Source of the DNA: Pontiella sp.
GTDB taxonomy: Bacteria; Verrucomicrobiota; Kiritimatiellia; Kiritimatiellales; Pontiellaceae
Direction of reading: 5' to 3'
DNA: 64,000 bases
Assembly: GCA_050290185.1 (NCBI GenBank)
Contig: JBNKHE010000007.1
Location: 96,001 to 160,000 of the forward strand
In this document: positions 1 through 64,000 of the stretch, one piece after another
Layout: every line of letters begins with the position of its first letter
Position numbering within the stretch: the first letter of the stretch is position 1
The notes under the pieces: model-generated
Seen by the model: only the letters and a program-made list of their open reading frames with translations
Told to the model about the DNA's origin: nothing
Databases searched by the model: none
Translations under genes and position numbers: made by a program

Positions 1-942
1 CCGCAGCAGCCATTCACGTAGCAGGCGGCCGCCCATCGCCGTGCTGGTGGAATCGAGCACATGTAAAAGCGTCGCCTTGTAGGCTTGCCGGTTCATGTTG
101 ATCGGAGCCACCAGTTCCAGATTCGTTGCCGTGGTTTCGTCCATCAGCATGTAGTCGGATGGATTCTTTACGCGGATGTTGCGTACGTGCGACAGATTGC
201 GCCGCAGCTCGGTCTTAACATAGTAGAGCACCGCGCCCGCCGCGCCGAGCGCAGAGGGCATTGCGGTGCAACCGAACCCTTCAAGCGAATGCACATCGAA
301 ATGGCGTTGCAGGAAATCGGTTGCCGAAGACGTTTCAAAGGTCCAGTCCTCACCGGCTGTGAGGAGCGTGTTGGTGATTTCAAGGCCCAGTTCGCTGAAG
401 GCCGGATCGTTGAGCTGATCTTCAGCGACAATGCATTCCGCCGGCGCATAGCGCGACAGGTTCGCCTGTACATTCGCCACATCGTCGGTCTCCTCGATCC
501 AGAATTCGCCGGTCGAAAGATCGAGCATCGCGAGTCCGAAGCATTCTTTGTGGCGGAACAGCCCGGTCAGGAAATTGTTCTGGTTTCCGTCGAGCTGGAC
601 CTCGTCAAGGATCGTGCCCGGAGTAACGATCCGCGTTACGTCTCGCTTGACCACGCCCTTGGCCGTGGCCGGATCTTCGACCTGCTCGCAGATGGCCACT
701 TTTTTTCCGGCCCGTACAAGCCGTTCTAGATAGCCCGAAGCCGCATGGTAGGGGATGCCGCACATCGGTGTGTTGTGGCGTTTGGTCAGGGTGATATCCA
801 GAATATCCGAGGCGGTTTTGGCATCGTCGAAAAACATTTCATAGAAGTCGCCGAGCCGGAAAAACAGGATGGTGTCCTCCGGCAGCTCGCGCCGAATCGA
901 CCGATACTGCGCCATCATGGGTGTTTCTTTCTTCTCTGCCAT
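1..942 (-). CDS. mutS: DNA mismatch repair protein MutS, N-terminal part (runs off the window start)
   Basis: Manual translation from ATG at 942: [37 protein letters not shown]...MCGIPYHA...KVAICEQ...VTRIVTPGT, the MutS domain I signature. Absent from the ORF track because it is open-ended. Confidence 0.95.
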
Positions 943-1292
943 AGATCTCCCGAAAATCAAAGAAGCCCAGTTTATCCAGACCTCGAGATGAATCAATCAT
1001 GAAAGCCCGCAGATGCACGCAGGTGGACACCGATATGCTGTTTAGATCGGATAAAGTCGGAAGGGATGGTTCGACGAGCCGTCCGTGCGTGGGTTCGGTA
1101 CGTGGACTTGGCGTTTGTGTTGCGCTTTTTGCTAAAAACAGGACCCTCGTGAAGCGGTGCGGAGAGTGCTTTCTACCTTTTTGTGCCGGCTTTCGAGGTT
1201 TCGAAAACGGTGGAAGCAAGGGCGATCGTGGAGATGATGCCGATTATGGGATATTTCATATTTTGCTTGAGGGTTCATTTGCAACGGTCTGT

Positions 1293-1757
1293 TCAGCGTT
1301 CGATCAATCCGTCAACCAGATTGCCGGCTTCGCGTAACCATGCGGTTTCGGTGGCGCGCATTTTCTTGCGCTTGGCATCAGTGTCGTCTTCGGCACCGGA
1401 GAGATGGTCGAAGCCGTGGGCGATGTAGAGGGCCAGCTCGTAGTCGATGCCTTTATGGTCAGGGCCAACCTGCACGGCGCGGTCGACATTGATGATGAGG
1501 TCGCCGCTCCATGCGTCGTCTTCGCCGGGAACGGGGTCGTAGCGAAAACTGATTACGTCGGTGGGGCGGTTTTTGCCGAAATACTCGCGGTTGGTCTGCG
1601 TGATCGCTTCGTCATCGACGAGCACCACGCAAACCTCGCTCCATCGATCAGGCTTCATGATCGATTCGAGTTTTGTGCCGATCCAATCAGTCAGCTTTTG
1701 TAGTCGGCTGATCTGTATCGGATGATTGTGCTGATGGTTTTGGATGCTTGTTGTCAT
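1293..1757 (-). CDS. ybeY: rRNA maturation endoribonuclease YbeY
   Basis: PTDVISF and HGFDHLSGAED motifs; phoH-HD-ybeY synteny; start placed at MTTSIQ. Confidence 0.9.
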   Translation of the reverse strand: MTTSIQNHQHNHPIQISRLQKLTDWIGTKLESIMKPDRWSEVCVVLVDDEAITQTNREYFGKNRPTDVISFRYDPVPGEDDAWSGDLIINVDRAVQVGPDHKGIDYELALYIAHGFDHLSGAEDDTDAKRKKMRATETAWLREAGNLVDGLIER

Positions 1758-3993
1758 TGTCTTTGGGGTAGGGGATTCGGCCGTGGAGCATGTTGGACAG
1801 CGAGAAGATGAACGACTGCTTGACGACCTTGATTTCAGCCATGGTGAGATTGGCATAGTCCATCTGCCCATCACGGATCTTCATGGCGAAGATGTCGTCG
1901 AGCAGGTTGGAAATCTTTTGCGGCGTTGGTTTCTCGATGGAACGCGAGGCTGCCTCGGATGCGTCGGCGAGGGAGAGGATCGCCATTTCCGGGGAGACGG
2001 CGGGGGCGCCGCCATAGCGGAAGTCGCTGTCGTTGATCAGGTCGGCCATGTTGGCGGCGCTATCGCCCGCCTGAGTCTTGGCCTTGTGATAGAAGAAGGA
2101 GATCAGGCCGTTGCCGTGATGCTGTTCAATGGCATCGAGGATGGGCTGGGGCAGCTTGTGGCGTTTGGCCAATGTGAGGCCTTCCTTGACATGCGAGGAG
2201 ATAACAAGGGCACTCATGTGCGGGGAGAGTTCGTCATGCGGGTTTTCCTTGTGCTGGATATTTTCGGTAAAGAATTCCGGTTTGGCCATTTTGCCGATGT
2301 CATGATAGTAGGCGCATACACGGATCAGTAGGGAGTTGGCCCCGATCGCTTCGGCTGCGTTTTGTGCCAGCGTGGCAACCATCAGCGAGTGGTGGTAGGT
2401 GCCGGGCGCCTGCATGGCCATCTTTTGGAGGAGTGGATGGCCCATGTCGGACAGTTCCAGCAGGGTAATGTCGGTGGTGATTTTAAACAGCTTTTCGAAT
2501 ATCGGGATCAATAGCAACGTCAGGACGGTCGAGAGCACACCGGAAAGAATGACGCAACCCAGTTGACCGGCCAGGCCGGTGATGGCTTGCTGGTTCATGA
2601 GCGCGAGCAGCAGCACATAGAGGATCTTGACGGCGCAGATCCACAGGCCTGCACGGAAGAGACTGGAACGGCGGTGGACATTGCGGGCCGTACAGGTTGC
2701 CGTTATGGACACCAGCATGCCCATGGCGAACACGAGGAACGATTGATCGAGCAGGACGGCGATGGCAAAACTGTTCCAGAAACCCAGGCAGATGGCTGCG
2801 CTTCCGCCGAGGAGAATGCCGGCCAGCAGCACGGCGAGTGCGTGCGGCACCAGAAAGGCCACGGTCGAGGGCGATAGCAGGGTTTGGTGGGATGCAAGAT
2901 AGGATAGCAGGCTGGCCGTGCCCAGGGTGAGCAGGGACAGAATGATCATGAGAAGCAGCTTGTCGACCTTCCGGATCAACCGGCCGTTGCCGATACGCAG
3001 GATGACGACCGTGGCAATCAGCCCCACCAGCAGGAGGATGCCATTACCGAGAATTTCCAGAATCAGTTCGCTGATGTCGCGGCTTTCCTGGATTTTTTGA
3101 ATGTGTTTCTGAAGCAGCAAGAGATTTTGCTCGTCCGCCCGGTCCCCTGCACGTACCAGAATGGTGCCAGCGGGGTAGAACTGCGTGATGGGCTTAGTGG
3201 CATCCGCAGCCATCTGTCGGAGGTCTTCCGTGGCCACCTTGTCATAGCTGAGGTTGTCCTCCACAACGGAGAAGAGCAGTTTGTCGAGCTGGTTCCGCTG
3301 GGTATCGTTTTCGATCCCGTCCGTAATGGTCCATACGGCTTGCCGGCGGGAATAGATATTCTTCAGGGATTCTTTTTTGGGAGAAGTATCGGGTTTTTCA
3401 ATGATGGATATGGCGCGGTTCGGGTTTTCGGTTACAAAAGCTTCACGGGTCTCATCCGACATGATGCCGGTGGTCATGACCTGCTGAATACCGGCTACGA
3501 TCCGTTCCTTGATTGGAATAATCGAGTCAGATGGAAACGCCTGGGCAAATGCCGCTGCATCACTGATGTCGGATCCCAGTAGCAGGTCGTTGAGGGAGGC
3601 GGCTTTAGCGGTTTTTTCGTTTTCCGGCGCATTAGCCAGCTGAACGAGCCGGTCGAAAACAACCTGGATTTTCTGCACGGCGCGTTTGCGTGGTGCGGGA
3701 TTCATCTTGAAGATCAAGGGGAGGTTTTTGGCTTCCTGCTCCCGTGCGAGTTCCGTGTCGCGCAGGTTTTTACACGTAAAGTCAACCTGAGCCTCTACGG
3801 TCGTGGGAATCACCTGTCCTTCCTGATAGGTAACCTGGGGTACGATTCCGCGCCCGAAAAAGAGCCATGTTACGGAAAGCCACAGTACAATGCCCAGTCC
3901 GAGCGCCTGGTAGGGGATATCCTTCCGGCGCTTGACTTCGGTTTTGCGTTCGGCAATGCCCTTCTGCTTTTTTTTCAAAATCTTTGATTTCAT
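1687..3993 (-). CDS. 7TM-HD phosphohydrolase (PgpH/YqfF-like, putative c-di-AMP phosphodiesterase)
   Basis: Extracellular domain, multiple TM helices, APGTYHHS, YYHDIGK, QHHG and LADASEAA motifs. Confidence 0.9.
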   Translation of the reverse strand: MKSKILKKKQKGIAERKTEVKRRKDIPYQALGLGIVLWLSVTWLFFGRGIVPQVTYQEGQVIPTTVEAQVDFTCKNLRDTELAREQEAKNLPLIFKMNPAPRKRAVQKIQVVFDRLVQLANAPENEKTAKAASLNDLLLGSDISDAAAFAQAFPSDSIIPIKERIVAGIQQVMTTGIMSDETREAFVTENPNRAISIIEKPDTSPKKESLKNIYSRRQAVWTITDGIENDTQRNQLDKLLFSVVEDNLSYDKVATEDLRQMAADATKPITQFYPAGTILVRAGDRADEQNLLLLQKHIQKIQESRDISELILEILGNGILLLVGLIATVVILRIGNGRLIRKVDKLLLMIILSLLTLGTASLLSYLASHQTLLSPSTVAFLVPHALAVLLAGILLGGSAAICLGFWNSFAIAVLLDQSFLVFAMGMLVSITATCTARNVHRRSSLFRAGLWICAVKILYVLLLALMNQQAITGLAGQLGCVILSGVLSTVLTLLLIPIFEKLFKITTDITLLELSDMGHPLLQKMAMQAPGTYHHSLMVATLAQNAAEAIGANSLLIRVCAYYHDIGKMAKPEFFTENIQHKENPHDELSPHMSALVISSHVKEGLTLAKRHKLPQPILDAIEQHHGNGLISFFYHKAKTQAGDSAANMADLINDSDFRYGGAPAVSPEMAILSLADASEAASRSIEKPTPQKISNLLDDIFAMKIRDGQMDYANLTMAEIKVVKQSFIFSLSNMLHGRIPYPKDNDNKHPKPSAQSSDTDQPTTKAD

Positions 3994-4014
3994 GATGGTC
4001 TCCGTGTTGGCGGA

Positions 4015-4965
4015 TCAAGTGGTCCGCTTTTCGCGGTAGGCTTCGATGACTTTCTGTACAAGGGGATGCCGTACCACGTCGCGTTCGGTGAGTTCGATGA
4101 TTTCCAGTCCTTTGATATTTTCCAGGATGGAGCGAGCCTCGATCAATCCCGATGCTTTTCGGTCGGGCAGGTCAATCTGGGTCAGGTCACCGGTGATGGC
4201 GCATTTTGAATCGAAGCCCAGGCGGGTGAGGAACATGAGCATCTGTTGCGGTGTCGTATTCTGTGCTTCATCGAGGATGACAAAGGCATGATTGAGCGTG
4301 CGGCCGCGCATATAGGCCAACGGAGCCACTTCGATGATTCCGCGTTCGATATGGCTTTCGACCGTCTCGGCCGGAAGCATGTCGTAAAGGGCGTCGTAAA
4401 GCGGACGCAGGTACGGAGCCACCTTTTGCTGGAAATCCCCCGGAAGGAATCCGAGATTTTCTCCAGCTTCGATGGCGGGGCGGGTCAGGATGATTCGGCT
4501 GATCTCATCCTTCAAGAGGGAGGAGACCGCCATGGCCATAGCCAGGTAGGTCTTGCCGGTGCCCGCTGGGCCGATACCGAATGTGACGGTGTTATTCTGC
4601 ATGGCATCCAGATAGATCTGCTGGCCGAGAGTCTTCGGGAAGACCGAAGGTTTTCGCTGGCTGACGTCGATCCGGATACTCGCCAGTTTTTCGAATACAT
4701 TGTCTTCGCCTTCGCCGAAAGCTTCATAGGCATAGGTGGCGGCCTGGGCATCAAGCCGGCCGTGGTTGCGGGCCTTGCGCAAGTCTTCGATAAATCCGGC
4801 AATCCGTTCTGCGTTCTCGTTGGGTCCGTTGATGCCCACGGTGAGATCGCGCAATACCAACTCCAGGTCATGATCACGTTCCATTCGGTCGACCAAGACT
4901 CCCAGCACCGCCCCTACATCGCGGGCTTCGCTGGCATTGTCGAAATGGATAATCGTCGCGCTCAT
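4015..4965 (-). CDS. phoH: PhoH family ATPase
   Basis: [25 protein letters not shown] and VVRHPLV motifs. Confidence 0.95.
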
Positions 4966-5224
4966 GGAAGAGAGTCCTTTTGAAAATGGCCGGAAAGCTG
5001 GCCGCTACTCGCCTGGCTGAATTCTCGCAGGCATGGAATCTGGTAATTCATTGCGTAGAGTTAATGGGTTTTTTAAGACGCCGTCAACAGGTATTCCCGC
5101 CGAACAAGCTTCTGAAAAACAGGCTTAATTTCGCGGACGGAATGGATTTGGTACGCGAAATGCTTCATGTCTGCCAATTCCGTCACACAGGAAAATTGAA
5201 GTAAACTAGAAGGATATTGGGAAA

Positions 5225-6571
5225 ATGATAAAGAAAGATAATGTAAAGCTGTCCATTGCAGTCGGACTGATGGCCTTGTTCTGCATCACCAGCTGCGCTC
5301 CGGTTACGGTAACCAGTATGCCGCCGGGTGCGCGTGTCTATTATAAAGGCAACGATAAGCTGATCGGAACCACGCCGGTCAGGGTGAATCTGGTTGCCAA
5401 TGACAAGGAGCTTGTTGTCCGTAAGGCGGGGTATTTTTCAAAGACCGTCGTCATCTCTCCAATCGATCCTGTAAACACCAATGTGGAACTGAACCGGCGT
5501 GACCGGGTGTTGATTCTCAGCAACCCGGATGGCGCCGATCTGTATGTAGAAGGCGAGGGGCGTGTTGGGTGCACTCCTTATAAGCTCGATTACGATAAAC
5601 CGTATCGTACTTTCCAGGTCAAGGCCGCGGGATATGCCACACAGACCTTTACTGTTCCCGAAGACCCGGAAGAGCATGTGATGATCGACCTGAATCGCGA
5701 TGACGCGGTGCAACTGGTCACACGGCCCAAGAATGCCGAAGTGTTGGACCTCACCGGCAACAACCTGGGGTCAACACCGCTGGCGGTTCCGGCCAGTGAA
5801 GAGCGCACCTATGAAATCCGCAAGGATGGCTACTATTCGCAGCAGGTGACCGTCGATGCCGACTCGGAAAGTCCCGTGGTTGTCGAGCTGGAGCGCGAAC
5901 CCATCATCATCGTGAACAGTGAGCCGGAAGGGGCCTACATCGTATACCGTGGCGTTGCGCTCGGACAAACCCCGTTCAGGCAGTTGGTCAAGGAAGATAT
6001 GGAAGTCCAGATCAAGGCCGACCGCTACTACACCAAGAACATTACGCTTGCGCCGGATTCGCCGCGCGCGATCAATGTTGAGCTCGAACCCATGCCCTAC
6101 GTGACCATTCAGAGTAAGCCGGAAGGCGCGACACTCTATCTTTCGGGTGGGGTGGAGATGGTCGGTACAACGCCGGTCGAGGTTTTGATTGAAAAGGATA
6201 CCGCCTTTGAAATGCACAAGGACGGCTATGATATCAAGCCGTTCATGCTATCGGCCGAATCCAGCAGCGAGGTGACTGTTCCCATGGTTAAGTCGATTGC
6301 TGCCATTGAGAAAACAATTCTCATAGACAGCGACCCCAGCGGGGCCGAAGTCTACCGTCCCGGTGGCGCAGAGCTGATCGGGAAGACCCCATTTAAACAG
6401 CGTGTCCGCGGTGAACGTACCTTCGAGCTGCATCTTGATGGCTACAAAACCAAGATCGTTACGGTCGCCACCGACTCTGCGGACAGCGTACTCTTTGCAT
6501 TGGCTAGGGATGAATCGGCGAGGAATGTCACGGTCAGCGACCCCTTGTTGAATACCCCTTCATCCTTCTAG
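5225..6571 (+). CDS. PEGA repeat lipoprotein
   Basis: Lipobox-like ITSC; repeated SxPxGAxV..G.TP...K.GY units. Confidence 0.85.
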   Translation: MIKKDNVKLSIAVGLMALFCITSCAPVTVTSMPPGARVYYKGNDKLIGTTPVRVNLVANDKELVVRKAGYFSKTVVISPIDPVNTNVELNRRDRVLILSNPDGADLYVEGEGRVGCTPYKLDYDKPYRTFQVKAAGYATQTFTVPEDPEEHVMIDLNRDDAVQLVTRPKNAEVLDLTGNNLGSTPLAVPASEERTYEIRKDGYYSQQVTVDADSESPVVVELEREPIIIVNSEPEGAYIVYRGVALGQTPFRQLVKEDMEVQIKADRYYTKNITLAPDSPRAINVELEPMPYVTIQSKPEGATLYLSGGVEMVGTTPVEVLIEKDTAFEMHKDGYDIKPFMLSAESSSEVTVPMVKSIAAIEKTILIDSDPSGAEVYRPGGAELIGKTPFKQRVRGERTFELHLDGYKTKIVTVATDSADSVLFALARDESARNVTVSDPLLNTPSSF

Positions 6572-6594
6572 CCAATGCACTTATCTAATTCCCG

Positions 6595-6617
6595 AGCCCC
6601 GATTAGGGGCTTTTTTT
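6595..6617 (+). terminator. Intrinsic terminator
   Basis: AGCCCC-gatta-GGGGCT followed by a T run. Confidence 0.8.
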
Positions 6618-6821
6618 GTTAAAACACATGTTGCAACTGTGTCTAAATAGGCGGTTTATAGATTATATTCGTAAAATTTTAGATCAAAAAAACTTTCCTT
6701 CGGGCCATGTTATGTGGATATTTCGAAATTTCCTGGGGTAACCAGGGTGTGAAAGTGCGAAACAGGTAGAATATTCGTTCTTTTTAGAAATCAGGGATGT
6801 TAAACCAAGGAGTAGACTCAG

Positions 6822-10346
<3,525 letters not shown>

Positions 10347-10368
10347 CCCAGCGGTTGCCTGAAACAAG

Positions 10369-10397
10369 AAAGCCCGTCCTTGCGACGGGCTTTTTTT
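10369..10397. terminator. Intrinsic (probably bidirectional) terminator
   Basis: AAAGCCCGTC-cttgc-GACGGGCTTTTTTT between convergent genes. Confidence 0.85.
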
Positions 10398-10399
10398 GT

Positions 10400-10759
10400 T
10401 TAGGCTGCGAGCCGGGGGTTCTGTGCGGCACGCCGGCCAATGGCCTGCCGCAGTTTGAAGTGCGCGGTGGCATCCAGTTTCAGGAAAATGCGATGGTGCG
10501 ACCGGATCTGCAAAACATAGACGGGACGTAGGGCACGCCGATGCGGGAGAAAGTGAATCCAGTTGAACAGGAGGAAGGTCGGTGGCGCTTCCGAGGGAGC
10601 GGCCAAACGCAGATAGTGGACCGCTGACAGATGTATGCGAAAGACTGGCGCAATCCCCAAGAGACGTCCGATGATCTCTTCTCCAGCAAGCTCATAGGAA
10701 TAAAGAGAGCCGAAAGACAATGAAGAGAGGACATGCTTGCCGGCAATCTTAGCCGACAT
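10400..10759 (-). CDS. Hypothetical protein, paralog of 10749..11087
   Basis: Shares NW..F.P......PVY.LQ and RIF.KLD motifs with its neighbour. Confidence 0.7.
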   Translation of the reverse strand: MSAKIAGKHVLSSLSFGSLYSYELAGEEIIGRLLGIAPVFRIHLSAVHYLRLAAPSEAPPTFLLFNWIHFLPHRRALRPVYVLQIRSHHRIFLKLDATAHFKLRQAIGRRAAQNPRLAA

Positions 10760-11087
10760 GGCGGCCGCCTAACGTAGATTTCATATCGATATGGGAGCCG
10801 CGGTCAAGTTTCATGAAAATCCGGGGTGAACGCTCATCGGCCTGCAACGTGTAAACCGGAGAGACCATCCTGTGCGAAGGGCTGAATTTGAACCAGTTGA
10901 TCCGGTTTAGTTTGGTGACATCCTGGTCCTCGGCTTCGCGGAGATCCATGACCTTATTCAGCGGGATGGAGTTCAGGGTGATGAAGCGAAACAGCTTGGT
11001 GGTAAGCGATTCGGAAGTCAACTGATAGCTGACAAACAGCCCGACATCCATGTCCACCAGACTCAAGATCTTCTTTTTTGATTTCAT
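10749..11087 (-). CDS. Hypothetical protein, paralog of 10400..10759
   Basis: AAGG RBS; same shared motifs; overlaps the downstream gene. Confidence 0.7.
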   Translation of the reverse strand: MKSKKKILSLVDMDVGLFVSYQLTSESLTTKLFRFITLNSIPLNKVMDLREAEDQDVTKLNRINWFKFSPSHRMVSPVYTLQADERSPRIFMKLDRGSHIDMKSTLGGRHVG

Positions 11088-11211
11088 CCTTTAAAATGTA
11101 GCACGGTATGTGCCACGAGGATTAAACGAGGTGAAAACGCTATATTTCGCGTTTTTCCGGCGTAATGCGCATGAAATCCCGTGCTGTCGTTCGCAGGGGT
11201 GAGAAAGCGTG

Positions 11212-11838
11212 TCAGCGATTTTTACGGGTAAAGGCCATCGGAAAGATGATATCGCTCAAGCAGCAGGGGATCCAGACGGCGATGAACAGAAAGAACGAGA
11301 TCAAGACCCCTTCAACAAAGGAGAAGTGACCGGACTGGGCTCGCAGGATATGGAAAAGGGATGACGCGGTGCTAAGCAAAACATGTCCTCCATGCGGGAA
11401 ATGCGTTTGGCTGGAGAAAAAGGCTGCTCCGATGCCCAGCAGGGCGGCCAGATTGATGATTACCGGCATTTCCACGATGCCGAGATGTACCTGGGCGTTC
11501 TCCATCCCGAGCATAAGTTCTGCCCAGTAGGGGACCAGGCAGTCGCTAAGGGTCGCGATTCCGATTGAGCCAAAATAGCCGACCAGTACGACGGCGAGCA
11601 TGCCGGATTTGCTGTGGCGTGGGCGTCCGCGATAGTTTTTGTAGACGGCTGCGGTTACCAGCGCGCTCAGCACGACATGCAATGGATGGGTAAACTCGAA
11701 CAGGGATTCCGCCCTTTCCGTATCGATGGCACTCGGAGCAATGCGCTGGAGCAGGAAAACAACGGCCACGCCGAGTGCGGCGCCAAGCAGCGTAAACGGT
11801 CCGTGATGCTTCAATTCTTTTAATATGGCGGATTTCAT
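11212..11838 (-). CDS. Membrane protein with His-rich motifs (possible metal transporter)
   Basis: Several TM helices; HPLH, HFPHGGH and PCCLSD. Confidence 0.7.
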   Translation of the reverse strand: MKSAILKELKHHGPFTLLGAALGVAVVFLLQRIAPSAIDTERAESLFEFTHPLHVVLSALVTAAVYKNYRGRPRHSKSGMLAVVLVGYFGSIGIATLSDCLVPYWAELMLGMENAQVHLGIVEMPVIINLAALLGIGAAFFSSQTHFPHGGHVLLSTASSLFHILRAQSGHFSFVEGVLISFFLFIAVWIPCCLSDIIFPMAFTRKNR

Positions 11839-11885
11839 GCGCGGTCTTCTATCAGAGTACCCAGGGCATAGCAAGCGGGGCGGAA

Positions 11886-12185
11886 CTAATTGTTGGGTAT
11901 TGAACCTAGCGTTGTAAGTAATTCAGGAGGCGGGTTGGTGATTTTCAGCCGTTTGTTGCGGCCGGTCTCGCCGGAAAGGATTTCGATGGTTGACTTGGCA
12001 ATCTTCCACTGCTTGGACAGGAACTTTACGAGGTAGGCATTGGCCTTGCCCTCCACCGGCGGGGCCTGGATACGCACTTTGAGTGCCTCGTCACCCATCA
12101 CGCCTGCGATGCCATCCCGGGAAGCGCGCGGTACAATCCGCAAGGTGATAATGATGTTTCCGTCCTTTTCTTCAAACCATGCCAT
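11886..12185 (-). CDS. DUF167/YggU family protein
   Basis: VPRASR, APPVEGKAN and SGETGRNK motifs. Confidence 0.9.
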   Translation of the reverse strand: MAWFEEKDGNIIITLRIVPRASRDGIAGVMGDEALKVRIQAPPVEGKANAYLVKFLSKQWKIAKSTIEILSGETGRNKRLKITNPPPELLTTLGSIPNN

Positions 12186-12237
12186 TGACTTCGCCTTCTT
12201 CGAAATTCGGGTTTTATTGCGCATTACGCTGAAATCG

Positions 12238-13194
12238 TCAAAACATAAGGTTGAATAGCCATCCCACAATCAGAATGCCGATGGAGGCGGTTGCAACAAA
12301 TATAGCGATCAAGCGTGGCTTCATCACTTTGCGTAGCAACACCATTTCGGGGAATGAAAGCGCCGTGACGGCCATCATGAAGGCCAATGCAGTGCCGAGA
12401 CCAACGCCTTTGCCAATCAGAGCCTCCGCAATCGGAATCGTGCCGAGTGCGTTGGAGTAGAGGGGTATGCCGCACAGAACGGCAATCACAACACTCAGCG
12501 GGTTGTTGGAACCGGCATACTTCGAAAGCATGTCTTCCGGCGCCCAGCCATGAATCGCCGCTCCGATGCCAATGCCGATCAGTAGATAGATCCAAATGCG
12601 CTTAAGAATGTCGGCCACATGTTCACCGGCATAGGCCAGCCGTTGCTGCTGCGTCATGTCGGGATGGAGTTTATTGAACGCTTCGCCACTGAAGACGGCG
12701 GCTTCCAGATGCGTCTCCGGCTTGAAACGGCCGATGATTATGCCGCTGACCACACCAATAAGAACGCCCATGGCGGCATAGGTGACCGCCACTTTCCATC
12801 CGAAAGAGGCCAGCAGGATGGCGAATGCCGCCTCGTTCACAATCGGAGAGGTCACCAGAAACGAGAAGGTGACGCCCAGCGGAATGCCCGCTTCCACAAA
12901 GCCGATAAAGATCGGGACCGATGAGCAGGAGCAGAACGGGGTAATGATGCCCAGCATCGAAGCCGCTACATGTGCGCCCGGACCGTGGATGCGTTCCAGC
13001 ATCTTCTTGGTTTTCTGCGGTTGGAAATAGCTGCGCAGGTAGGAAATGACGAAGATCATCAGCGACAGCAGAATCAGGATCTTTACCGTATCGTACAAAA
13101 AGAAATGCACACTGCCGCCCAGTTGCGAATCCACCGTCAGGCCGAATGGGCCTTCAACGAGTTTTGTGATGAAATGATCCAACCATATGAACAT
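12238..13194 (-). CDS. Permease (DUF318/ArsP-like)
   Basis: TPFCSCSSVP, GIPLY and ALSFPE motifs. Confidence 0.9.
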   Translation of the reverse strand: MFIWLDHFITKLVEGPFGLTVDSQLGGSVHFFLYDTVKILILLSLMIFVISYLRSYFQPQKTKKMLERIHGPGAHVAASMLGIITPFCSCSSVPIFIGFVEAGIPLGVTFSFLVTSPIVNEAAFAILLASFGWKVAVTYAAMGVLIGVVSGIIIGRFKPETHLEAAVFSGEAFNKLHPDMTQQQRLAYAGEHVADILKRIWIYLLIGIGIGAAIHGWAPEDMLSKYAGSNNPLSVVIAVLCGIPLYSNALGTIPIAEALIGKGVGLGTALAFMMAVTALSFPEMVLLRKVMKPRLIAIFVATASIGILIVGWLFNLMF

Positions 13195-13206
13195 AAGGTC
13201 TGGTTC

Positions 13207-13908
13207 CTAGATCGTATTATAGAGAAAGTAAAGACCGGCCAGGATAAGCAGGATGCCCAAGGCAAACTTGATGTGGCGGGCGGTTTTTGTTTCGCGGTTC
13301 CACGCCGAAAAATGCTGGGCCAGTTCAGTCGCGGTTCCGGCCGCGACCAGTACGGTGCAATGGCCGAGTGCGTACAATGCCAGCAGCAGAAAGCCAAAGA
13401 CCGGATGGGTGGATGCGGAGGAAAATACCAGTGCCAGTACAGGAGCAAGGAAAGCAAACGTGCAGGGGCCCGAGGCCACGCCGAACAATAGTCCGAGCAA
13501 TAGCGCTCCCGTCGCTCCTCTTCTTTTGACGTTCTCCTTGCGGGCGCCCATCCATGGAACCGAAACGACATCCATCAGATGCAGTCCGATGAGGATAAAC
13601 ACCGTGCTCATTAGATAGCCGCCGACCGCGCCGGCGTCGCCGGTCATGCGTCCTGCGAGCGTAGTGGCCACGCCGATGACGGCCATGGTGATTAGAATGC
13701 CGAACGCAAAAAGGGCGGAGAGCCCGGCGGCCAGTTTCGGGGTGTTCACCTTCTGGTCATTCACGTAAGCAATCAGCAGGGGAATGCTGGCCAGATGACA
13801 GGGGCTAAGGATAACGCTACAGATGCCCCAAACAAATGTGGCGGACAGCGCAAGTATGGGCGAGCCGGTCATGCCAGCGTTCAGGGATTGTAAAACATCA
13901 ACCAGCAT
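13207..13908 (-). CDS. CcdA/DsbD-type thiol-disulfide transporter
   Basis: LSPCHLASIP and SGPCT motifs; 6 TM helices. Confidence 0.85.
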   Translation of the reverse strand: MLVDVLQSLNAGMTGSPILALSATFVWGICSVILSPCHLASIPLLIAYVNDQKVNTPKLAAGLSALFAFGILITMAVIGVATTLAGRMTGDAGAVGGYLMSTVFILIGLHLMDVVSVPWMGARKENVKRRGATGALLLGLLFGVASGPCTFAFLAPVLALVFSSASTHPVFGFLLLALYALGHCTVLVAAGTATELAQHFSAWNRETKTARHIKFALGILLILAGLYFLYNTI

Positions 13909-14290
13909 CCAGCGATACTCCCAGTTCAATAAACATGTGTTCAATCTCTTCGGTCGAAAAGAATCCCTGATGTCGGTAGAGCTCGTTGCCGTCCGCATCG
14001 AAAAAGATCTGTACCGGAATCAGTTCGACCCCGTATTCGTCGACAGCCTCCTCATGCTCCCAAACATCGATAAAATCAACTTGCAGCTTGCCGGCATGTT
14101 TTTTCCGGAGCTCCTCCAGTACTGGTTCCATCAGTGTACAGGCGGTGCATCCTTTGGAGCCCAGATCCAGCAGTCGCGGGATTCCGGTTATTTGAGCGGG
14201 GAGTGGCGTGCTGGTCTTTTCGGATTTTTTCAGCATAACCACACCTGCAATGGCAGCAATCACTAGGAAAAATATAATCAAGCGTTTCAT
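13898..14290 (-). CDS. Thioredoxin family protein
   Basis: N-terminal anchor, CTAC motif, IPVQIFFD. Confidence 0.9.
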   Translation of the reverse strand: MKRLIIFFLVIAAIAGVVMLKKSEKTSTPLPAQITGIPRLLDLGSKGCTACTLMEPVLEELRKKHAGKLQVDFIDVWEHEEAVDEYGVELIPVQIFFDADGNELYRHQGFFSTEEIEHMFIELGVSLDAG

Positions 14291-14300
14291 TACAGTATAC

Positions 14301-14660
14301 TCACTTTCGATAGATCTGCGTCAGTTCGTCGAGATCGGTGGCTTTGATTTTCTCCAGACGGATCCGGTCCTCCTCGATCTCCGGGGAATGTTCTACGGAC
14401 TCAAAAACCCAGTTGAGGGTATTCCATGAATCGGAACTCCGGTCGGCGAGGCGGTAGTGCATCCATCGCCCCTCCTTGCGTCCTTCAACCAAGCCCGCAT
14501 GTTTTAAAATGGATACATGTTTCGAAACCGTCGACGGGGCCAGTTTCAACAGTTCGATAATCCGGCACACACAGAGTTCTCCTCCGCGCAACGCCATTAG
14601 AATCCGCACCCGGTTCGGGTCGGCCAACGCTTTGGTCTTGGTCGTGAATGTCGCAATCAT
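14301..14660 (-). CDS. ArsR/SmtB transcriptional regulator
   Basis: ALADPNRVRIL, ELCVC, STVSKH and GRWMHY motifs. Confidence 0.92.
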   Translation of the reverse strand: MIATFTTKTKALADPNRVRILMALRGGELCVCRIIELLKLAPSTVSKHVSILKHAGLVEGRKEGRWMHYRLADRSSDSWNTLNWVFESVEHSPEIEEDRIRLEKIKATDLDELTQIYRK

Positions 14661-14813
14661 ATTTTTATAATTCGTCAAATAACGAAATAAAGATATCAGG
14701 CGAATCCAGATTGGCCAATCTTATTCATGAAAAAGGAGTCGTGGGGATGGTTCCGGCTTTCCGTGAGCAGAGATCTTTTGTTTAATGCGGCTTTTACTAT
14801 GAACGGAGTGGCA

Positions 14814-15761
14814 ATGGGTAAAACTTTCAGCAAAGTGGCTGTTTTGATGGGCGGTGTTTCATCGGAACGTGAAATTTCATTGAAATCGGGCAAAGCGATT
14901 GCGCAGGGACTGCGCGAGGGTGGATATGAGGTGCGGGAAATAGACATAACCGCAAAGCAGTTTTCCATCCCTGCGGATATCGAGGCGGTTTTTGTGGCGT
15001 TGCATGGGCAGTTTGGCGAGGATGGAGAAATTCAACAGATCCTGTCCGAAAAAGGAATGCCCTTCACGGGCTCGGGGCCGGAATCCAGCCGGGTCTCCTT
15101 CGACAAGATTCTAACCCGCCGGCAACTGGAGAAAAACGGCATTCCGATACCCCGGGGCGAGGTGGTTAAGAAAGCTTCGGACCGGACTGTTCCCGTACCG
15201 CTGGTGGTGAAACCACCCCGCGAAGGATCAAGCGTAGGGTGCTATCTGGTTTTCGAGGAACATGCGTGGGAGTCGGCATTCGAGGGCGCGGTGCAGTATT
15301 CCGGGGAGGTGCTGGTGGAGGAATACATCCCGGGTCGCGAGCTGACGGTCGGGGTGGTGGAGTCGATATCGCACGAGCCTTCGGCATCCGCTGTAGCTGC
15401 AGCAGACCAGTCGGCGACCAGACTCGTGCTGCCGGTGGTGGAGATAAAGACGGTGTCGGAGTGGTATGACTTCGATGCAAAATATGTGACCGGCGATACG
15501 CAGTATGTTGTACCTGCCGAGCTGGATGACGAGACAACTGTGCGGTTGCAATCCATCGCCCTTGCGACATTCGACTGCCTGGGAGCCTCGGGCTTTGGCC
15601 GGGTCGATTTCAGGCTGTCTCCCGAAGGCAAACCCTATGTGCTGGAGCTGAATGCCATCCCCGGATTTACCGCCACAAGTCTGCTCCCTAAAGCCGCTCA
15701 GGCGCATGGAATCGGTTTTTCAGAGCTTTGTTGTCGAATCATGGAAATGGCTCACTTGTGA
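14814..15761 (+). CDS. ddl: D-alanine--D-alanine ligase (last codons supplied by the island)
   Basis: GGVSSEREISLKSG, LHGQFGEDG, EGSSVG, RVDF and LELNAIPG motifs. Confidence 0.96.
   Translation: MGKTFSKVAVLMGGVSSEREISLKSGKAIAQGLREGGYEVREIDITAKQFSIPADIEAVFVALHGQFGEDGEIQQILSEKGMPFTGSGPESSRVSFDKILTRRQLEKNGIPIPRGEVVKKASDRTVPVPLVVKPPREGSSVGCYLVFEEHAWESAFEGAVQYSGEVLVEEYIPGRELTVGVVESISHEPSASAVAAADQSATRLVLPVVEIKTVSEWYDFDAKYVTGDTQYVVPAELDDETTVRLQSIALATFDCLGASGFGRVDFRLSPEGKPYVLELNAIPGFTATSLLPKAAQAHGIGFSELCCRIMEMAHL
15736..15754 (+). repeat. attL direct repeat
   Basis: GAATCATGGAAATGGCTCA, 18/19 identical to 31357..31375. Confidence 0.9.
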
Positions 15762-15857
15762 AAAAGTGCTGATATTAAAGGCTATTATCAATAATATAGC
15801 TTGCATTCAATACGTCACTTGATACAAAACGCTCCATCTTAACGAAGGGGCAAAATC

Positions 15858-17570
15858 ATGATGACACCAATCAATATTCCGCATTCCAAGCCTAGAGGGA
15901 AGCGAGGCACCTATGTCTATCGCCGAAGTATTCCGAAGGAGCTGCGGGAGAGTGTTGGGCAATCTGAGTATGTGATTTCGCTGAAGACCTCCAATCCCGT
16001 TGAGGCTGCTCCTCTGGCCATTGCCTTGGATGAGGAGCATACAGCTCTCTTCAAGCGTCTTAAGAGGCAGCTGGCGGAAGGACGTAAACCTGTTGACCCA
16101 TTAGCCGCCTTCAACGAGGTGCTAGCTCCCATGGTTCGCGATAGGGTAAACAGCTTTCTTAACGATGATGATTTCCTTGGCTGTTCAACCGAAGCCCTAG
16201 AAGAATACCACTGGCAGCTTCAACAATGCCATGACCGACTCTTCAATCTCCCTGAACTGGGTGACTGTCTATTGGATATCCATCTGGTTCATGAGGGGGC
16301 AACGATGACTCTCAAGGATTCCATGAGGCGTTTCTGTGGGTGGGTCGAGAGTATGCCCTATGGGACATCTATTCGGCTGTGGCGAAGAGTGCGCGGTCTG
16401 TTTGATGAAGCTACTAAAGCTCTAGGCGACGGGATCAAGGAGGAGTTGGAGAATGCATCTCCAGCCGGTTGGGAGCCTAGACAGTTGGTGGCCGCTGCCG
16501 CCGTCACGAAGAGAGATGACTCCAGAGGCCGAAGTTTGCGGGTAATCCTGAAGGAGTACCTTGGGTTAAACACCAAACGTGCTCCGAGTGCTATTCAAGG
16601 GATGACAAGCGACTTGGACTTATTCTTGGAGTTCTGTCAGAAGAGCGATATGGCCGTGACGGATGTGACGAAAGCAATGCTTACCGCCTTTCGGGATGAC
16701 TGCCTAGTGAAGCTGCCAGCCCAAAGGCACAGGAAGAAGGAACTGAAGGGTAAGAGTCTCTCCGAATGTATTCGTATCACAGAGAAGGAAGGCTTTGCCA
16801 AGCTGACTCCTGTCACCATACATGGCCGCTTTAAGACCCTCAGGACGCTCCTAGAACACGCGAAGACCGAGGGTGATATCCAGAGGAACCCAGCGGCCAA
16901 CATCAAGGCGGGGGAGCGTATGAAGGTCATTGCAGGGGGCGGCATGATGAATAAGAAGGCGTTCACCGCTGATGAGACAGAGGAAATGAAGAAGCTCATT
17001 GGGGATGAAAGCTTCAATATTTGGTTGGAGACCCCCGACTTTAAGTGGATTACGGCAATCGGCTATCACCAAGGCATGCGGTTAGGGGAAGTAACCCAGC
17101 TACAGAGCAAGGATGTTTACCTAGATCAAAGTAGTGGGGCGTATGTCATTTCGATTAATGATGATCACGAGAAAAAGAGTCTCAAGAAGCAATCCTCTAG
17201 GCGAATCATTCCGTTGCATCCTGAGCTACGCAAAATGGGGTTTCTTGAATACATCGATGCCAAGGGTATGCAGCCAGATGATTTCATCTGGTCTCAGAGT
17301 CTGAGCTGGGAGCCAAAGTGTAAATGGTATGGTAAGTATACTTCCACATACAGACGAAAGATTGCACCTGTGGCAGTACCTGATGCAGACCGGAGGAGGG
17401 AGCTTAAAGGATATCATTCGCTACGGCATTCGGCAATCTCTCGGATGCTGGCCAATGGGATTCCTGAAGATGAACGCAAAGGTATCGTAGGGCATAGTGC
17501 GGGGGATGTTCATGCTGGATATGCTGGGGGCATTACCGTTCAGCAGATGGCTAAATGGATGACCTATTAG
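15858..17570 (+). CDS. Tyrosine integrase with DUF6538-like N-terminus
   Basis: YVYRRSIPKEL...ISLKT N-terminus; catalytic GMRLGE, HSLRH, GH and Y (HAGY). Confidence 0.93.
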   Translation: MMTPINIPHSKPRGKRGTYVYRRSIPKELRESVGQSEYVISLKTSNPVEAAPLAIALDEEHTALFKRLKRQLAEGRKPVDPLAAFNEVLAPMVRDRVNSFLNDDDFLGCSTEALEEYHWQLQQCHDRLFNLPELGDCLLDIHLVHEGATMTLKDSMRRFCGWVESMPYGTSIRLWRRVRGLFDEATKALGDGIKEELENASPAGWEPRQLVAAAAVTKRDDSRGRSLRVILKEYLGLNTKRAPSAIQGMTSDLDLFLEFCQKSDMAVTDVTKAMLTAFRDDCLVKLPAQRHRKKELKGKSLSECIRITEKEGFAKLTPVTIHGRFKTLRTLLEHAKTEGDIQRNPAANIKAGERMKVIAGGGMMNKKAFTADETEEMKKLIGDESFNIWLETPDFKWITAIGYHQGMRLGEVTQLQSKDVYLDQSSGAYVISINDDHEKKSLKKQSSRRIIPLHPELRKMGFLEYIDAKGMQPDDFIWSQSLSWEPKCKWYGKYTSTYRRKIAPVAVPDADRRRELKGYHSLRHSAISRMLANGIPEDERKGIVGHSAGDVHAGYAGGITVQQMAKWMTY

Positions 17571-17730
17571 GTATTGGCTACCAAGGCCGCTTGAAGCTTG
17601 AGTGGTTGCATAGGAAAATCTCGAAGATTAGTTGGTAGTTGCGCTGGCGACTCTTCATAGAAATAAGAGGCCCAATCTGAGGTTACCCCTCGGAGTGGGT
17701 CTTGCTGTTTCAACGCCTAGAGTGTTCTGT

Positions 17731-20136
17731 TTAGGATTGTTGGGGTCTTTTCTTTATGAGTTTCCGGAACTGAGGTTGCTTGTTCCTCCATGTGAACCAA
17801 TACTCTACTCCAAGATAGAGCTCGTTCGTTCTGTCACAGATCTCAAAAAAATCCTTGTTATAAGATGCGTATTGCTTGTGTTTGTCGCTGGCTTTCTTCC
17901 ACGCTGTTGGCAAACCATTATGATCGGCACAGAGCTCTGTGCTGGTTAAAATCAGAATGTTATTGTATGGGCGACCAGCAACACGATTCGCTCTCGCCTT
18001 GTTTACCAATGGTTTAATCAACTTAATCTCATCAGGGCTCAACTTATCTTTCATGGTTGAAAAAACGAGAGTACAGCGTGGAAACTCTCTACCTAAGCGA
18101 CTCATGCGAGTGACATCTTTCTTTTCGAACAAGTTGAATGTTTTGCATTCTGCAAATATTACGATTTTCTTCGGGGCACCGTATCTTGATTCTTCGAAGA
18201 GAATCCCTAGGTCTGCTTCTAGGGGTTTTTGAGCTCCACCTTCTGATTTGCGAGCAGTAAAACTCATCATGGTAGTAGTAGCACCTTCAAAGACGCTTCT
18301 AAAAAACCTGAGTGACAGCAATACAGAGTAAGCACCTTGTGCGCTATTGGGTAAGCTAAACGGGCCGATCGTTCGGTAAGTCCATTTTAGAGCGTCAGGA
18401 TCTCCTGATGGTATTTCATAGGAGTCCAGACATTTTGGACACATCAGTGTGTAATCAGCTTCTGTGATTGAGAACCAAGACCGTTGCTGGCAAGTTGGGC
18501 ATTGACACTCTATCCCTAGTTGAAGCGCTCTACTATTTATTAACCCTTCGATAGTTCTGGTTCCGTCATCGTATAATCCTTCTTTATTGGCGATTTGTTT
18601 AATTCTATCGCGAAGTGCTTTCTTTTTTATGGTTTTCCCTTCGGAGTGCTCTGAAAGTAGCTTGATAACTCCCTTCGTAGCTAGAATGCCAATATACAAC
18701 TCTCCTCCGAGTTGCTTCAGCATTTGGGTTGCGATTCGTCCGGCTGTAGAGAGCTCAATATCCCATCCCTTTGCCTTCATCCATGAAGAAAAAACAGTTG
18801 TAGGGTTTAGAATCGGAACATGGATGTTCCATCTCGGAAAATCAGCTAAGTAAACTAGACCTTTTTTCGATAAGCGCCACTTAGGGTAGAACAATGGGAT
18901 ATGCATAGTTCTCTCATCATCTGGAAGAACTTCTGCTACAAGTTCGGAGATGGAATAGATGCGTACTTTTACTTCATTCGCAAAATGGGGGCCTCCACTC
19001 TGAGGGTATTTGGTAGCAAAAGATGGCGCTAAAGTATCGACGGTGGCTCGGTCTCCTGATACGCGTATATCATAACGGTCTACATTATCGCTCTCAATGG
19101 TATAGCTTACATTCTCCTGCGACTCATTTTGCCATATATGCGGGTACCAAGGTTGAGTAAAAAACTTAGCGTCACTCTTCTGCTCTGCAATAACTGCTCT
19201 TATATCCGAGATAAATGAATCTAGTTGATCTTTGGAGATATGAGCACTTGGTATTATAGTTGCCGCACGAATATCTGCCGGATTATCGGGGTTCCGATAT
19301 GTTTCTTCCGCCAAGAACTTAAACACTTGATCCAGTACGCTCTCGGTATCACTAACCTGAATCGGGATTGGTATTATGTTTCGCGCTGTCGCTCTGAGGT
19401 TTAAGTAATCGATGACATCTAGCGGCTGTGAAGCATCTAAGACGAATACACTTGAGTTGCCTAGGTGAAGATTTGTGGTTCGTACATCGCCGATGTAAAG
19501 AGAGGTCATTCTGCGATGAAATAAGTTCTGTGGATCAAGCAGGTCGAGAAAGTTGGTTAGTGAACAATCCACATCAACAAACTCTAGGGCGCTATACATT
19601 CCGCTCTTGGAATACAGTTCCTCAACTTCTTTACAGAGCGAGCCAAAGACAGAGGACAAAAAGAGTTTGTAAGGATGTCCGAAGGCTGGTGTTACTATTT
19701 TTGGGAGGTTACTGGGCTTAAATCGAAGCTCTTTTCTGTAATAATGGCGAAGTACCTCAAACGCACTAATACCATGAGAGATCGTTCCATCATTGCGAAT
19801 GCTTGCGATGAGGTCTGAAGCATATATGACTTCCCTGTTTTTACATGAAGAATGTTCCTTATCGGTTTTGTGGAAGCAGACAATGAAGTCTGGATCATAG
19901 CTATCTATATAACCTTTAACAAGGTCTGCTGGCTTCGCATTCGATGCAAATCGTTTTTTCCAGCTGCTAGGAATCCTTCTCAATAAAGGTATTGTTGGAT
20001 TATATTGTCCACCCCAAAGGAATGTATTGATTTCTATGGCCTTCAATAGTGATTTGGTGTCGTTGGGCCGAACCAGGAATGCGAGTCGTAATGGTCGAAG
20101 AGTTTGTTCAATATTGACATTGTCCATCGCATTCAT
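17731..20136 (-). CDS. 801-aa protein with Zn ribbon and C-terminal PD-(D/E)xK-like nuclease; putative defence protein
   Basis: CPTC...CPKC; EADL...FAECK; AAGGA RBS; AT-rich cargo gene. Confidence 0.7.
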   Translation of the reverse strand: MNAMDNVNIEQTLRPLRLAFLVRPNDTKSLLKAIEINTFLWGGQYNPTIPLLRRIPSSWKKRFASNAKPADLVKGYIDSYDPDFIVCFHKTDKEHSSCKNREVIYASDLIASIRNDGTISHGISAFEVLRHYYRKELRFKPSNLPKIVTPAFGHPYKLFLSSVFGSLCKEVEELYSKSGMYSALEFVDVDCSLTNFLDLLDPQNLFHRRMTSLYIGDVRTTNLHLGNSSVFVLDASQPLDVIDYLNLRATARNIIPIPIQVSDTESVLDQVFKFLAEETYRNPDNPADIRAATIIPSAHISKDQLDSFISDIRAVIAEQKSDAKFFTQPWYPHIWQNESQENVSYTIESDNVDRYDIRVSGDRATVDTLAPSFATKYPQSGGPHFANEVKVRIYSISELVAEVLPDDERTMHIPLFYPKWRLSKKGLVYLADFPRWNIHVPILNPTTVFSSWMKAKGWDIELSTAGRIATQMLKQLGGELYIGILATKGVIKLLSEHSEGKTIKKKALRDRIKQIANKEGLYDDGTRTIEGLINSRALQLGIECQCPTCQQRSWFSITEADYTLMCPKCLDSYEIPSGDPDALKWTYRTIGPFSLPNSAQGAYSVLLSLRFFRSVFEGATTTMMSFTARKSEGGAQKPLEADLGILFEESRYGAPKKIVIFAECKTFNLFEKKDVTRMSRLGREFPRCTLVFSTMKDKLSPDEIKLIKPLVNKARANRVAGRPYNNILILTSTELCADHNGLPTAWKKASDKHKQYASYNKDFFEICDRTNELYLGVEYWFTWRNKQPQFRKLIKKRPQQS

Positions 20137-20691
20137 CCTTCTTTAACCCATCAACAAGTAACCTATTTCATTTTTTGGTGCAATCATCTGAATGCCTATA
20201 TGTGAAAGAAGCGAGTCCAAGTTTCCCCCGTGGGGGTATCGTTTCGATAGGGGTGGGGGAGCTGAAAACACCCACTAATAGGATGGGGAGACAGAAGGTC
20301 ATCCCATATGGTAAAGTTGTGCGGCTCGTTGCTTGGAGACTCCTAGTTGCTCTCCTATACGGGTAAAGCTCTGGCCTTCGGTCTCCACTATTGAAGAGGA
20401 AGACGCTCAGTCTCGGTATCATTCTGTATCAAATAGACCAATCAACAGCACAGGACTCGTTCTTCTTATTACGTTGTAGCCAAGCATATCAACACCGATT
20501 GCAAAACCGTACGTCGATCCTATTGTTCGACAGCATTGTGAGAGAATCCGAGTATTTACTGAGTCCCGCCCCAATCAAATCGACAAGCAACAGGGCTGAC
20601 CTCGTGACTTCTCTTAGCTGCTTACTTTAGGAAGAAAGCGTCCTTCTGAACGTCCAGTTCAAAGAATCGGTTTATTGTGTCTAGAATAGGT

Positions 20692-20898
20692 GGCACCCAT
20701 GCATGCTTCATCCCGCATATGAACCAGATTCTTAGGTCTGTATTCTGCCGCATGTATGGCGACACGAATATGCTGGCTGAGTTCAAGAGGCAGATCGAAG
20801 AGCAGAGCGAGGGCTTCGATGTGGAATACCCTGAGCCGCCTACCCAAGGCGGTCTCGATGTAAGTCAGGTGATGTATTCGCAGTACTTTTTTGCCTAG
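20692..20898 (+). pseudogene. C-terminal fragment of a T7-type single-subunit RNA polymerase
   Basis: GTHAC..HMNQILRSVFCRMY...LAEF...PEPPTQGGLDVSQVMYSQYFFA* matches the post-motif-C end of T7/mitochondrial-type RNAPs; the upstream HDS motif is missing. Confidence 0.85.
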
Positions 20899-20940
20899 CC
20901 TGCATCACTAGTGTTACACCCTGTCAGAGAGGGTGTTGCG

Positions 20941-20963
20941 CTTATTCCCTCACTATAGGAAGA
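20941..20963 (+). promoter_or_regulatory. T7/T3-like phage RNAP promoter (+1 about 20958)
   Basis: CTTATTCCCTCACTATAGGAAGA vs T7 TAATACGACTCACTATAGGGAGA and T3 AATTAACCCTCACTAAAGGGAGA; 42 nt after the RNAP fragment stop. Confidence 0.75.
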
Positions 20964-21294
20964 ATGACGGGCAACTCTCCGTTTCTCTTCAAGCCACACC
21001 CGTGGCCACTCTCTTGCGTATCAGCCTCACCGCCTTCCATGGTTTTTGTTTCTCCTGTCCATGGTCGAGCGGTCGAGCATCGCTTTGGTTTTGCTGAGCT
21101 GCTTGGCTAACTTAGTGGGGAACCTATGGGCTATTGCCCGTACCCGCTCAAAGCCTCACTCAAAGATTTTCTCTCGATGCATCTCAAACCGCTGCAAATA
21201 GATAGGTACATATTTGTAGTGTTTGTGGTCGCTTCACGAGGCAGCAACTTGTTTGCCCATTCCCATTTTAATCAACCTAAGAAAGGAACCCAAA

Positions 21295-23055
21295 ATGTTA
21301 AACACAAAAGAAGTATTCGACCTTGCAAGAGCACAGAAGTTAACCCTAACGGATGATCCGTTGGCAGTCGTAAATGCGTACCCAGATAGTCTCGGTGTTC
21401 AGCTTTTCGATTGGCTTTGGGGAGAACTCGTTGAGGAAGGCCGAACGACACGCAATAAGCCAAACTTTAAATGCACCCGAACGGGAAAGGACTTGCGCGG
21501 AGTTGAAGTTAAACGTCAAGCAATGGCCGCTGTGCTGCTAGACCTCCTGTATTATGATGTCGTGGCCATCTACGGTGACGAACATATGTACACGCGCAAA
21601 GTGGGGCTTCCTGATCGATTGTCAATCAGTGGAATAGCTGTTCCTTCATGGTATCGCTATTCATCACTTTTGGTTTGGCTTGAGGCTGAACTTAAGCACC
21701 GCAACCTGTTGACTGTTTCGCAGGGGTGGCCAACTTTTCAGAACGAGAAGAGCGGCTATAAGATCACAGGTAGGCCAAACCTTTGGGCTGCTGATGGGCG
21801 ACTTCTGACACGACTTGAACTCGTGAAATCCTGTTCCAATCTCGCGGGGTTCTTCCCAGAGAAACGGCGGGACTGTATCGACCTGAAGCAAAACGGGGAG
21901 TCGGACTATTTACGAGCACCAGACCTCCTGATTCAAAAGAAGGATGAACTTGGTAAGGCTCAACCTTGGGCTGTATCCGGTAACTCTCTTGCTGATGAAA
22001 CCCGAAGACGTTTACTCGCAGTCAATCGCTTCAATGTTGAACATGATTGGACGGCATACCGTGCGAATCTAAGTGATGCCTTGAGTATAAGCGACACTCT
22101 TCGGGAACGGTTACTGTTTGCTCAAAATATGGATGACAAGCAGAAGCGGAAAGCTCGTCGAAGAGCTGCCGCTGATATGCTCGGTGTAACACACGGAGGG
22201 GACATTGAGTTCCGCAAGACCGTTGAGGTGATGCCGAATGTCTTCTCCAATGTTGAAGTGCCGGTAGGTGTCTTATCAAAGCAGTCAGAGCCGATCTTCA
22301 AGAACATACCTGTTGACCGTCGAGGGAACACGATGCTTCTGGAGTACGAGCGGAAGCTGGTTGACCCATGGCACACCATGCGGATTGCTGGCAGTCGGTC
22401 GGAAGAGATGGCTATCGGTCGAATGTATTGGAGCATGTCGCATATTCAGAAAGCACTTCGATTTTCACTTCAGGTGAACGGAGAGTCGACAGTTGAATGG
22501 GACTTCAAAAATATGCATCCGAAAATCTTGTACGGTCGAGCCGGTATCAAAGAGGTAACCCATGACCTCTATGATTATGTGTGTGATGAAGTGGGGGACT
22601 CAGAGCTGGTCTTGAGGCCACTCGTTAAGGTGCTCTTCAATGCCATGATAAATGCTAAGACCCCCGATGAGGCATTTCGTGCCGCTAATCGGAGCATGTA
22701 TAAGAATCCACACCAACCAAAGAAGCGGGATGTTTGGCTACCCATTGCGGAGAAAGTCAGAGGTCTAAACAATGGAGTTTACTCTTCGGATTTTCTGATG
22801 CCGATTATCCGAAAAGTTCATGCCCCCATTGCCGATTATTTCTGTACCGGTATTGGAGTAGAGCTTCAGGCTGTGGACGCTGAGATCGCTCTGAGGGTCA
22901 TGGAAAGATGTACTCAAGATTACGGACAACCGGTTGTCGGTATTCACGATTCGTTCCGTGTCCAAGAGTCGGCTGAGAGTTCGCTCAGACAGGTGATGAG
23001 GGAAGTCTCGGAAGAGATTCTAGATGGGACGGTTCTGGAGATAACGAAGAGCTGA
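21295..23055 (+). CDS. Divergent superfamily-A (PolA/T7-RNAP-like) polymerase with no recognisable exonuclease domain
   Basis: GRMY; motif A EWDFKNMHPKILY; motif B RPLVKVLFNAMIN; motif C GIHDSF; AAAGGA RBS before ATG 21295. Confidence 0.8.
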   Translation: MLNTKEVFDLARAQKLTLTDDPLAVVNAYPDSLGVQLFDWLWGELVEEGRTTRNKPNFKCTRTGKDLRGVEVKRQAMAAVLLDLLYYDVVAIYGDEHMYTRKVGLPDRLSISGIAVPSWYRYSSLLVWLEAELKHRNLLTVSQGWPTFQNEKSGYKITGRPNLWAADGRLLTRLELVKSCSNLAGFFPEKRRDCIDLKQNGESDYLRAPDLLIQKKDELGKAQPWAVSGNSLADETRRRLLAVNRFNVEHDWTAYRANLSDALSISDTLRERLLFAQNMDDKQKRKARRRAAADMLGVTHGGDIEFRKTVEVMPNVFSNVEVPVGVLSKQSEPIFKNIPVDRRGNTMLLEYERKLVDPWHTMRIAGSRSEEMAIGRMYWSMSHIQKALRFSLQVNGESTVEWDFKNMHPKILYGRAGIKEVTHDLYDYVCDEVGDSELVLRPLVKVLFNAMINAKTPDEAFRAANRSMYKNPHQPKKRDVWLPIAEKVRGLNNGVYSSDFLMPIIRKVHAPIADYFCTGIGVELQAVDAEIALRVMERCTQDYGQPVVGIHDSFRVQESAESSLRQVMREVSEEILDGTVLEITKS

Positions 23056-23288
23056 CCGAAGAACCGCATTGCAGCTGGCAGTAAGGCTGGCTGCTAACTG
23101 CTTCCACTTATTGCCAGCTCTGCTGAGATGGGAAGATACCACGGAGAGTTGCAACCTCCTGTAGGTATCATTTCCTCCTGTCTCGCTTCGCTCCACTAGG
23201 ATTGCACAGGTTATCCCTGCACATGTCGTAACATCTTAAACATTAATGAGAAAGGAGGGGTCGAGTATCCCGAACAATAAGGAGCAAA

Positions 23289-24092
23289 ATGCAAAAATCA
23301 AACAGAAGAAACTTCACGCCTTCACCCGTAGCTGTAGCAATGGCTTCCCCCAAAGGTGGACTGAGCCGCGAGGAACAGATAAGGCGTGACCGTCTGGCCA
23401 ACGCAAAGAAAGGATCGAATGAGGCCGTAAAGGTGAAGGCCAAAAGCCGTCGCTATGGGTTGACCCAGAAGGGGAATAGCTCCGGCATACCTTGTGTCGG
23501 TCTCGCTCGCTTCAACCCTAAGATGCTGAGTCGCCATACTCGGAAAAGCATTCTGCCCGCTCAGTTGGGGGTAGCTGCTGCATTGGGCCACCTACCAAGA
23601 GGAGATAAAACTCTCCCACTCCAAGCAATATGGCGACAACGTACACGAGCCGGTAGCGGCGACCGTGTAGCAAGGGGCTTGAAGCCAGCCAAGACGCGAG
23701 TAACAACGTGTCTCTTGGAAGCTGGCGTTTGGTCTGACACCGATAACGATGTCATTGCGGGGAAGTTCAAAGGATCTCACCTTGGATGCCAAGCGGCAGC
23801 GGATGGCTACTGCGAGAAACTCGGACAATGCCGCCTTTTGCTAGAGACCCTCGTGAGGCTTGGAGAGTTCTCTCAGCTACCCGATGCCAATCAGCGTCAA
23901 GATAAGCTACTGCATCTTCCTTCAAGTCGTACCTGTTGCGTAGGCTGGAAGCGGCTCCTGTACTGTCTGCTGCTGCCGACCAAATGCGCGGACTTCATGA
24001 CTGACTCAGCGCGTAACCTTGTTGCTCAACTGGCTAGGAACGCTGGGCTAACCGTTGACCGCCATGGGAACTGCGAGGAGCCGAAACGATGA
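23289..24092 (+). CDS. Hypothetical basic protein
   Basis: TAAGGAG RBS; 267-aa Lys/Arg-rich ORF co-oriented with the polymerase. Confidence 0.7.
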   Translation: MQKSNRRNFTPSPVAVAMASPKGGLSREEQIRRDRLANAKKGSNEAVKVKAKSRRYGLTQKGNSSGIPCVGLARFNPKMLSRHTRKSILPAQLGVAAALGHLPRGDKTLPLQAIWRQRTRAGSGDRVARGLKPAKTRVTTCLLEAGVWSDTDNDVIAGKFKGSHLGCQAAADGYCEKLGQCRLLLETLVRLGEFSQLPDANQRQDKLLHLPSSRTCCVGWKRLLYCLLLPTKCADFMTDSARNLVAQLARNAGLTVDRHGNCEEPKR

Positions 24093-24177
24093 ACACAACA
24101 CAATCATGCAGCCGACTAAGCTTCAGAGAAAAAAGGGCAGTCCATACCGCCCGTGAGTGTATGGGGAAAGAAAGTAA

Positions 24178-24789
24178 ATGATTAGACAGCTAAGCTTCAC
24201 AGATGCTGTGAGGCGTGAGGCTCTTGCTAAAAGTAGACTTGAACGAGTCAACCAGAAGTTAGAAGCCATAGGGGATAATAAGTCCTCAACGATGAAGCGA
24301 GAGCTTCTGTCGAAGCGGGAACTGCTGCTGAAAAAGAAAGAAAGGCTTGAAGTGACCCTTCGAGATATTCAGCAGATGGTTGCTGCACACCAAACCAGAA
24401 CCGGTAAGGAACTTCCATATGTTCGGCATTGTCAGTTGAAGGCTGAGGCTGATGCCAAGGAACAACTGAGAGTAGAGCTTGAGCATCTGAAAGCAACTGC
24501 AACAGAACTCCCTGAGGGTGGCAAGGTAGTCAATGACTCCGATGCCATTCTTCAAGGTGTGAGTCAAGAAGCGTTGGACGCTGGGTTGCTCCAGATTCAA
24601 GAAACTCTCAGTGGTTTACTTAGAGGGAAGCCTCTGGTTGAAGTCCCCTCAGATGTTAAGCGTACACCGCCCAAGCCAAAGCCCAAGGTATCACCTGTAG
24701 CTGCCCCGATGAATAAACCCACGGTTGCACCTGCTCTAGACCTGAGCGGTCTTGATGAACTCTTGGCGGAATGCGAGGCGTTGCCGTGA
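24178..24789 (+). CDS. Hypothetical coiled-coil protein
   Basis: Heptad-rich N-terminal half, Pro/Lys linker, acidic tail. Confidence 0.75.
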   Translation: MIRQLSFTDAVRREALAKSRLERVNQKLEAIGDNKSSTMKRELLSKRELLLKKKERLEVTLRDIQQMVAAHQTRTGKELPYVRHCQLKAEADAKEQLRVELEHLKATATELPEGGKVVNDSDAILQGVSQEALDAGLLQIQETLSGLLRGKPLVEVPSDVKRTPPKPKPKVSPVAAPMNKPTVAPALDLSGLDELLAECEALP

Positions 24790-25277
24790 GACATCCAGAA
24801 CATTCAAGGCACTACAGCCTAGAAGCAAGGCAGAAGCTGGATGCTATCTATCGGCGCATTGATCGAAACCAAATGATGAAGGAAGCAGAGCAGCTAAAGT
24901 ATCCTGAAGGCCGTCTCCCCACGCCATGGCCTGAGCGGTATCAACGGCTGTATGATAAGTGGCTAGAGTTGGAGCATGAAGGCTTCGCGATACGACTCCA
25001 TGAAAGTAGAAGATTCAATGATGAGCTTTCGTCCAAGTACTGCGAGAAACTCAGAAAGCTTCACTCCATCTGGCGGTACTTACCTGAAGATGATCCGCGA
25101 AAAGTTGCAACCCAAGCGGCCATCGAAAAGTTGGTGAATCATATCAATGGTCAGATGGAAGGCTTAGCCTATTTGTTTGTTCCTGAGCTGAAACCAACAA
25201 ACCGCCTTTGCGGTGGAATCTCAGATTCAGCACTCAATGAGATAGCCAGCGACTATGTTTCGAAAGCAGGGTGCTAA
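24786..25277 (+). CDS. Hypothetical protein
   Basis: GTGA start/stop overlap with the upstream gene. Confidence 0.7.
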   Translation: MRHPEHSRHYSLEARQKLDAIYRRIDRNQMMKEAEQLKYPEGRLPTPWPERYQRLYDKWLELEHEGFAIRLHESRRFNDELSSKYCEKLRKLHSIWRYLPEDDPRKVATQAAIEKLVNHINGQMEGLAYLFVPELKPTNRLCGGISDSALNEIASDYVSKAGC

Positions 25278-25278
25278 G

Positions 25279-25653
25279 ATGGATGAACCTAAGGCCACCA
25301 CAAGCGACCGACTGAGTGCTCTATGCAATCAACTCCAGGGATTGCTCAAAGTCCGCCATGAGCTGCCTCATTTGACCGTCACACCGTCCGAGTTGGTTGA
25401 TCATGAGTCAGGTATGGTTTGTCTGACTGTCACCTTCAAGGACGGCAAGAAGCTCCTCTCGGTTATCACTGGAGATGCAGACCTCAATGCAGAGGAAGGT
25501 GTCAACGATATGGTGACACTCCGAGCGGAAGCCCATCGCTGCCTATGTGGGTATCTCCAGTCTATGTGGGATATGTTGGTCGCCAACGAAGAGTTGCTTG
25601 TGGACTTTAACTCGAAGATCCGCACAAAGAGAACTCTTGGCGGCGGTGCGTAA
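25279..25653 (+). CDS. Hypothetical protein
   Basis: ATG 1 nt after the upstream stop. Confidence 0.7.
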   Translation: MDEPKATTSDRLSALCNQLQGLLKVRHELPHLTVTPSELVDHESGMVCLTVTFKDGKKLLSVITGDADLNAEEGVNDMVTLRAEAHRCLCGYLQSMWDMLVANEELLVDFNSKIRTKRTLGGGA

Positions 25654-25905
25654 TCCCATCAAGAAACAAACAGTAGGTGAAGTGGCCTGCAACCCATCAC
25701 ATTTTATCCGTCGGTGAAATGACCGATACCCTAGACTCGACGGCAGAACTTGCCGCTCTTAACCGAACGTCCCTCAACACCTAAATCAGTAATCAAGACC
25801 CCGTTGTAGCTATGCATAAAGTATGGCGCGGGGTCTTGCTGGTTTACACCGATTGTATTTTGCAATCACAGGCTCTCTCCGCCTATGGAGAAGAAAGCAT
25901 GTACG

Positions 25906-26241
25906 ATGAAAAGTTACACTGACTACACCCCTGAAGAGTTGTCCGAACTCTCCAAAGACCCAGCTAGGTTTCAAGAGCTGGTTGCCGAGGCCAACGGCGA
26001 ACTTGCAATGAAGCAGAACGCTCAGCAAGCCGAACAGGCAATCGCTCAGAACAAAGCCAATGCTGAACTTGAAGTCACCCAAGAGCGCGAACGCCAAGTT
26101 GAAGACCTCCAGCAGCATTTGGATGCTCAAGGCTACAACGCAAAAATGACCGGCAAAGGGTTGGTCTTGAATACAGCTCCAATGAACCCGCTTACGGGTC
26201 GGGCCTATGGCGACACAGGTGCAACCGTAGACGCTGGCTAG
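25906..26241 (+). CDS. Hypothetical Gln/Ala-rich coiled-coil protein
   Basis: ORF in the same direction; helical composition. Confidence 0.7.
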   Translation: MKSYTDYTPEELSELSKDPARFQELVAEANGELAMKQNAQQAEQAIAQNKANAELEVTQERERQVEDLQQHLDAQGYNAKMTGKGLVLNTAPMNPLTGRAYGDTGATVDAG

Positions 26242-26282
26242 AAACCGAACCACAATCAAAACTATCAAAAGGAATAAACTAA

Positions 26283-26843
26283 ATGAAAAACGAAGCAAAC
26301 ACCCAAGAGTTCACCCTGCCTAAGCAACTGAATATCACCACTACTGTTCCAACCTCACAGCTGCCTCTTCTTCGAGTTGAGACCGTCGAGGGAATGAGCA
26401 TTGCGGCAAACGACAGGGTGAACCTGCCTTGGTTGGCGGCCAATCTGCACCTAATCACTGAAGCCCAGTGGGAGTTCATTAAGTGCGACCTGAAGAGCAT
26501 CCTAATGGGAATCCTAATGGAGAACGTCAACGCGACGAAGCGGAACCAACGCATGGTCGAGACCGCCCAGAAGCAAGCAGACGCACGTAAGGCGGCTCAA
26601 GAGGAGTCCAACCTGTCTGACTTGAAGAAATACCTGTTGCCTTCCGAGGCCGCCATTATGGCTGCCACATGCGGGAACTCATCTTCCAAGGAAAAGAAGT
26701 TCATGGTGAACCTCTTCAAGGAGCTGGATATCATGAACCCAGACGGCTCGTGGAATGAACAGGGAATCTACATGCGAGAATGGGAGCTTGAGGCAAAACT
26801 TTTGGATCGTGAGCCTGTGAATCTCGTTGAAGTGCCGAAGTAA
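26283..26843 (+). CDS. Hypothetical protein
   Basis: AAGGA RBS; followed by a terminator. Confidence 0.75.
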   Translation: MKNEANTQEFTLPKQLNITTTVPTSQLPLLRVETVEGMSIAANDRVNLPWLAANLHLITEAQWEFIKCDLKSILMGILMENVNATKRNQRMVETAQKQADARKAAQEESNLSDLKKYLLPSEAAIMAATCGNSSSKEKKFMVNLFKELDIMNPDGSWNEQGIYMREWELEAKLLDREPVNLVEVPK

Positions 26844-26874
26844 TTAAACCATCTGTCTTCTAAGATAACCCCAT

Positions 26875-26915
26875 AAACAGGGAGAGTGCCATTAAGGTGC
26901 TCTCTCTGTTTTTTT
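26875..26915 (+). terminator. Intrinsic terminator ending the polymerase operon
   Basis: AAACAGGGAGAGTGCC-attaa-GGTGCTCTCTCTGTTTTTTT. Confidence 0.85.
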
Positions 26916-27120
26916 CGTTAGCGGGAGTCGAGTAGCGAGAAGGGGAGTTTGAAAAGATCCTTGGCGGTCATGTGGCTGTGAATCTCGTTCAGGTTCACAA
27001 GCAGTAGTATGACCTGCTAGCAAAGTTTGCTAGGGATGGCTTGAAGACCCACTTTCAGGGAAAACTCTGGGGTGGGATTGTGACTTGCCTTAACGGCTTC
27101 GTTATGAATAGATCTTTCAT

Positions 27121-27798
27121 GTGAAAGAGGGTTCTAGTAAGAAAAAAACTTCGATTGACTGGAAAGGTGTATGGGCCGCCGTCGGGTTGCTGTTTGTTGC
27201 ATCCTGCTTGTATTCATATACCCATGATACATTTGCCACACTGGGTGTGCTTATTTTTGCAGTTATAGTCATGGCGGCTAGAAAGAAATACAATGAATTG
27301 TTTGTTCTGATTTGCCTTTTCTCGTCCATATTTTTCTACATCATTGGTGCAGCACACATCGCAATCGTTATTGTGTGCATACTTCTCATTCAACAGTTCA
27401 TTCGCACCATCAATAGAAAATTTAACTATGATGAAGTTTTTCCTTATTTTGGCATATTAACGATCCTTATTGGGTTTTATTCTGGAATCTATGCAAAGTA
27501 CGGAATGCTGGAAAACGGAAAGCTGATTTACGATCAACCTAGCGCTACATATTTTAGTATCGTTACATGGACGACTCTTGGCTATGGGGATATCCAGCCG
27601 AGTGAAGAATCAAGAGGTTGGGCTGCAAGCGAAGCACTGTTAGGTTATATTTTCATGGCACTTGGCATCGCATTGTTTGCTCATGTAGTGAACTCTAGGC
27701 AACATTTGCGCTCAGAAATGGGGGCGATGAAGATTAGTGAGAACGAAGCACCCGCTTCACAATCGCATAATAACGGTGATAGAAATGACACTCGGTGA
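27121..27798 (+). CDS. Potassium channel family protein (Ion_trans_2-like pore)
   Basis: YFSIVTWTTLGYGDIQP pore helix and selectivity filter; extra N-terminal TM helices. Confidence 0.85.
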   Translation: MKEGSSKKKTSIDWKGVWAAVGLLFVASCLYSYTHDTFATLGVLIFAVIVMAARKKYNELFVLICLFSSIFFYIIGAAHIAIVIVCILLIQQFIRTINRKFNYDEVFPYFGILTILIGFYSGIYAKYGMLENGKLIYDQPSATYFSIVTWTTLGYGDIQPSEESRGWAASEALLGYIFMALGIALFAHVVNSRQHLRSEMGAMKISENEAPASQSHNNGDRNDTR

Positions 27799-28564
27799 AA
27801 TTACGATTATTTTTGCGGTTTTAGAAGTTCCAATCATGCTGTTGGGCAAGCTCGATTATTATCTTTCTGCGAGCGTAAAAGACAAAGTCGGTGATCTCTT
27901 ACTAGCAGTAAATCAATCGGTTAAGCATGCATTGTCATGGAGGTTCTATTTTGTGTTGCTGTTTTTCAGCATGTTTTTTACGACGATTATTTTCGGTTTT
28001 ATGGGTTTGGCAGATGTTTTCCTAAGTTCAGGAAGCTCCGAGACGATAGCGTTAAAATCAGCAGCGCCCATATTATTGGCTTTGGTTTTGAAAGTTATCT
28101 TTTGGGATTACTTAATGGCACTAAAGTCGGCGTGGCTTATGAAAGCATACCTATCAGTTGAGGTGGTCACGAAAGCAGACAAAGCTCAGCTTGTAATAAG
28201 TATTTTCACAGACCTTGCTTTAACTGCATTTCTAACAAGTATATTTATTAATTTCGGAGGGCTTCTTCAAGAGCATGCCTCTGATGTTGCAAGCTCAGAA
28301 GTTGTCCGCCCATTGTCACTGAAGCTATCTGAGTTCTTTGATGAGATTAAGTTTGCTATAATGAAATCTGTACAAAATGCTCATTATTTTTTGAATGGAT
28401 CGCTGGCGTTCTATATCTGCTTTATGCTTGCTTGGCTCGGAAGAGATGAAAGCGGAATCACAGAATCAGGTCGAATTCGAACATCTCCATTTCAGACTAT
28501 TTCTTTGATTCTGACGATATTGATAGTGGTGCTATTGGGTGCCTTTTATATGGCGGACAAGTAA
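27785..28564 (+). CDS. Multi-pass membrane protein
   Basis: About 6 hydrophobic segments; overlaps the channel gene stop. Confidence 0.75.
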   Translation: MTLGEITIIFAVLEVPIMLLGKLDYYLSASVKDKVGDLLLAVNQSVKHALSWRFYFVLLFFSMFFTTIIFGFMGLADVFLSSGSSETIALKSAAPILLALVLKVIFWDYLMALKSAWLMKAYLSVEVVTKADKAQLVISIFTDLALTAFLTSIFINFGGLLQEHASDVASSEVVRPLSLKLSEFFDEIKFAIMKSVQNAHYFLNGSLAFYICFMLAWLGRDESGITESGRIRTSPFQTISLILTILIVVLLGAFYMADK

Positions 28565-28720
28565 TTGACACGCTTATAAGTCAATGGTGTCTTCCTGTAC
28601 GCCGTACCTTCGCCGACTTCCCTTTAATGACCGGAAGGAAGAGCTTGAAGAGGAACCCAATGATGAGTAGGGGGAGGAGCCAAGGGTGGGATAGGAAGAG
28701 GGATTCTAGGATTTGAGAGG

Positions 28721-29299
28721 TCATGACAGGGTGGTTTGATTCCCTCGCCGCAAATCAGCAGGAAGTAGTTTGTCGATTTCTTGTTCTGAAAACGTGAGTT
28801 CTTCGTTTACCTGTAATGCTGTCGTTGCGGCCTTATATGCCTTGCTGATAGTGCGGGGGCTTCCTTCATAAATATTTTTCAACTGCATTTGCAGAGCATC
28901 CCTTCTGTTAATTATTTCATCGGTGTTGATGACTCCGGCATTGATGTCAGTTAGAAGGGCTAAATAGCTTTCACGCACATCCCATAGGTCATTTGCTGCA
29001 TCAGAGTGTTTTTGTGAAACTTGGCCGAGGTCACTTCCTTTGACGTAGGTGTTAAGTGCTAGCAACGCCGCAGAGATAAGACCTGTTATAATGCCGCATA
29101 CTGGACTCTCTCCCAGCACGGTGGTAAATACGCCTGTGGTTGTTAATGCCGACAAGATAATCTGAATGATTTTGATGGTTGAGTTGCGTGAGAATACAAT
29201 GTCAGCACACTTTTCTTGGGTTTTGTGGCTCCATGCAACTCGACCAAAGCATTCACGGATATGCGACTCAAGGATCTTAACTTGGGAATCGGACGCCAT
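28721..29299 (-). CDS. SLATT-family 2TM effector (CBASS)
   Basis: IRECFGRVAWSHKTQEKCADI, two TM helices, LWDVRESY; overlaps the CD-NTase end. Confidence 0.85.
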   Translation of the reverse strand: MASDSQVKILESHIRECFGRVAWSHKTQEKCADIVFSRNSTIKIIQIILSALTTTGVFTTVLGESPVCGIITGLISAALLALNTYVKGSDLGQVSQKHSDAANDLWDVRESYLALLTDINAGVINTDEIINRRDALQMQLKNIYEGSPRTISKAYKAATTALQVNEELTFSEQEIDKLLPADLRRGNQTTLS

Positions 29300-30158
29300 A
29301 AATCTCTCTCCATTTCTGCTTTGCTGACCATTCTTTATTTTTTGACTGATATTCGATTGCTTCAAGTGATTTATTATATGCAACTGTCGCTTTATATCTG
29401 AAGTTTGTAATGTTTGAAATCCACTGACCACTACCTATTGCAAACCACAAGGTTTTATCTGATGGCTCGTTCTTGAGATATTGAAAAAAATCTCGGCTCA
29501 TCCAGTCATAGTACAGGTAAGATTGGTGTTTATTACTCCAGTTGGTAAGAAAACGGTAGGCGAGAGTATCGATTAGAAGACCATTAATCGGAACTGTGCA
29601 GTAATATTTCCATGCCCGAGCCATTCGGCATAGGTTTTTTAGGTTATAGTTGGTAAGAATGTTCCCGTTGTTGATGGCGTCTATTTCGGGAATCGGATTC
29701 GTGACCTTCCAGCTTCCACCATTATTTGAGTCTGCATGAGTGTATTTATTATCAGTACCTACTTTGAAAACAGGGAGTACCTCAAACTTCGTCTGGTCGG
29801 AAAAATCCACTGTAACTATCTGACCGTCCCCTTTAAGTGTGGTCGTTGGATATGTTTTGGCAATAGAGTTCTTTACAGCCTGAATCAATGCTGACTGGCC
29901 ATTTCCAAGATAATCACTGTATTGGTGGTATGTTCGTAGTGGCATTTCAAATAGCATGTCAATATCACTTACCCACCCATTAGCAGTTCCGCGACCGTAT
30001 GAACCCACGAATCTTCCTCCTGAGGTCGTGTCCATGTGCCAGAAATCAAGATTTAGGCGCTTACAAATAGCTAAATACCTATCTGAAATAGTCGACTTCA
30101 TATTTGTGGAGATCTTTAGATCATCGCTAAAGTGCTTAAAATATTGCTCTTCACTCAT
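29277..30158 (-). CDS. SMODS/CD-NTase cyclic oligonucleotide synthase (CBASS)
   Basis: VGSYGRGTA...SDIDMLF, DGQIV, FEVLP, GSWKVTNP and NLCRMARAWK motifs. Confidence 0.9.
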   Translation of the reverse strand: MSEEQYFKHFSDDLKISTNMKSTISDRYLAICKRLNLDFWHMDTTSGGRFVGSYGRGTANGWVSDIDMLFEMPLRTYHQYSDYLGNGQSALIQAVKNSIAKTYPTTTLKGDGQIVTVDFSDQTKFEVLPVFKVGTDNKYTHADSNNGGSWKVTNPIPEIDAINNGNILTNYNLKNLCRMARAWKYYCTVPINGLLIDTLAYRFLTNWSNKHQSYLYYDWMSRDFFQYLKNEPSDKTLWFAIGSGQWISNITNFRYKATVAYNKSLEAIEYQSKNKEWSAKQKWREIYGVRFPS

Positions 30159-30258
30159 TTCATCGACTCGTAATCATATTGAAAATATACTGCTAATAAT
30201 GTACGAATCTATATTTGCACTTAATATTAGTATTTTCAAGATGGATGGGTAGTAGGAC

Positions 30259-30978
30259 ATGGAAAACTCACTCGATTTATTGACAGACGAACGGGAACTA
30301 ACCAAGTTCATGGACAATCCTACGAGGGCAGTTGCTGAGGTCTTCATTGGGATCATGAAATCCGATAAGTGGTCTAAATATGAATCTGGATTTCGGTTGT
30401 TTGATTCTCTTCTCAAGAAACGGCTAATCCAGCAACTTGTTTCCGAGGTCGAACGGTATCAAGAAGCAGGCAAGGTCAAAATGGACTACATGGAGACCGA
30501 CTATAACAGGATGGCCCTCAAGGAGGTCTTCAAGATTATCGATGAAGATCCCCCAGACGAAGAAAAGTTCAAGGCCATCAAGTCGCTGTTTCTTTGTAAC
30601 ATCGAAGGAAAGGCGACAGAGGGAGACCAGATGCTGACTTATCAGTATTTGCAGGTCGTGAACAAACTCTCTTCGGGCGAAATAATTCTGCTCAAGAGCA
30701 TGTGGGAAGCCAAAGACTACTCTAAACGGAAAGATGGGGTCACTTACCAGTTCAAGGATGAGTTCAAACGAAACTGGTGTAACGCAATGGCGATTCAGGC
30801 GGGATTCTCCTCAAAGCACGGGACTTTGGTTGAACTTCACGCCAAGAAACTCCACGAACTCAGACTAATGGGAAAACTGCCAGAGCCAGTGCTTGATGGA
30901 CACATCAATCCATCCGAGAACAACATGCTGACTCCTTTGGGGATTAATCTGTGTGAGTTCATCACAAAGTATGGGTAA
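30259..30978 (+). CDS. Hypothetical protein, possibly Abi-alpha/DUF4393-like
   Basis: KLSSGEIILL and C-terminal LTPLGINLC pattern; family assignment tentative. Confidence 0.55.
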   Translation: MENSLDLLTDERELTKFMDNPTRAVAEVFIGIMKSDKWSKYESGFRLFDSLLKKRLIQQLVSEVERYQEAGKVKMDYMETDYNRMALKEVFKIIDEDPPDEEKFKAIKSLFLCNIEGKATEGDQMLTYQYLQVVNKLSSGEIILLKSMWEAKDYSKRKDGVTYQFKDEFKRNWCNAMAIQAGFSSKHGTLVELHAKKLHELRLMGKLPEPVLDGHINPSENNMLTPLGINLCEFITKYG

Positions 30979-31186
30979 CAAAACTCCAGAGAAACCTTGG
31001 TCTTAAACCCAACAAGAAATGCTAGAGGCCATGGCAGACCCTAGATATTCGACTTGTGAATCATGCCGAAGAACAGTTCGAGACAGATTTAAATGCTCAC
31101 CTTGGTTTGAGGTCGATATCCCCAAAAAACCTAAAGCCCATTTTCTTGACCATCTCAGGCATCTGAGCGGAGCCGCAAAGGGCTGA
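30971..31186 (+). pseudogene. Small ORF with a T7 gp9 scaffold-like C-terminal motif; in-frame TAA at 31004-31006 (or a 55-aa ORF from ATG 31019)
   Basis: MGNKTPEKPWS*TQQEMLEAMADPRYSTCESCRRTVRDRFKCS vs T7 gp9 EMIKAMSDPRYRTDANYRRQV (recalled); start overlaps the upstream stop. Confidence 0.6.
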
Positions 31187-31354
31187 ACATTCAAGTGCAA
31201 GACCGGTTTGGCTTGGAGATTTCTTGCTGAGGCGAAATTATTTTCATACCTCGACCTGATACAGCAATCAGTACATATTTCAAAATGTATCAAAATATCA
31301 CCTTTTGTAAGGTTTTGCATTGCAGTGATTTAGTGTTTTGGTCGAAGGTGGGCG

Positions 31355-31383
31355 TTGAATCATGGGAATGGCTCATCTATAGT
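31355..31383 (+). promoter_or_regulatory. Putative hybrid sigma70 promoter for ftsQAZ across attR
   Basis: TTGAAT-N17-TATAGT, 26 nt upstream of the ftsQ ATG. Confidence 0.6.
31357..31375 (+). repeat. attR direct repeat (displaced original ddl 3' end)
   Basis: GAATCATGGGAATGGCTCA followed by TCTATAG, reading MAHL*. Confidence 0.9.
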
Positions 31384-31409
31384 TTTCTCATTGATTCAGA
31401 GGTACACGA

Positions 31410-32252
31410 ATGGCTGCTCGGAAGACGAAGAAATCACAATATAAACCGCAATATGTAAGGGCCAAAAAACGCAAGGGAGCGGATAAGGCCGTGGTTGCCC
31501 AAAGAAGCGTCGTGGTGCTTGTGGTTTTGTTGATTCTGGCCGCCCTCGCCATTGGAATCGGACTGGGATTCCGGTGGGTCGGCAAGAAGCTTTTTTCCGA
31601 AAACCCACGGTTTGAAATCCAGCATCTGGAAATCACCTGCGACGGAAAGTTGAGCGAAGAGAAAATCCGGGAATATACCGGGTTGCATGAAGGCATGAAT
31701 CTTTTTGCCTTGTCGTTCGAGGAGATTCAGAACGAACTGGGCAAGGTGCCGATGGTTGAATCGGTCGAACTCGAGCGCAAGTTGCCCAGTACGCTTTCGG
31801 TTGTCGTCAAGGAGCGTGTTCCGGTTGCGCGGGTTCTGATCCATAACTACAAAACGCCGCGCCTCATGGATCGGTACGGTGTTGTCCTTCCTCCGCGTGT
31901 GAGTGCTAAACTGGCAACGCTTCCGCTCATTAAAGGACTCGATGACGAGGTCAGGGTGGGGGAGCGGACGGAAAACCGCGATGTGGATTGTGCTCTCGAA
32001 ATCATCGGACTGTGCGAAAGCAACCAAAAGCTGCACCGGTTCGTGCCTCTGGATAGCCTTGATCTCAAATACGACGATTATATGGATATGCGCCTTGAAG
32101 GTGGGATCCGGGTGCGTATGCCCCGCTACCGGCTGGGCCCCAAACTGCAGGAACTGGCGGCGATTATTCAGATCTCCACGGAACAGGGGCGGCGGGTGAA
32201 AGAGGTCGATCTGACGCTGGAGACCGGCAAGGCCGTCACCACCTATTACTGA
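31410..32252 (+). CDS. ftsQ: Cell division protein FtsQ/DivIB
   Basis: TM helix, POTRA region, ERKLPSTL..VKERVP; upstream of ftsA. Confidence 0.9.
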   Translation: MAARKTKKSQYKPQYVRAKKRKGADKAVVAQRSVVVLVVLLILAALAIGIGLGFRWVGKKLFSENPRFEIQHLEITCDGKLSEEKIREYTGLHEGMNLFALSFEEIQNELGKVPMVESVELERKLPSTLSVVVKERVPVARVLIHNYKTPRLMDRYGVVLPPRVSAKLATLPLIKGLDDEVRVGERTENRDVDCALEIIGLCESNQKLHRFVPLDSLDLKYDDYMDMRLEGGIRVRMPRYRLGPKLQELAAIIQISTEQGRRVKEVDLTLETGKAVTTYY

Positions 32253-32265
32253 TAACGGGAACTCA

Positions 32266-33492
32266 ATGGCACTCCAGGCAACAGCAGTTTTAGAGATTGG
32301 CACCAGTACGGTGCGCGTCATGGTAGGCGAGATTCGCAATGACGGAGTGGTTTCCGTGGTGGGCATCGGTGAAGCCGATTCCCGCGGTATCCGCAAGGGG
32401 GAAATCATCAACCGCGATGATGCCATTACGTGTGTGCGCAAGGCGATCAAGACCGCCGAGAAAGATTGGCGCAAGAGTATCCATTCCGTGATTCTGATTA
32501 CGTCGGGCGGACAGGCCGAATCGAAAAAAAGCACCGGTATTCATCGTGTGGTTGATCCCGCCGACAACCAGCTAACCGAAATCGATGGGCCCGATGTGGA
32601 AGATGTGATCGAGATTGCCCGGAAAGTCTCACTTCCCGACAACCGGATTCGCCTTCATACGCTGCAGCAGTATTTCCAGGTCGACGATACACTCAATGTA
32701 ACCAGTCCGATCGGAATGGCGTGCGAGGAGCTTCGCATCGATATGCTGACGATCCACGGCAAGCGCAGTGCAGTGGACAACTTCCGCAAGCTCGTCGACG
32801 ATGTGCCGATCTCCTGCACCGATGCCGCTTTCAGCGGCCTGTGCGCCTCGCTGGCGGTACTCTCCGAGGAACAGAAGAAAGCGGGCGTGCTCGTGGTCGA
32901 TATCGGTGGCGGAACGACCGACTACGTGCTCTGCTACGACGGCTTTGTGTTGACTGCGGGTTCGTTTTCCGTTGGCGGGGACCACGTGACGAATGATATC
33001 TCGATCGGCTTGCAAATTCCTCTCACCCAGGCGGAATACATCAAAAAGAAAGATGGGTGCGCCCTGACAAATCTCATGGAGCGCGATCACAACATTTCCA
33101 TCCCGGCCGCGACGCAGGGGTTCGGCGGGAAGATGGTTCGGGCCATCACCCTCAACACCATTATCAATGCACGCATGGAGGAAATCCTTACCCTGGTGAA
33201 AGATCAGGTTGATCGGGAGTGCCCGAACATTCCGCTGAGTGCGGGTGTTGTGCTGACCGGCGGCGGGTCCTTCCTGAATGGCGCGCGTGATCTGGGGCAA
33301 AAGGTATTCAACGTACCTTGCATGTATGGGAAACCTTTCGACGTACAGGGCCTGCCAACGGCAAAGGAGGGGCCGCTATACGCCTGCCATATCGGTGCCA
33401 TCCGCTATGCTGCTTCGTTGCACACGGTGGAGGAGAAGCCTTCGATTGCCAGCCGGTTGATGAAAACATTGTGGGGGGCTTCCAATGAGTGA
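32266..33492 (+). CDS. ftsA: Cell division protein FtsA
   Basis: LEIGTSTV, VDIGGGTTD, GGDHVTNDI and VLTGGG motifs. Confidence 0.95.
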   Translation: MALQATAVLEIGTSTVRVMVGEIRNDGVVSVVGIGEADSRGIRKGEIINRDDAITCVRKAIKTAEKDWRKSIHSVILITSGGQAESKKSTGIHRVVDPADNQLTEIDGPDVEDVIEIARKVSLPDNRIRLHTLQQYFQVDDTLNVTSPIGMACEELRIDMLTIHGKRSAVDNFRKLVDDVPISCTDAAFSGLCASLAVLSEEQKKAGVLVVDIGGGTTDYVLCYDGFVLTAGSFSVGGDHVTNDISIGLQIPLTQAEYIKKKDGCALTNLMERDHNISIPAATQGFGGKMVRAITLNTIINARMEEILTLVKDQVDRECPNIPLSAGVVLTGGGSFLNGARDLGQKVFNVPCMYGKPFDVQGLPTAKEGPLYACHIGAIRYAASLHTVEEKPSIASRLMKTLWGASNE

Positions 33493-34645
33493 TTCTGCCC
33501 AGACCGGAACCCGCCAGATCGCGGCGCCCCGAATCCTGGTGATGGGCGTGGGCAGCAGCGGAGCCCGTGCCGTAGCGGCCATGCATGGCCTGAACCCGGA
33601 GCTGTCGGCCGTTGTGGTCGATAGCGATGCCAAGGTCCTTCACGCCATGGATCCCGAGCGGGCCATCCAGGTTGGCGCCAGCATAACCCGTGGACTCAGT
33701 GCCGGCGGAGACGTGGAGCTGGGCCGCCAGTCCATTGAAAAGGATTCCTCGGGAATCCGGCAACGCTTGAGAAATGTCGATCTGCTGGTCGTGGTTGCCG
33801 GCCTGGGCGGCGGGATGGGATCCGGTGCGGTTCCGGTTATTACCCGTATTGCCCGCGAAGCCGGAACCCTTGTGCTCGCTCTGGTAGGGATGCCGTTTGC
33901 ATTCGAGGGCAAGAAAATTGCCCGGGTGGCTGATGATGCGCTTAAGCGCATTCGCACCCATGCCGATGCCATTGTTCGTATTCCCAACGAACGGTTGCTG
34001 GATCGGGCGGACGCCGATCTGCCGGTTGAGCAGGCCTTTGCGCGGAGCCACCAGGTTATGATGGACGGTATTTGCTCTCTTTGGCGTCTGCTATCCAGAA
34101 ACGGTGTATGCGGACTGGATTTTGCCTGCATACATACCATGCTCCGCAACTGCGACGGCTTATGCAACATGGTGGTGGTTGAAGGTTCCGGAGCCGACCG
34201 AGCCCAGGATGTTGCCGCGGCATTGTTGAAGCATCCTCTGCTGGGCAAGGGCAAGCTGCTGGGAAATGCCGCGGGTATTATCATCGGGATTACCGGCGGA
34301 CACGATCTGCGGTTCGGAGAAATCGAAACCGTCATGAACCAAATACAGGAACGCCTCCCGGAGGAAGATATCTGGCTGAATTTTGGTATTCTGGTGGAGC
34401 CGGGGTTTGAGGGCCGGATATCGGTCGCGGCACTCGTGGCGGAGCAGTGGAAGGAGCCGCTGGTTGACAGTGCCGGGCGGCAAATGGGATTCCGCTTCCA
34501 TCAAAAACGGATGCAGGAACAAGGCGAGCTGATGCTCGAAACCGTGGGCAAGGGGGAATTCGCCTACGTGGACCCCACCATTCACAACAACCAGGACCTC
34601 GATGTTCCCGCCTATATCCGCCGCGACATAAAGCTGCCAAGATAA
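33485..34645 (+). CDS. ftsZ: Cell division protein FtsZ (divergent GTPase motifs)
   Basis: GLGGGMGSG, PFAFEG, IPNERL; C-terminal DLDVPAYIRR; follows ftsA. Confidence 0.9.
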   Translation: MSDSAQTGTRQIAAPRILVMGVGSSGARAVAAMHGLNPELSAVVVDSDAKVLHAMDPERAIQVGASITRGLSAGGDVELGRQSIEKDSSGIRQRLRNVDLLVVVAGLGGGMGSGAVPVITRIAREAGTLVLALVGMPFAFEGKKIARVADDALKRIRTHADAIVRIPNERLLDRADADLPVEQAFARSHQVMMDGICSLWRLLSRNGVCGLDFACIHTMLRNCDGLCNMVVVEGSGADRAQDVAAALLKHPLLGKGKLLGNAAGIIIGITGGHDLRFGEIETVMNQIQERLPEEDIWLNFGILVEPGFEGRISVAALVAEQWKEPLVDSAGRQMGFRFHQKRMQEQGELMLETVGKGEFAYVDPTIHNNQDLDVPAYIRRDIKLPR

Positions 34646-34654
34646 GGGTGCGCG

Positions 34655-35278
34655 CTATTGCATGTAGAAATTGGTTGCCCGTTCGATGCCGATGGTCGTG
34701 TCCGGCCCATGTCCGGGAAAAACGCGGATGGCATCGGGGAGCTGTTTGAGCTTGTTCAGGGATTCCTTCATCTGGCGCGGATCACCGCCTGGAAGATCGG
34801 TCCGTCCGCATGAACCCTTGAACAGGGTGTCGCCTACAATCAGCATATCGTCTTCAGGGAGCAGAAGGCAACAGGAGCCAGGGGTATGACCCGGTGTTTC
34901 GATGCATTGGAGGTGAATGCCGCCCAGCTCCCAATCCTTTTGCTTTTCCAAGGGGAGAAAGCGTTCCGCATCCGGTCGCTGGGGAACGGCATAATAGGGC
35001 TCGATCTGGTTGCGTTGCTCGAAGGCCCAGACCCAGTCGTTGGAATGCATGGCGATAGGGGCGGGGTGGTCGGTGTGCAGTGCGGCCAGGGCATTGATGT
35101 GGTCGGCGTGGCCATGGGTGCATACGTAGGCCGCAACCTGTAATTCATTTTGCTCGATGGCCTCGATAATCAGCTCTGCATCATGCCCCGGATCGAAAAC
35201 CAAGGCCTGAAGCGAGTCGTTCCAGACCAGATAGCATATTTCCTGAAAAGCGCCCGTAACGATCGGTTTAATATTCAT
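34655..35278 (-). CDS. MBL-fold hydrolase (glyoxalase II-like)
   Basis: THGHADH, TPGHTPG, GDTLF and PGHG motifs. Confidence 0.92.
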   Translation of the reverse strand: MNIKPIVTGAFQEICYLVWNDSLQALVFDPGHDAELIIEAIEQNELQVAAYVCTHGHADHINALAALHTDHPAPIAMHSNDWVWAFEQRNQIEPYYAVPQRPDAERFLPLEKQKDWELGGIHLQCIETPGHTPGSCCLLLPEDDMLIVGDTLFKGSCGRTDLPGGDPRQMKESLNKLKQLPDAIRVFPGHGPDTTIGIERATNFYMQ

Positions 35279-35292
35279 GGCTTGCTGTAAGG

Positions 35293-35844
35293 CTAGTCGG
35301 CTTTTTCTGCTACATTGGCTTTTCGCGTGAATGCGCAGTCAATCACCATGTTTCCCTGCAGTTTTCCCGTGTTTTTGCCCATTGGTTTGATATTCAGTGT
35401 CCGGACATTGTATCGAACACCCTGTTGCTGAAGCTCCGTAAGGAATCCGACCATGGCATCCAGCTTACCCTGCCATGTACAGTTGATGCCCAGCTCAAAC
35501 AAGTCACCCGTAGGTTTTTCCCCCAGGGGATTTGTTTTTGAAATCACCAGTTCGTAGCGATCTGCAATGCTGTTCACGATTTTCATCAGTTCGGGCGAGA
35601 CGGACCGTTGCGAGGTGTCGAACACGCGCAAATCCTTTTCGAGATGCTGGAGTTCGTCGACCCAATTGTCCTGCATCCGGATCGCGGCTTGATGTCGCGC
35701 TATTTGTTCCTTGAGCTGCGTGATTTCCAGCTTTTTGGATTTCCATTCGCCGACCTTGCCGTTTACGCCAAGCCATGTTCCGCCCAAGACGACGCAGGCC
35801 ATGGTGGCAATTCCAAGCATCAATTCCCGTTCGGTAATTTTCAT
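35293..35844 (-). CDS. GspM/PilO-like protein
   Basis: TERE start, TM helix, coiled coil; T2SS cluster context. Confidence 0.7.
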   Translation of the reverse strand: MKITERELMLGIATMACVVLGGTWLGVNGKVGEWKSKKLEITQLKEQIARHQAAIRMQDNWVDELQHLEKDLRVFDTSQRSVSPELMKIVNSIADRYELVISKTNPLGEKPTGDLFELGINCTWQGKLDAMVGFLTELQQQGVRYNVRTLNIKPMGKNTGKLQGNMVIDCAFTRKANVAEKAD

Positions 35845-37235
35845 TGGGCGTCCTCCTCGTCCGGCAACATGAGATTTACGGAAAAAACGGCTCGTTGTAC
35901 GCCCTTTGTCTGCTTGTTGTCGATCCGTTGATCCTTGAGCCGAATAAAGAGCTCGGATGTGGTCAGGGCATCGAAAAATTCATATACGCTGTCGTCACTC
36001 TCGGCGGTTCCGCGCAGCGTAACCCCTTTGTTCTTGTTATATTTGTAGGTGACGAATTCAATATCCCCCGGCGGAAGCATACGTGTAACCTCGCGAAGAC
36101 ATTCGAGGGCGGAGTCCGAGCGGTCGGCGTAGCTGGTCAATGCTCTGAGCTTCTTTCTGTTTTCGATCGCTTTGTCCGCCTGGGGAGCAAGTGCAGCCTC
36201 TTTTTTCTGAACCTTCTTCAACGCGATTGCCCGGGTCTGGTAGACGGTGGTCAAGGTAATCAAAGCCGCCAGCCACACCACTCCGATGATCGCCGTACTG
36301 ATCAGGAATTTTTTCTTTAGTTGTTTGAATTTCTGGAGGTCAACCCATTCCCGTGGGATCAGCTCGATGCGGATTTTCTTGTTCTGCGTCCGTTCGATGA
36401 TTCCCTCGGAAAGGGGGGGCAGCAAGGTTAGGCGGTTTTGGCGGACTGCCAATCCCGTTCGGGCGCTCAAGGCCGAGATCGTGGTTTCCGCAATCTCGGA
36501 ACGATTCCAGATTTCGATCGTCTCCGGTGCCTGAAGCTCGTGCTCTGCATCGAGCGTGGTCAACGTGTATCCAATTTCATCGGCGAGTTCGCCGGCCAGA
36601 TTTCCACCGTCCTCTGGTACCGGCAGCGAACGGAAGGCCAGAGGGACGCCGTTGGACATCACGACCAGAGCGAAATCGATTCCATCGTCGACAATTACGA
36701 TTTCACACCCGTCTCCTGCCAGGCGCTTTTCTTTTTCCAGCAGGTAAAGCCACCCCAGAATGCGCGCATCGATACTATGGATATGTATGCCTTTGTGAAC
36801 AAATGTATCACCAATGGCATCGATACATTGATGTTTAACCGCAGCCATGAGCACGAGCGATTCGTTTTCTGTTTCACGCAGGATTTCATGGGATACGGCC
36901 AGCTGATCCAGTGGGAACGGGGAGACCTTGTCGATCTGGAAGTCCACCATGCTGGTAATCTCGTCCGGATCCTTGGTCGGGAACTCCATGGTGCGCATCA
37001 GCAGTTCCGACGTGCGAATCGATACGGTAAGGTCTCCTGCCAGCTTTTCCTCGATTTCATCGCCCAGTTGCAGGGCGGCTAGACCGGCATATCCTGCTGC
37101 GGAGTCCGCAACAGGGCAGGGAAGGCTGCTCTGTTCAACGATTTCATTGCCATCCTGTTTGATTTTCAGGGTGGTCCATTCAATGCCGTCCGGGATCAGG
37201 CATGCCGCTGTAATAGTCTTGTCGCGCATTCGCAT
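35841..37235 (-). CDS. GspL (PilM/PilN-like) protein
   Basis: Actin-like N-domain (SPFPLDQL), TM helix, PilN-like VTLRGTA. Confidence 0.75.
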   Translation of the reverse strand: MRMRDKTITAACLIPDGIEWTTLKIKQDGNEIVEQSSLPCPVADSAAGYAGLAALQLGDEIEEKLAGDLTVSIRTSELLMRTMEFPTKDPDEITSMVDFQIDKVSPFPLDQLAVSHEILRETENESLVLMAAVKHQCIDAIGDTFVHKGIHIHSIDARILGWLYLLEKEKRLAGDGCEIVIVDDGIDFALVVMSNGVPLAFRSLPVPEDGGNLAGELADEIGYTLTTLDAEHELQAPETIEIWNRSEIAETTISALSARTGLAVRQNRLTLLPPLSEGIIERTQNKKIRIELIPREWVDLQKFKQLKKKFLISTAIIGVVWLAALITLTTVYQTRAIALKKVQKKEAALAPQADKAIENRKKLRALTSYADRSDSALECLREVTRMLPPGDIEFVTYKYNKNKGVTLRGTAESDDSVYEFFDALTTSELFIRLKDQRIDNKQTKGVQRAVFSVNLMLPDEEDAQ

Positions 37236-37236
37236 T

Positions 37237-38232
37237 TTACTTAACCGGTCCTTCGTTCCAGTACACTACAACCGAACCCTTGTTCTTCAGCAGAAGGATA
37301 CTTTCGATCCTGTATTTGCTTCCAAATGATTCGCCAATAGAAGTTACCTTTACAAAATTACTTTGCAATTTAAATTTGGACGCGTCGAGGCCGTCAAGAT
37401 TGGTTAATCCGTCGTCCGAAGTGCCGGGAAGGCCATCGGGTCCGGCTCGCAAATCGACGATGTCCAAGATTTGCTCGTCAGTCAGTCCCGCAGCACGCAT
37501 GGCCTCGACTGAGGCGGTATTCAAGTTGAGTCGTCCGTCTCCCCATACGGTTAGGAATTCGGCAATGCCGTAGATGGCGTCGCCGTCTTCGTCGGCCGGT
37601 TTTCCGTACAGGATGTCAGGCCCCCAGTTCTTGATCATTAACAGTTCCTCTACGCTGTCCAGCGGGCCGTTTTTGACGGGATATCCGCGGTCTTCGTAGA
37701 ACGGGTCGTCCGATTCGGCGCCGCTGAGCCCGTGCAGGTCGTTTGCGTCTTTCCAATCCTCCATACAGTCTATCATGGCGTCCCATTCGGTGGAGGGCAC
37801 GTTGGCCATTTCAAAAATATCAAGCCAGTCATCCCTGTTCAGACTGTTGACGTTCAATCGCCCTTCGGCAGATTCGATGGTGACCTCAAATCGGCCATTT
37901 CCAAGTTCGATTTCCGAGGTGGAGGGAAGTCCGCGCTGCACATAAAGGGCCGCCTGCATAAAGCCGTCCCGGTCTTCGTCCATGTCTTCGATCTCAAGCT
38001 CTTTGGCCTTGGATTGCTGGTCGAGAATGGCGCGGGCATATTCGATGCCGGAACGGGCCATGGCTTCGGCATGGAACCGCTTTTTCTTGTACGAGGCCAG
38101 CATGGCTTCCAGCTTGGATTCAAAAGAAAAGGCTCCGACAATAAATGCCAGAATGGTGATGACGCCAAGAACCGCCAGCAGGGCGACTCCCTCTTTATTC
38201 TTTTTACGTTGGATCCTGGTGCGGTTCATCAT
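37237..38232 (-). CDS. gspK: Type II secretion pseudopilin GspK
   Basis: EGVALLAVL, ARSGI, RLNVN, DWKD, KNGPLDSVEEL and LNLNTA motifs. Confidence 0.88.
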   Translation of the reverse strand: MMNRTRIQRKKNKEGVALLAVLGVITILAFIVGAFSFESKLEAMLASYKKKRFHAEAMARSGIEYARAILDQQSKAKELEIEDMDEDRDGFMQAALYVQRGLPSTSEIELGNGRFEVTIESAEGRLNVNSLNRDDWLDIFEMANVPSTEWDAMIDCMEDWKDANDLHGLSGAESDDPFYEDRGYPVKNGPLDSVEELLMIKNWGPDILYGKPADEDGDAIYGIAEFLTVWGDGRLNLNTASVEAMRAAGLTDEQILDIVDLRAGPDGLPGTSDDGLTNLDGLDASKFKLQSNFVKVTSIGESFGSKYRIESILLLKNKGSVVVYWNEGPVK

Positions 38233-38239
38233 ATTTCCG

Positions 38240-38983
38240 TTATTGACGGCGCTTATTATTGTTTTGTCCGGTCGTGGCCGGACTTTTCAATCGCTCGGCC
38301 ACCGATTCAAACACGGGGATTTCAATCACGCGGGTAAAACGTATCGGCTCTTCGTCTTCATCGGGCGAGGTAACGTATAGATCAATGAGAATGCGCTCGG
38401 GTACCGAATTGTCGGATTCCCACTCCTCAGTCCACGTCTCCTGATCCTTATCCCAGAACTGAATTTCTAGACCGCTGATGGATCGGGAGATCAGTATGGG
38501 ATCGACGGCATATTCATCTTCAAAATCGTTCGGGTTAGCAATGGCGGGCATGGGAAGCGCAAAGAGGGCGGGGTCCCCGTCATCATCGGGATCGATAAAG
38601 AGTTTCAGTCGGTGTGGTCCCTTGGCGTAGGGGGAATCCACCGGCATGAATGAGCTGCTGGCTGTCACAAAGCTTAGCGTGTCGGATGGGAGTCCATACG
38701 TGCTGTCCTTCTCCACGGTAAAGGCGTAGACCTTGCGGGCATTGAAAAAATAGATGGTGGAATCGAGGGCCGATACCAGCTGGCTCATGGCAAAGTCGCC
38801 ATGCTTGATGCCGTCGGCCACTTCCGTGCCGCGTTTCCATCCCCGAATGGTTGCGCTGAAGACTTCGAAGGCGATGGACATGGCGATGACCAGAATCACG
38901 ATGGCCACCATTACCTCAAGCATGCTGAAGCCGTCGCGTCTGCATCTTTCGGAATACAGATTATTTCGGTTCATGCTTTTCAT
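38240..38983 (-). CDS. Prepilin-type protein (GspJ-like)
   Basis: GFSMLEVMVA methylation motif. Confidence 0.8.
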   Translation of the reverse strand: MKSMNRNNLYSERCRRDGFSMLEVMVAIVILVIAMSIAFEVFSATIRGWKRGTEVADGIKHGDFAMSQLVSALDSTIYFFNARKVYAFTVEKDSTYGLPSDTLSFVTASSSFMPVDSPYAKGPHRLKLFIDPDDDGDPALFALPMPAIANPNDFEDEYAVDPILISRSISGLEIQFWDKDQETWTEEWESDNSVPERILIDLYVTSPDEDEEPIRFTRVIEIPVFESVAERLKSPATTGQNNNKRRQ

Positions 38984-39390
38984 AGCTGGCTTGTAACGAC
39001 CTCGGCGTCGGGTGCATACCGATATCCCGTAATTTCCTCGAAGGCATCACGGCCGTGCTCAGCCCATTGCACTCGGGTAGTGACCAGAAACAGGCCGGGG
39101 CGTTCTTCCTGATCGACGATCTGGATATCCCTGTGCCAGCGATATCCGTCCATATCCTCAAACGTGCCGGACTCGGATGATTCGTCCATGTCGACGCTCT
39201 CAATGGGATTCTCCACGTCAACCCGCGCAATAAGTTCACGCGCCACTTCACGGCTCCGGGCGGTGCGGACGACGGACAGGCAACGGGACATGGCCATCAG
39301 CAGGGCGGATGCTCCAATGCTCAGAATCACCATGGCCAGCATTACTTCGATCAGGGTCAGGCCTGTTTTGGATGGATGAGTTCTTCTCAT
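38980..39390 (-). CDS. Prepilin-type protein (GspI-like)
   Basis: GLTLIEVMLAM motif. Confidence 0.8.
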   Translation of the reverse strand: MRRTHPSKTGLTLIEVMLAMVILSIGASALLMAMSRCLSVVRTARSREVARELIARVDVENPIESVDMDESSESGTFEDMDGYRWHRDIQIVDQEERPGLFLVTTRVQWAEHGRDAFEEITGYRYAPDAEVVTSQL

Positions 39391-39602
39391 AAATAAAGTG
39401 ATTGTTCCCATTCGGTCGGGTTAAATAAAGACAAACCTGCCCCGCTTTTTATTGCCGACGCAATTCATTGTTTTTATCCGGCGGCGCGGGAAGGAAGAAT
39501 GAATGTTATCGGCGGTTTGCCTTTATGGCTCCAATTTGGCAACCTTTCTGCTTATTAACGGGGTTTATGACACGGATTGAAATCATGGCAGGATATTTAT
39601 CT

Positions 39603-40370
39603 ATGAACAGAATGGTTGGTGCGGTTTTACTCGTCTTTGCCGTTTCGGTTGCCGCCTGGGCCGGATCGACGTTCGAATGCAATTTCAATAATCTCGCCGA
39701 AGGGCAGATCGATGGACAGCCGGGTTGGGAGGTATTCGACAAGGTAAAGGATTCGTCGGCCTTATCGGTAGCCACCGAAGTAGGTACAACGGAAGCAACT
39801 CAGGACAAGGCCCTGATCGTAAAGTCGTCCAATGAGTCGATCCGGTGTATCACGGATGAACCCATACGTTGGCTGCGCAAGCAGACGGCTTCGGTCGAAT
39901 TTGATTTCCGGGTGGTTGTTCCGAAAGGAAAGGTCGAAGAAAACCGCTCTGCAATGGTGCTGCTGTTGGGCAACTCGGTGCTGAATGAAAAAGCGAGCTG
40001 GATGGTGCATCTGGATGCAACCACCAATGGAACCTGGCAATTGATTGCCGCGCTTCCTGATGAGGCGTCGCAAAGCATACCGGTCGAGAAGCTTGCATTC
40101 ACGGAGATGGAGTCAACGCTGGTTTCAGGCTGGCTTCACTGCATCGTGTCGGTAGAGAAACTTTCCGCGCCCGACTCATTCAGTTCCTCCGTCACCCTTC
40201 TCGATAGTGCCGGAGAAACCGTGGCTTCCTTGACGTGCTCGGACTCCAACAAGGACAAGGTCACCAAAGCCATGTGGAACCTGTCACGGCTACATGCTGG
40301 ATTCATGGCTTCGAAGAATCTTCGCGGCCTGTCCTGCATCGACAATTTTCAGTTTACCACCGAGCCCTGA
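39603..40370 (+). CDS. Secreted beta-sandwich hypothetical protein
   Basis: Signal peptide (AAWA); IDGQPGW...IDNF pattern. Confidence 0.7.
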   Translation: MNRMVGAVLLVFAVSVAAWAGSTFECNFNNLAEGQIDGQPGWEVFDKVKDSSALSVATEVGTTEATQDKALIVKSSNESIRCITDEPIRWLRKQTASVEFDFRVVVPKGKVEENRSAMVLLLGNSVLNEKASWMVHLDATTNGTWQLIAALPDEASQSIPVEKLAFTEMESTLVSGWLHCIVSVEKLSAPDSFSSSVTLLDSAGETVASLTCSDSNKDKVTKAMWNLSRLHAGFMASKNLRGLSCIDNFQFTTEP

Positions 40371-40468
40371 CGTCCGGTTTGGCGCCGCGTACGCAACCAG
40401 CTCCTGAATTGCCTTGACTGGGAAAGCGAATTTCCAATCATAAGCACCTTTGTTTCAGGTGCAAACCA

Positions 40469-40834
40469 TTGGAAAAGGAGTATTCCGTGTTTTCTGGAGG
40501 AACTTTTATCAAGGCAGCTATGGATCGGCGCGGCTATAAGCATCGCCGGACCGAAGACCAGTTCATCATTCGCGGCGAGTATGCCCGCAATCTGCAGTAT
40601 GTGTATTCCAAGGAGACGCAGACCCGTGACGGGTTGGTGATCGATCTGGTCTATTTTGCAGCCGACATGCTGGGCGAAAAGCTTGTCATTGGTCTTTACC
40701 GCGAAAACCCGCAGATTGAAAACGGACTCTATGTCAACGCCTCCCGGTCGCTCAGCCTTGAACAATTCAACCGGGAAAACGTGGAGAAAGAACTCGATAA
40801 GCTGATTCCCCCGATCAAAGAACGTTTTAAATAA
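40469..40834 (+). CDS. Hypothetical protein
   Basis: Host-like ORF directly upstream of dapL. Confidence 0.65.
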   Translation: MEKEYSVFSGGTFIKAAMDRRGYKHRRTEDQFIIRGEYARNLQYVYSKETQTRDGLVIDLVYFAADMLGEKLVIGLYRENPQIENGLYVNASRSLSLEQFNRENVEKELDKLIPPIKERFK

Positions 40835-40845
40835 AGGAGAATATC

Positions 40846-42066
40846 ATGAATTACGAAAAGCTGTTTGCCGACCGTATCGGTGGCTCCCAGTTCGGTAAAT
40901 CGACCGAAATCTACAAGTTTGAAAAAATCAAGCGCGCCAAGGCCAAGGCCCGCGCCACCATGCCGGATCTTGAAATTCTTGATTTCGGCGTCGGCGAACC
41001 CGACCAGATGGCACCGGCCCCGATCCGCGAAGCATTGAAGGTTGAGGTCGATAAACCGGAAAACCGCGGTTATGCCGACAACGGCGTCGCCGAGTTCAAG
41101 GACGCGGCGGCCCAATACATGAAGGACTTTTTCGGAGTCGAGCTCGATCCATCCACGGAAATCAACCATAGCATCGGAACCAAGCCGGCGTTGGCCATGC
41201 TTCCGCTCGCCTTCGTCAATCCGGGCGATATCGTATTCCAGACGGTGCCGGGCTACCCGGTCATGGCCACGCATTCGAAATATCTCGGTGCCGAAGTGGT
41301 CGATATTCCGCTGCTGGAAGAAAACGCTTTCCTTCCGGATCTTTCCAAAATTGACCCGGCATTGGCCGAGCGCTGCAAGCTTTTCTATATCAACTATCCG
41401 AACAATCCTACGGGTGCGGTTGCTACGCCGGAGTTCTACGACGAGCTGATCGCCTTCGCGAAAAAGTACAACATTCTTGTCGTGCAGGACGCTCCCTATT
41501 CCACGCTGGTCTATGATGGCGAGCCAACCTCCATGCTCCAACGGCCCGGGGCAAAGGAGTGCACACTCGAATTACACTCCATGTCCAAGGCCTACAACAT
41601 GACCGGATGGCGCCTTGCATTTTTCTGCGGGGCCGAATGGGCCGTCAACGCGCTGGCGACCATCAAGGACAACTGTGACAGCGGCCAGTTCAAGGCCATC
41701 CAGAAGGCCGCCTGCGCCGGCATCGCCGACCGGAGTCTGGCCGAGGGCATTCGCGACCACTACGAAAAGCGCCTTCGCCGCATGGTGGAAGTGCTTCAGG
41801 AAGCCGGGTTCGGTGCGAAAATGCCGGGCGGTACGTTCTTTATGTATCTGAAGGCGCCGAAAAGGGCGGGCGAAGTCGAATTCGCCAACGCCGAAGAAGC
41901 TTCGCTTTATCTCATCGAAAAATTCGGTATCTCAACGGTTCCGTGGGACAACACCGGCCCGTTCATTCGCTTCGGCGCGGTCTTTGAATCCGAAGGCGAT
42001 GCCGATGACGAACGCGTACTCAACGAACTGGCAACGCGGCTGAAAAAAGCCGACCTTAAATTCTAA
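40846..42066 (+). CDS. dapL: LL-diaminopimelate aminotransferase
   Basis: YKFEKIKRAK, NYPNNPTG and HSMSKAYNMTGWR PLP motif. Confidence 0.85.
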   Translation: MNYEKLFADRIGGSQFGKSTEIYKFEKIKRAKAKARATMPDLEILDFGVGEPDQMAPAPIREALKVEVDKPENRGYADNGVAEFKDAAAQYMKDFFGVELDPSTEINHSIGTKPALAMLPLAFVNPGDIVFQTVPGYPVMATHSKYLGAEVVDIPLLEENAFLPDLSKIDPALAERCKLFYINYPNNPTGAVATPEFYDELIAFAKKYNILVVQDAPYSTLVYDGEPTSMLQRPGAKECTLELHSMSKAYNMTGWRLAFFCGAEWAVNALATIKDNCDSGQFKAIQKAACAGIADRSLAEGIRDHYEKRLRRMVEVLQEAGFGAKMPGGTFFMYLKAPKRAGEVEFANAEEASLYLIEKFGISTVPWDNTGPFIRFGAVFESEGDADDERVLNELATRLKKADLKF

Positions 42067-42089
42067 GGCGTTGAGGAACGCTTTGCCAT

Positions 42090-42126
42090 AACGGTCGCCT
42101 GCATCCTGCAGGGGGCCGTTTTTTTT
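42090..42126 (+). terminator. Intrinsic terminator
   Basis: AACGGTCGCCTGCA-tcc-TGCAGGGGGCCGTT plus a T run. Confidence 0.75.
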
Positions 42127-42211
42127 GTGCTCCAAACCCTGAAGTGGACAGCTGGTCATCCGGGTGTTAGTCTTCGTTCCGATCAGCGGGTAACGAGTGG
42201 AGACAGGACGT

Positions 42212-43753
42212 ATGAGCGAAAACCAGCAGGAAATCATCGAACTGCGGCATTTGTGCATCGAGGATTATGTCGGGCTTAAAAATTCCGCAGACAAGGCCTA
42301 TGAAAAAACAGGGCTGGGCACCTGGCATGAAAAGGAGATCCAAAAGCTTCTCGATATCTTTCCGGAAGGCCAGCTTTGCATTACGCTCAACGGTAAGGTG
42401 GTGGCAAGCGCACTTTCGCTTATCATCAACTACGATGATTTCGGCGATGACCACACCTACAATGAGATCCATGGAAACTACAGTTTCAAAACGCACGATT
42501 CCGACGGTGATGTGCTCTACGGGATCGATGTCTTTGTCCACCCAGAATATCGGGGTATGCGGCTGGGCCGAAGGCTCTACGAAGGACGCAAGGAGCTGTG
42601 TGAGAACCTCAATCTGCGAGCGATCATGGCGGGGGGACGCATACCAAACTACAAGATGCACGCCGATACGCTGACGCCGCGGCAATATATCGAAAAGGTC
42701 CAGGCCCGTGAAATCTATGATCCAACCCTGACCTTTCAGCTGGCCAACGGATTTCACGTGAAGAAGGTTCTGAAGAACTATCTCGAAGGCGATGTGCAGA
42801 GCCAGGAGTTTGCCACGCTGCTCGAGTGGAACAATATCTACTACCAGCCGCATCAAAAGGTACTCAACGTGGAACGCTCCGAAGTCCGCGTGGGGCTGGT
42901 GCAGTGGCAGATGCGCCCGTTCAGCGATATGGACAAACTGATGGAGCAGGCCGAGTATTTCGTCGATGCCGTGTCCGGGTACAATTCCGATTTCCTGCTG
43001 TTCCCTGAATTCTTCAACGCGCCCCTGATGGCGCCCTACAACCATCTGCCCGAAGCCAAGGCCATGCGTGAGCTGGCTGCCTTTGCAGAGCCGCTTCGAG
43101 ATCGCTTTCTCGACCTCGCTGTTTCCTACAACGTAAACATTATCACCGGCAGCATGCCGGTGATTGAGGAAACGAGACTGCTTAATATTTCCTATCTTTG
43201 CCGCCGGGATGGTACCGTCGATTATGTCCACAAAATCCACCCAACACCTTCCGAGGTGGAGTCGTGGGGCATGGTAGGCGGCGATGAGATCAAGGTGCTT
43301 GATACCGACTGCGGTAAGATCGGGATCCTGATCTGTTATGATGTTGAATTCCCCGAGGTGTGCCGGCTGATGGCGGATGATGGCATGCGCATTCTGTTTG
43401 TTCCGTTTTGCACGGATACGCAAAACGGGTTCATGCGCGTGCGCCGCTGTGCGCAGGCCCGCGCCATCGAAAACGAATGCTACGTGGCAGTGGCCGGAGC
43501 GGTCGGCAACCTGCCGAATGTCAACAACATGGATATCCAGTACGCGCAGTCGGCCGTGTTTACGCCGTCCGATTTTTCCTTCCCTACCAACACGATCAAG
43601 ACCGAGACCACACCCAATACCGAAATGGTGCTCATCGCCGATGTGGATCTCAACCTGCTGAAAGAACTGCATGCGCGCGGTAGCGTCCGCAATCTGAAGG
43701 ATCGCCGCAGGGATCTCTATCGCGTGGTTCGCCGGAACGGTTCCTCCCGGTAA
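42212..43753 (+). CDS. Bifunctional GNAT acetyltransferase / carbon-nitrogen hydrolase
   Basis: FPEGQ and VHPEYRG GNAT motifs; FPEFF, KIHPT, ICYDVEFPE nitrilase triad. Confidence 0.92.
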   Translation: MSENQQEIIELRHLCIEDYVGLKNSADKAYEKTGLGTWHEKEIQKLLDIFPEGQLCITLNGKVVASALSLIINYDDFGDDHTYNEIHGNYSFKTHDSDGDVLYGIDVFVHPEYRGMRLGRRLYEGRKELCENLNLRAIMAGGRIPNYKMHADTLTPRQYIEKVQAREIYDPTLTFQLANGFHVKKVLKNYLEGDVQSQEFATLLEWNNIYYQPHQKVLNVERSEVRVGLVQWQMRPFSDMDKLMEQAEYFVDAVSGYNSDFLLFPEFFNAPLMAPYNHLPEAKAMRELAAFAEPLRDRFLDLAVSYNVNIITGSMPVIEETRLLNISYLCRRDGTVDYVHKIHPTPSEVESWGMVGGDEIKVLDTDCGKIGILICYDVEFPEVCRLMADDGMRILFVPFCTDTQNGFMRVRRCAQARAIENECYVAVAGAVGNLPNVNNMDIQYAQSAVFTPSDFSFPTNTIKTETTPNTEMVLIADVDLNLLKELHARGSVRNLKDRRRDLYRVVRRNGSSR

Positions 43754-43824
43754 CCTGCCTGTCCCATCATTTGTATGGATTACACCCTTTCAACCAGCGT
43801 GTGTTTTAATTACCGTCTGTTCCC

Positions 43825-44622
43825 ATGAATTGGATGTTATCTCTTGAAAAGCGTTTCGGGTCGTGGGCCATTCCCAATCTGACTCTCTATCTGTTGCTCA
43901 TGCAGGTTATAGGAGCGTTTCTGTTGCTGGGGCATTATGTCTCGGTAACCGATATGGTGCTGCATGGAAGTTCCGTGATCGACCGGGGGCAGTGGTGGCG
44001 TCTGGTTACCTTCATGATGTTGCCGAAAACGCTGAGCCCGTTGTGGCTCGTGTTCGCGTTCTACATTTTTTATCTCATGGGAACCGCCCTCGAGGCCCAA
44101 TGGGGGGCGTTCCGGTTCAACCTGTTCATTCTGTGCGGCTATCTCTTGACCGTAGGTATGGCGTTTATCAATCCCGGAACGGTACTCAGCAATTTTTATT
44201 TTCTGGGTGTGGTGTTCATGGCCTTTGCGACTTTGTTTCCGAATTTTGAACTCCGCCTTTATTTCATCCTGCCCATCAAGGTGAAGTGGCTGGGCTGGCT
44301 GACTTTTGCGTTCTATATCATGACCTTGCTCCAATCGACCAAGGGCCCTGGCGGGATTGTGGTGGTCGGGAATAAGCTGGCTGTGGCAGCGGCCTTGGCA
44401 AACTATGCGCTTTTCTTCGGCAAGGATATGCTCCGCAACATGAACGCCGCCAAGCGCAGGAAGGCCTTTCATGCGAGAGCGACTGAGCTGAACGACCAGC
44501 CTCGGCACGTATGTACGGAGTGCGGGATTACCGACAAGAGCGATCCTGCCATGCTCTTCCGCTATTGCTCGACCTGCGGAAAATGTTTCTGCGAAAAGCA
44601 TATTGAAACCCACGAACATTAA
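43825..44622 (+). CDS. Rhomboid-like membrane protein with C-terminal Zn finger
   Basis: GQWWRLVTF, LEAQWG, PIKVKW; CTECG...CSTC...FCEKH. Confidence 0.8.
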   Translation: MNWMLSLEKRFGSWAIPNLTLYLLLMQVIGAFLLLGHYVSVTDMVLHGSSVIDRGQWWRLVTFMMLPKTLSPLWLVFAFYIFYLMGTALEAQWGAFRFNLFILCGYLLTVGMAFINPGTVLSNFYFLGVVFMAFATLFPNFELRLYFILPIKVKWLGWLTFAFYIMTLLQSTKGPGGIVVVGNKLAVAAALANYALFFGKDMLRNMNAAKRRKAFHARATELNDQPRHVCTECGITDKSDPAMLFRYCSTCGKCFCEKHIETHEH

Positions 44623-44716
44623 GCGGGTTCGGGACTTGGTTTTTTTAACCGTTCTTATTCTTTGATCACCGCCACTTTCTTGGATAGTTTTTAGCCAATT
44701 GATAAAGGAGAGTGTC

Positions 44717-45601
44717 ATGAGCATCAATCAGGCTGTAGTTTTCACTAAACCGGTTCATCATTTGGGTATCGAGCTGGATTCGCAGCAACTTGACCAGCTC
44801 GTGCGGAACTATTTCGAGGGTCAGGGATTTTCCATCGTCTACAACCATCAGGTCACGGGTGCCGAGCTGGCTGAACGGGAGATCATCCGCCAGCACTATC
44901 TCATGTACAGCAAGGCCTCGTATGGTGATATCGACATTACGGTTGATGGGGAGGCTCTGTTCGCTGAATTGTTCGGTCGGGAGTGGGATGATGAGGTCGA
45001 AGGAGGCCGCATCATGGGCAATCCGCAACTGTTGGAAAACAAGGGGATCGATGCGCACCAGCTGTTCAATCTGTGGAACGCGGCCGATGTGAAAAAGGTT
45101 CAGGCCGGAGTGCTGATGGGTTGGCTGGATGCGTTGGAGTGCTATTGCATTAATGCCTTCTATCCAGCCATGGAAGCGAACTTCTACCATCCGGATACGC
45201 GCATGGACTACTATGTGATGGAGTTCGATCCCGTACAGGTATCGTGGGAACAATTCCGCAAGGATATTCTCGGTATTACCAATGCCGCCAAGGCCGCTCC
45301 GGAAAGTTTCCGTGGCCAGCTGTATGCAAAATATCCGGTCGAGTTTCCCGGTCGCGATAATTTCGTGCATGGCAGCGCCGGCCCGTTTGAAGGTATGATC
45401 GAACGCGTCATTCACGAACAGGATTTCGATCTGTCCACCAATCCAATCGGTCGCTATCTGGAAACCATTGGTGTTCCGCTTGAGCGCGTAAAAACTTGGA
45501 AGAACCGCCAGTCCATTGCCGACCTCGGCGCTCTGTTCGACGACACCGAAGAGAAGAATACCGCCGACATCTTTCCGTTTCTGGACGCCGTCGCGTGGTA
45601 G
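44717..45601 (+). CDS. Nucleoside-diphosphate-kinase-like protein
   Basis: VFTKP, HY, LGITN..AAPESFRG and NFVHGS motifs. Confidence 0.7.
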   Translation: MSINQAVVFTKPVHHLGIELDSQQLDQLVRNYFEGQGFSIVYNHQVTGAELAEREIIRQHYLMYSKASYGDIDITVDGEALFAELFGREWDDEVEGGRIMGNPQLLENKGIDAHQLFNLWNAADVKKVQAGVLMGWLDALECYCINAFYPAMEANFYHPDTRMDYYVMEFDPVQVSWEQFRKDILGITNAAKAAPESFRGQLYAKYPVEFPGRDNFVHGSAGPFEGMIERVIHEQDFDLSTNPIGRYLETIGVPLERVKTWKNRQSIADLGALFDDTEEKNTADIFPFLDAVAW

Positions 45602-45667
45602 TCATTGAACGTCGTGGTTCGTGAGCGGTCTTTATTTTATCCAAACCCAAAGAAAGGAGCAGGAACG

Positions 45668-45808
45668 ATGAAGAAAATAATGAGTATGGCGTTGGTTGCG
45701 TTGTTCGTGGTTGCAGTCAGCGGATGTTGCAGCATGAAAGGCAAAAAATGCTGCGCAAAGAGCGGCACATGCCCCATGCAACCTGCAGCCGAAAAAGCGG
45801 ACATGTAA
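45668..45808 (+). CDS. Small Cys-rich lipoprotein
   Basis: AGGA RBS; lipobox VSGC; followed by a terminator. Confidence 0.7.
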   Translation: MKKIMSMALVALFVVAVSGCCSMKGKKCCAKSGTCPMQPAAEKADM

Positions 45809-45823
45809 TCCTGTCCGGGATTC

Positions 45824-45858
45824 AAAAAAAAGCCCCGTTCACCACGGGGCTTTTTTTT
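45824..45858. terminator. Bidirectional intrinsic terminator
   Basis: A8-GCCCCG...CGGGGC-T8. Confidence 0.85.
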
Positions 45859-45988
45859 GTGTCCTGTTGGGGAGTGGGGATGTTATTCAGGGCGTATCAT
45901 TTCGAAGCGGTCGCGGGTACGGCGCAGTACCAGTACGGCGAGGCCATGCGGCCGATGACGTGGAAATGGTCCGCGACGATGCGCCCGA

Positions 45989-47863
45989 TCATACGGGTAG
46001 TATGATCTTGAAGATGGTTTCCTCATTGGGCTTGCTTGAGCATTCGAGGGTTCCTCCGATGGCGTTGACCATGCGGTGACATAGCGCCAGCCCGAGCCCC
46101 ATACCCGTATGTTCCCTGGTCATGTAGTCTTCCGTCTGTGAGAAGATTTCCATCATTGTTTCGATTTGCTTCTCATCAAAGCCCGGTCCCTGGTCGATCA
46201 CCGAAACCGTGATGGATCGTTCATGGCGGGACAGCAACTCGTCTAGAACCACCTGGACGCGTCCCTTTTGCGAAAACTTGATCGAGTTTTCAAGCAGCTT
46301 GCAAACGGCCAGCTTGAGATAGGGCCAATGGATTTCCAGGCAGGGACTGTGCGGAAAGAACGAATGGAATTCCAGTGCCAGTCCCTTCTTCCGTGCAGAG
46401 GGGCGACATTCCCCGACCAGCGCGGCCAGGTGATCCGCAATGCTGCAGGTTTCGGGTTTGATTTTTCCGGTTGCGCTGTTCGCATTCGTGTATTCGAGAA
46501 TGTCGTTCACGATGCCGAGCAGGCAATGGCTGCTATCCATGATATCGTTTGTATATTCCAAGCGGGCCCCAGGATCGTTTTCTTCAGCCAGCAGTGCGGT
46601 AAAACCGTCGATAGCATTCAGCGGCGTGCGGAATTCGTGCGAAACCATCATGAGAAACTCGGACTTGGCCTTGGAGGCAACTTCCGCCGTTTCCTTTGCC
46701 TCCTTCAGTTCAAGGGCAGTACGGTTGCGCAATTGCTGCAGACGGATCAATCCTGTAATCAATGCGGTTTGCATGATGATGAAAAGTGCTCCGATGATCA
46801 GGAACATCCTGTAGCGGTTGATGCGGGTATCGGGTGCCCCGATGATAACCGCATCACTGATCAGCGGACTTTTGGTAAGGCCGTAATGTTTGAGTCCGCC
46901 GTAGTTGAAGATCTTTTGGCCGACTGCTTCGTAGACCGGAGGAATGTTCTCCACGGGAGTTCCGCTGATCACTTCCAGAACCATTTGTGCCGCCATGGCT
47001 CCCTGTTTCTGCCCGTCCTGAACAATCCCGCCCAGTGCACCGTATTCCACAAAGCGTTTGTTCAGGACAAAAACCGGCGGGCCGATACTACCGATCCGCT
47101 TAATCACATCGGCACCCGCACCCATGCGAATCTCATTGAAGGTCAGGCCGAAGTAAAAGATGATGGACGGGACGTTCCTGACGCCTTCCTTCACGCGTGA
47201 AATGACTTCATCAACCGATGTTCCTTGCGCCTGCCGGATAGTCACACAGTCCGTGTAGGGAAGTATGGACGGCAGACGGCAGACTTGTTCTTCGACCCTG
47301 TTGCCGCCTACATAATCCGTAATGCAGACAATCTGCCTGGCCTTGGGAAACAACTGATGGGCCAATTTCATTGCTTCGATGGGGTGGCCACCTTCCATCA
47401 CGCCGGTTGATCCAGGACATTTCTCGAGAATCTCCGGCGACATGAAGTTAATTCCGCAGGTTACAACCGGTACATTCTTGAACAGCGTGTTTCTGTTTTG
47501 GGCCACAAAATCGAAGGCCGAATCGTCCGACGTCAACACGGCAGCAAGGGGCATGTTCCCGTATTTAAGTTCTAAGACGCGCTGCAGGGTGGGCTTATAT
47601 TCCTTGAAGTCGCTCCGTTTGGCATCGAGGTATTCGGTGTGGAGTTCAACCTTGCCATCAAGCGTTTCAAGTATGCTGTCCGCCAGAGAATCGGACCAGG
47701 GATATCCCCGATGGTAGGAGTTGATGTAAAGAACTTTCGGCAGTTCCTTGGTCCTTGCCTGTTCTCCAAAGGAGGATGGAAGGATGGTCAGGGCAAGAAA
47801 GAGCGTTGCCAAGAGAATCTGGCAACGCTTTATCTTATCTGTGGGAATGTCCGTTATATGCAT
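45989..47863 (-). CDS. Sensor histidine kinase with periplasmic binding-protein-like domain
   Basis: INSYH..YPWS; SHEFRTPLN H-box; DQGPG and GMGLGL. Confidence 0.9.
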   Translation of the reverse strand: MHITDIPTDKIKRCQILLATLFLALTILPSSFGEQARTKELPKVLYINSYHRGYPWSDSLADSILETLDGKVELHTEYLDAKRSDFKEYKPTLQRVLELKYGNMPLAAVLTSDDSAFDFVAQNRNTLFKNVPVVTCGINFMSPEILEKCPGSTGVMEGGHPIEAMKLAHQLFPKARQIVCITDYVGGNRVEEQVCRLPSILPYTDCVTIRQAQGTSVDEVISRVKEGVRNVPSIIFYFGLTFNEIRMGAGADVIKRIGSIGPPVFVLNKRFVEYGALGGIVQDGQKQGAMAAQMVLEVISGTPVENIPPVYEAVGQKIFNYGGLKHYGLTKSPLISDAVIIGAPDTRINRYRMFLIIGALFIIMQTALITGLIRLQQLRNRTALELKEAKETAEVASKAKSEFLMMVSHEFRTPLNAIDGFTALLAEENDPGARLEYTNDIMDSSHCLLGIVNDILEYTNANSATGKIKPETCSIADHLAALVGECRPSARKKGLALEFHSFFPHSPCLEIHWPYLKLAVCKLLENSIKFSQKGRVQVVLDELLSRHERSITVSVIDQGPGFDEKQIETMMEIFSQTEDYMTREHTGMGLGLALCHRMVNAIGGTLECSSKPNEETIFKIILPV

Positions 47864-47895
47864 TACGGAATTGTTATTCGTTCTGAACCGTTCCG

Positions 47896-49434
47896 CTAGA
47901 AGTCGACGATGTTGGAGATGTAGGCTTCCAGCTCATCGATGGGCAGGCGAATCTGTTCCATGCTGTCGCGGTCGCGGATGGTTACGCAGTTGTCCTGTTC
48001 GATGGTTTCAAAGTCGACCGTCACGCACAGCGGGGTACCGATTTCATCCTGACGACGGTAGCGACGGCCGATGGCTCCGGTCTGGTCGTAGAATGTTTTC
48101 CAGCGCTTGGAGAGCTGGTTGTATACTTCGCGCGCTTTTTCCACCAGGGGTTCTTTGTTTTTCACAAGCGGAAGAACGGCCACCTTATACGGGGCAATGC
48201 ACGGCGAGAACCGCAGAACGGTACGGGCTTCGTAGCCTTCCGGCGCGCGCTTGGCATCGACTTCCGCGGTAACGACTTCTCCGGTTTCTTTGTTGATCCA
48301 TTCTTCGCGGTACGCTTCGCACAACAAGGCCAGGGCAATGCGGTCCACGCCGGCTGAAGGTTCGATGACGTGCGGAATGTAGGTTTCGTTCGTATCCGGA
48401 TCGTGGTATTCGAGCTTTTTCCCGGCCGTGTTCTGGTGCTGAGTCAGATCGAAGTTGCCGCGTGCGGCGATACCTTCGAGTTCCTGCGTGCCGAAGGGGA
48501 AGTCGTACATAATGTCCGTGCAGGCCGAGGCATAGTGGGCGAGGGCGTCGCCTTCGTGGATGTCGCGGTGCATGCGGCCTTCCGGAAGCCCGACCTTTTC
48601 GTACCATTTCAGACGTTCGGCCACCCAGTATTCGTGCTGCTCGGCATCGGTTCCGGGTTTGATGAAGAATTCGAGTTCCATCTGTTCAAACTCGCGGGAG
48701 CGGAAGGTGTAGTTCCGCGGGTTGATTTCGTTCCGGAAGGCTTTTCCTATCTGCGCGATGCCGAAGGGCACCTTGTTGCGGACGGTGGAGCAGACATTGC
48801 CGAATTGGGCGAAGATGCCCTGTGCAGTCTCCGGACGGAGATACGCGACGTTGGAACTTTCTTCGACGGGGCCGACGTAGGTCTTGAACATCAGGTTGAA
48901 TGCACGCGGTTCGGTCAGCGTACCCGGTTCGTTGGTGTCGGGACCGACCAGCTTGTTGTAGTGATCTAGCGGAATATCGAGCAGGGCCACTTCTTCGTAG
49001 TCGGCGGCATCGCCTTTGACGATTTTGGCCATCTTCTTTTCAGCGGGCGCCGGCGCGTTTTCGTGGAAGGCAAACATCAGGGCGTCGGCATCGGTCTTGT
49101 GCTTGAGCACGAAGATCTGGTCGGCGCGGTAGCGGCCTTTGGTTTCGCGGCAGTCGAGCATCGGATCCTTGAAGTTGCCGACATGGCCGGATGCTTCCCA
49201 GACGCGCGGATGCATGATGATGGCGCTGTCGAGGCCAACGATGTCCTCGCGCAGCTGGGTCATGGATTTCCACCAGCACGCCTTGATATTGCGCTTCATT
49301 TCAACGCCGAGCGGGCCGTAGTCCCAGAATCCGTTGATGCCGCCGTAGATTTCCGAGGTCTGGAAAATAAAACCACGCCGTTTGCAGAGACTGACAAGGG
49401 CGTCCATTGTTACTTCATAGTCGTTTGCTTTCAT
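47896..49434 (-). CDS. glyQS: Glycine--tRNA ligase (alpha2 type)
   Basis: KRRGF, DYGPLG, LRPETAQG, FRSREFEQME, VIEPSAG and IGRRYRRQDEIGTP motifs. Confidence 0.96.
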   Translation of the reverse strand: MKANDYEVTMDALVSLCKRRGFIFQTSEIYGGINGFWDYGPLGVEMKRNIKACWWKSMTQLREDIVGLDSAIIMHPRVWEASGHVGNFKDPMLDCRETKGRYRADQIFVLKHKTDADALMFAFHENAPAPAEKKMAKIVKGDAADYEEVALLDIPLDHYNKLVGPDTNEPGTLTEPRAFNLMFKTYVGPVEESSNVAYLRPETAQGIFAQFGNVCSTVRNKVPFGIAQIGKAFRNEINPRNYTFRSREFEQMELEFFIKPGTDAEQHEYWVAERLKWYEKVGLPEGRMHRDIHEGDALAHYASACTDIMYDFPFGTQELEGIAARGNFDLTQHQNTAGKKLEYHDPDTNETYIPHVIEPSAGVDRIALALLCEAYREEWINKETGEVVTAEVDAKRAPEGYEARTVLRFSPCIAPYKVAVLPLVKNKEPLVEKAREVYNQLSKRWKTFYDQTGAIGRRYRRQDEIGTPLCVTVDFETIEQDNCVTIRDRDSMEQIRLPIDELEAYISNIVDF

Positions 49435-49553
49435 AAGACGGGCGAGAATGCCCAAGGCCGACAAACCGGTCAAGGATGAAGGGGCGAAATGATTACAGAT
49501 TCGCGGGGTTTTAAACTGTGCATCCGGCCCGGCCATGGATAGGTTATCAGCGT

Positions 49554-49958
49554 ATGAAGAACCAGCATTCCCGTAGAATAGTCCCGATATCGGCTGTAAC
49601 GATCGTTGTAATAGCCATTCTGATAATGTTCGAGGCATTGGTCATCAGTGGTGCCGTGGAGACCAAGGCTTCGACCATCGCAAAAGTGGCTCCCTGGGCC
49701 TATGAGCCGTTTCTCAAGCTGGTTGGGGAGCATCCGGATTCGTACCGGAAACGGGGGGATGTGGACAGTCGCCGCGATACACAGCCGGAAGCATCCGCTA
49801 TCGATATGGTGACCGGCTTAAGTGCGGAATCTCTGCTGGTCGAGACGAACGTTGTTCCTGATATCCAGGAATCCATGGATACAACCAACACTCCTGCAGA
49901 ACCCTCCGCAACACCTCTGTCCGACCCGGAACCGGAGAAGGTGGTGCCGGTGGGTTGA
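49554..49958 (+). CDS. Membrane-anchored hypothetical protein
   Basis: One TM helix, Pro/Glu-rich tail. Confidence 0.6.
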   Translation: MKNQHSRRIVPISAVTIVVIAILIMFEALVISGAVETKASTIAKVAPWAYEPFLKLVGEHPDSYRKRGDVDSRRDTQPEASAIDMVTGLSAESLLVETNVVPDIQESMDTTNTPAEPSATPLSDPEPEKVVPVG

Positions 49959-50690
49959 TCACACCTGCCAGTAGGCTAGAAACTCGATATTTCCGGCGGG
50001 GCCCTTGATGGGGGAGTCGCACAGGCCCACCCACCGAAAGCCCAGCTCTTCCGTGCCGAAGCGCTTTACCTTCTCGATCACTTCCTCGTGGATGGCCGGG
50101 TCGCGCACTACGCCGCCCTTGCCGACCTGATCTTTGCCCGCCTCGAACTGCGGTTTGATCAACGATACAATATGCCCGCCCGGTTTGAGCAGGTTCTTGA
50201 GTGGCGGGAGAATGTTGGTCAGCGAGATAAACGATGTATCAATGCTGCAGAAGTCGGCCTTTTCCGGTATGTCGGCTTCGGTGAGGTAGCGGGCATTGGT
50301 GTTTTCCATCACCACCACGCGCGGATCTGCGCGCAAGCGATAATGCAACTGGTTGGTTCCACAATCCACGGCATAGACTTTGTCGGCCCCGTGCTGAAGC
50401 ATGAAGTCGGTAAAGCCGCCGGTGGACGATCCGATATCGAGGCAGACAGTCCCAGTGAGTTCGAATTGAAACTGTTTCCACGCGCCTTCGATTTTCAGGC
50501 CGCCGCGGCTGACATACTTCTCCGGTTCTTTGACGAAGAGCTTTGCGTCGTCGCGATACTGATGGCCCGGTTTCCCGGCAGGTTGGTCGTCCACGCGCAC
50601 CTTGCCGGCCCGGATCAGGCGCTGTGCCTGTTCCCGGCTTTCGGCGAGCCCGTTCTGGACGAGCAGTTGATCTAATCTAATCTTAGCCAT
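49959..50690 (-). CDS. tlyA: TlyA family rRNA methyltransferase
   Basis: S4 domain RLDQLL; YVSRGGLK, DIGSSTGGFTD, LIKPQFE and GNIEF motifs. Confidence 0.93.
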   Translation of the reverse strand: MAKIRLDQLLVQNGLAESREQAQRLIRAGKVRVDDQPAGKPGHQYRDDAKLFVKEPEKYVSRGGLKIEGAWKQFQFELTGTVCLDIGSSTGGFTDFMLQHGADKVYAVDCGTNQLHYRLRADPRVVVMENTNARYLTEADIPEKADFCSIDTSFISLTNILPPLKNLLKPGGHIVSLIKPQFEAGKDQVGKGGVVRDPAIHEEVIEKVKRFGTEELGFRWVGLCDSPIKGPAGNIEFLAYWQV

Positions 50691-50859
50691 GCATAACGTT
50701 AACAGGCTTCATGCCTTGATTGCCAACTCTTCCTTTGAACGCTTGTTGTCCGGTGATGTTATATCGTTGTCTTAAGGCGTTTTAGGTGTAGGGGGAGGCG
50801 AAGATAGGACGGATGTCAAAAATAGGTGAGTGGGGGCCATGGATTGAATGCTGGACAGG

Positions 50860-51549
50860 CTAAGTTCGGGACAGGTCGGCTAGGGCGAGGCTGGCGGCCT
50901 TGCGTTCGGCTTCGCGTTTGCTTCCGGCGGATGCTTTCCATGACTGGTTGCAGGCTTTGACTTCAACCGTGAAGATGCGGTCGTGCTCGGGGCCGGCGGT
51001 CTCGACGGTATCGTATTCGGGGATGTCGAAGCCGTGACTCTGGGCATGTTCCTGCAAGGCGCCTTTGGGATTGCTCTTGGCCGGCGCAGATTGAAGATCT
51101 TCCAGCTCGGGTAGGAATACGGTCTTGAAAATTTTATTCACGGCACGTGCACCGCCGTCGATCCATGCGGCTCCAATGATAGCCTCGACGGCATCGGCCA
51201 GATTGGAGGCGCGCTTGGCCCCGCCGTTCATTTCTTCGCCCCGGCCGAGCCGAAGGAAATCGCTGATGCCGATATTCGCACCGATACGGGCGAGCGTGCG
51301 GTCCTGGGTGAGGCGACTGCGCAGCTTGCTCATGGCGCCTTCCCGGGCATCGGGTTTGGAATGGAACAGATGCTCCGCTGAAATAAGGCTGAGGACGGCG
51401 TCACCAAGATATTCGAGGCGCTGGTTGTCGTCATCGGCCTCGCTGTTTTCATAGCGGAAGGAGGGATGGGTGAGCGCAAGTTCCAGCAAGGCTTTCTTTT
51501 TGAAGCGGTAGCCGATGGCTTGTTCGAGTTTTCGGTAGGTTAACTTCAT
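50860..51549 (-). CDS. rnc: Ribonuclease III
   Basis: ALTHPS, NQRLEYLGDAVL, ADAVEAIIGA; dsRBD. Confidence 0.95.
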   Translation of the reverse strand: MKLTYRKLEQAIGYRFKKKALLELALTHPSFRYENSEADDDNQRLEYLGDAVLSLISAEHLFHSKPDAREGAMSKLRSRLTQDRTLARIGANIGISDFLRLGRGEEMNGGAKRASNLADAVEAIIGAAWIDGGARAVNKIFKTVFLPELEDLQSAPAKSNPKGALQEHAQSHGFDIPEYDTVETAGPEHDRIFTVEVKACNQSWKASAGSKREAERKAASLALADLSRT

Positions 51550-51629
51550 GATTAAGCCATGGACGCGCACGGATGGGCATCTGTGAGAATTTTGATTCTG
51601 TGTTTTTCAGTGTTCATCTGTGGCGGATA

Positions 51630-52514
51630 TTAAAACGGTGCCGCGGTGCCGATCTTGGTGTTGATGGCGGCTTCGGCGATGGATCGTCCGTCGATGAGTT
51701 TAGGCTGAAGGCGCGGGCGCCAGTGACGGCGCCGGCTCTTGACGAGTATTTGGTGGCCCGGCAGGAATTCCAGCAAGGAGAAGATCCAGAGCAGGGGATA
51801 GGCGATTCCGGCCAGACCGTGGAGCCGGCGATACCGGTACAGCAGATCCTTTTCCGGATTCTTTTTGACCAGCCAGTAGTAGTCCTGTAGCAGGCGGGTC
51901 TGCACAAACTCGCCCAGGGTAGCGGCGGATTCCAGAAGCCCGTTGGAATAGGTAATGGTTTCGGGGACGTCGAAGCCGTCTTTAAGGATGTTGAAAAGCT
52001 CGTTGACCTTGTATCCGTTTCGGCGCTGTCCCTTGGCCATGGGGGAAATATCGAAAGCCCGCTGGAGCAGGGCAACCAGACTGAAGGGAACCCGCCGGGT
52101 TTCGGTGATGATGACCCATCCGTCATTTTTCAGTACGCGGTGGCATTCGTGCAGGAATTCATAATCGTTGTGAATACCCTTAAGCGCATCGACGATTACG
52201 ACCCGGTCAAAAAGGCCATCCTCGAACGGGAGCTTGCCGTTGTCGATGAGGGTGATGGGGTCGTTCGTGGAAAACGTGAGCGAATCGCTGGCGGTCTTGT
52301 TGACCACGGCGGTTTTCCAGCTGCCGCCCAGCGTGCGCAGGCTGGTGCTGATGATGCCGTCCCCGGCACTGATTTCGAGGCATTGCAGGTTCATCGTTTT
52401 TCCCGCCAGCTCCGAGAGGCGATCCAGCTTGCGTCGCCGACGGATGGAACGGGTAAACAGCTTGTCCTGCCATATCCGTATTTCTTCATCTAGATTTATA
52501 TTCGGATCGCTCAT
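51630..52514 (-). CDS. Class I SAM-dependent methyltransferase-like protein
   Basis: LEISAGDG, LPFEDGLFD and RVLKNDG motifs. Confidence 0.75.
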   Translation of the reverse strand: MSDPNINLDEEIRIWQDKLFTRSIRRRRKLDRLSELAGKTMNLQCLEISAGDGIISTSLRTLGGSWKTAVVNKTASDSLTFSTNDPITLIDNGKLPFEDGLFDRVVIVDALKGIHNDYEFLHECHRVLKNDGWVIITETRRVPFSLVALLQRAFDISPMAKGQRRNGYKVNELFNILKDGFDVPETITYSNGLLESAATLGEFVQTRLLQDYYWLVKKNPEKDLLYRYRRLHGLAGIAYPLLWIFSLLEFLPGHQILVKSRRRHWRPRLQPKLIDGRSIAEAAINTKIGTAAPF

Positions 52515-52567
52515 AGTTGCTGCGCAATATAGGAACGCATGCTCGGGTATTAAAGGTTAAAAAGAAT

Positions 52568-52588
52568 GTAGTTCCGCCATAAAGGCGG
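52568..52588 (+). repeat. GTAG-type REP-like palindrome
   Basis: GTAGTTCCGCC-ATAAA-GGCGG; related copies at 54701..54761. Confidence 0.55.
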
Positions 52589-52628
52589 TGCGGTTGGTGC
52601 GGCTGGGTTCGGTGAACTTGCTCCGCGT

Positions 52629-53918
52629 TCAAGGCATGCGGCTGCCCATCAGGCCGCTTTCCGTTACCTTCATCGGCTTCGCTGAAACCACCTGCCCCCG
52701 CAGGAACTCCTGCATGGGGAGTTCCACGGGAATGTAGTGCTCGGAATATCCGGTCGCGGTTCCTTCCTTGCACTGTTCAATCAGCACATCGATCTTTTTG
52801 CCAATGAATTGACGGTGATAGTCGTGCGCCAGCGATTCGCCGAGGGCATGCAACCGTTCACTGCGTTCGGTGGCGACGGCACCATTGATCTGCCGGGGCA
52901 TCCTGGCAGCCATGGTCTTGGGGCGGGGGGAATAGGTAAAGATGTGCATCTGGGAAAAGCCGACTTTTTTACAGAAATCGTAGCTTTCTTCGAAATAGGT
53001 TTCGGTCTCGCCGGGGAATCCTACGATGACGTCAGTGGTGAAGGCTGGATTGTCGAGGGCGGCACGGGCGCGTTCAACCGCGTTGTAATACTCCTCCGAG
53101 GTATAACCGCGGCGCATGGCATGCAGCACGGCGTCGGAGCCCGACTGCAGGGAGAGATGCAGGTGCGGCATGATGCTGGGCGACGAGCTCCAAACTGCCA
53201 GCAGTTCATCGGTCAGTTCAGCGGGATGGAGGCTGGAAAGCCGGATTCTTCCGATATTGGGAATCCCTGCGAGGTGCCGGAGAAGCTCTGCCAGCGACGA
53301 CCCGGATTCACGTCCGTAAAGACCGACGCTTACTCCGGTGACGACGATTTCCCTGTAGCCGGCTTCGGTCAGTACGGTAGCTTCGCGAACGGCATCTTCG
53401 ATGGTTTTATCGCGCGGCTCCTTGCGGAGTTGGGGGATGATACAAAAGGAGCAACCGATATCGCAGCCATCCTGCACCTTCAGAAAGGCGCGGGTGTGGC
53501 CGACGAAACGGGAAATGGTGAAGGTGTCGGTAGTGATGCCGGCGGTGGATATCGTGTTGGGCATTGCCAGCGAATCGAGCTGTTCGGCAAGGCGTTGGAG
53601 CCAGTCTGATCCTGCAGGAATGCGGAAGACGGGGTCCTGGTCAACCTGGGTCAGCTCGTCGTTGGCGGCGCATCCGGTTACGATGATATGGGCGAGGGGA
53701 TTGTCGCGCTGCATCCGTCGGATGGTCTGGCGCGATTTCTGGGCGGCTGCCGCCGTAACGCCGCAGGTGTGCACCACAATCAGGTCGGCATCGTCGGAAT
53801 GCGACGTTTTTTCGAGGCCGTAGCGCTCTAGAAGCTGTTCGATCTGCTGGGCATCGTACTGGTTGACTTTGCAACCCAGGACGTTCACTAAATAGGTATG
53901 AAGCTTGTTACTAGCCAT
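52629..53918 (-). CDS. mtaB: tRNA methylthiotransferase MtaB (MiaB family radical SAM)
   Basis: LGCKVNQYD, QDGCDIGCSFC, LQSGS and IVGFPGET motifs. Confidence 0.88.
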   Translation of the reverse strand: MASNKLHTYLVNVLGCKVNQYDAQQIEQLLERYGLEKTSHSDDADLIVVHTCGVTAAAAQKSRQTIRRMQRDNPLAHIIVTGCAANDELTQVDQDPVFRIPAGSDWLQRLAEQLDSLAMPNTISTAGITTDTFTISRFVGHTRAFLKVQDGCDIGCSFCIIPQLRKEPRDKTIEDAVREATVLTEAGYREIVVTGVSVGLYGRESGSSLAELLRHLAGIPNIGRIRLSSLHPAELTDELLAVWSSSPSIMPHLHLSLQSGSDAVLHAMRRGYTSEEYYNAVERARAALDNPAFTTDVIVGFPGETETYFEESYDFCKKVGFSQMHIFTYSPRPKTMAARMPRQINGAVATERSERLHALGESLAHDYHRQFIGKKIDVLIEQCKEGTATGYSEHYIPVELPMQEFLRGQVVSAKPMKVTESGLMGSRMP

Positions 53919-54117
53919 TGCTGTTGAGGTGTTTGGTTTAAAAGGGGGCTTGTCTTACGCGTTCGGACTTCACGAGGCAAGCGTAAATAAATTGCGAAAC
54001 GATTGTGGGTCATTTAAACATGATTGATTCATGCGTTAAATCCAAACTGGACGAAATAACCCGGTTTGTGAAAACATGGGCATATTGTTCCGCCTGAAAA
54101 TTTTAAGAGGAGATCCA

Positions 54118-54693
54118 ATGAAACAGGAAGATGTATTAAAGTTATTTGAGGAGACAGGCGCTTTGCTGAATGGCCATTTCGAACTTCGTTCGGGCCTGCA
54201 CAGCAATCGCTTTTTCCAGTGCGCGCTGGTATTGCAGTATCCACGTATTGCCGGCGAGCTTTGCGTGGCACTGGTGGAGAAAATGAAACAGGAACTGCAG
54301 GATCTTGAGGTCGATACGGTTATCGCGCCGGCGATGGGCGGCATTACGATCGGTCACGATGTTGCACGGGCGCTTGGCGTCCGCTTCATATTTGTTGAGA
54401 AAGAAGACAACGAGCTCAAGCTGCGGCGCTTCAAGATTCGTGACGGAGAGCGTTTTGTGGTGGCCGAAGATGTCGTGACCCGCGGAGGTCGCGTGCAGGA
54501 AACCATCGATATCGTTAAGGAAAACGGAGGTGTGGTGAAGGCCATCGGGATCCTGGTGAACCGCAGTGGCGGGAAAGCCGGTTTTGAGGCCCCGTTGGTG
54601 AGCCTGCTGGATATCGAGCCGGTCACGTACGATCCCTCCGATTGCCCGCTGTGCCGCGATGGGCTGGAACTGGTGCATCCGGGCAGTAAATAG
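54118..54693 (+). CDS. pyrE: Orotate phosphoribosyltransferase
   Basis: GHFELRSGLHS and AEDVVTRGG motifs. Confidence 0.93.
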   Translation: MKQEDVLKLFEETGALLNGHFELRSGLHSNRFFQCALVLQYPRIAGELCVALVEKMKQELQDLEVDTVIAPAMGGITIGHDVARALGVRFIFVEKEDNELKLRRFKIRDGERFVVAEDVVTRGGRVQETIDIVKENGGVVKAIGILVNRSGGKAGFEAPLVSLLDIEPVTYDPSDCPLCRDGLELVHPGSK

Positions 54694-54700
54694 CAAGCAT

Positions 54701-54761
54701 GCAGTTCCGTGTTGAGGAGGGAGTTTCGCGTATGGCGGAGCCTACCTGAAGGCGGAACTAC
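54701..54761. repeat. Inverted pair of GTAG-type REP-like elements
   Basis: GCAGTTCCG... and reverse-strand GTAGTTCCGCCTTCAGG downstream of pyrE. Confidence 0.55.
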
Positions 54762-54845
54762 AAACCTGTTCAATCGCTTTGACTTGTCGGATAAAAGCCG
54801 GTAAGTTGCGAGGCTTGTTTTTTAGAAAATCTAGAGGAGGTTGCC

Positions 54846-55556
54846 GTGTCGCATCCGTTGGAACCGATTGTCGCTTTGCAGAAGAAAGATCGTAGACTTA
54901 TTAAAATCATGCGGGAAATCCGCGACATCCCCCAGCGCAAGAATGACATCGAAGCGCAGCTGAGCGGGTCCAAGCAAAAGCTGGATATGGCGTTGGACAG
55001 CAAGAAACACACCGAGGCCGTACTTCGGGACGTCGAACTGGAGATCGAGTCCTGCAAGGAAAAGGTCACCAAGTACAAGAACCAGCAGATGGAGGCCAAG
55101 ACCAACGACCAGTACCGTGCTTTCGTCAAAGAGATCGGAGTGGTCGAGGCCGAAATCAATCAGCTAGAGGACAAGGAACTCAAGCTGATGGAGGATCTCG
55201 AGCAGGGCAAGAAGATTGTGGCCGACTGCGAAGAGCGGCTGAATACGGAAAAGGCCGGGATTGCCGATGAACTTGGTGAGCTGGATGACCGCACCAAAGA
55301 TCTGATGGAACGGCTGGAATCGCTCAAGGCGGATCGCGCCAAAGCCGCGGCACTCTGCGACAAGGCTCTGCTCCAGAAGTACACGCGCATTATGAACAAC
55401 AAGCGCGATTTTGCGGTGGTCATGGTGGAATCCGGTGTTCATTGCGGTGGATGCCACATGAAACTTCCGCCTCAGGTGATCCACGATGCGCGCAATCCGA
55501 CCAAGATTGTGGGTTGCAACTTCTGCGGGCGCATCGTCTACAATCCCGCATCGTAG
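54846..55556 (+). CDS. Coiled-coil C4 zinc-ribbon protein (DUF164/CT398 family)
   Basis: CGGCHM...CNFCGRI; this family often lies next to rnpB. Confidence 0.88.
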   Translation: MSHPLEPIVALQKKDRRLIKIMREIRDIPQRKNDIEAQLSGSKQKLDMALDSKKHTEAVLRDVELEIESCKEKVTKYKNQQMEAKTNDQYRAFVKEIGVVEAEINQLEDKELKLMEDLEQGKKIVADCEERLNTEKAGIADELGELDDRTKDLMERLESLKADRAKAAALCDKALLQKYTRIMNNKRDFAVVMVESGVHCGGCHMKLPPQVIHDARNPTKIVGCNFCGRIVYNPAS

Positions 55557-55633
55557 ATGCGGGTTGTTTTAAGTATTCGGTGTTCAGTCCCCGTGGGGAG
55601 ATTAAGCTTAACACCTAAAACCTAACAATTTTT

Positions 55634-55982
55634 AGCAGTCAGGGTGTATCGGTCGCTCTTCGCCACGGTGGAGGGAGGAAAGTCCGGACTCCAAAGGGCA
55701 GGACGTTCCGTGGTTAACGCGGGAACCTCTGTGCGATATCGCAGGGGATGGAAAGTGCCACAGAAATTATACCGCCCCGGCTTGCCGGGGTAAGGGTGAA
55801 ATGGTGGGGTAAGAGCCCACCGCCCCGAGGGCAACCGAGGGGGCAGGGTAAACCCCGTCCGGAGCAAGTTCAAATAGGCGGCGATGATGCGGCCCGCATC
55901 GCCAATAGTCGCGGGTTGAACGCATTAGATAAATGACCGACCCCGCAAGGGGAACAGAATCCGGCTTACCGCCCTGTCTGCT
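55634..55982 (+). ncRNA. rnpB: RNase P RNA (type A)
   Basis: GAGGAAAGTCCGGACTC, AGTGCCACAGAAA, GGGTGAAATGGTGGGGTAAGAGCCCACC, GGTAAACCCC, ACAGAATCCGGCTTA; P1 AGCAGTCAGGG/CCCTGTCTGCT. Confidence 0.96.
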
Positions 55983-56056
55983 TTTTCTATTTTCAAAGTA
56001 TAAACGCAACATAAACGCCTTGCGTCGATTGAATATATCAAATATACAAAATCGGC

Positions 56057-57130
56057 ATGGCGCTGTTTAAGCAAAAGACCTCTGAAAACTGGTGGATTTC
56101 TGTCTATCGCAAGGGACAGCCGCGCAAGTATGTTCCCACGGGTACGCCGGATCGGGAAAAGGCGGAGGCGATTGAAAAGCTGGTGTTGTCATCGTATCGC
56201 GGCAATCTGGAGCGGGATCGGTTGATTGCGGCGCTCGATTCGCTGATGGGCTGGGATGCGGTTGATGGATTGCCGATTTCGGAACTGTGGTCGACGTATT
56301 TGAAGACGAAGCCCAGGGCGGGTGAGCATACGATCAACCAGCGCCGGCTTATCTGCGAGAAGCTTGTGGCCTACCTTGCGGATCATCATCCGGCTACCCT
56401 GATGCTGAACGAGGTAACCCCGCAGCATGCGCAGGCTTTTTCGGATTGGGTGTTGAATGAAAAGGGCGGGGCCGGAAAGACGCACAACAACCGCATGAGC
56501 AACATAGCCACGGTATTCGGTGCCATTGTGGTGCGGGCAAATCTTCGGAACAATCCTTTCGGGTTTCTCGAAAAGCTGGACGAATCGGACAGCCGGTCGG
56601 GCCGTCCGTTCTCGGCGGATGAACAACGCCGGATCTTCGAGCGGTGCGCGGTGGTAGGTAATGACTGGCTGGCGATCTGCACGCTTGCCAAATATTCCGG
56701 CCTTCGTTTGATCGACATGGCCTTTCTTGCATGGGATCAGGTGGAGGATGATGTGATCGATCTGACCCCATCAAAAACAAAGCGCCACGGAATAAAGGTG
56801 CGGATCCCGCTGCATCCAAACGTGCGCAAGGAACTTCGCCTGCTGGGCCGCAAGGGGGATTATGTTTTTCCGGTGCTGGCCGAGCGGTACAGCACAACGT
56901 CTCCGAAGTCGCAGTTCATGGAAGAGATCATCCGTCCGCTGGGGATCGATATGGATGGCGCGAAGGTTAGTTTCCATTGTTGGCGCCACACATTCAGAAC
57001 GATGCTTGCGGCGGCCAAAGTTCCCCAAGAGGTTGCGATGAAGCTGGGCGGCTGGACCAACCAAAGCACGGCGGAAGTCTACAACCACGACTTTACCCAG
57101 CTTGAAGCGGCCATTGGCGGGTTGGAATAG
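56057..57130 (+). CDS. Phage tyrosine integrase
   Basis: SGLRLID, SKT, FHCWRHT, LGGW and Y (EVYNH). Confidence 0.93.
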   Translation: MALFKQKTSENWWISVYRKGQPRKYVPTGTPDREKAEAIEKLVLSSYRGNLERDRLIAALDSLMGWDAVDGLPISELWSTYLKTKPRAGEHTINQRRLICEKLVAYLADHHPATLMLNEVTPQHAQAFSDWVLNEKGGAGKTHNNRMSNIATVFGAIVVRANLRNNPFGFLEKLDESDSRSGRPFSADEQRRIFERCAVVGNDWLAICTLAKYSGLRLIDMAFLAWDQVEDDVIDLTPSKTKRHGIKVRIPLHPNVRKELRLLGRKGDYVFPVLAERYSTTSPKSQFMEEIIRPLGIDMDGAKVSFHCWRHTFRTMLAAAKVPQEVAMKLGGWTNQSTAEVYNHDFTQLEAAIGGLE

Positions 57131-57139
57131 GAAACTCGT

Positions 57140-57535
57140 TTAAGATCCTCTGCGGATTGATTCCAGGTAGCCGAAAACATTATCTATCGGTTCACCTGAG
57201 TCGACTTCGACGGCTTTTGCTATCCGATCTATTCTGAATGTTCGGACATCCATCCGGAGCATGCAGAATGCGCGGAGTAGGTTGGAGTTTGGATAGAAAG
57301 CAATGGTGTTGATTTCGCGGGATGTTTTTTCGCCATAGACGTCGGTGTAGTTGATCTGGATGTTTCGCTTTTTTACCTGGACCGGCGCTTCACGAATTTT
57401 TGATTCAGATTTTTTCTTTTCAAGCCGGTCCCTGATTCTGCTTTTTAGATTACGGAAAAACAGGATGGTTGAGACCAGTCCGATCAGCGCGAATAGAAGG
57501 ATGATCCCTATCAGGATATTGATGAAAATGTCCAT
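57140..57535 (-). CDS. Membrane-anchored WYL-domain protein
   Basis: N-terminal TM helix; INYTD..GEKTSR...AFCMLRMDVRTFRIDRI. Confidence 0.8.
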   Translation of the reverse strand: MDIFINILIGIILLFALIGLVSTILFFRNLKSRIRDRLEKKKSESKIREAPVQVKKRNIQINYTDVYGEKTSREINTIAFYPNSNLLRAFCMLRMDVRTFRIDRIAKAVEVDSGEPIDNVFGYLESIRRGS

Positions 57536-58278
57536 TAATACTCCGTCCATGATGTGACTTTTCCGTTCAGCGTGTGGATAAATCGCATGGTATTGCTGAC
57601 GTGGCTGCCAGTGACGTAGACGGATCCGTAACTGTACTGCTTGGTAACACCCATGGAAGAAGTGTGCTCGGTGCAGTCTTTGGGTTTTCCCCATGTTGCA
57701 TAGATTCCAAGTTCCGGCATTCCGACTGCCAGCTTTCCACTCAACAAGGCATCCGAGTATTTTTCCGGAATACCTTTTTCTTGAAGTGCGACAACATACA
57801 TAACCTTTGTGCGTTCAATATCCGGCGTTGCCCCACCGGGCAATACTTTAAATTCGAGCGGGACGTGGCGGTACTGTGGGTGATTAAGCCAAAACAAATC
57901 TTCCGCCAGGTCATACGCATCGGATGTGCTAATCCATTCATTTAGCATTTTTTCCGGCATATTGGCGGCGGCAATGTTCTTAGAACCAAGTGCTTGAATT
58001 TCGGTTTTGCTGTAACCCTTTAACTCCAGCGCTTTTTGAAGGTGGTCTATAAAGCGCGGATCAACCTTGTTTATTTTGGTGATGCGCGGATAGCCGTAGA
58101 CCGTGTAGGTGATGCCGCTGATTCCGTTTTTCAGGTGGTAGTAATCCGATGCGATTTTCCACCCGGGATTATGTTCAACCCAGCCGAAGTTATTGGCCTG
58201 CGATTCGTCGAAACCGATATTCGTTGCGCATCCGGTGAGCAGGATGGCGGTTGCGAGTGCTGCAATGACTTTCTTCAT
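57535..58278 (-). CDS. Prophage lipoprotein
   Basis: Lipobox LTGC; C-terminal GM.....WGKP...NGKVTS (SmpA/BamE-like). Confidence 0.75.
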   Translation of the reverse strand: MKKVIAALATAILLTGCATNIGFDESQANNFGWVEHNPGWKIASDYYHLKNGISGITYTVYGYPRITKINKVDPRFIDHLQKALELKGYSKTEIQALGSKNIAAANMPEKMLNEWISTSDAYDLAEDLFWLNHPQYRHVPLEFKVLPGGATPDIERTKVMYVVALQEKGIPEKYSDALLSGKLAVGMPELGIYATWGKPKDCTEHTSSMGVTKQYSYGSVYVTGSHVSNTMRFIHTLNGKVTSWTEY

Positions 58279-58300
58279 GTTGTTCCCCTGATTCTGATTT

Positions 58301-58696
58301 CTATTGATCGGCCACGAAGCCGAATTGCTCCAGTAGCTGAATGGCGAGCTTCTGCTGGGACGCGGTTGCCTTGGTGCGCAGGAAAATCGCGGCACGTTCA
58401 TAAACATCCATGTAAGAAGCAGATTCTTCAGCAAGCCCTTTCATTCCGTTATTCGGAGCTATACTGTAACTGATTTGCAAAAGCTCCAGCAAAGAAATTC
58501 CTGCCAGTTCGGCAATCCTCTCGGCGTTTTCATCATCAATATCCTTCGCGGTGCCTGAGATCCACCGGCTAACGGTGGCATGCGAAACCCCTACAGCTTT
58601 GCCAAAGGTCCGGTGATTAAATTGCCTACCTGCTGAATCGGTGCGTGTGCGTACCATGTTGCCGATAAACTTCTGAAGTGCTGGTGTATTTTTCAT
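58301..58696 (-). CDS. CI-like XRE HTH repressor
   Basis: FGKAVGVSHATVSRWISG; divergent from the early operon. Confidence 0.8.
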   Translation of the reverse strand: MKNTPALQKFIGNMVRTRTDSAGRQFNHRTFGKAVGVSHATVSRWISGTAKDIDDENAERIAELAGISLLELLQISYSIAPNNGMKGLAEESASYMDVYERAAIFLRTKATASQQKLAIQLLEQFGFVADQ

Positions 58697-58784
58697 AATC
58701 TCTCCCGGTTGGTGGCTACGCTTATACCTAATAAAAACAGGGGCTCAATGACAAATGGTTAAAAAAGTTAAAATAAAAACTTGC

Positions 58785-58801
58785 GGTACGCGGTGCGTAC
58801 C
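58785..58801. promoter_or_regulatory. Putative phage operator palindrome
   Basis: GGTACGC-GGT-GCGTACC in the cI/cro intergenic region. Confidence 0.6.
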
Positions 58802-58834
58802 ACGTAAACCATAACTACCGAAAGGAAATAAATC

Positions 58835-59038
58835 ATGAGCAAAGCCGACACCAAGAAAGCGCAGATCACCAAGCCGATTCTGCTTAAAGAAAAAAACGGC
58901 GAGGTAGCAGCGGTGCACGAAGCCGCCGAGATTCTGGGCATGACATCCGGAACGCTCGCCCGCATGGCCGTACATCTCGGGATGAACACCCCAGAGATGA
59001 AGAACCTCATCGAGAAGGCGAAACACGCCCACGCATAG
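58835..59038 (+). CDS. Cro-like small DNA-binding protein
   Basis: AAGGA RBS; AAEILGMTSGTLAR; position opposite cI. Confidence 0.7.
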   Translation: MSKADTKKAQITKPILLKEKNGEVAAVHEAAEILGMTSGTLARMAVHLGMNTPEMKNLIEKAKHAHA

Positions 59039-59167
59039 GACTCTCAAAATGATTCTCCTGGTTAACAGCCAACAACACCCCGCGCGCGCCGGTCGGCAGA
59101 ATAAATCCGGTTACCCCCTTGGCCGGTTGCCGGTCGGCGCGCGTTTTTTCCCCAGCACGAGGAAGTC

Positions 59168-59425
59168 ATGAGCATTGAAGAAATCAAAGAGGCGGTTCGG
59201 ACGGTTATCCGCGATGAGATGGTGATGGCTACGGTGGTTCCGGATTTTGCGGGATACGCCTATTTCAAGATTCGTTTTGGGATTGCCCAGCCGACGCTGA
59301 AGAAGCTGGCGGACAACGGGCATGTGCGCCGGAAGAAGGTCGGGGAGGCGGTACAGGCGCAGGCGCTCTACAAGGTGGCTGATGTTGAGGAGTGGTTCGA
59401 GTCGGACAAAGGGGTCGAGGCGTGA
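59168..59425 (+). CDS. Excisionase-like HTH protein
   Basis: FGIAQPTLKKL..G.V....G....LYKVADVEEW. Confidence 0.6.
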   Translation: MSIEEIKEAVRTVIRDEMVMATVVPDFAGYAYFKIRFGIAQPTLKKLADNGHVRRKKVGEAVQAQALYKVADVEEWFESDKGVEA

Positions 59426-59607
59426 AAAACGAGGAACTAGGCACTGGGCAAGAGGCGCTAGTGGAGTCGGCTGGGGAACGTCTTTACAACCGGATGCGGG
59501 CCGAAACGAGGGGCGGCGTTCCGTGGGCGGAACTGCGTCCGGCGGTGCGTGACGCGATCGAGAAGCACGCCGCGCTTTCCGAGCGCGAGGGAAAGGCGGC
59601 GGCATGA
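59422..59607 (+). CDS. Phage hypothetical protein
   Basis: GTGA/ATGA overlaps with both neighbours. Confidence 0.6.
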   Translation: MKNEELGTGQEALVESAGERLYNRMRAETRGGVPWAELRPAVRDAIEKHAALSEREGKAAA

Positions 59608-59804
59608 TGAATCTTTCGGTGTGGACGAAGACCAGGTTCCTTGAGCTGCCTTTTGGCAATCGGATCCGCGTCTCGGAGATCCTGCTTGCGGCGGTGCTGG
59701 GGCTTCTGGTGGGGGTGGTTTTCTGGGCGGCGGTTTTCGGGATGGCCTTTTCGGCGGAAGAGCTTTCACCACAGAGGGCACAGAGCAACGCAGAGGGGAA
59801 TTGA
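59604..59804 (+). CDS. Phage small membrane protein
   Basis: One TM helix; coupled start. Confidence 0.55.
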   Translation: MMNLSVWTKTRFLELPFGNRIRVSEILLAAVLGLLVGVVFWAAVFGMAFSAEELSPQRAQSNAEGN

Positions 59805-59918
59805 TATACCCACCAATGAGCGAGGGCAGCTGGTGCGCTGATGCCGCGCACCCCGCCCACGGGAACGGCCAACCGTGGGCGGAGTATTCAAGGGATGGTC
59901 GAAGAAAGGGAATGGGAC

Positions 59919-60101
59919 ATGGTGAACGATAAGATTCGTTGTTTGATGAGCGATCCGGAGCACTGCGACTTCGAAGAACTTCCGGATACGGGTGGGCGCC
60001 GGTGTTCGCTTGAACACGGCATGTGCCATCAACAGGAGCCGCACAGCAGAGGGAACGGTAAACCTGTTGATTACCACGCACGGAAGGCGGTGCAGCTGTG
60101 A
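59919..60101 (+). CDS. Phage Cys-rich small protein
   Basis: RBS; 4 Cys; stop overlaps the next start. Confidence 0.5.
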   Translation: MVNDKIRCLMSDPEHCDFEELPDTGGRRCSLEHGMCHQQEPHSRGNGKPVDYHARKAVQL

Positions 60102-60721
60102 TCAACGAAGCAACCATTCAGGCAAACCGCGAATACATTATTATTCGCCTCAAGGAGATCAACCGCGTAGGGATGCCGGGTCTGATTCAGGAACTTGATG
60201 ACCTTGGCTTTTTCCGTTCGCCGTGTTCCACCAAATACCACGGGGCCTACACGGGCGGTTTGGCCCAACACTCATTGGATGTGTTTGGCAAGTTCGTTGA
60301 GCTTACGAGCCTGTGCGGTGTGTTCGTGCCGGCTGATTCGGCGGTGATTGCGTGCATCCTTCACGATCTATGCAAAGCCGGTGCCTACGTTGGCAATGCC
60401 TATCCCTACACCTACCGCAAGGAACACCCCAATGGACACGCGGCGCTTTCGTTTCATCGGATTTCAAAGTTCATCGAACTGACCCCGCTCGAATCGGATT
60501 TGATCCGCTATCACATGGGTCTTTACGGCACCCACGCCCACAGCGTCCGCGGCGAGTACGGGGTCGATGAGTTCATGGCCGCACGGGAAAACCCGGCTGT
60601 AAAGCTGATGTGCTTTGCCGATGAGCTGGTGACGCTTCAGGAGAAGGCGACCGAAAAAGAGCACATCGAAAAATATGGATCCCTGCTTCCGGCGGAGATG
60701 GTTAACGGGCGGGAGGGATAG
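60098..60721 (+). CDS. HD-domain phosphohydrolase
   Basis: YHGAYTGGLAQHS, LHDLCK, GH, YHMG and AD motifs. Confidence 0.85.
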   Translation: MINEATIQANREYIIIRLKEINRVGMPGLIQELDDLGFFRSPCSTKYHGAYTGGLAQHSLDVFGKFVELTSLCGVFVPADSAVIACILHDLCKAGAYVGNAYPYTYRKEHPNGHAALSFHRISKFIELTPLESDLIRYHMGLYGTHAHSVRGEYGVDEFMAARENPAVKLMCFADELVTLQEKATEKEHIEKYGSLLPAEMVNGREG

Positions 60722-60848
60722 CCATGAAGGGGGAAACCACGAAAAACACGAAGGACACGAAAAAAGACCCGGCTTTCGTGATCAGGTTTGTTGATACCTC
60801 CGGCGCAACCCATGACCTGTATCGCAAGATTTTCAGAAGGCAAGGCTG

Positions 60849-61040
60849 ATGCCGGATCGATCGAACATGCCAAAGACGGGGCGGTGCATCGTTTGTGAAA
60901 CGGTGGGAGCGGTTGCCGGCACAAACGCCAACGGAAGGCCGCTTTGCCAAGGGTGCATCGACTACATGAACGGGGAACACCTGAAACGCACGGTTCCGAA
61001 CAAGCGCGGGTATGGGATGAAGAAAGGGGAAGCAGCATGA
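60849..61040 (+). CDS. Phage Zn-finger small protein
   Basis: CIVC...CQGC. Confidence 0.55.
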   Translation: MPDRSNMPKTGRCIVCETVGAVAGTNANGRPLCQGCIDYMNGEHLKRTVPNKRGYGMKKGEAA

Positions 61041-61204
61041 GCACGAAGGAAATTATAGATAGGCCGCTATCAGAAAAAACGCTCAATCGGATTGAGAATG
61101 GAAAGGTTGAATTTTTGACGGTATGGCCAATATGCCAGCCTCTCGCGCCAAGGCACATCGCTTCCAAAAGACTAATGGATATAGTGACTGGCGGTGTGAA
61201 ATGA
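61037..61204 (+). CDS. Phage hypothetical protein
   Basis: ATGA overlap with the upstream gene; RBS. Confidence 0.5.
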   Translation: MSTKEIIDRPLSEKTLNRIENGKVEFLTVWPICQPLAPRHIASKRLMDIVTGGVK

Positions 61205-62961
61205 GTCCACAAGCGGGATTTGGGTTTCTGGATGAATGGCGGACGGAATCAAAACCAGTTGCGAAAGATGGCGAGTTGGTGGTGGATCTGTTTTGCGGCG
61301 GCGGCGGGGCATCGGTCGGGATCGAGGAAGCGATCGGAACTGCGGTAGACATCGCAATTAACCACTCAAAAGATGCGATCTACTACCACGAGCGGAACCA
61401 TCCGACCACGGAGCACTACACTACCGATGTCTTTGACGTGAATCCGCTGGGCGCAACGCGCGGTCGACCGGTGGGACTGCTTTGGCTTTCTCCGGACTGT
61501 ACGCACTTTTCAAAGGCGAAGGGCAAAGCCCCGAAAAAGAAGAACATTCGTAGCTTGGCTACAGTGGGTCTTTGGTGGGCGCGCCTTGTTCGCCCGCGGG
61601 TGATCGTGCTGGAGAACGTCGAAGAGTTCATGACGTGGGGCCGGCTGGACAAGCGGACCAACCAGCCAGACAAACGCAAGAGCGGCGAATATTTCCACAA
61701 GTTCGTGCGCCGGCTGGAACAGCATGGCTACCAGGTTGAATGGCGTGTACGCAAAGCATGCGACCGAGGAGCCCCGACAATCCGCAAACGGTTCTATCTG
61801 GTTGCGCGGTGCGATGGTGAGCCGATTGTATGGACAAAGCAGACGCACGGCAAACGCCGCGGCCTGAAGCCATATCATACCGCTGCCGAGTGCATTGACT
61901 TCAGCAAGCCGGCGGTTTCCATCTTCGCCACAAAAGAAGAGTGCAAAGCGGCTGGAATCCGCGCGGTGCGCCCATTGGCGGACAACACCATGCAGCGGGT
62001 TGCTCGCGGGGTCTGGAAATACGTCATCGACAATCCGGATCCGTTTATCGTTCCGCCCGGGAAGATGCCCTTCATCACGGAGATGGCGAACGGTTCAAGC
62101 CAGCGCAACATGCCGGCGGATGAACCGCTTCGGACTGTATGCGCCCAGGTCAAGGGCGGTCACTTTGCCTTGGTAGATGCGCTCCTTGAAAAGCACGCGC
62201 CGGCGGAAGTTCAAAGCGCCTTCATTGCGAAGAACTATACCGGAGTGACCGGTACCGACCTACGCGCGCCGCTGGGGGCCGTCACCGGTATTGATCATCA
62301 TTCATTGGTTGCCTGCCATCTGGAGCGGATGCACGGAACGGCGAAGGGCGATCCGATAACCGAGCCGATCGGGGCAATTCTGGCGGATGGGTTGCACCAC
62401 GGGCTCGTGGCCTGCCATCTGGAACAGATGAACGGGGAAAGTACCGGGCTCTCTGTAAATGATCCAATCACGGCCATTACCGCCCAGGTGAACAAGCACG
62501 CTTTGGTTACCTCGCACCTGATGAAGTACCACAAGACGCAGGGCAATGAATCGCGGTGCCATGATCTGCGTGAGCCCATGCCGACGGTGGACGGAAGCAA
62601 CCGGTTTGCCGAGGTCCGCGCGTTCCTCATCAAATACTATGGGCAGGGATGCGGGCAGATCATTGACGGCCCGATCGGCACCATTACCGCACAGGACCGC
62701 TTCGGGTTGGTTCTGGTGAAGGGAGAGCTTTACCGGATCGTGGATATCCTTCTGCGCATGCTCGATCCCGACGAGCTGCTGAAGTGCCAGTTCGGGCGCT
62801 TTGCCGACGGCTACCAGATTGACGGACTCACGAAAACCAAAGCGGTGAAGATGATTGGGAACAGCGTATGCCCGACCGAAGCCTATGACATCGTGAAGGC
62901 CAATTTTAAGCGGAAATCGGCGCGGCAGCTCCAGGCGGCAGAAGAGGCGGTGGCGGCGTGA
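61201..62961 (+). CDS. Phage DNA cytosine-5 methyltransferase
   Basis: DLFCGGGG, SPDC, ENV, RKRFY and IGNSV motifs; repeated variable-region units. Confidence 0.93.
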   Translation: MSPQAGFGFLDEWRTESKPVAKDGELVVDLFCGGGGASVGIEEAIGTAVDIAINHSKDAIYYHERNHPTTEHYTTDVFDVNPLGATRGRPVGLLWLSPDCTHFSKAKGKAPKKKNIRSLATVGLWWARLVRPRVIVLENVEEFMTWGRLDKRTNQPDKRKSGEYFHKFVRRLEQHGYQVEWRVRKACDRGAPTIRKRFYLVARCDGEPIVWTKQTHGKRRGLKPYHTAAECIDFSKPAVSIFATKEECKAAGIRAVRPLADNTMQRVARGVWKYVIDNPDPFIVPPGKMPFITEMANGSSQRNMPADEPLRTVCAQVKGGHFALVDALLEKHAPAEVQSAFIAKNYTGVTGTDLRAPLGAVTGIDHHSLVACHLERMHGTAKGDPITEPIGAILADGLHHGLVACHLEQMNGESTGLSVNDPITAITAQVNKHALVTSHLMKYHKTQGNESRCHDLREPMPTVDGSNRFAEVRAFLIKYYGQGCGQIIDGPIGTITAQDRFGLVLVKGELYRIVDILLRMLDPDELLKCQFGRFADGYQIDGLTKTKAVKMIGNSVCPTEAYDIVKANFKRKSARQLQAAEEAVAA

Positions 62962-63188
62962 GTAGGTATGCGCATTTGATCGGCAATCGGCACAACCCGA
63001 AAGGGAATCCCAATCCGGGAAACATGCGTCCATGCATTGTGCGCGATGGTGATGTTGAAACGCGATATCCGAGCGTTGCGGCGGTTGCGCGGGCTCTGGG
63101 AATGAAGCAGGAACAGGTGCATGGGATGCTTTCAGGGCGGTGCGGAAAGCGCAGCCGGTTCAAGGTTGAATATGCGGAAGGGGTGTAA
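62958..63188 (+). CDS. Small HTH (NUMOD1-like) protein
   Basis: YPSVAAVARALGM. Confidence 0.6.
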   Translation: MSRYAHLIGNRHNPKGNPNPGNMRPCIVRDGDVETRYPSVAAVARALGMKQEQVHGMLSGRCGKRSRFKVEYAEGV

Positions 63189-63190
63189 GC

Positions 63191-63403
63191 GTGAAGCCAT
63201 TGGATTTGATTCATGGGATTAATGTGCAGTGCGGTTGGTGCCCAACTTCACAGTTCATCGACACATCCGACCGAGACGTGGCGGAGCGTATTGCGAGGGA
63301 AAGTGGATGGCGGAATGTGCGGACCAATGATGAAGAGGGAACAGCGTGCCCTAGCTGTCGGCGTGAGAAGTCTGACGCTGGTGTCATCAAGGAGGTTTGC
63401 TAG
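63191..63403 (+). CDS. Phage Zn-finger protein
   Basis: CGWC...GW...CPSC. Confidence 0.65.
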   Translation: MKPLDLIHGINVQCGWCPTSQFIDTSDRDVAERIARESGWRNVRTNDEEGTACPSCRREKSDAGVIKEVC

Positions 63404-64000
63404 TGACGCCGTACTACGAAGATTCGAGTTGTGTGATTTATCACGGGGATTGCCGGGAAGTACTGGCGTCTCTGGACCTGCAGGCGGACTTGGTGCTTAC
63501 GGACCCGCCGTACAGCTCGGGCGGACTGACGCGGAGCGATCGGAACCAGAAGACCACGGCGAAATACCAGCTGACATCGAACGTTTCGTATCATCCGGAG
63601 TTTTCGGGCGACAACCGGGATCAGCGCTCGTTTCTGCTTTGGTGTGATTTGTGGATGCGTGACTGCCTGGCGAAGTCGAAGGCGGGCACGGTGCTGATAT
63701 CGTTCACGGACTGGCGGCAGTTGCCGACGATGGTTGACGCGGTGCAGGTTGCCGGCTGGGTGTACCGCGGCATAAACGTCTGGGACAAGACGGAAAGCGC
63801 GCGCCCCCAGAAGGGGTGGTTCCGTGCGCAAGCGGAGTACATGGTACTTGCATCGGCGGGCCCGCTGGATGCCGATCCGACCGGACAGTGTGCGCCTGGT
63901 GTTTTTCGCCAGCGGGTGGTGCCGAATGAAAAACTGCACATGACGGCAAAGCCGGTTTCCCTCCTTTCCTCGATTATCCAGACCTCGCCGAAGTTCCAGC
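63403..64000 (+). CDS. Amino (N6A/N4C) DNA methyltransferase, beta class, partial
   Basis: Manual translation from GTG 63403: MTPYYEDSSCVIYHGDC...DLVLTDPPYSSGG...WDK...HMTAKP. Confidence 0.88.
   Translation, partial: MTPYYEDSSCVIYHGDCREVLASLDLQADLVLTDPPYSSGGLTRSDRNQKTTAKYQLTSNVSYHPEFSGDNRDQRSFLLWCDLWMRDCLAKSKAGTVLISFTDWRQLPTMVDAVQVAGWVYRGINVWDKTESARPQKGWFRAQAEYMVLASAGPLDADPTGQCAPGVFRQRVVPNEKLHMTAKPVSLLSSIIQTSPKFQ

Follow-up and report, generated by a model that had tools for sequence, protein, structure and literature searches.

The window (the whole 64,000-nt stretch of DNA that was analysed) contained a 15,621-bp (15.6-kb) island bounded by 22-nt repeats starting at positions 15733 and 31354, at the 3′ end of ddl and before ftsQ. 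Related-strain contigs from two runs joined position 15754 to about position 31441, as an empty site would, and no circular island junction was seen in the contigs. One contig from run X2 joined position 16750 to position 29432, spanning 12.7 kb of the island with a 28-nt side; this joint is perhaps a deletion variant or an artefact. The features of the island and their coordinates are collected in Table 1.

Table 1. Features of the island and of the phage-like cassette within it (window coordinates).
Feature	Position	Strand	Remarks
attL-like direct repeat, 3′ end of ddl	15733–15754	+	22 nt, 91% identical to 31354–31375
Tyrosine integrase, DUF6538 N-terminus	15858–17570	+	
Second, degenerate promoter-like 23-mer and hairpin	17643–17703	+	weak, spotted by eye
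801-aa ORF, unnamed widespread family	17731–20136	-	zinc-ribbon, nuclease-like C-terminus
Candidate left-boundary homologue of a T7-type terminal repeat	20166–20238	+	putative terminase cut just before 20199
3′-terminal 68 codons of a T7-like RNA polymerase gene	20691–20898	+	begins just past the catalytic HDS motif
Phage-inherited hairpin	20916–20936	+	loop identical to phage; stem changes retain pairing
Predicted phage RNA polymerase promoter, -17 to +6	20941–20963	+	putative start G at 20958
Predicted 586-aa minimal A-family (TV-Pol-like) polymerase	21295–23055	+	acidic motifs A and C intact
Six co-oriented orphan ORFs, remainder of the putative transcript	23289–26843	+	
Intrinsic terminator-like hairpin, end of operon	26875–26911	+	16 pairs and a T run
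CBASS pair: SMODS cyclase and SLATT 2TM effector	28721–30158	-	opposite strand to the promoter
attR-like direct repeat before ftsQ	31354–31375	+	

In total, the island had an integrase, att repeats, an empty site in relatives and no virion genes of its own (no structural PHROG match in the island), the features expected of a satellite. No match to a primase, a helicase or AlpA was found among the island ORFs. The 801-aa ORF had no Pfam, PHROG or PADLOC match; its protein matched many Atlas clusters at 0.98, with an Mrr_cat lead at 0.88, and it is a possible candidate for defence cargo. Pfam, PHROGs, PADLOC and NCBIfam gave no significant family for any of the six orphan ORFs, and the 186-aa orphan had no homologue except itself. 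The island also contained a 239-aa ORF and, at positions 27121–28564, two membrane proteins, one of them potassium-channel-like (Ion_trans_2).

The 586-aa protein was predicted to be a minimal A-family polymerase of the TV-Pol-like type. Its structural model had a pLDDT of 71, and its fold matched family A DNA polymerases at an E value of about 1e-4. In the protein alignment, covering 80 of the 150 matches listed, D403 and H551 were invariant and D552 was near-invariant. A single protein, P0003, was related to the island polymerase along its full length, and no locus was found for it; TV-Pol-like polymerases as a whole comprised 3139 clusters at E ≤ 0.001. In the accessible part of the source, TV-Pol family members are described as minimal A-family polymerases of 400–600 aa carried on mobile elements (PMC2579912). 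The island protein shares with them the minimal A-family palm, the location on a mobile element and the retained acidic catalytic residues, and differs in that the D5-like helicase linked to them there has no counterpart among the island ORFs.

Upstream of this gene lay the remnant of an RNA polymerase gene (Pfam PF00940, E = 5e-10; PHROG 414, E = 5e-15), followed by a hairpin and by the 23-mer for which the original prediction had proposed a T7/T3-like promoter. The 23-mer was recovered exactly as written on the forward strand, facing the island polymerase operon as had been claimed. It was a single copy in the genome of 3,575,434 bases (3.58 Mb), with no second site at ≤5 mismatches. The predicted spacing was correct, the -17 base lying 42 nt past the stop (20898) of the RNA polymerase C-terminal fragment, and the predicted hairpin appeared in the computed fold as a 7-bp stem (20916–20922 paired with 20930–20936). 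A contig from a second sample of the same study (run X4) covered positions 20503–21880 with zero letter differences. No second T7-like RNA polymerase match was found in the genome besides the 68-codon fragment. This fragment is not a functional enzyme, and the island is without a polymerase for its own phage promoter.

The 23-mer motif alone was at chance level, as it was matched at ≤2 mismatches in 46 of 100 window shuffles. The 9-mer at -11 to -3 occurred four times genome-wide, so that about 6e-5 occurrences would be expected in any 100 nt of a single strand. This rarity, combined with an offset equal to that of the promoter of a related phage (described below), placed the position of the site beyond chance. 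A sigma-70 scan gave 22 matches against 21.3 by chance and thus no excess. The proposed likeness to T7 and T3 held against fetched records: positions -11 to -3 were identical to T3 phi1.05/phi1.1 at 9/9 bases and to T7 phi1.1A/B at 7/9. The same nine bases were identical to the related phage as well (9/9), and the G start was present.

A search for relatives of the fragment with greater length returned one protein, the 840-aa polymerase P0001, which was 81% identical across the fragment. Its gene is located on a 43,869-bp contig (G061:C12) that has overlapping ends and is circular. The contig encodes a T7-like SSB, endonuclease, primase-helicase, DNA polymerase and exonuclease, and its ORFs were further read as coding for virion proteins and for an integrase, the latter next to a tRNA-like att piece. 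By this gene content it is judged to be a complete temperate T7-like phage. The contig was binned in a Coriobacteriia MAG. Neither the 201 genomes searched from the window's class nor 80 relatives of the MAG contained a match to the att-like tRNA piece at ≤3 mismatches.

Window positions 20691–20975 aligned with the phage at 207 of 285 nt (73%), an alignment that covers stop codon, hairpin and motif and ends about 18 nt beyond +1. The stop-to-promoter gap is 42 nt in island and phage alike. The core CCCTCACTA occurs six times in G061:C12, as does CCCCTCACTA: on either side of the polymerase gene, ahead of SSB, behind the DNA polymerase gene, and as a divergent pair between the late and early regions. 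All six cores lie outside long ORFs and face adjacent genes. When aligned to T7, P0001 has R, D, R and Q at positions 746, 748, 756 and 758, as in T3. In the available text of PMC11880802, residues 748, 756 and 758 are given as the main specificity determinants, and a D/R/Q–CCCCT pair serves as a control; in that of PMC8874028, N748D alone is insufficient to switch the T7 polymerase. The phage sites read CCCCT and the window site reads TCCCT (T at -12). The specificity-loop residues of P0001 would fit the -12 to -8 bases of the site.

Because the related phage carries the same block, six repeats of the core and matching loop residues, the motif is read as a phage promoter captured together with a gene end. 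By homology, positions 20941–20963 are almost certainly a true promoter for the RNA polymerase of a T7-like phage. The original prediction of such a capture is therefore strongly supported, G061:C12 having the same core at the same offset behind the polymerase gene. The cognate enzyme would be a distant relative of the T7/T3 polymerase, at about 31–33% identity to known phage polymerases, and not that of T7 or T3 itself; the next database relative of P0001 is 38% identical.

Divergence between the window and the phage was nearly the same as that between T7 and T3. Residues of the polymerase end agreed at 55/68 positions for window vs. phage and 57/68 for T7 vs. T3, gene-end bases at 150/207 and 152/207, and promoter bases at 11/17 in both comparisons. 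Among the 57 differences between the fragment and the phage gene, 39 were at third positions, with zero stops and zero indels. On a matrix built from the six phage sites, the island site scored 8.6 bits vs. 24–31 bits for the phage sites (15–27 in leave-one-out scoring), and 438 of 7.14 million genome positions scored ≥8.6 bits. With a flank divergence equal to that of the functional T7 and T3, a different donor with its own flanks, and not decay, would be the simplest explanation of the promoter sequence. From the low matrix score, the G061:C12 phage is probably not the helper.

No closer donor phage was found in IMG/VR with the fragment, the full polymerase, the capsid protein, a degenerate C-terminal pattern or a hairpin-plus-promoter pattern. 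A genome scan for the donor returned the G061:C12 phage contig alone, and no T7-like polymerase gene turned up among 300 other genomes of the class. Five IMG/VR matches to the promoter 18-mer were rejected, having no further island homology (one was read as sitting among unrelated tailed-phage genes), and a metagenome match (L018) was dismissed as a chance hit.

A second phage-like block, which the original prediction did not mention, was located on the promoter's strand about 740 nt upstream of the promoter. In blastn of the island against the phage, the sole further match was positions 20166–20233, 75% over 69 nt, in the non-coding end region of the phage; none of the 12 island ORFs tested matched the phage by tblastn. 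The phage counterpart lies about 500 nt behind a phage promoter, after short CCTWAGG-type repeats arranged in an array. Eleven of 22 matches to this repeat type in the phage fall within 1 kb, and similar repeats occur near the end of T7. Some 10.5 kb separate the two blocks in the phage and 460 nt in the island, with order and strand the same. This order would be that of virion or concatemer DNA; in an integrated prophage it would be reversed.

A terminal-repeat model was built solely from six known boundaries (T7, T3, LUZ100, gh-1, K11 and K1F). Window positions 20167–20236 were its top match in the genome, at 10.4 bits (E 0.0066 in the island and 1.5 in the genome); the same six-boundary model missed the related phage's own site. 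The boundary 60-mers of T7 and of gh-1 each had their single best ungapped match among 7.13 million positions at the block, in register, at 36/60. With other 60-mers the block ranked within 185 (T3), 601 (PHB01), 2980 (K1F) and 8735 (K11), and those of VP4 and LUZ100 did not rank it, so that six of eight known phage ends failed to place it first. Neither a pause motif like that at T7's junction nor an intact promoter just upstream was found at the block. The 20941–20963 promoter points away from it, with a terminator downstream, unlike in T7, where phiOR immediately precedes the repeat. From these comparisons we infer that the block holds a putative terminase cut site before position 20199. 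Two matches to an end-block pattern were discarded as coding DNA of T4-like phages, and no useful match came from a blastn search of GenBank phages with the end block.

Between the integrase and the 801-aa gene, a degenerate 23-mer has T7-type bases at -12 to -7 and faces the terminal-repeat-like block. It is 15/23 identical to one phage promoter, with five mismatches in the -11 to -3 core. Of all 32-mers in the genome, the hairpin that follows it (17667–17703) best matched the one behind the phage SSB promoter (24/32), and it had the same fold; chance likewise reaches this level of match for the other five phage regions.

The cassette and the island DNA were not detected in 53 other genomes of the family. 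Among the other genomes of the order, 12 of 88 had integrase homologues and 10 of 88 had polymerase homologues. One congener (contig G017:C223) has an island composed of an integrase, a 1.3-kb non-coding leader, an A-family polymerase homologue (27% identical to the island polymerase over 205 aa), small ORFs and type I restriction cargo. About 630 nt before its polymerase gene, on the same strand, is a promoter-like site in which 13 nt match one of the phage promoters exactly; its -11/-10 bases differ and no polymerase remnant is alongside. This site was the sole match in the 4.7-Mb congener genome to a shared pattern that was itself derived from the two sites. The pattern occurred once in the window's genome and once in the congener's (these two sites) and once inside an ORF of G078, and was absent from G026 and G038. 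Across the nine order-level polymerase loci with upstream sequence examined, one (the congener) had a clear site, one a weak site and seven none. Such a promoter is therefore not shared by the polymerase family as a whole, being mostly absent at these loci. At 16 phylum-level polymerase loci no clear promoter or polymerase remnant was found within 1.5 kb.

In G078:C1, a weak phage-promoter-like site (L094, 7772–7795) lies 330 nt before a TV-Pol-like gene. Motif matches L080, L081, L082 and L096 were rejected as chance, being in ORFs or far from the polymerase gene. The congener leader has G/C runs and an A/T block at about 15200–15300, where the T7-type end model was unmatched; these are suggestive of phage packaging regions.

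Taken together, the site is best read as a promoter that a helper phage activates, in a satellite-like island carrying an A-family polymerase; to this reading we assign a probability of roughly 0.6. A small cassette would have been copied from a phage into an integrase island: a terminal-repeat boundary, about 460 nt, the polymerase gene end, the hairpin and the promoter. Upon infection by, or induction of, a phage of this lineage, its polymerase would initiate at about position 20958 and transcribe a 5.9-kb unit (the A-family polymerase and six orphans) up to the terminator at 26911. The island would excise at its att repeats and be copied into concatemers with helper proteins and its own, and the helper terminase would then cut the terminal-repeat mimic, allowing the island to be packaged. 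Among these steps operon activation has the better support, and the case for replication priming and for packaging is weaker. In the available text of PMC13236587, T7 replicates and packages plasmids that carry an origin, pac and a terminal repeat. Satellites are typically about one third of helper length according to the accessible part of PMC10803314, and the island is 0.36 of the phage length (15.6 vs. 43.7 kb).

Of the two functions originally proposed for the site, that of an infection sensor is plausible, with comparative support from the congener's promoter-like site. That of a replication primer site in the T7 sense lacks support: the 200 nt after +1 were 43–50% AT, vs. peaks of 77% in T7 and 80% in T3. 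No tandem second promoter lies behind the site (no other site at ≤5 mismatches), and a T7-style origin there is unsupported. The site has the position of phi1.1A and of T3 phi1.05, the latter annotated directly before the primary origin, and the island polymerase is without a primase partner, both of which would suit a site acting mainly as a replication origin, where the phage transcript would act as primer once the island has excised, as it does at the primary origin of T7 and T3. With the AT-rich tract and the tandem promoter absent, and with phage homology stopping about 18 nt after +1, this role is highly improbable.

The cassette could also be an inert relic, left when a hot spot of the island recently took up phage DNA by chance, while host promoters run the operon. 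Continued presence of the useless 68-codon fragment would fit such an origin, as would the low matrix score of the site, its single instance, the lack of such a site at most related polymerase loci and the lack of a known helper in the lineage. We nevertheless consider a relic unlikely: solely cis-acting pieces were retained, from two, perhaps three, distant places in the phage, decay is not apparent, and an independent promoter-like site occupies the same position in the congener without a polymerase remnant. Alternatively, the promoter might sense the phage polymerase and fire an abortive or interfering operon, with no packaging of the island. CBASS and other defence-like cargo in the island and the downstream orphans of no known function are compatible with this defensive trigger, but it is quite improbable, as both CBASS and the 801-aa gene lie on the opposite strand, past the transcript or leading away from it, the first gene of the operon is a polymerase, and defence has no need of a terminal-repeat mimic. 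The CBASS pair is not driven by the 20941–20963 promoter.

The 'T7 islands' of Chen and Schneider (2006) are reportedly integrase islands of enterobacterial chromosomes that carry tandem T7-like promoters and no polymerase of their own. The present island likewise combines an integrase, a T7-like promoter and the absence of a phage RNA polymerase. It differs in having one clear site, with the degenerate candidate 3.3 kb upstream, in place of tandem promoters, and in adding the gene-1 end, the terminal-repeat mimic and the A-family polymerase; its nearest FtsQ clusters belong to Myxococcota, Verrucomicrobiota, Thermodesulfobacteriota and Lentisphaerota and are not enterobacterial. A search of the T7-island literature found citations of the enterobacterial paper only. 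A wider search, covering few subscription journals, found no experimentally characterised satellite switched on by the RNA polymerase of a T7-like phage.

Post-gene-1 promoters of Autographiviridae (T7 phi1.1A/B, T3 phi1.05 and LUZ100 phi2; PMC10134795, in its accessible part) also lie directly behind the polymerase stop and have the -9 to -3 core and G start, and the T3 promoter shares the C at -11/-10. The gap is 42 nt with a hairpin in the island, 8 nt in T7 and 11 nt in T3. Further differences are the -17 to -12 bases, the lack of an AT-rich origin and the setting, which is a chromosomal island and not a phage. PICMI and other satellites, as portrayed in the available text of PMC10803314, resemble the island in having an integrase, a replication gene and defence cargo, in lacking genes for capsid or packaging and in reaching about one third of the helper's size. 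The island has neither AlpA nor primase and is in ddl and not beside fis; it would use activation by a helper RNA polymerase and a fixed terminal-repeat cut, whereas headful packaging is described there. Engineered T7 phagemids (PMC13236587, accessible part) place like cis elements on a non-phage replicon, and differ in that the island is natural, has no intact promoter just upstream of the repeat and shows no evident origin function.

More tentatively, and with somewhat less than even odds, the two islands may belong to a satellite family of temperate T7-like phages in a non-enterobacterial lineage. Each would carry a natural 'phagemid cassette' (helper promoter and terminal-repeat cut site) through which the helper RNA polymerase activates a primase-less TV-Pol-like polymerase, which perhaps extends the helper transcript as primer; capsids would carry trimers, and the defence cargo would be swappable (CBASS here, type I restriction in the congener). 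If so, each island would acquire its own helper's promoter. Such activation of the operon would suggest a role for the widespread TV-Pol-like polymerases on helper-dependent elements, and the cassette points to T7-like phages in a lineage with none found across 300 genomes. As the capture is traceable base by base to a phage lineage whose polymerase sequence is known, the proposed activation can be tested in vitro without host culture. P0001 and its six sites are also a candidate new orthogonal polymerase-promoter pair.

Within G061:C12, the late operon runs opposite to the early and replication genes. The same 5-6-5 palindrome occurs before and right after the phage polymerase gene (positions 201–216 and 2852–2867 of locus L003) and is possibly a repressor operator; the window has a degenerate copy near 20903–20918.

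Follow-up and report, generated by a model that had tools for sequence, protein, structure and literature searches.

Replication can be begun by a single protein, as with the ColE2-type Rep, which binds an origin beside its own gene and lays a primer for the host polymerase. Among the minimal family-A polymerases of mobile elements, a family of thousands has been guessed to consist of primase-polymerases (Iyer et al., 2008, PMC2579912) or of repair or RNA polymerases (Yutin et al., 2024, PMC11348598). The latter proposal stands in a section entitled 'Two novel phage PolAs', which names the protein of the Barba phages divPolA2, the second PolA of the barbaviruses, and calls its genomic context 'variable'. 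In the literature searched, the name divPolA2 appears only in that paper and its preprint, and no experimental study of the family was found; the 2020 account of CcPol-MP describes the other TV-Pols as uncharacterised (PMC7581432).

The copy considered here is encoded in a 64-kb stretch of Pontiella DNA (the window). Its family was already known, in phages as divPolA2 and otherwise probably as the helicase-free subset of the TV-Pols, which it matches, and the protein is an intact member of it, neither an orphan nor a new kind of protein. The first-pass annotation of this DNA named neither divPolA2 nor the remnant of an RNA polymerase (RNAP) described below.

The polymerase gene and its protein

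The gene, on the forward strand at 21295-23055, encodes a minimal family-A polymerase of 586 aa of the divPolA2 or stand-alone TV-Pol type (PHROG 4756); its reading frame is intact, and the ATG start is preceded by the ribosome-binding site AAGAAAGGA. The catalytic motifs, at 22417-22956 on the same strand, comprise GRMY (22417), motif A DFKNMHP (22501), motif B RPLVK...INA (22615) and motif C IHDSF (22942), each where the first-pass annotation had placed it. Its reading of a His at the steric-gate position of motif A, and of NA in place of the motif B YG, is likewise borne out: the gate is H408, and N453-A454, eight and nine residues after K445, occupy the position at which Pol I has the YG of its motif B.

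Conservation was assessed across 130 aligned proteins, the query included (150 relatives listed, minus 20 of under 350 aa). Among the basic residues, R376 and K445 are present in all 130 and R441 in 128; the aspartates D403, D424 and D552 are found in 129, 122 and 128 proteins, and H408, N453 and H551 in 125, 128 and 130, respectively. The hairpin Arg, the catalytic Asp pair, the RxxxK motif, the gate His (motif A Asp +5) and the motif B Asn are conserved at 96-100% in this set, and the mixed His/Asn motifs are therefore a signature of the family and not a peculiarity of the Pontiella copy. The catalytic Asp residues, on whose conservation in homologues the earlier assignment had been made to depend, are thus retained (D403 and D552), and the active site is intact and conserved. 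H408 at the gate could either exclude the 2'-OH, and with it rNTPs, in the manner of the family-B Tyr, or contact the 2'-OH, and does not by itself decide the choice of sugar. D424 presumably corresponds to the fingers Asp of the TV-Pol description (PMC2579912).

A full HMMER search of the representatives of 50%-identity clusters returned 3,139 relatives at E <=0.001, nearly all of which align over aa 370-580; the closest, P0002 (31% identity), is the sole full-length match. PHROG 4756 has homologues in 285 phage records, chiefly of ICP1-like and Barba phages, and tblastn with the island polymerase (P0001) found 83 phage records. Profile A1 matches the Barba10S protein at E 2e-54, and ranks 1-11 of the BFVD search (E 1e-14 to 1e-10) include Barba31A (E 9.5e-14) and two Aeromonas phage proteins. 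Of the named TV-Pol members, the phage Ma-LMM01 gave no sequence match, and the Zamilon virophage protein was matched by structure at E 9e-4, no better than a generic PolA. Pfam and NCBIfam contain no family that matches the protein; PF00940 is unmatched at E up to 1, as is phrog_414, and PDB sequence searches returned nothing significant. Close relatives were also sought by a word-based protein search, which recovered the query alone, by viral scans with P0001 and P0002, which found none with context, and by a metagenome scan, which yielded two distant loci.

The model that AlphaFold predicted from 125 sequences has a mean pLDDT of 72, with values >90 over most of the core. At similar Z, it resembles Pol I-type enzymes (Foldseek E 3e-5; VIA Z 14.3, rmsd 6.5, 279 residues aligned), a mitochondrial single-subunit RNAP (VIA Z 11.8, rmsd 3.8, 235 aligned) and T7 RNAP (VIA Z 10.5, rmsd 4.6). 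The superfamily-A fold with a PolA palm, for which the first-pass annotation had proposed structure prediction as a check, is accordingly present, and profiles and model agree with its view that the protein lacks an exonuclease or helicase domain. In the region compared with the coiled-coil thumb of TV-Pols, the model has helices at 232-248 and 259-295, and strands at 363-366 and 376-378 form the beta-hairpin that bears R376. A homologous thumb is denied to divPolA2 in the section that describes it (PMC11348598).

The N-terminal region is long, as had been noted earlier, and can now be assigned in part through weak structural matches. The domain at aa ~25-185 (21367-21849, +) is probably winged-helix-like, a weak assignment drawn from the model and newly made here: it resembles MarR, Z-beta, eS19 and TFE-alpha at VIA Z ~5, where the tool's clear level is Z 8, and the family profile matches PadR at E 0.11. 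An Atlas search with the domain gave no usable match. A further stretch, aa 297-360 (22183-22374, +), is an insertion modelled with low confidence (pLDDT <50); most relatives are 400-500 aa long and align only outside it, and P0002 has a similar stretch.

The integrase island and its RNA polymerase remnant

The polymerase gene belongs to an integrase island of 15.6 kb that separates ddl from ftsQ. These 15.6 kb are regarded as inserted because the gap between ddl and ftsQ measures 30-55 nt in 16 of 24 genus relatives. An attL-like repeat of 22 nt at the 3' end of ddl (15733-15754) forms a 91% direct repeat with an attR-like repeat before ftsQ (31354-31375); the repeats and the ddl/ftsQ spacing in relatives delimit the island. 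Next to the former lies the gene of a tyrosine integrase with DUF6538 (15858-17570, +; PF20172, PF13102, PF00589), which has one weak relative among 52 genus genomes. Sister islands were sought in six of the eight genomes, of the 24, in which ddl stands apart from ftsQ, and none contained a match to the polymerase, the RNAP or the integrase. No tRNA was found in the window, and a sigma-70 scan gave 2 sites against 5.6 expected. Four DNA runs of a single study, from one of which the assembly may derive, have contigs that list no excision joint of the att sites, a kind of record that can show presence and not absence; no RNA run was among the holders listed. In run X1, a 41-nt contig covers attL (15714-15754) at about twice the flanking depth, which hints at a graph branch.

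The remaining island genes are largely without family. A reverse-strand gene for an 801-aa protein (17731-20136) has a weak zinc-ribbon match only; with its low GC content and late zinc ribbon, it is possibly defence cargo. Downstream of the polymerase follow six co-oriented small ORFs (267, 203, 168, 132, 118 and 186 aa; 23289-26843, +), which have no significant match in Pfam, PHROG or NCBIfam, the 267-aa ORF being without a homologue. This run ends at a strong, terminator-like hairpin of 16 bp (26875-26911). A CBASS-like cargo pair (28721-30158, -) consists of a SMODS nucleotidyltransferase (PF18144, E 1e-39) and a SLATT_4 effector (PF18186, E 6e-65). Helicase, primase, SSB and reverse transcriptase were not found among the 15 island ORFs in Pfam, or among those scanned in PHROGs and NCBIfam. 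That profiles find no helicase, primase or SSB partner is described here for the first time.

Upstream of the polymerase, 20692-20898 (+) preserves the final 68 codons of a T7-type single-subunit RNAP gene, starting just past catalytic motif C (PF00940, E 5e-10; phrog_414, E 5e-15; 361 phage records match). Queries with four phage RNAPs revealed nothing more of an RNAP, be it in the island or in the rest of the genome, and PF00940 was not found among 40 genus relatives. A longer, decayed pseudogene of T7 RNAP was considered and ruled out, the match being limited to these 68 codons. The cut of the gene may be recent, because the remnant is still in frame and free of stops. The 801-aa gene occupies the place of the missing RNAP gene and would seem to have displaced it.

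The region between remnant and polymerase gene (20899-21294) folds better than its shuffles and contains, directly 3' of the remnant's stop codon, a hairpin (20910-20942, +) that is present in the minimum-energy and the centroid fold. It is followed by a site, CCCTCAC-TATA-GGAAGAATGA (TATA-GGAAGA; 20947-20967, +; T7-promoter shape at 20954, GG at 20958-20959), which faces the polymerase gene and which we take to resemble T7 promoters. Its sequence CTCACTATAGG occurs once in the 3.58-Mb genome; TATA-GG-shaped sites number one in the 395-nt upstream region and 17 in the whole window (both strands, 128 kb), the chance of such a site in 395 nt being about 5%. Because the site follows the remnant, its owner is ambiguous, and it could equally well be a phage promoter that persisted together with the RNAP remnant. 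The earlier suggestion that the polymerase acts on the nearby promoter thus gains from the similar site shapes beside its relatives and loses in the window itself, where the site could belong to the remnant.

The spacer on the other side of the gene (23056-23288, +) is also structured. Within it, positions 23067-23086 match 11 of the 12 letters of a subfamily consensus, CATTAC-N8-GTAAGG; the corresponding matrix score (1.1) is below the control median (1.8) and not significant. Two further matches lie in the window outside the island, so that the consensus is not island-specific, and the three together compare with 0.15 expected. One of them, a perfect copy at 42379-42398, may be an unrelated host palindrome. 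An action of the polymerase on structured RNA, also suggested earlier, finds no support beyond the folding z-scores of the two flanks (-3.5 upstream and -3.1 downstream, against shuffles), for neither of which Rfam holds a meaningful match.

Relatives, their neighbours and their flanking sites

The family profile matches 22 of 401 genomes of the phylum. At 17 phylum loci, an integrase, resolvase or recombinase lies within 5 kb in 13 cases, and a reverse transcriptase is fused or adjacent in two. In the latter (L036:6780-9590 and L041:6797-9512), the member is fused to (937 aa), or located next to, a UG9-like reverse transcriptase. No D5, DUF5906, primase or SSB family was found among the 118 of 152 neighbours scanned at the phylum loci. 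In the best 80 of 341 genome loci, which represent one subfamily, at least 45 have an integrase or resolvase cluster. A further scan covered 84 ORFs (32 of 39 Walker-A ORFs, 39 cluster representatives and 13 direct neighbours), among which those of bacterial genomes include no D5, DUF5906, SSB, replicative helicase or primase family; UvrD and UPF1-like helicases appear once each, and DnaB solely in a phage locus. Restriction-modification cargo is common near the relatives. At the related loci L030, L033 and L035 the polymerase is convergent with a DUF5131 gene. This bacterial context matches the helicase-free TV-Pol subset (PMC2579912), and the TV-Pol-like nature proposed in the first-pass annotation is supported by the minimal core, the conserved residues and the integrase context.

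On the viral side, the gene occurs in HK97-head satellites, T4-like phages and ICP1/Barba-like phages, among others. In the satellites it neighbours genes for head and packaging functions, and L148 has an HTH regulator upstream of it. Satellites usually keep a primase or rep gene in that slot. The loci L139, L142, L143, L145 and L148 are small HK97-head elements in which the polymerase adjoins terminase and head genes, and they resemble capsid-forming satellites whose replication slot is taken by the polymerase. In the T4-like phages (L166-L171), the gene follows uvsY-uvsW, where the gp55-gp47-gp46 block has moved away. A replacement of the late sigma factor gp55 was considered, since the slot next to uvsW is that of gp55 in kyanoviruses, and was rejected, because contig G432 carries gp55-gp47-gp46 elsewhere; the rejection holds for the G432 phage, the other four T4-like contigs being short fragments. 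ICP1, whose member ORF100 (L190:8114-9781; 555 aa) is annotated as hypothetical, has been described as being without an RNA-synthesising polymerase of its own (PMC9040626).

Since the phages that carry the gene possess a replicative polymerase and a primase of their own, the part of main elongating replicase is unlikely for the family. The first-pass annotation had offered the protein as the island's replicase/primase or a minimal RNAP; a role for the island is supported, whereas that of its main elongating enzyme is unlikely.

Two features of gene position and flanks, newly described here, are suggestive. In 12 lytic phage genomes (nine long IMG/VR contigs of the 47 viral loci and three named records, one short paralog excluded), 13 of 16 copies are located within 3 kb of a GC-skew minimum, against 2.2 expected, and in four phage genomes paralog pairs occupy two separate minima. 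This placement is suggestive only; the minima may be mere points of divergent transcription, because phage GC skew follows the coding strand and the genomes are kin. ORF100 of ICP1, at 53.1-54.8 kb, lies a few kb from the coverage peak of the theta origin reported 'near 60 kb' (PMC7145576), if coordinates are taken as comparable between isolates.

The other feature is a set of single, T7-promoter-shaped sites that flank the gene in relatives. At non-lytic loci, a strand-specific motif, CATTACT-N-TAAG, occurs within 200 nt 3' of the stop, and its reverse complement is often found before the start. CATTAC is present downstream in 20 of 81 dereplicated flanks (14 of 396 controls) and TAC[TC]-N6-9-TAAG in 18 of 81 (4 of 396 controls; 1 of 81 on the other strand), while the reverse copy AGTAATG precedes the gene in 10 of 78 (3 of 396 controls). 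A CATTAC matrix scored 25 of 81 held-out flanks above the control 95th percentile; at 12 held-out phylum loci, one downstream and one upstream flank only passed. Read on the opposite strand, the motif is AT-rich and continues with GG and purines (0.68 versus 0.49-0.51, 18 sites). Whichever flank they lie on, the sites are directed into the gene, an arrangement more in keeping with priming than with the synthesis of mRNA.

In phages, sites of the shape ATAT/TATA-G-purine, which was defined after the sequences had been inspected, precede 10 of 17 copies, compared with 44 of 902 other genes, or 33 of 652 when the control is confined to genes with a good ribosome-binding site. They are located 3' of the gene in 7 of 11 satellite-like loci, with AGAT in two more, and occur in island flanks in sense (7 of 81; controls 13 of 396) and antisense (9 of 81; controls 7 of 396). 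The copies of ICP1, Barba10S and AdhM_DL have no such site. A single matrix for the phage site was tried and abandoned, as it neither converged nor generalised and unseeded runs recovered coding sequence; the phage-flank matrix ranked top in 4 of 16 leave-one-genome-out tests and hit 6 of 81 island flanks. At L087, L095 and L139, short, iteron-like direct repeats directly follow the polymerase stop.

Possible roles and comparison with known systems

The reading that we prefer, and to which we give close to but short of an even chance, is that the enzyme initiates de novo at a specific site and thereby primes the replication of the island after its excision. As the one-gene replication initiator of an integrative element, it would bind a specific duplex site beside its own gene through its winged-helix-like N-terminal domain; a short AT-rich step would melt, and the family-A palm would start a chain de novo at GG in the manner of T7-type RNA polymerases. 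After excision of the island by the integrase, the resulting chain, most probably a short RNA, would serve host or phage replisomes as a primer. This is considered the best reading because a DNA-binding domain is combined with a bare initiating core and with single gene-side sites in either orientation, and because no partners were found while complete replisomes co-occur in the phages.

It seems unlikely that the enzyme is instead a compact, promoter-specific RNA polymerase which transcribes the genes of the element, here the six downstream ORFs, in replacement of the lost T7-type RNAP. No conserved multi-copy site precedes other genes (many of the 44 among 902 are merely ATATG start codons), the island motifs run antisense, into the gene, a T4-like carrier keeps gp55 elsewhere, and an invariant Asn replaces the Tyr of the T7 RNAP motif B Tyr-Gly, which selects rNTPs. 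Transcription would, however, agree with the GRxY and IHDSF motifs common to T7-type RNAPs, with an rmsd that is lower to mitochondrial RNAP than to Pol I, with the satellite ATAT-GG site, which faces the head operon, and with the phage site, which would give a short leader to the gene's own mRNA, and the possibility was raised for divPolA2 (PMC11348598). A dNTP-using primase-polymerase that both primes and copies the element appears similarly improbable: the top Z-scores are those of DNA polymerases, yet the protein has no exonuclease and the phage carriers already own a polymerase and a primase. Its motif A also resembles the family-B motif DxxSLYP, with an aromatic gate. Such a function was proposed for TV-Pols (PMC2579912), and CcPol-MP was shown to prime with dNTPs; CcPol, however, keeps Glu and Phe as sugar gates and needs an operon with MP and helicase (PMC7581432), whereas the island enzyme has His and Asn and no such partners were found.

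An accessory function in repair, gap filling or defence, with the polymerase as cargo of the island, we regard as quite improbable. Although a repair role was suggested for divPolA2 (PMC11348598), the two phylum loci with a reverse transcriptase recall UG9 RT-PolA (PMC9226505) and restriction-modification cargo is common nearby, the island ORFs include no reverse transcriptase, the gene is recurrently placed beside an integrase, and strand-specific flanking motifs and a position at the skew minimum would be unexpected of a general repair enzyme. Hardly credible, finally, is a stranded passenger of a decaying island that no longer acts: the RNAP remnant does testify to past rearrangement, and the contigs of the four DNA runs, which show presence and not absence, list no excision joint, but the ORF, the ribosome-binding site, the catalytic residues, the integrase and both att repeats are intact.

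Site-specific priming may extend beyond this island. It is conceivable, with the balance tilting against it, that divPolA2 and the stand-alone TV-Pols together make up a very large group of compact polymerases that initiate at specific sites, that is, one-gene RNA origin primases that recognise a T7-promoter-like, gene-side site by a winged helix; the same broad reading, held as loosely, would cover integrative islands, capsid-forming satellites and ICP1/Barba-like lytic phages. If true, this would add a primase type that is neither DnaG nor AEP nor CcPol-MP, would tie Pol I functionally to T7 RNA polymerase, and would offer a candidate theta-origin initiator for ICP1-like phages. Initiation at T7-like sites would, moreover, explain how minimal islands of an integrase plus one gene replicate, revise the claim that ICP1 has no RNA-synthesising polymerase (PMC9040626), and provide a programmable polymerase roughly one-half to two-thirds as large as T7 RNAP. 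The flanking motifs and the skew-minimum position supply concrete templates for an assay, and a question dating from 2008 becomes directly testable.

The T7-type and mitochondrial RNAPs share with the island polymerase the GRxY and IHDSF motifs and the fold, and their promoters, in the case of T7, the shape of the flanking sites, AT-rich and then GG-purine. They differ in length (808-859 aa in four phage RNAPs versus 586 aa), in the PF00940 region, which the polymerase does not match, in motif B, with Tyr(-Gly) in place of N453-A454, and in an unrelated N-terminal domain. The ColE2 Rep is an analogy in its way of working, its catalytic fold being AEP and not family A.

In UG9 RT-PolA, a reverse transcriptase is adjacent or fused (PMC9226505), whereas RVT_1 is not found among the 15 island ORFs. 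CcPol-MP and the PolA-SSB primases are likewise family-A enzymes of integrative elements that are implicated in priming (PMC7581432; bioRxiv 10.1101/2022.12.02.518924). CcPol is Pol I-like, retains the Glu gate (E174), uses dNTPs and depends on an OB-fold partner and a helicase (PMC7581432); the island polymerase has the His gate of its family, and profiles find neither partner, with the qualification that MP homologues escape sequence search. With the TV-Pols it has in common a minimal core of 400-600 aa, the hairpin Arg, two Asp, RxxxK and the lack of a nuclease, and the stand-alone TV-Pols with TV-PolN also have lambda-type integrase or resolvase neighbours and lie in restriction-modification hot spots (PMC2579912). 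No D5 helicase link was found for the island family, in difference to TV-Pols, and TV-PolN was predicted to be all-helical (PMC2579912), whereas the island model has a beta wing. The closest described system is divPolA2, which is homologous and agrees in the missing exonuclease, the intact palm, an N-terminal globular domain and fold matches to PolA and mitochondrial RNAP. The section devoted to it (PMC11348598) reports divPolA2 from lytic phages only, leaves its N-terminal domain unassigned and describes no cis-elements, whereas the Pontiella copy belongs to an integrative island of a bacterium and shows an additional insertion of ~100 aa.

Follow-up and report, generated by a model that had tools for sequence, protein, structure and literature searches.

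The DNA analysed here (the window) is a stretch of 64,000 nucleotides from Pontiella sp. (contig JBNKHE010000007.1, positions 96,001 to 160,000 of the forward strand). It contains a 15.6-kb island that is inserted in the end of ddl. Close to the right border of this island, at a distance of 250 nt, lies a short piece that resembles the C-terminus of the T7 scaffold protein gp9. The features of the island are as follows:

15733 to 15754, plus strand: attL, within the 3' end of ddl (named by NCBIfam); direct repeat D10
15858 to 17570, plus strand: 570-aa tyrosine integrase with weak Xer-family matches
20692 to 20898, plus strand: end of a T7-type RNA polymerase gene (68 codons plus stop; phrog_414 positions 751-816 of 816)
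20941 to 20963, plus strand: T7-class phage promoter-like site with a predicted +1 at 20958, facing the core genes
20958 to 21294, plus strand: leader of 337 nt, modestly structured, without Rfam match
21295 to 23055, plus strand: 586-aa family-A-polymerase-like protein, the first core gene (phrog_4756, E 9e-35)
23289 to 26843, plus strand: six co-oriented ORFs without significant family match
28721 to 30158, minus strand: CBASS-type pair of a SMODS cyclase and a SLATT_4 two-helix effector (Pfam, PADLOC)
30259 to 30978, plus strand: 239-aa cargo ORF without significant Pfam, PHROG, PADLOC or NCBIfam match
30971 to 31186, plus strand: frame of the preliminary description, comprising 11 non-homologous codons, a TAA, the gp9 tail and 26 extra codons past the lost stop
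31007 to 31105, plus strand: decayed end (33 codons) of a T7-type scaffold (gp9) gene (phrog_1052), ungapped to the terminal aromatic residue
31354 to 31375, plus strand: attR, just upstream of ftsQ

In six relatives, the ddl-ftsQ junction is uninterrupted, and a contig from another study (run X7) joins position 15735 to 31357. One genome (G019) with a seemingly element-like ftsQ junction was set aside, as its 9.3-kb contig holds no island genes. A contig of run X2 joins 16750 and 29432 with only 28 nt on the short side, which is likely an assembly artefact. Just left of ddl (11212-14678), genes for an ArsR-like regulator, a thioredoxin-like protein, a DsbD-like protein and a permease were named by eye.

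Homologues of the integrase are present in 10 of 52 other genomes of the genus, and phrog_4756 genes are found near integrases in the islands of this genus. Two of these islands (G017 and G352) carry a homologous integrase together with a phrog_4756 gene and neither of the two phage gene tails. In the G017 island, a T7-class-like site of 13.9 bits lies between integrase and phrog_4756 gene (L048 14938, minus strand); its score is within the genome background range. The 586-aa protein of the window has 3139 relatives at E<=0.001. Its residues Asp403 and His551-Asp552-Ser553 are conserved, and in a fold comparison it matched enzymes of the Pol A type (E about 1e-4, TM about 0.25). A full-length homologue with 31% identity (P0002) is available without DNA context. 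When this protein was used to search for relatives of the island, one weak locus was obtained in genome contigs and none in viral or metagenome contigs. The six ORFs at 23289-26843 appear to form the core operon. The CBASS-type pair is assigned with high scores (Pfam E 1e-39 and 6e-65; PADLOC E 1e-119 and 2.5e-77). Additional cargo includes an 801-aa minus-strand ORF at 17731-20136 without NCBIfam or PADLOC match. A potassium-channel-like ORF (Ion_trans_2, E 1e-9) and a membrane protein without family lie at 27121-28564. For the 239-aa ORF at 30259, the nearest named Atlas cluster carries PF14337 on 25% of its members (score 0.91), a faint lead towards a relationship with Abi_alpha, and no homologues were found with this query in 400 other genomes of the phylum or in plasmids.

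The RNA polymerase tail and the promoter-like site behind it are a stronger feature than the gp9 piece. The tail, which is absent from the preliminary description, is unbroken over 68 codons to its natural stop and matches phrog_414 with an E-value of 6.9e-15 and 160 phage records at E<=0.001. As it starts just after the catalytic Asp motif, an enzyme cannot be made from it. Among 53 genomes of the genus and 401 of the phylum, phrog_414 is matched in this genome only. The predicted +1 of the promoter-like site lies 60 nt past the stop of the polymerase tail. With a 16-site mixed-phage matrix, made from sites in the gaps between genes 8 and 9 and genes 9 and 10 plus 4 of 17 T7 sites, this site ranks first among 7,143,696 genome positions (19.0 vs. 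15.1 bits). It ranked second with an earlier mixed matrix that included non-promoter sites, and it falls outside the genome top 8 with a T7-only matrix (4.6 bits). The next-best sites of the island have scores of 11.2 and 10.6, which fall in the genome background. The leader downstream of the predicted +1 has a fold z of -2.66, and 1 of 100 shuffles was equally stable.

In the T7 record, phi1.1A is located 26 nt after gene 1 and phi10 31 nt after gene 9, and a promoter directly follows gene 9 in 13 of 14 Pseudomonas-type loci, the remaining locus ending there. After the gp9 tail of the island, no promoter is recognisable (best matrix score -1.7); a degenerate promoter inside or behind this tail was also rejected. 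When 262 phage ORFs were compared with the island, only the two tails were matched, in addition to a weak match of T7 gp13 (E 0.002). Searches for the donor phage returned no locus with the polymerase tail, and 23 loci with the promoter pattern, none of which has a polymerase or gp9 gene within 1.5 kb.

The gp9 piece was initially noticed as part of a hidden small ORF at 30971-31186. Translation reproduces the peptide quoted for this frame; codon 12 (31004-31006) is a TAA, a further ATG follows in frame at 31019, and the first ATG sits within the last 8 bases of the ORF 30259-30978. The ending given there for T7 gp9 is the same as in the T7 record, and the proposed likeness to it is genuine. 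A profile search for the T7 capsid assembly family had been suggested, and the fragment 31007-31186 matches the PHROG family phrog_1052 ("head assembly") with an E-value of 3.8e-5 over profile positions 261-291 of 293. The Pfam family PF05396 gave an E-value of 0.014 and 16.2 bits, which is under the cut-off of 27.1. For the form that starts at ATG 31019, the phrog_1052 match weakens to E 0.0058 and PF05396 is not matched. In a control scan of stop-to-stop fragments of 40-200 aa from the island (150 of 162 scanned), only 3 of 150 had a PHROG match at E<=0.01, namely the gp9 tail, the RNA polymerase tail and a third fragment at 0.0048. In whole-genome searches with phrog_1052, this site ranked best in three overlapping samples (301 genomes of the phylum, 53 of the genus and 301 of the class); its E-value was 1.3e-4, and the runner-up (0.004) covered a different region of the profile.

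The 33 residues encoded by 31007-31105 show a gap-free alignment to the ends of phage gp9 proteins with 36-48% identity, which finishes on the terminal Trp of Pseudomonas phage gp9 tails. A single-sequence tblastn search with this 33-aa core gave matches to 24 of 50,697 phage records at E-values of 0.1-7; 20 of these matches are annotated as scaffold or head assembly, three are unannotated and one is hypothetical, the latter being a duplicate of an annotated one. Matches of the Cys-rich part to Streptomyces phages (29 of 52 records) were rejected as chance, with E-values of 1-8 among the matches listed. A 38-kb record of a plasmid database (hit H105) carries a gp9 tail (55% to T7) and may in fact belong to a T7-like phage.

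The homology is confined to the codons behind the TAA. With a profile of 16 gp9 tails, built partly from matches to the window itself, the in-frame read-through scores 31.3 bits, the fragment alone 32.0 and the forms starting at ATG 31019 21-24. The TAA marks the break, because reading through from the codons before it adds no score to the gp9 match. A shifted frame that places Gly-Leu ahead of the fragment reached 32.4 bits, compared to 31.3 in frame and 32.0 alone, and was not retained; a one-base loss ahead of the fragment is possible. A sense codon in place of the TAA was sought in contigs of runs X2 and X4, which are both possibly from the source sample, and they showed no other letters at 31004. 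From what these contigs show, an assembly error is not the source of the TAA.

The frame 30971-31186 has a significant match to the C-terminal motif of the gp9 family, but it is not a full-length gene (about 215-330 aa), and the neighbours of the piece are the 239-aa ORF and attR, not portal or major capsid genes. The piece is derived from gp9, yet it is not a family member in a working sense. What the comparison confirms is the sequence of the frame and its homology, not its status as a gene.

The suspicion in the preliminary description that this frame may be decaying is supported by the loss of two family-invariant residues and of the natural stop. Short gp9 relatives were collected with an alignment that included the window, and 120 of the 200 that passed (323 candidates) were listed and examined. 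Asp17 and Tyr/Phe20 are each present in 120 of these 120 relatives and in 22 of 22 intact tails, and both are replaced by Cys in 31007-31105. All 120 listed relatives also have an aromatic residue two places ahead of the fragment, where no in-frame one exists here. With a profile of the 120 relatives, the gp9 piece scores 25.8 bits, which is under all 22 intact tails (38.0-73.8) and above the shuffles (2000 made, 1577 reported, maximum 17.5). In intact tails, the stop follows 32-36 residues after the start of the match, while in this frame it follows after 59, so that the natural stop is gone and the gp9 tail is continued by 26 unrelated residues. The core AMxDPRY motif is intact and the 55-aa frame from 31019 is open. 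As the searches did not reveal the donor phage, the change of these residues is deduced from family-wide conservation. The element is present in one genome only, without a second copy, which allows neither a dN/dS estimate nor the comparison with an intact ancestor.

Coding tests for this region are weak. For the two ATGs, the energy of pairing with the anti-SD sequence amounts to -3.7 and -4.1 kcal/mol, compared to -5.5 to -8.5 in seven of eight genes; a real gene at 25255 reaches only -2.7, weaker than either ATG. The codon-position score of 31019-31183 is -0.017 and lies between the means for genes (0.111) and for wrong frames (-0.058), closer to the wrong frames, with 13% of true gene windows scoring below this ORF.

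We consider 31007-31105 to be a non-coding scar, with a probability of roughly two in three. In this reading, a tyrosine-integrase island picked up the 3' end of the scaffold gene of an autographivirus, and the sequence has since drifted. The central observation is that two gene ends of one phage family are present on one strand of one island, one of them followed by a putative promoter. The island would have taken up DNA of a T7-like phage by recombination, and the gene ends would have come along with the promoters behind them, either in two events or as one fragment that was later hollowed out. Since T7 genes 1 and 9 have promoters within about 30 nt, gene tails would ride along with captured promoters. 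The left promoter would have been kept because it allows the RNA polymerase of an infecting T7-like phage to switch on the core operon. The right piece may have decayed, and the missing promoter there fits a loss of selection; promoter capture is unproven for the gp9 piece, because no promoter is left after its tail. A peptide from 30971-31186 is not expected. The wider proposal, in which the island is a satellite or defense element of a T7-like phage of this phylum, assembled from gene ends of that phage, and the promoter of the gene 1 end turns on the core operon at infection, is tentative, with chances slightly under even.

Of the other explanations, an origin as a temperate T7-like prophage survives best, although it appears unlikely. 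The island would then be a dead remnant, the inside of which was deleted and refilled, and the integrase and the tails of gene 1 and gene 9 would represent the skeleton. In line with this, integrase, polymerase tail and scaffold tail are collinear and on one strand, and temperate T7-like phages have an integrase near the polymerase gene, as described in PMC10134795 and seen in the Lo5R7ANS map. On the other hand, intact polymerase, replication and virion genes are missing from the island and no other phage gene survives. In addition, the integrase homologues of the genus islands adjoin phrog_4756 genes without any T7-like gene, and T7-type polymerases are found in 0 of the 400 other phylum genomes.

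The preliminary description had proposed a stand-alone scaffold mimic that blocks or redirects the capsid assembly of a helper phage or acts as a decoy for the upstream protein. By analogy with P22 and 80alpha, the C-terminus of gp9 is taken to bind the coat protein in T7. For scaffold-coat binding, this analogy draws on PMC12005531 and PMC5644958; a literature and structure search found neither a paper nor a solved structure for binding of the gp9 C-terminus to the T7 coat protein, nor any solved structure of gp9. A precedent for such a mimic is the SaPI protein CpmB of 72 aa (PMC5644958), whose C-terminal motif is also present in the scaffold of the helper, with which it competes for binding to the capsid protein. 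As described there, a dimerisation domain precedes this motif in CpmB, and the function is lost upon small changes. A comparable small protein, starting at ATG 31019 or derived from a recent longer frame, would be consistent with the real scaffold-end homology, the open 55-aa frame and an island that is seemingly tied to T7-like phages and carries defense cargo. Against this idea, the motif is N-terminal here, its front is cut, the two invariant positions are changed, the unrelated residues follow, and the start signals at both ATGs are weak.

The available relatives do not support a stand-alone form either. The gp9 motif is the end of a long frame in all 21 viral loci that were confirmed among 512 pattern matches and in all six metagenome loci from 335 pattern matches, with frames of 265-391 aa from stop to stop in 24 of the 27 loci and frames running off the locus edge in three. 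A stand-alone small ORF with a gp9 tail was thus found in none of these loci with DNA context, and a single-sequence search for small homologues gave no candidate. In the 52 other genomes of the genus and in 14 regions, the gp9 tail was not found, which is a weak test since no close relative of the island is available. The short gp9 relatives (P0153-P0272) are often about 50 or 99 aa long and start at conserved internal Met codons. They come as proteins alone, without DNA context, and 13 of the 120 are on contigs over 10 kb. The 19 that were inspected in full have ordinary gp9 sequence upstream or start at internal Met codons. These proteins are probably cut or frameshifted genes, but they may include real short forms or internal-start products.

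While the motif match is significant in the PHROG profile, homologous stand-alone small ORFs were not seen, the codons before the TAA are non-homologous and the invariant residues are lost. The mimic, in its blocking, redirecting or decoy variants, is therefore improbable. The proposed two-gene unit with the upstream protein is likewise unsupported: homology to gp9 is lacking in the 11 codons ahead of the TAA, the start at 31019 corresponds to an internal Met of the gp9 family, and the searches gave no homologue of the upstream gene in which a linkage could be traced. Very doubtful is also the joint reading in which the promoter-driven island has recast its gene 9 end as a 55-aa Cys-rich, CpmB-like capsid-binding mimic.

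The piece could also have been kept as DNA or RNA, serving as a homology patch for recombination with a helper phage or as a packaging or processing signal. Its location, 250 nt from attR and in the section that excision would bring next to the integrase gene, would suit such a role, and over 36 nt it shares 78% identity with gene 9 DNA of phages (E 0.22). Nevertheless, no DNA-level match exists in the 50,697 phage records, the region has a fold z of only -1.49 and it lacks an Rfam match, which leaves this role with a slim chance. A likeness by chance, to which the single-sequence tblastn values of only 0.1-7 and the Pfam score under the cut-off could point, is the least probable of all, considering the best rank in three genome panels and the scaffold annotation of 20 of 20 informatively annotated matches, and it is largely refuted by the polymerase tail 10 kb away, which is unambiguous and comes from the same phage family.

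For the scar as the preferred reading, the gp9 piece is a case of ordinary decay when regarded as a gene, and its value is that of a witness to the uptake of T7-like phage DNA by an island; in the phylum concerned, a T7-type polymerase is absent from all 400 other genomes searched. The two tails and the promoter suggest a route by which islands acquire phage promoters, i.e., the capture of gene ends. In addition, the two peptide tags and the one promoter provide handles for finding the donor phage, and switching of the island by a phage polymerase is made testable by a reporter.

With T7 gp9-type proteins (phrog_1052, PF05396), the piece shares the last 33 residues at 36-48% identity and the same terminal residue. 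Different from gp9 genes, the piece lacks about 85-90% of the gene, has two invariant residues replaced by Cys, has lost the stop and is not accompanied by a portal or capsid gene. Temperate autographiviruses, such as LUZ100 (PMC10134795) and Lo5R7ANS, have the same order of integrase, RNA polymerase and scaffold on one strand. In contrast to these phages, the island holds two gene tails only, and replication, structural or lysis genes are not recognised. The small protein of the preliminary description would resemble SaPI CpmB (PMC5644958) as a satellite protein with the C-terminal motif of the helper scaffold. CpmB, however, is an intact expressed gene, and the sequence families are unrelated.

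Similar to T7-responsive satellites, the island combines an integrase with att repeats, and empty sites exist in relatives. T7 islands with tandem promoters are reportedly the subject of a 2006 article by Chen and Schneider (by its title; NAR 34:1133). With T7 islands, the present element shares the integrase, a T7-class promoter by sequence match and the lack of an intact phage polymerase. In E. coli chromosomes, matches to the junction of T7 gene 9 and phi10 cover the promoter side only (12 listed of 20), and matches to the end of T7 gene 1, among those listed, are laboratory strains. A literature search, which covered few subscription papers and no supplements, returned no description of an island with gp9 or gene 1 tails. 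Unlike T7 islands, the element has one promoter instead of tandem promoters, occupies ddl instead of a tRNA gene and bears coding tails of genes 1 and 9, of which the latter is probably a dead remnant with real homology to the phage scaffold.
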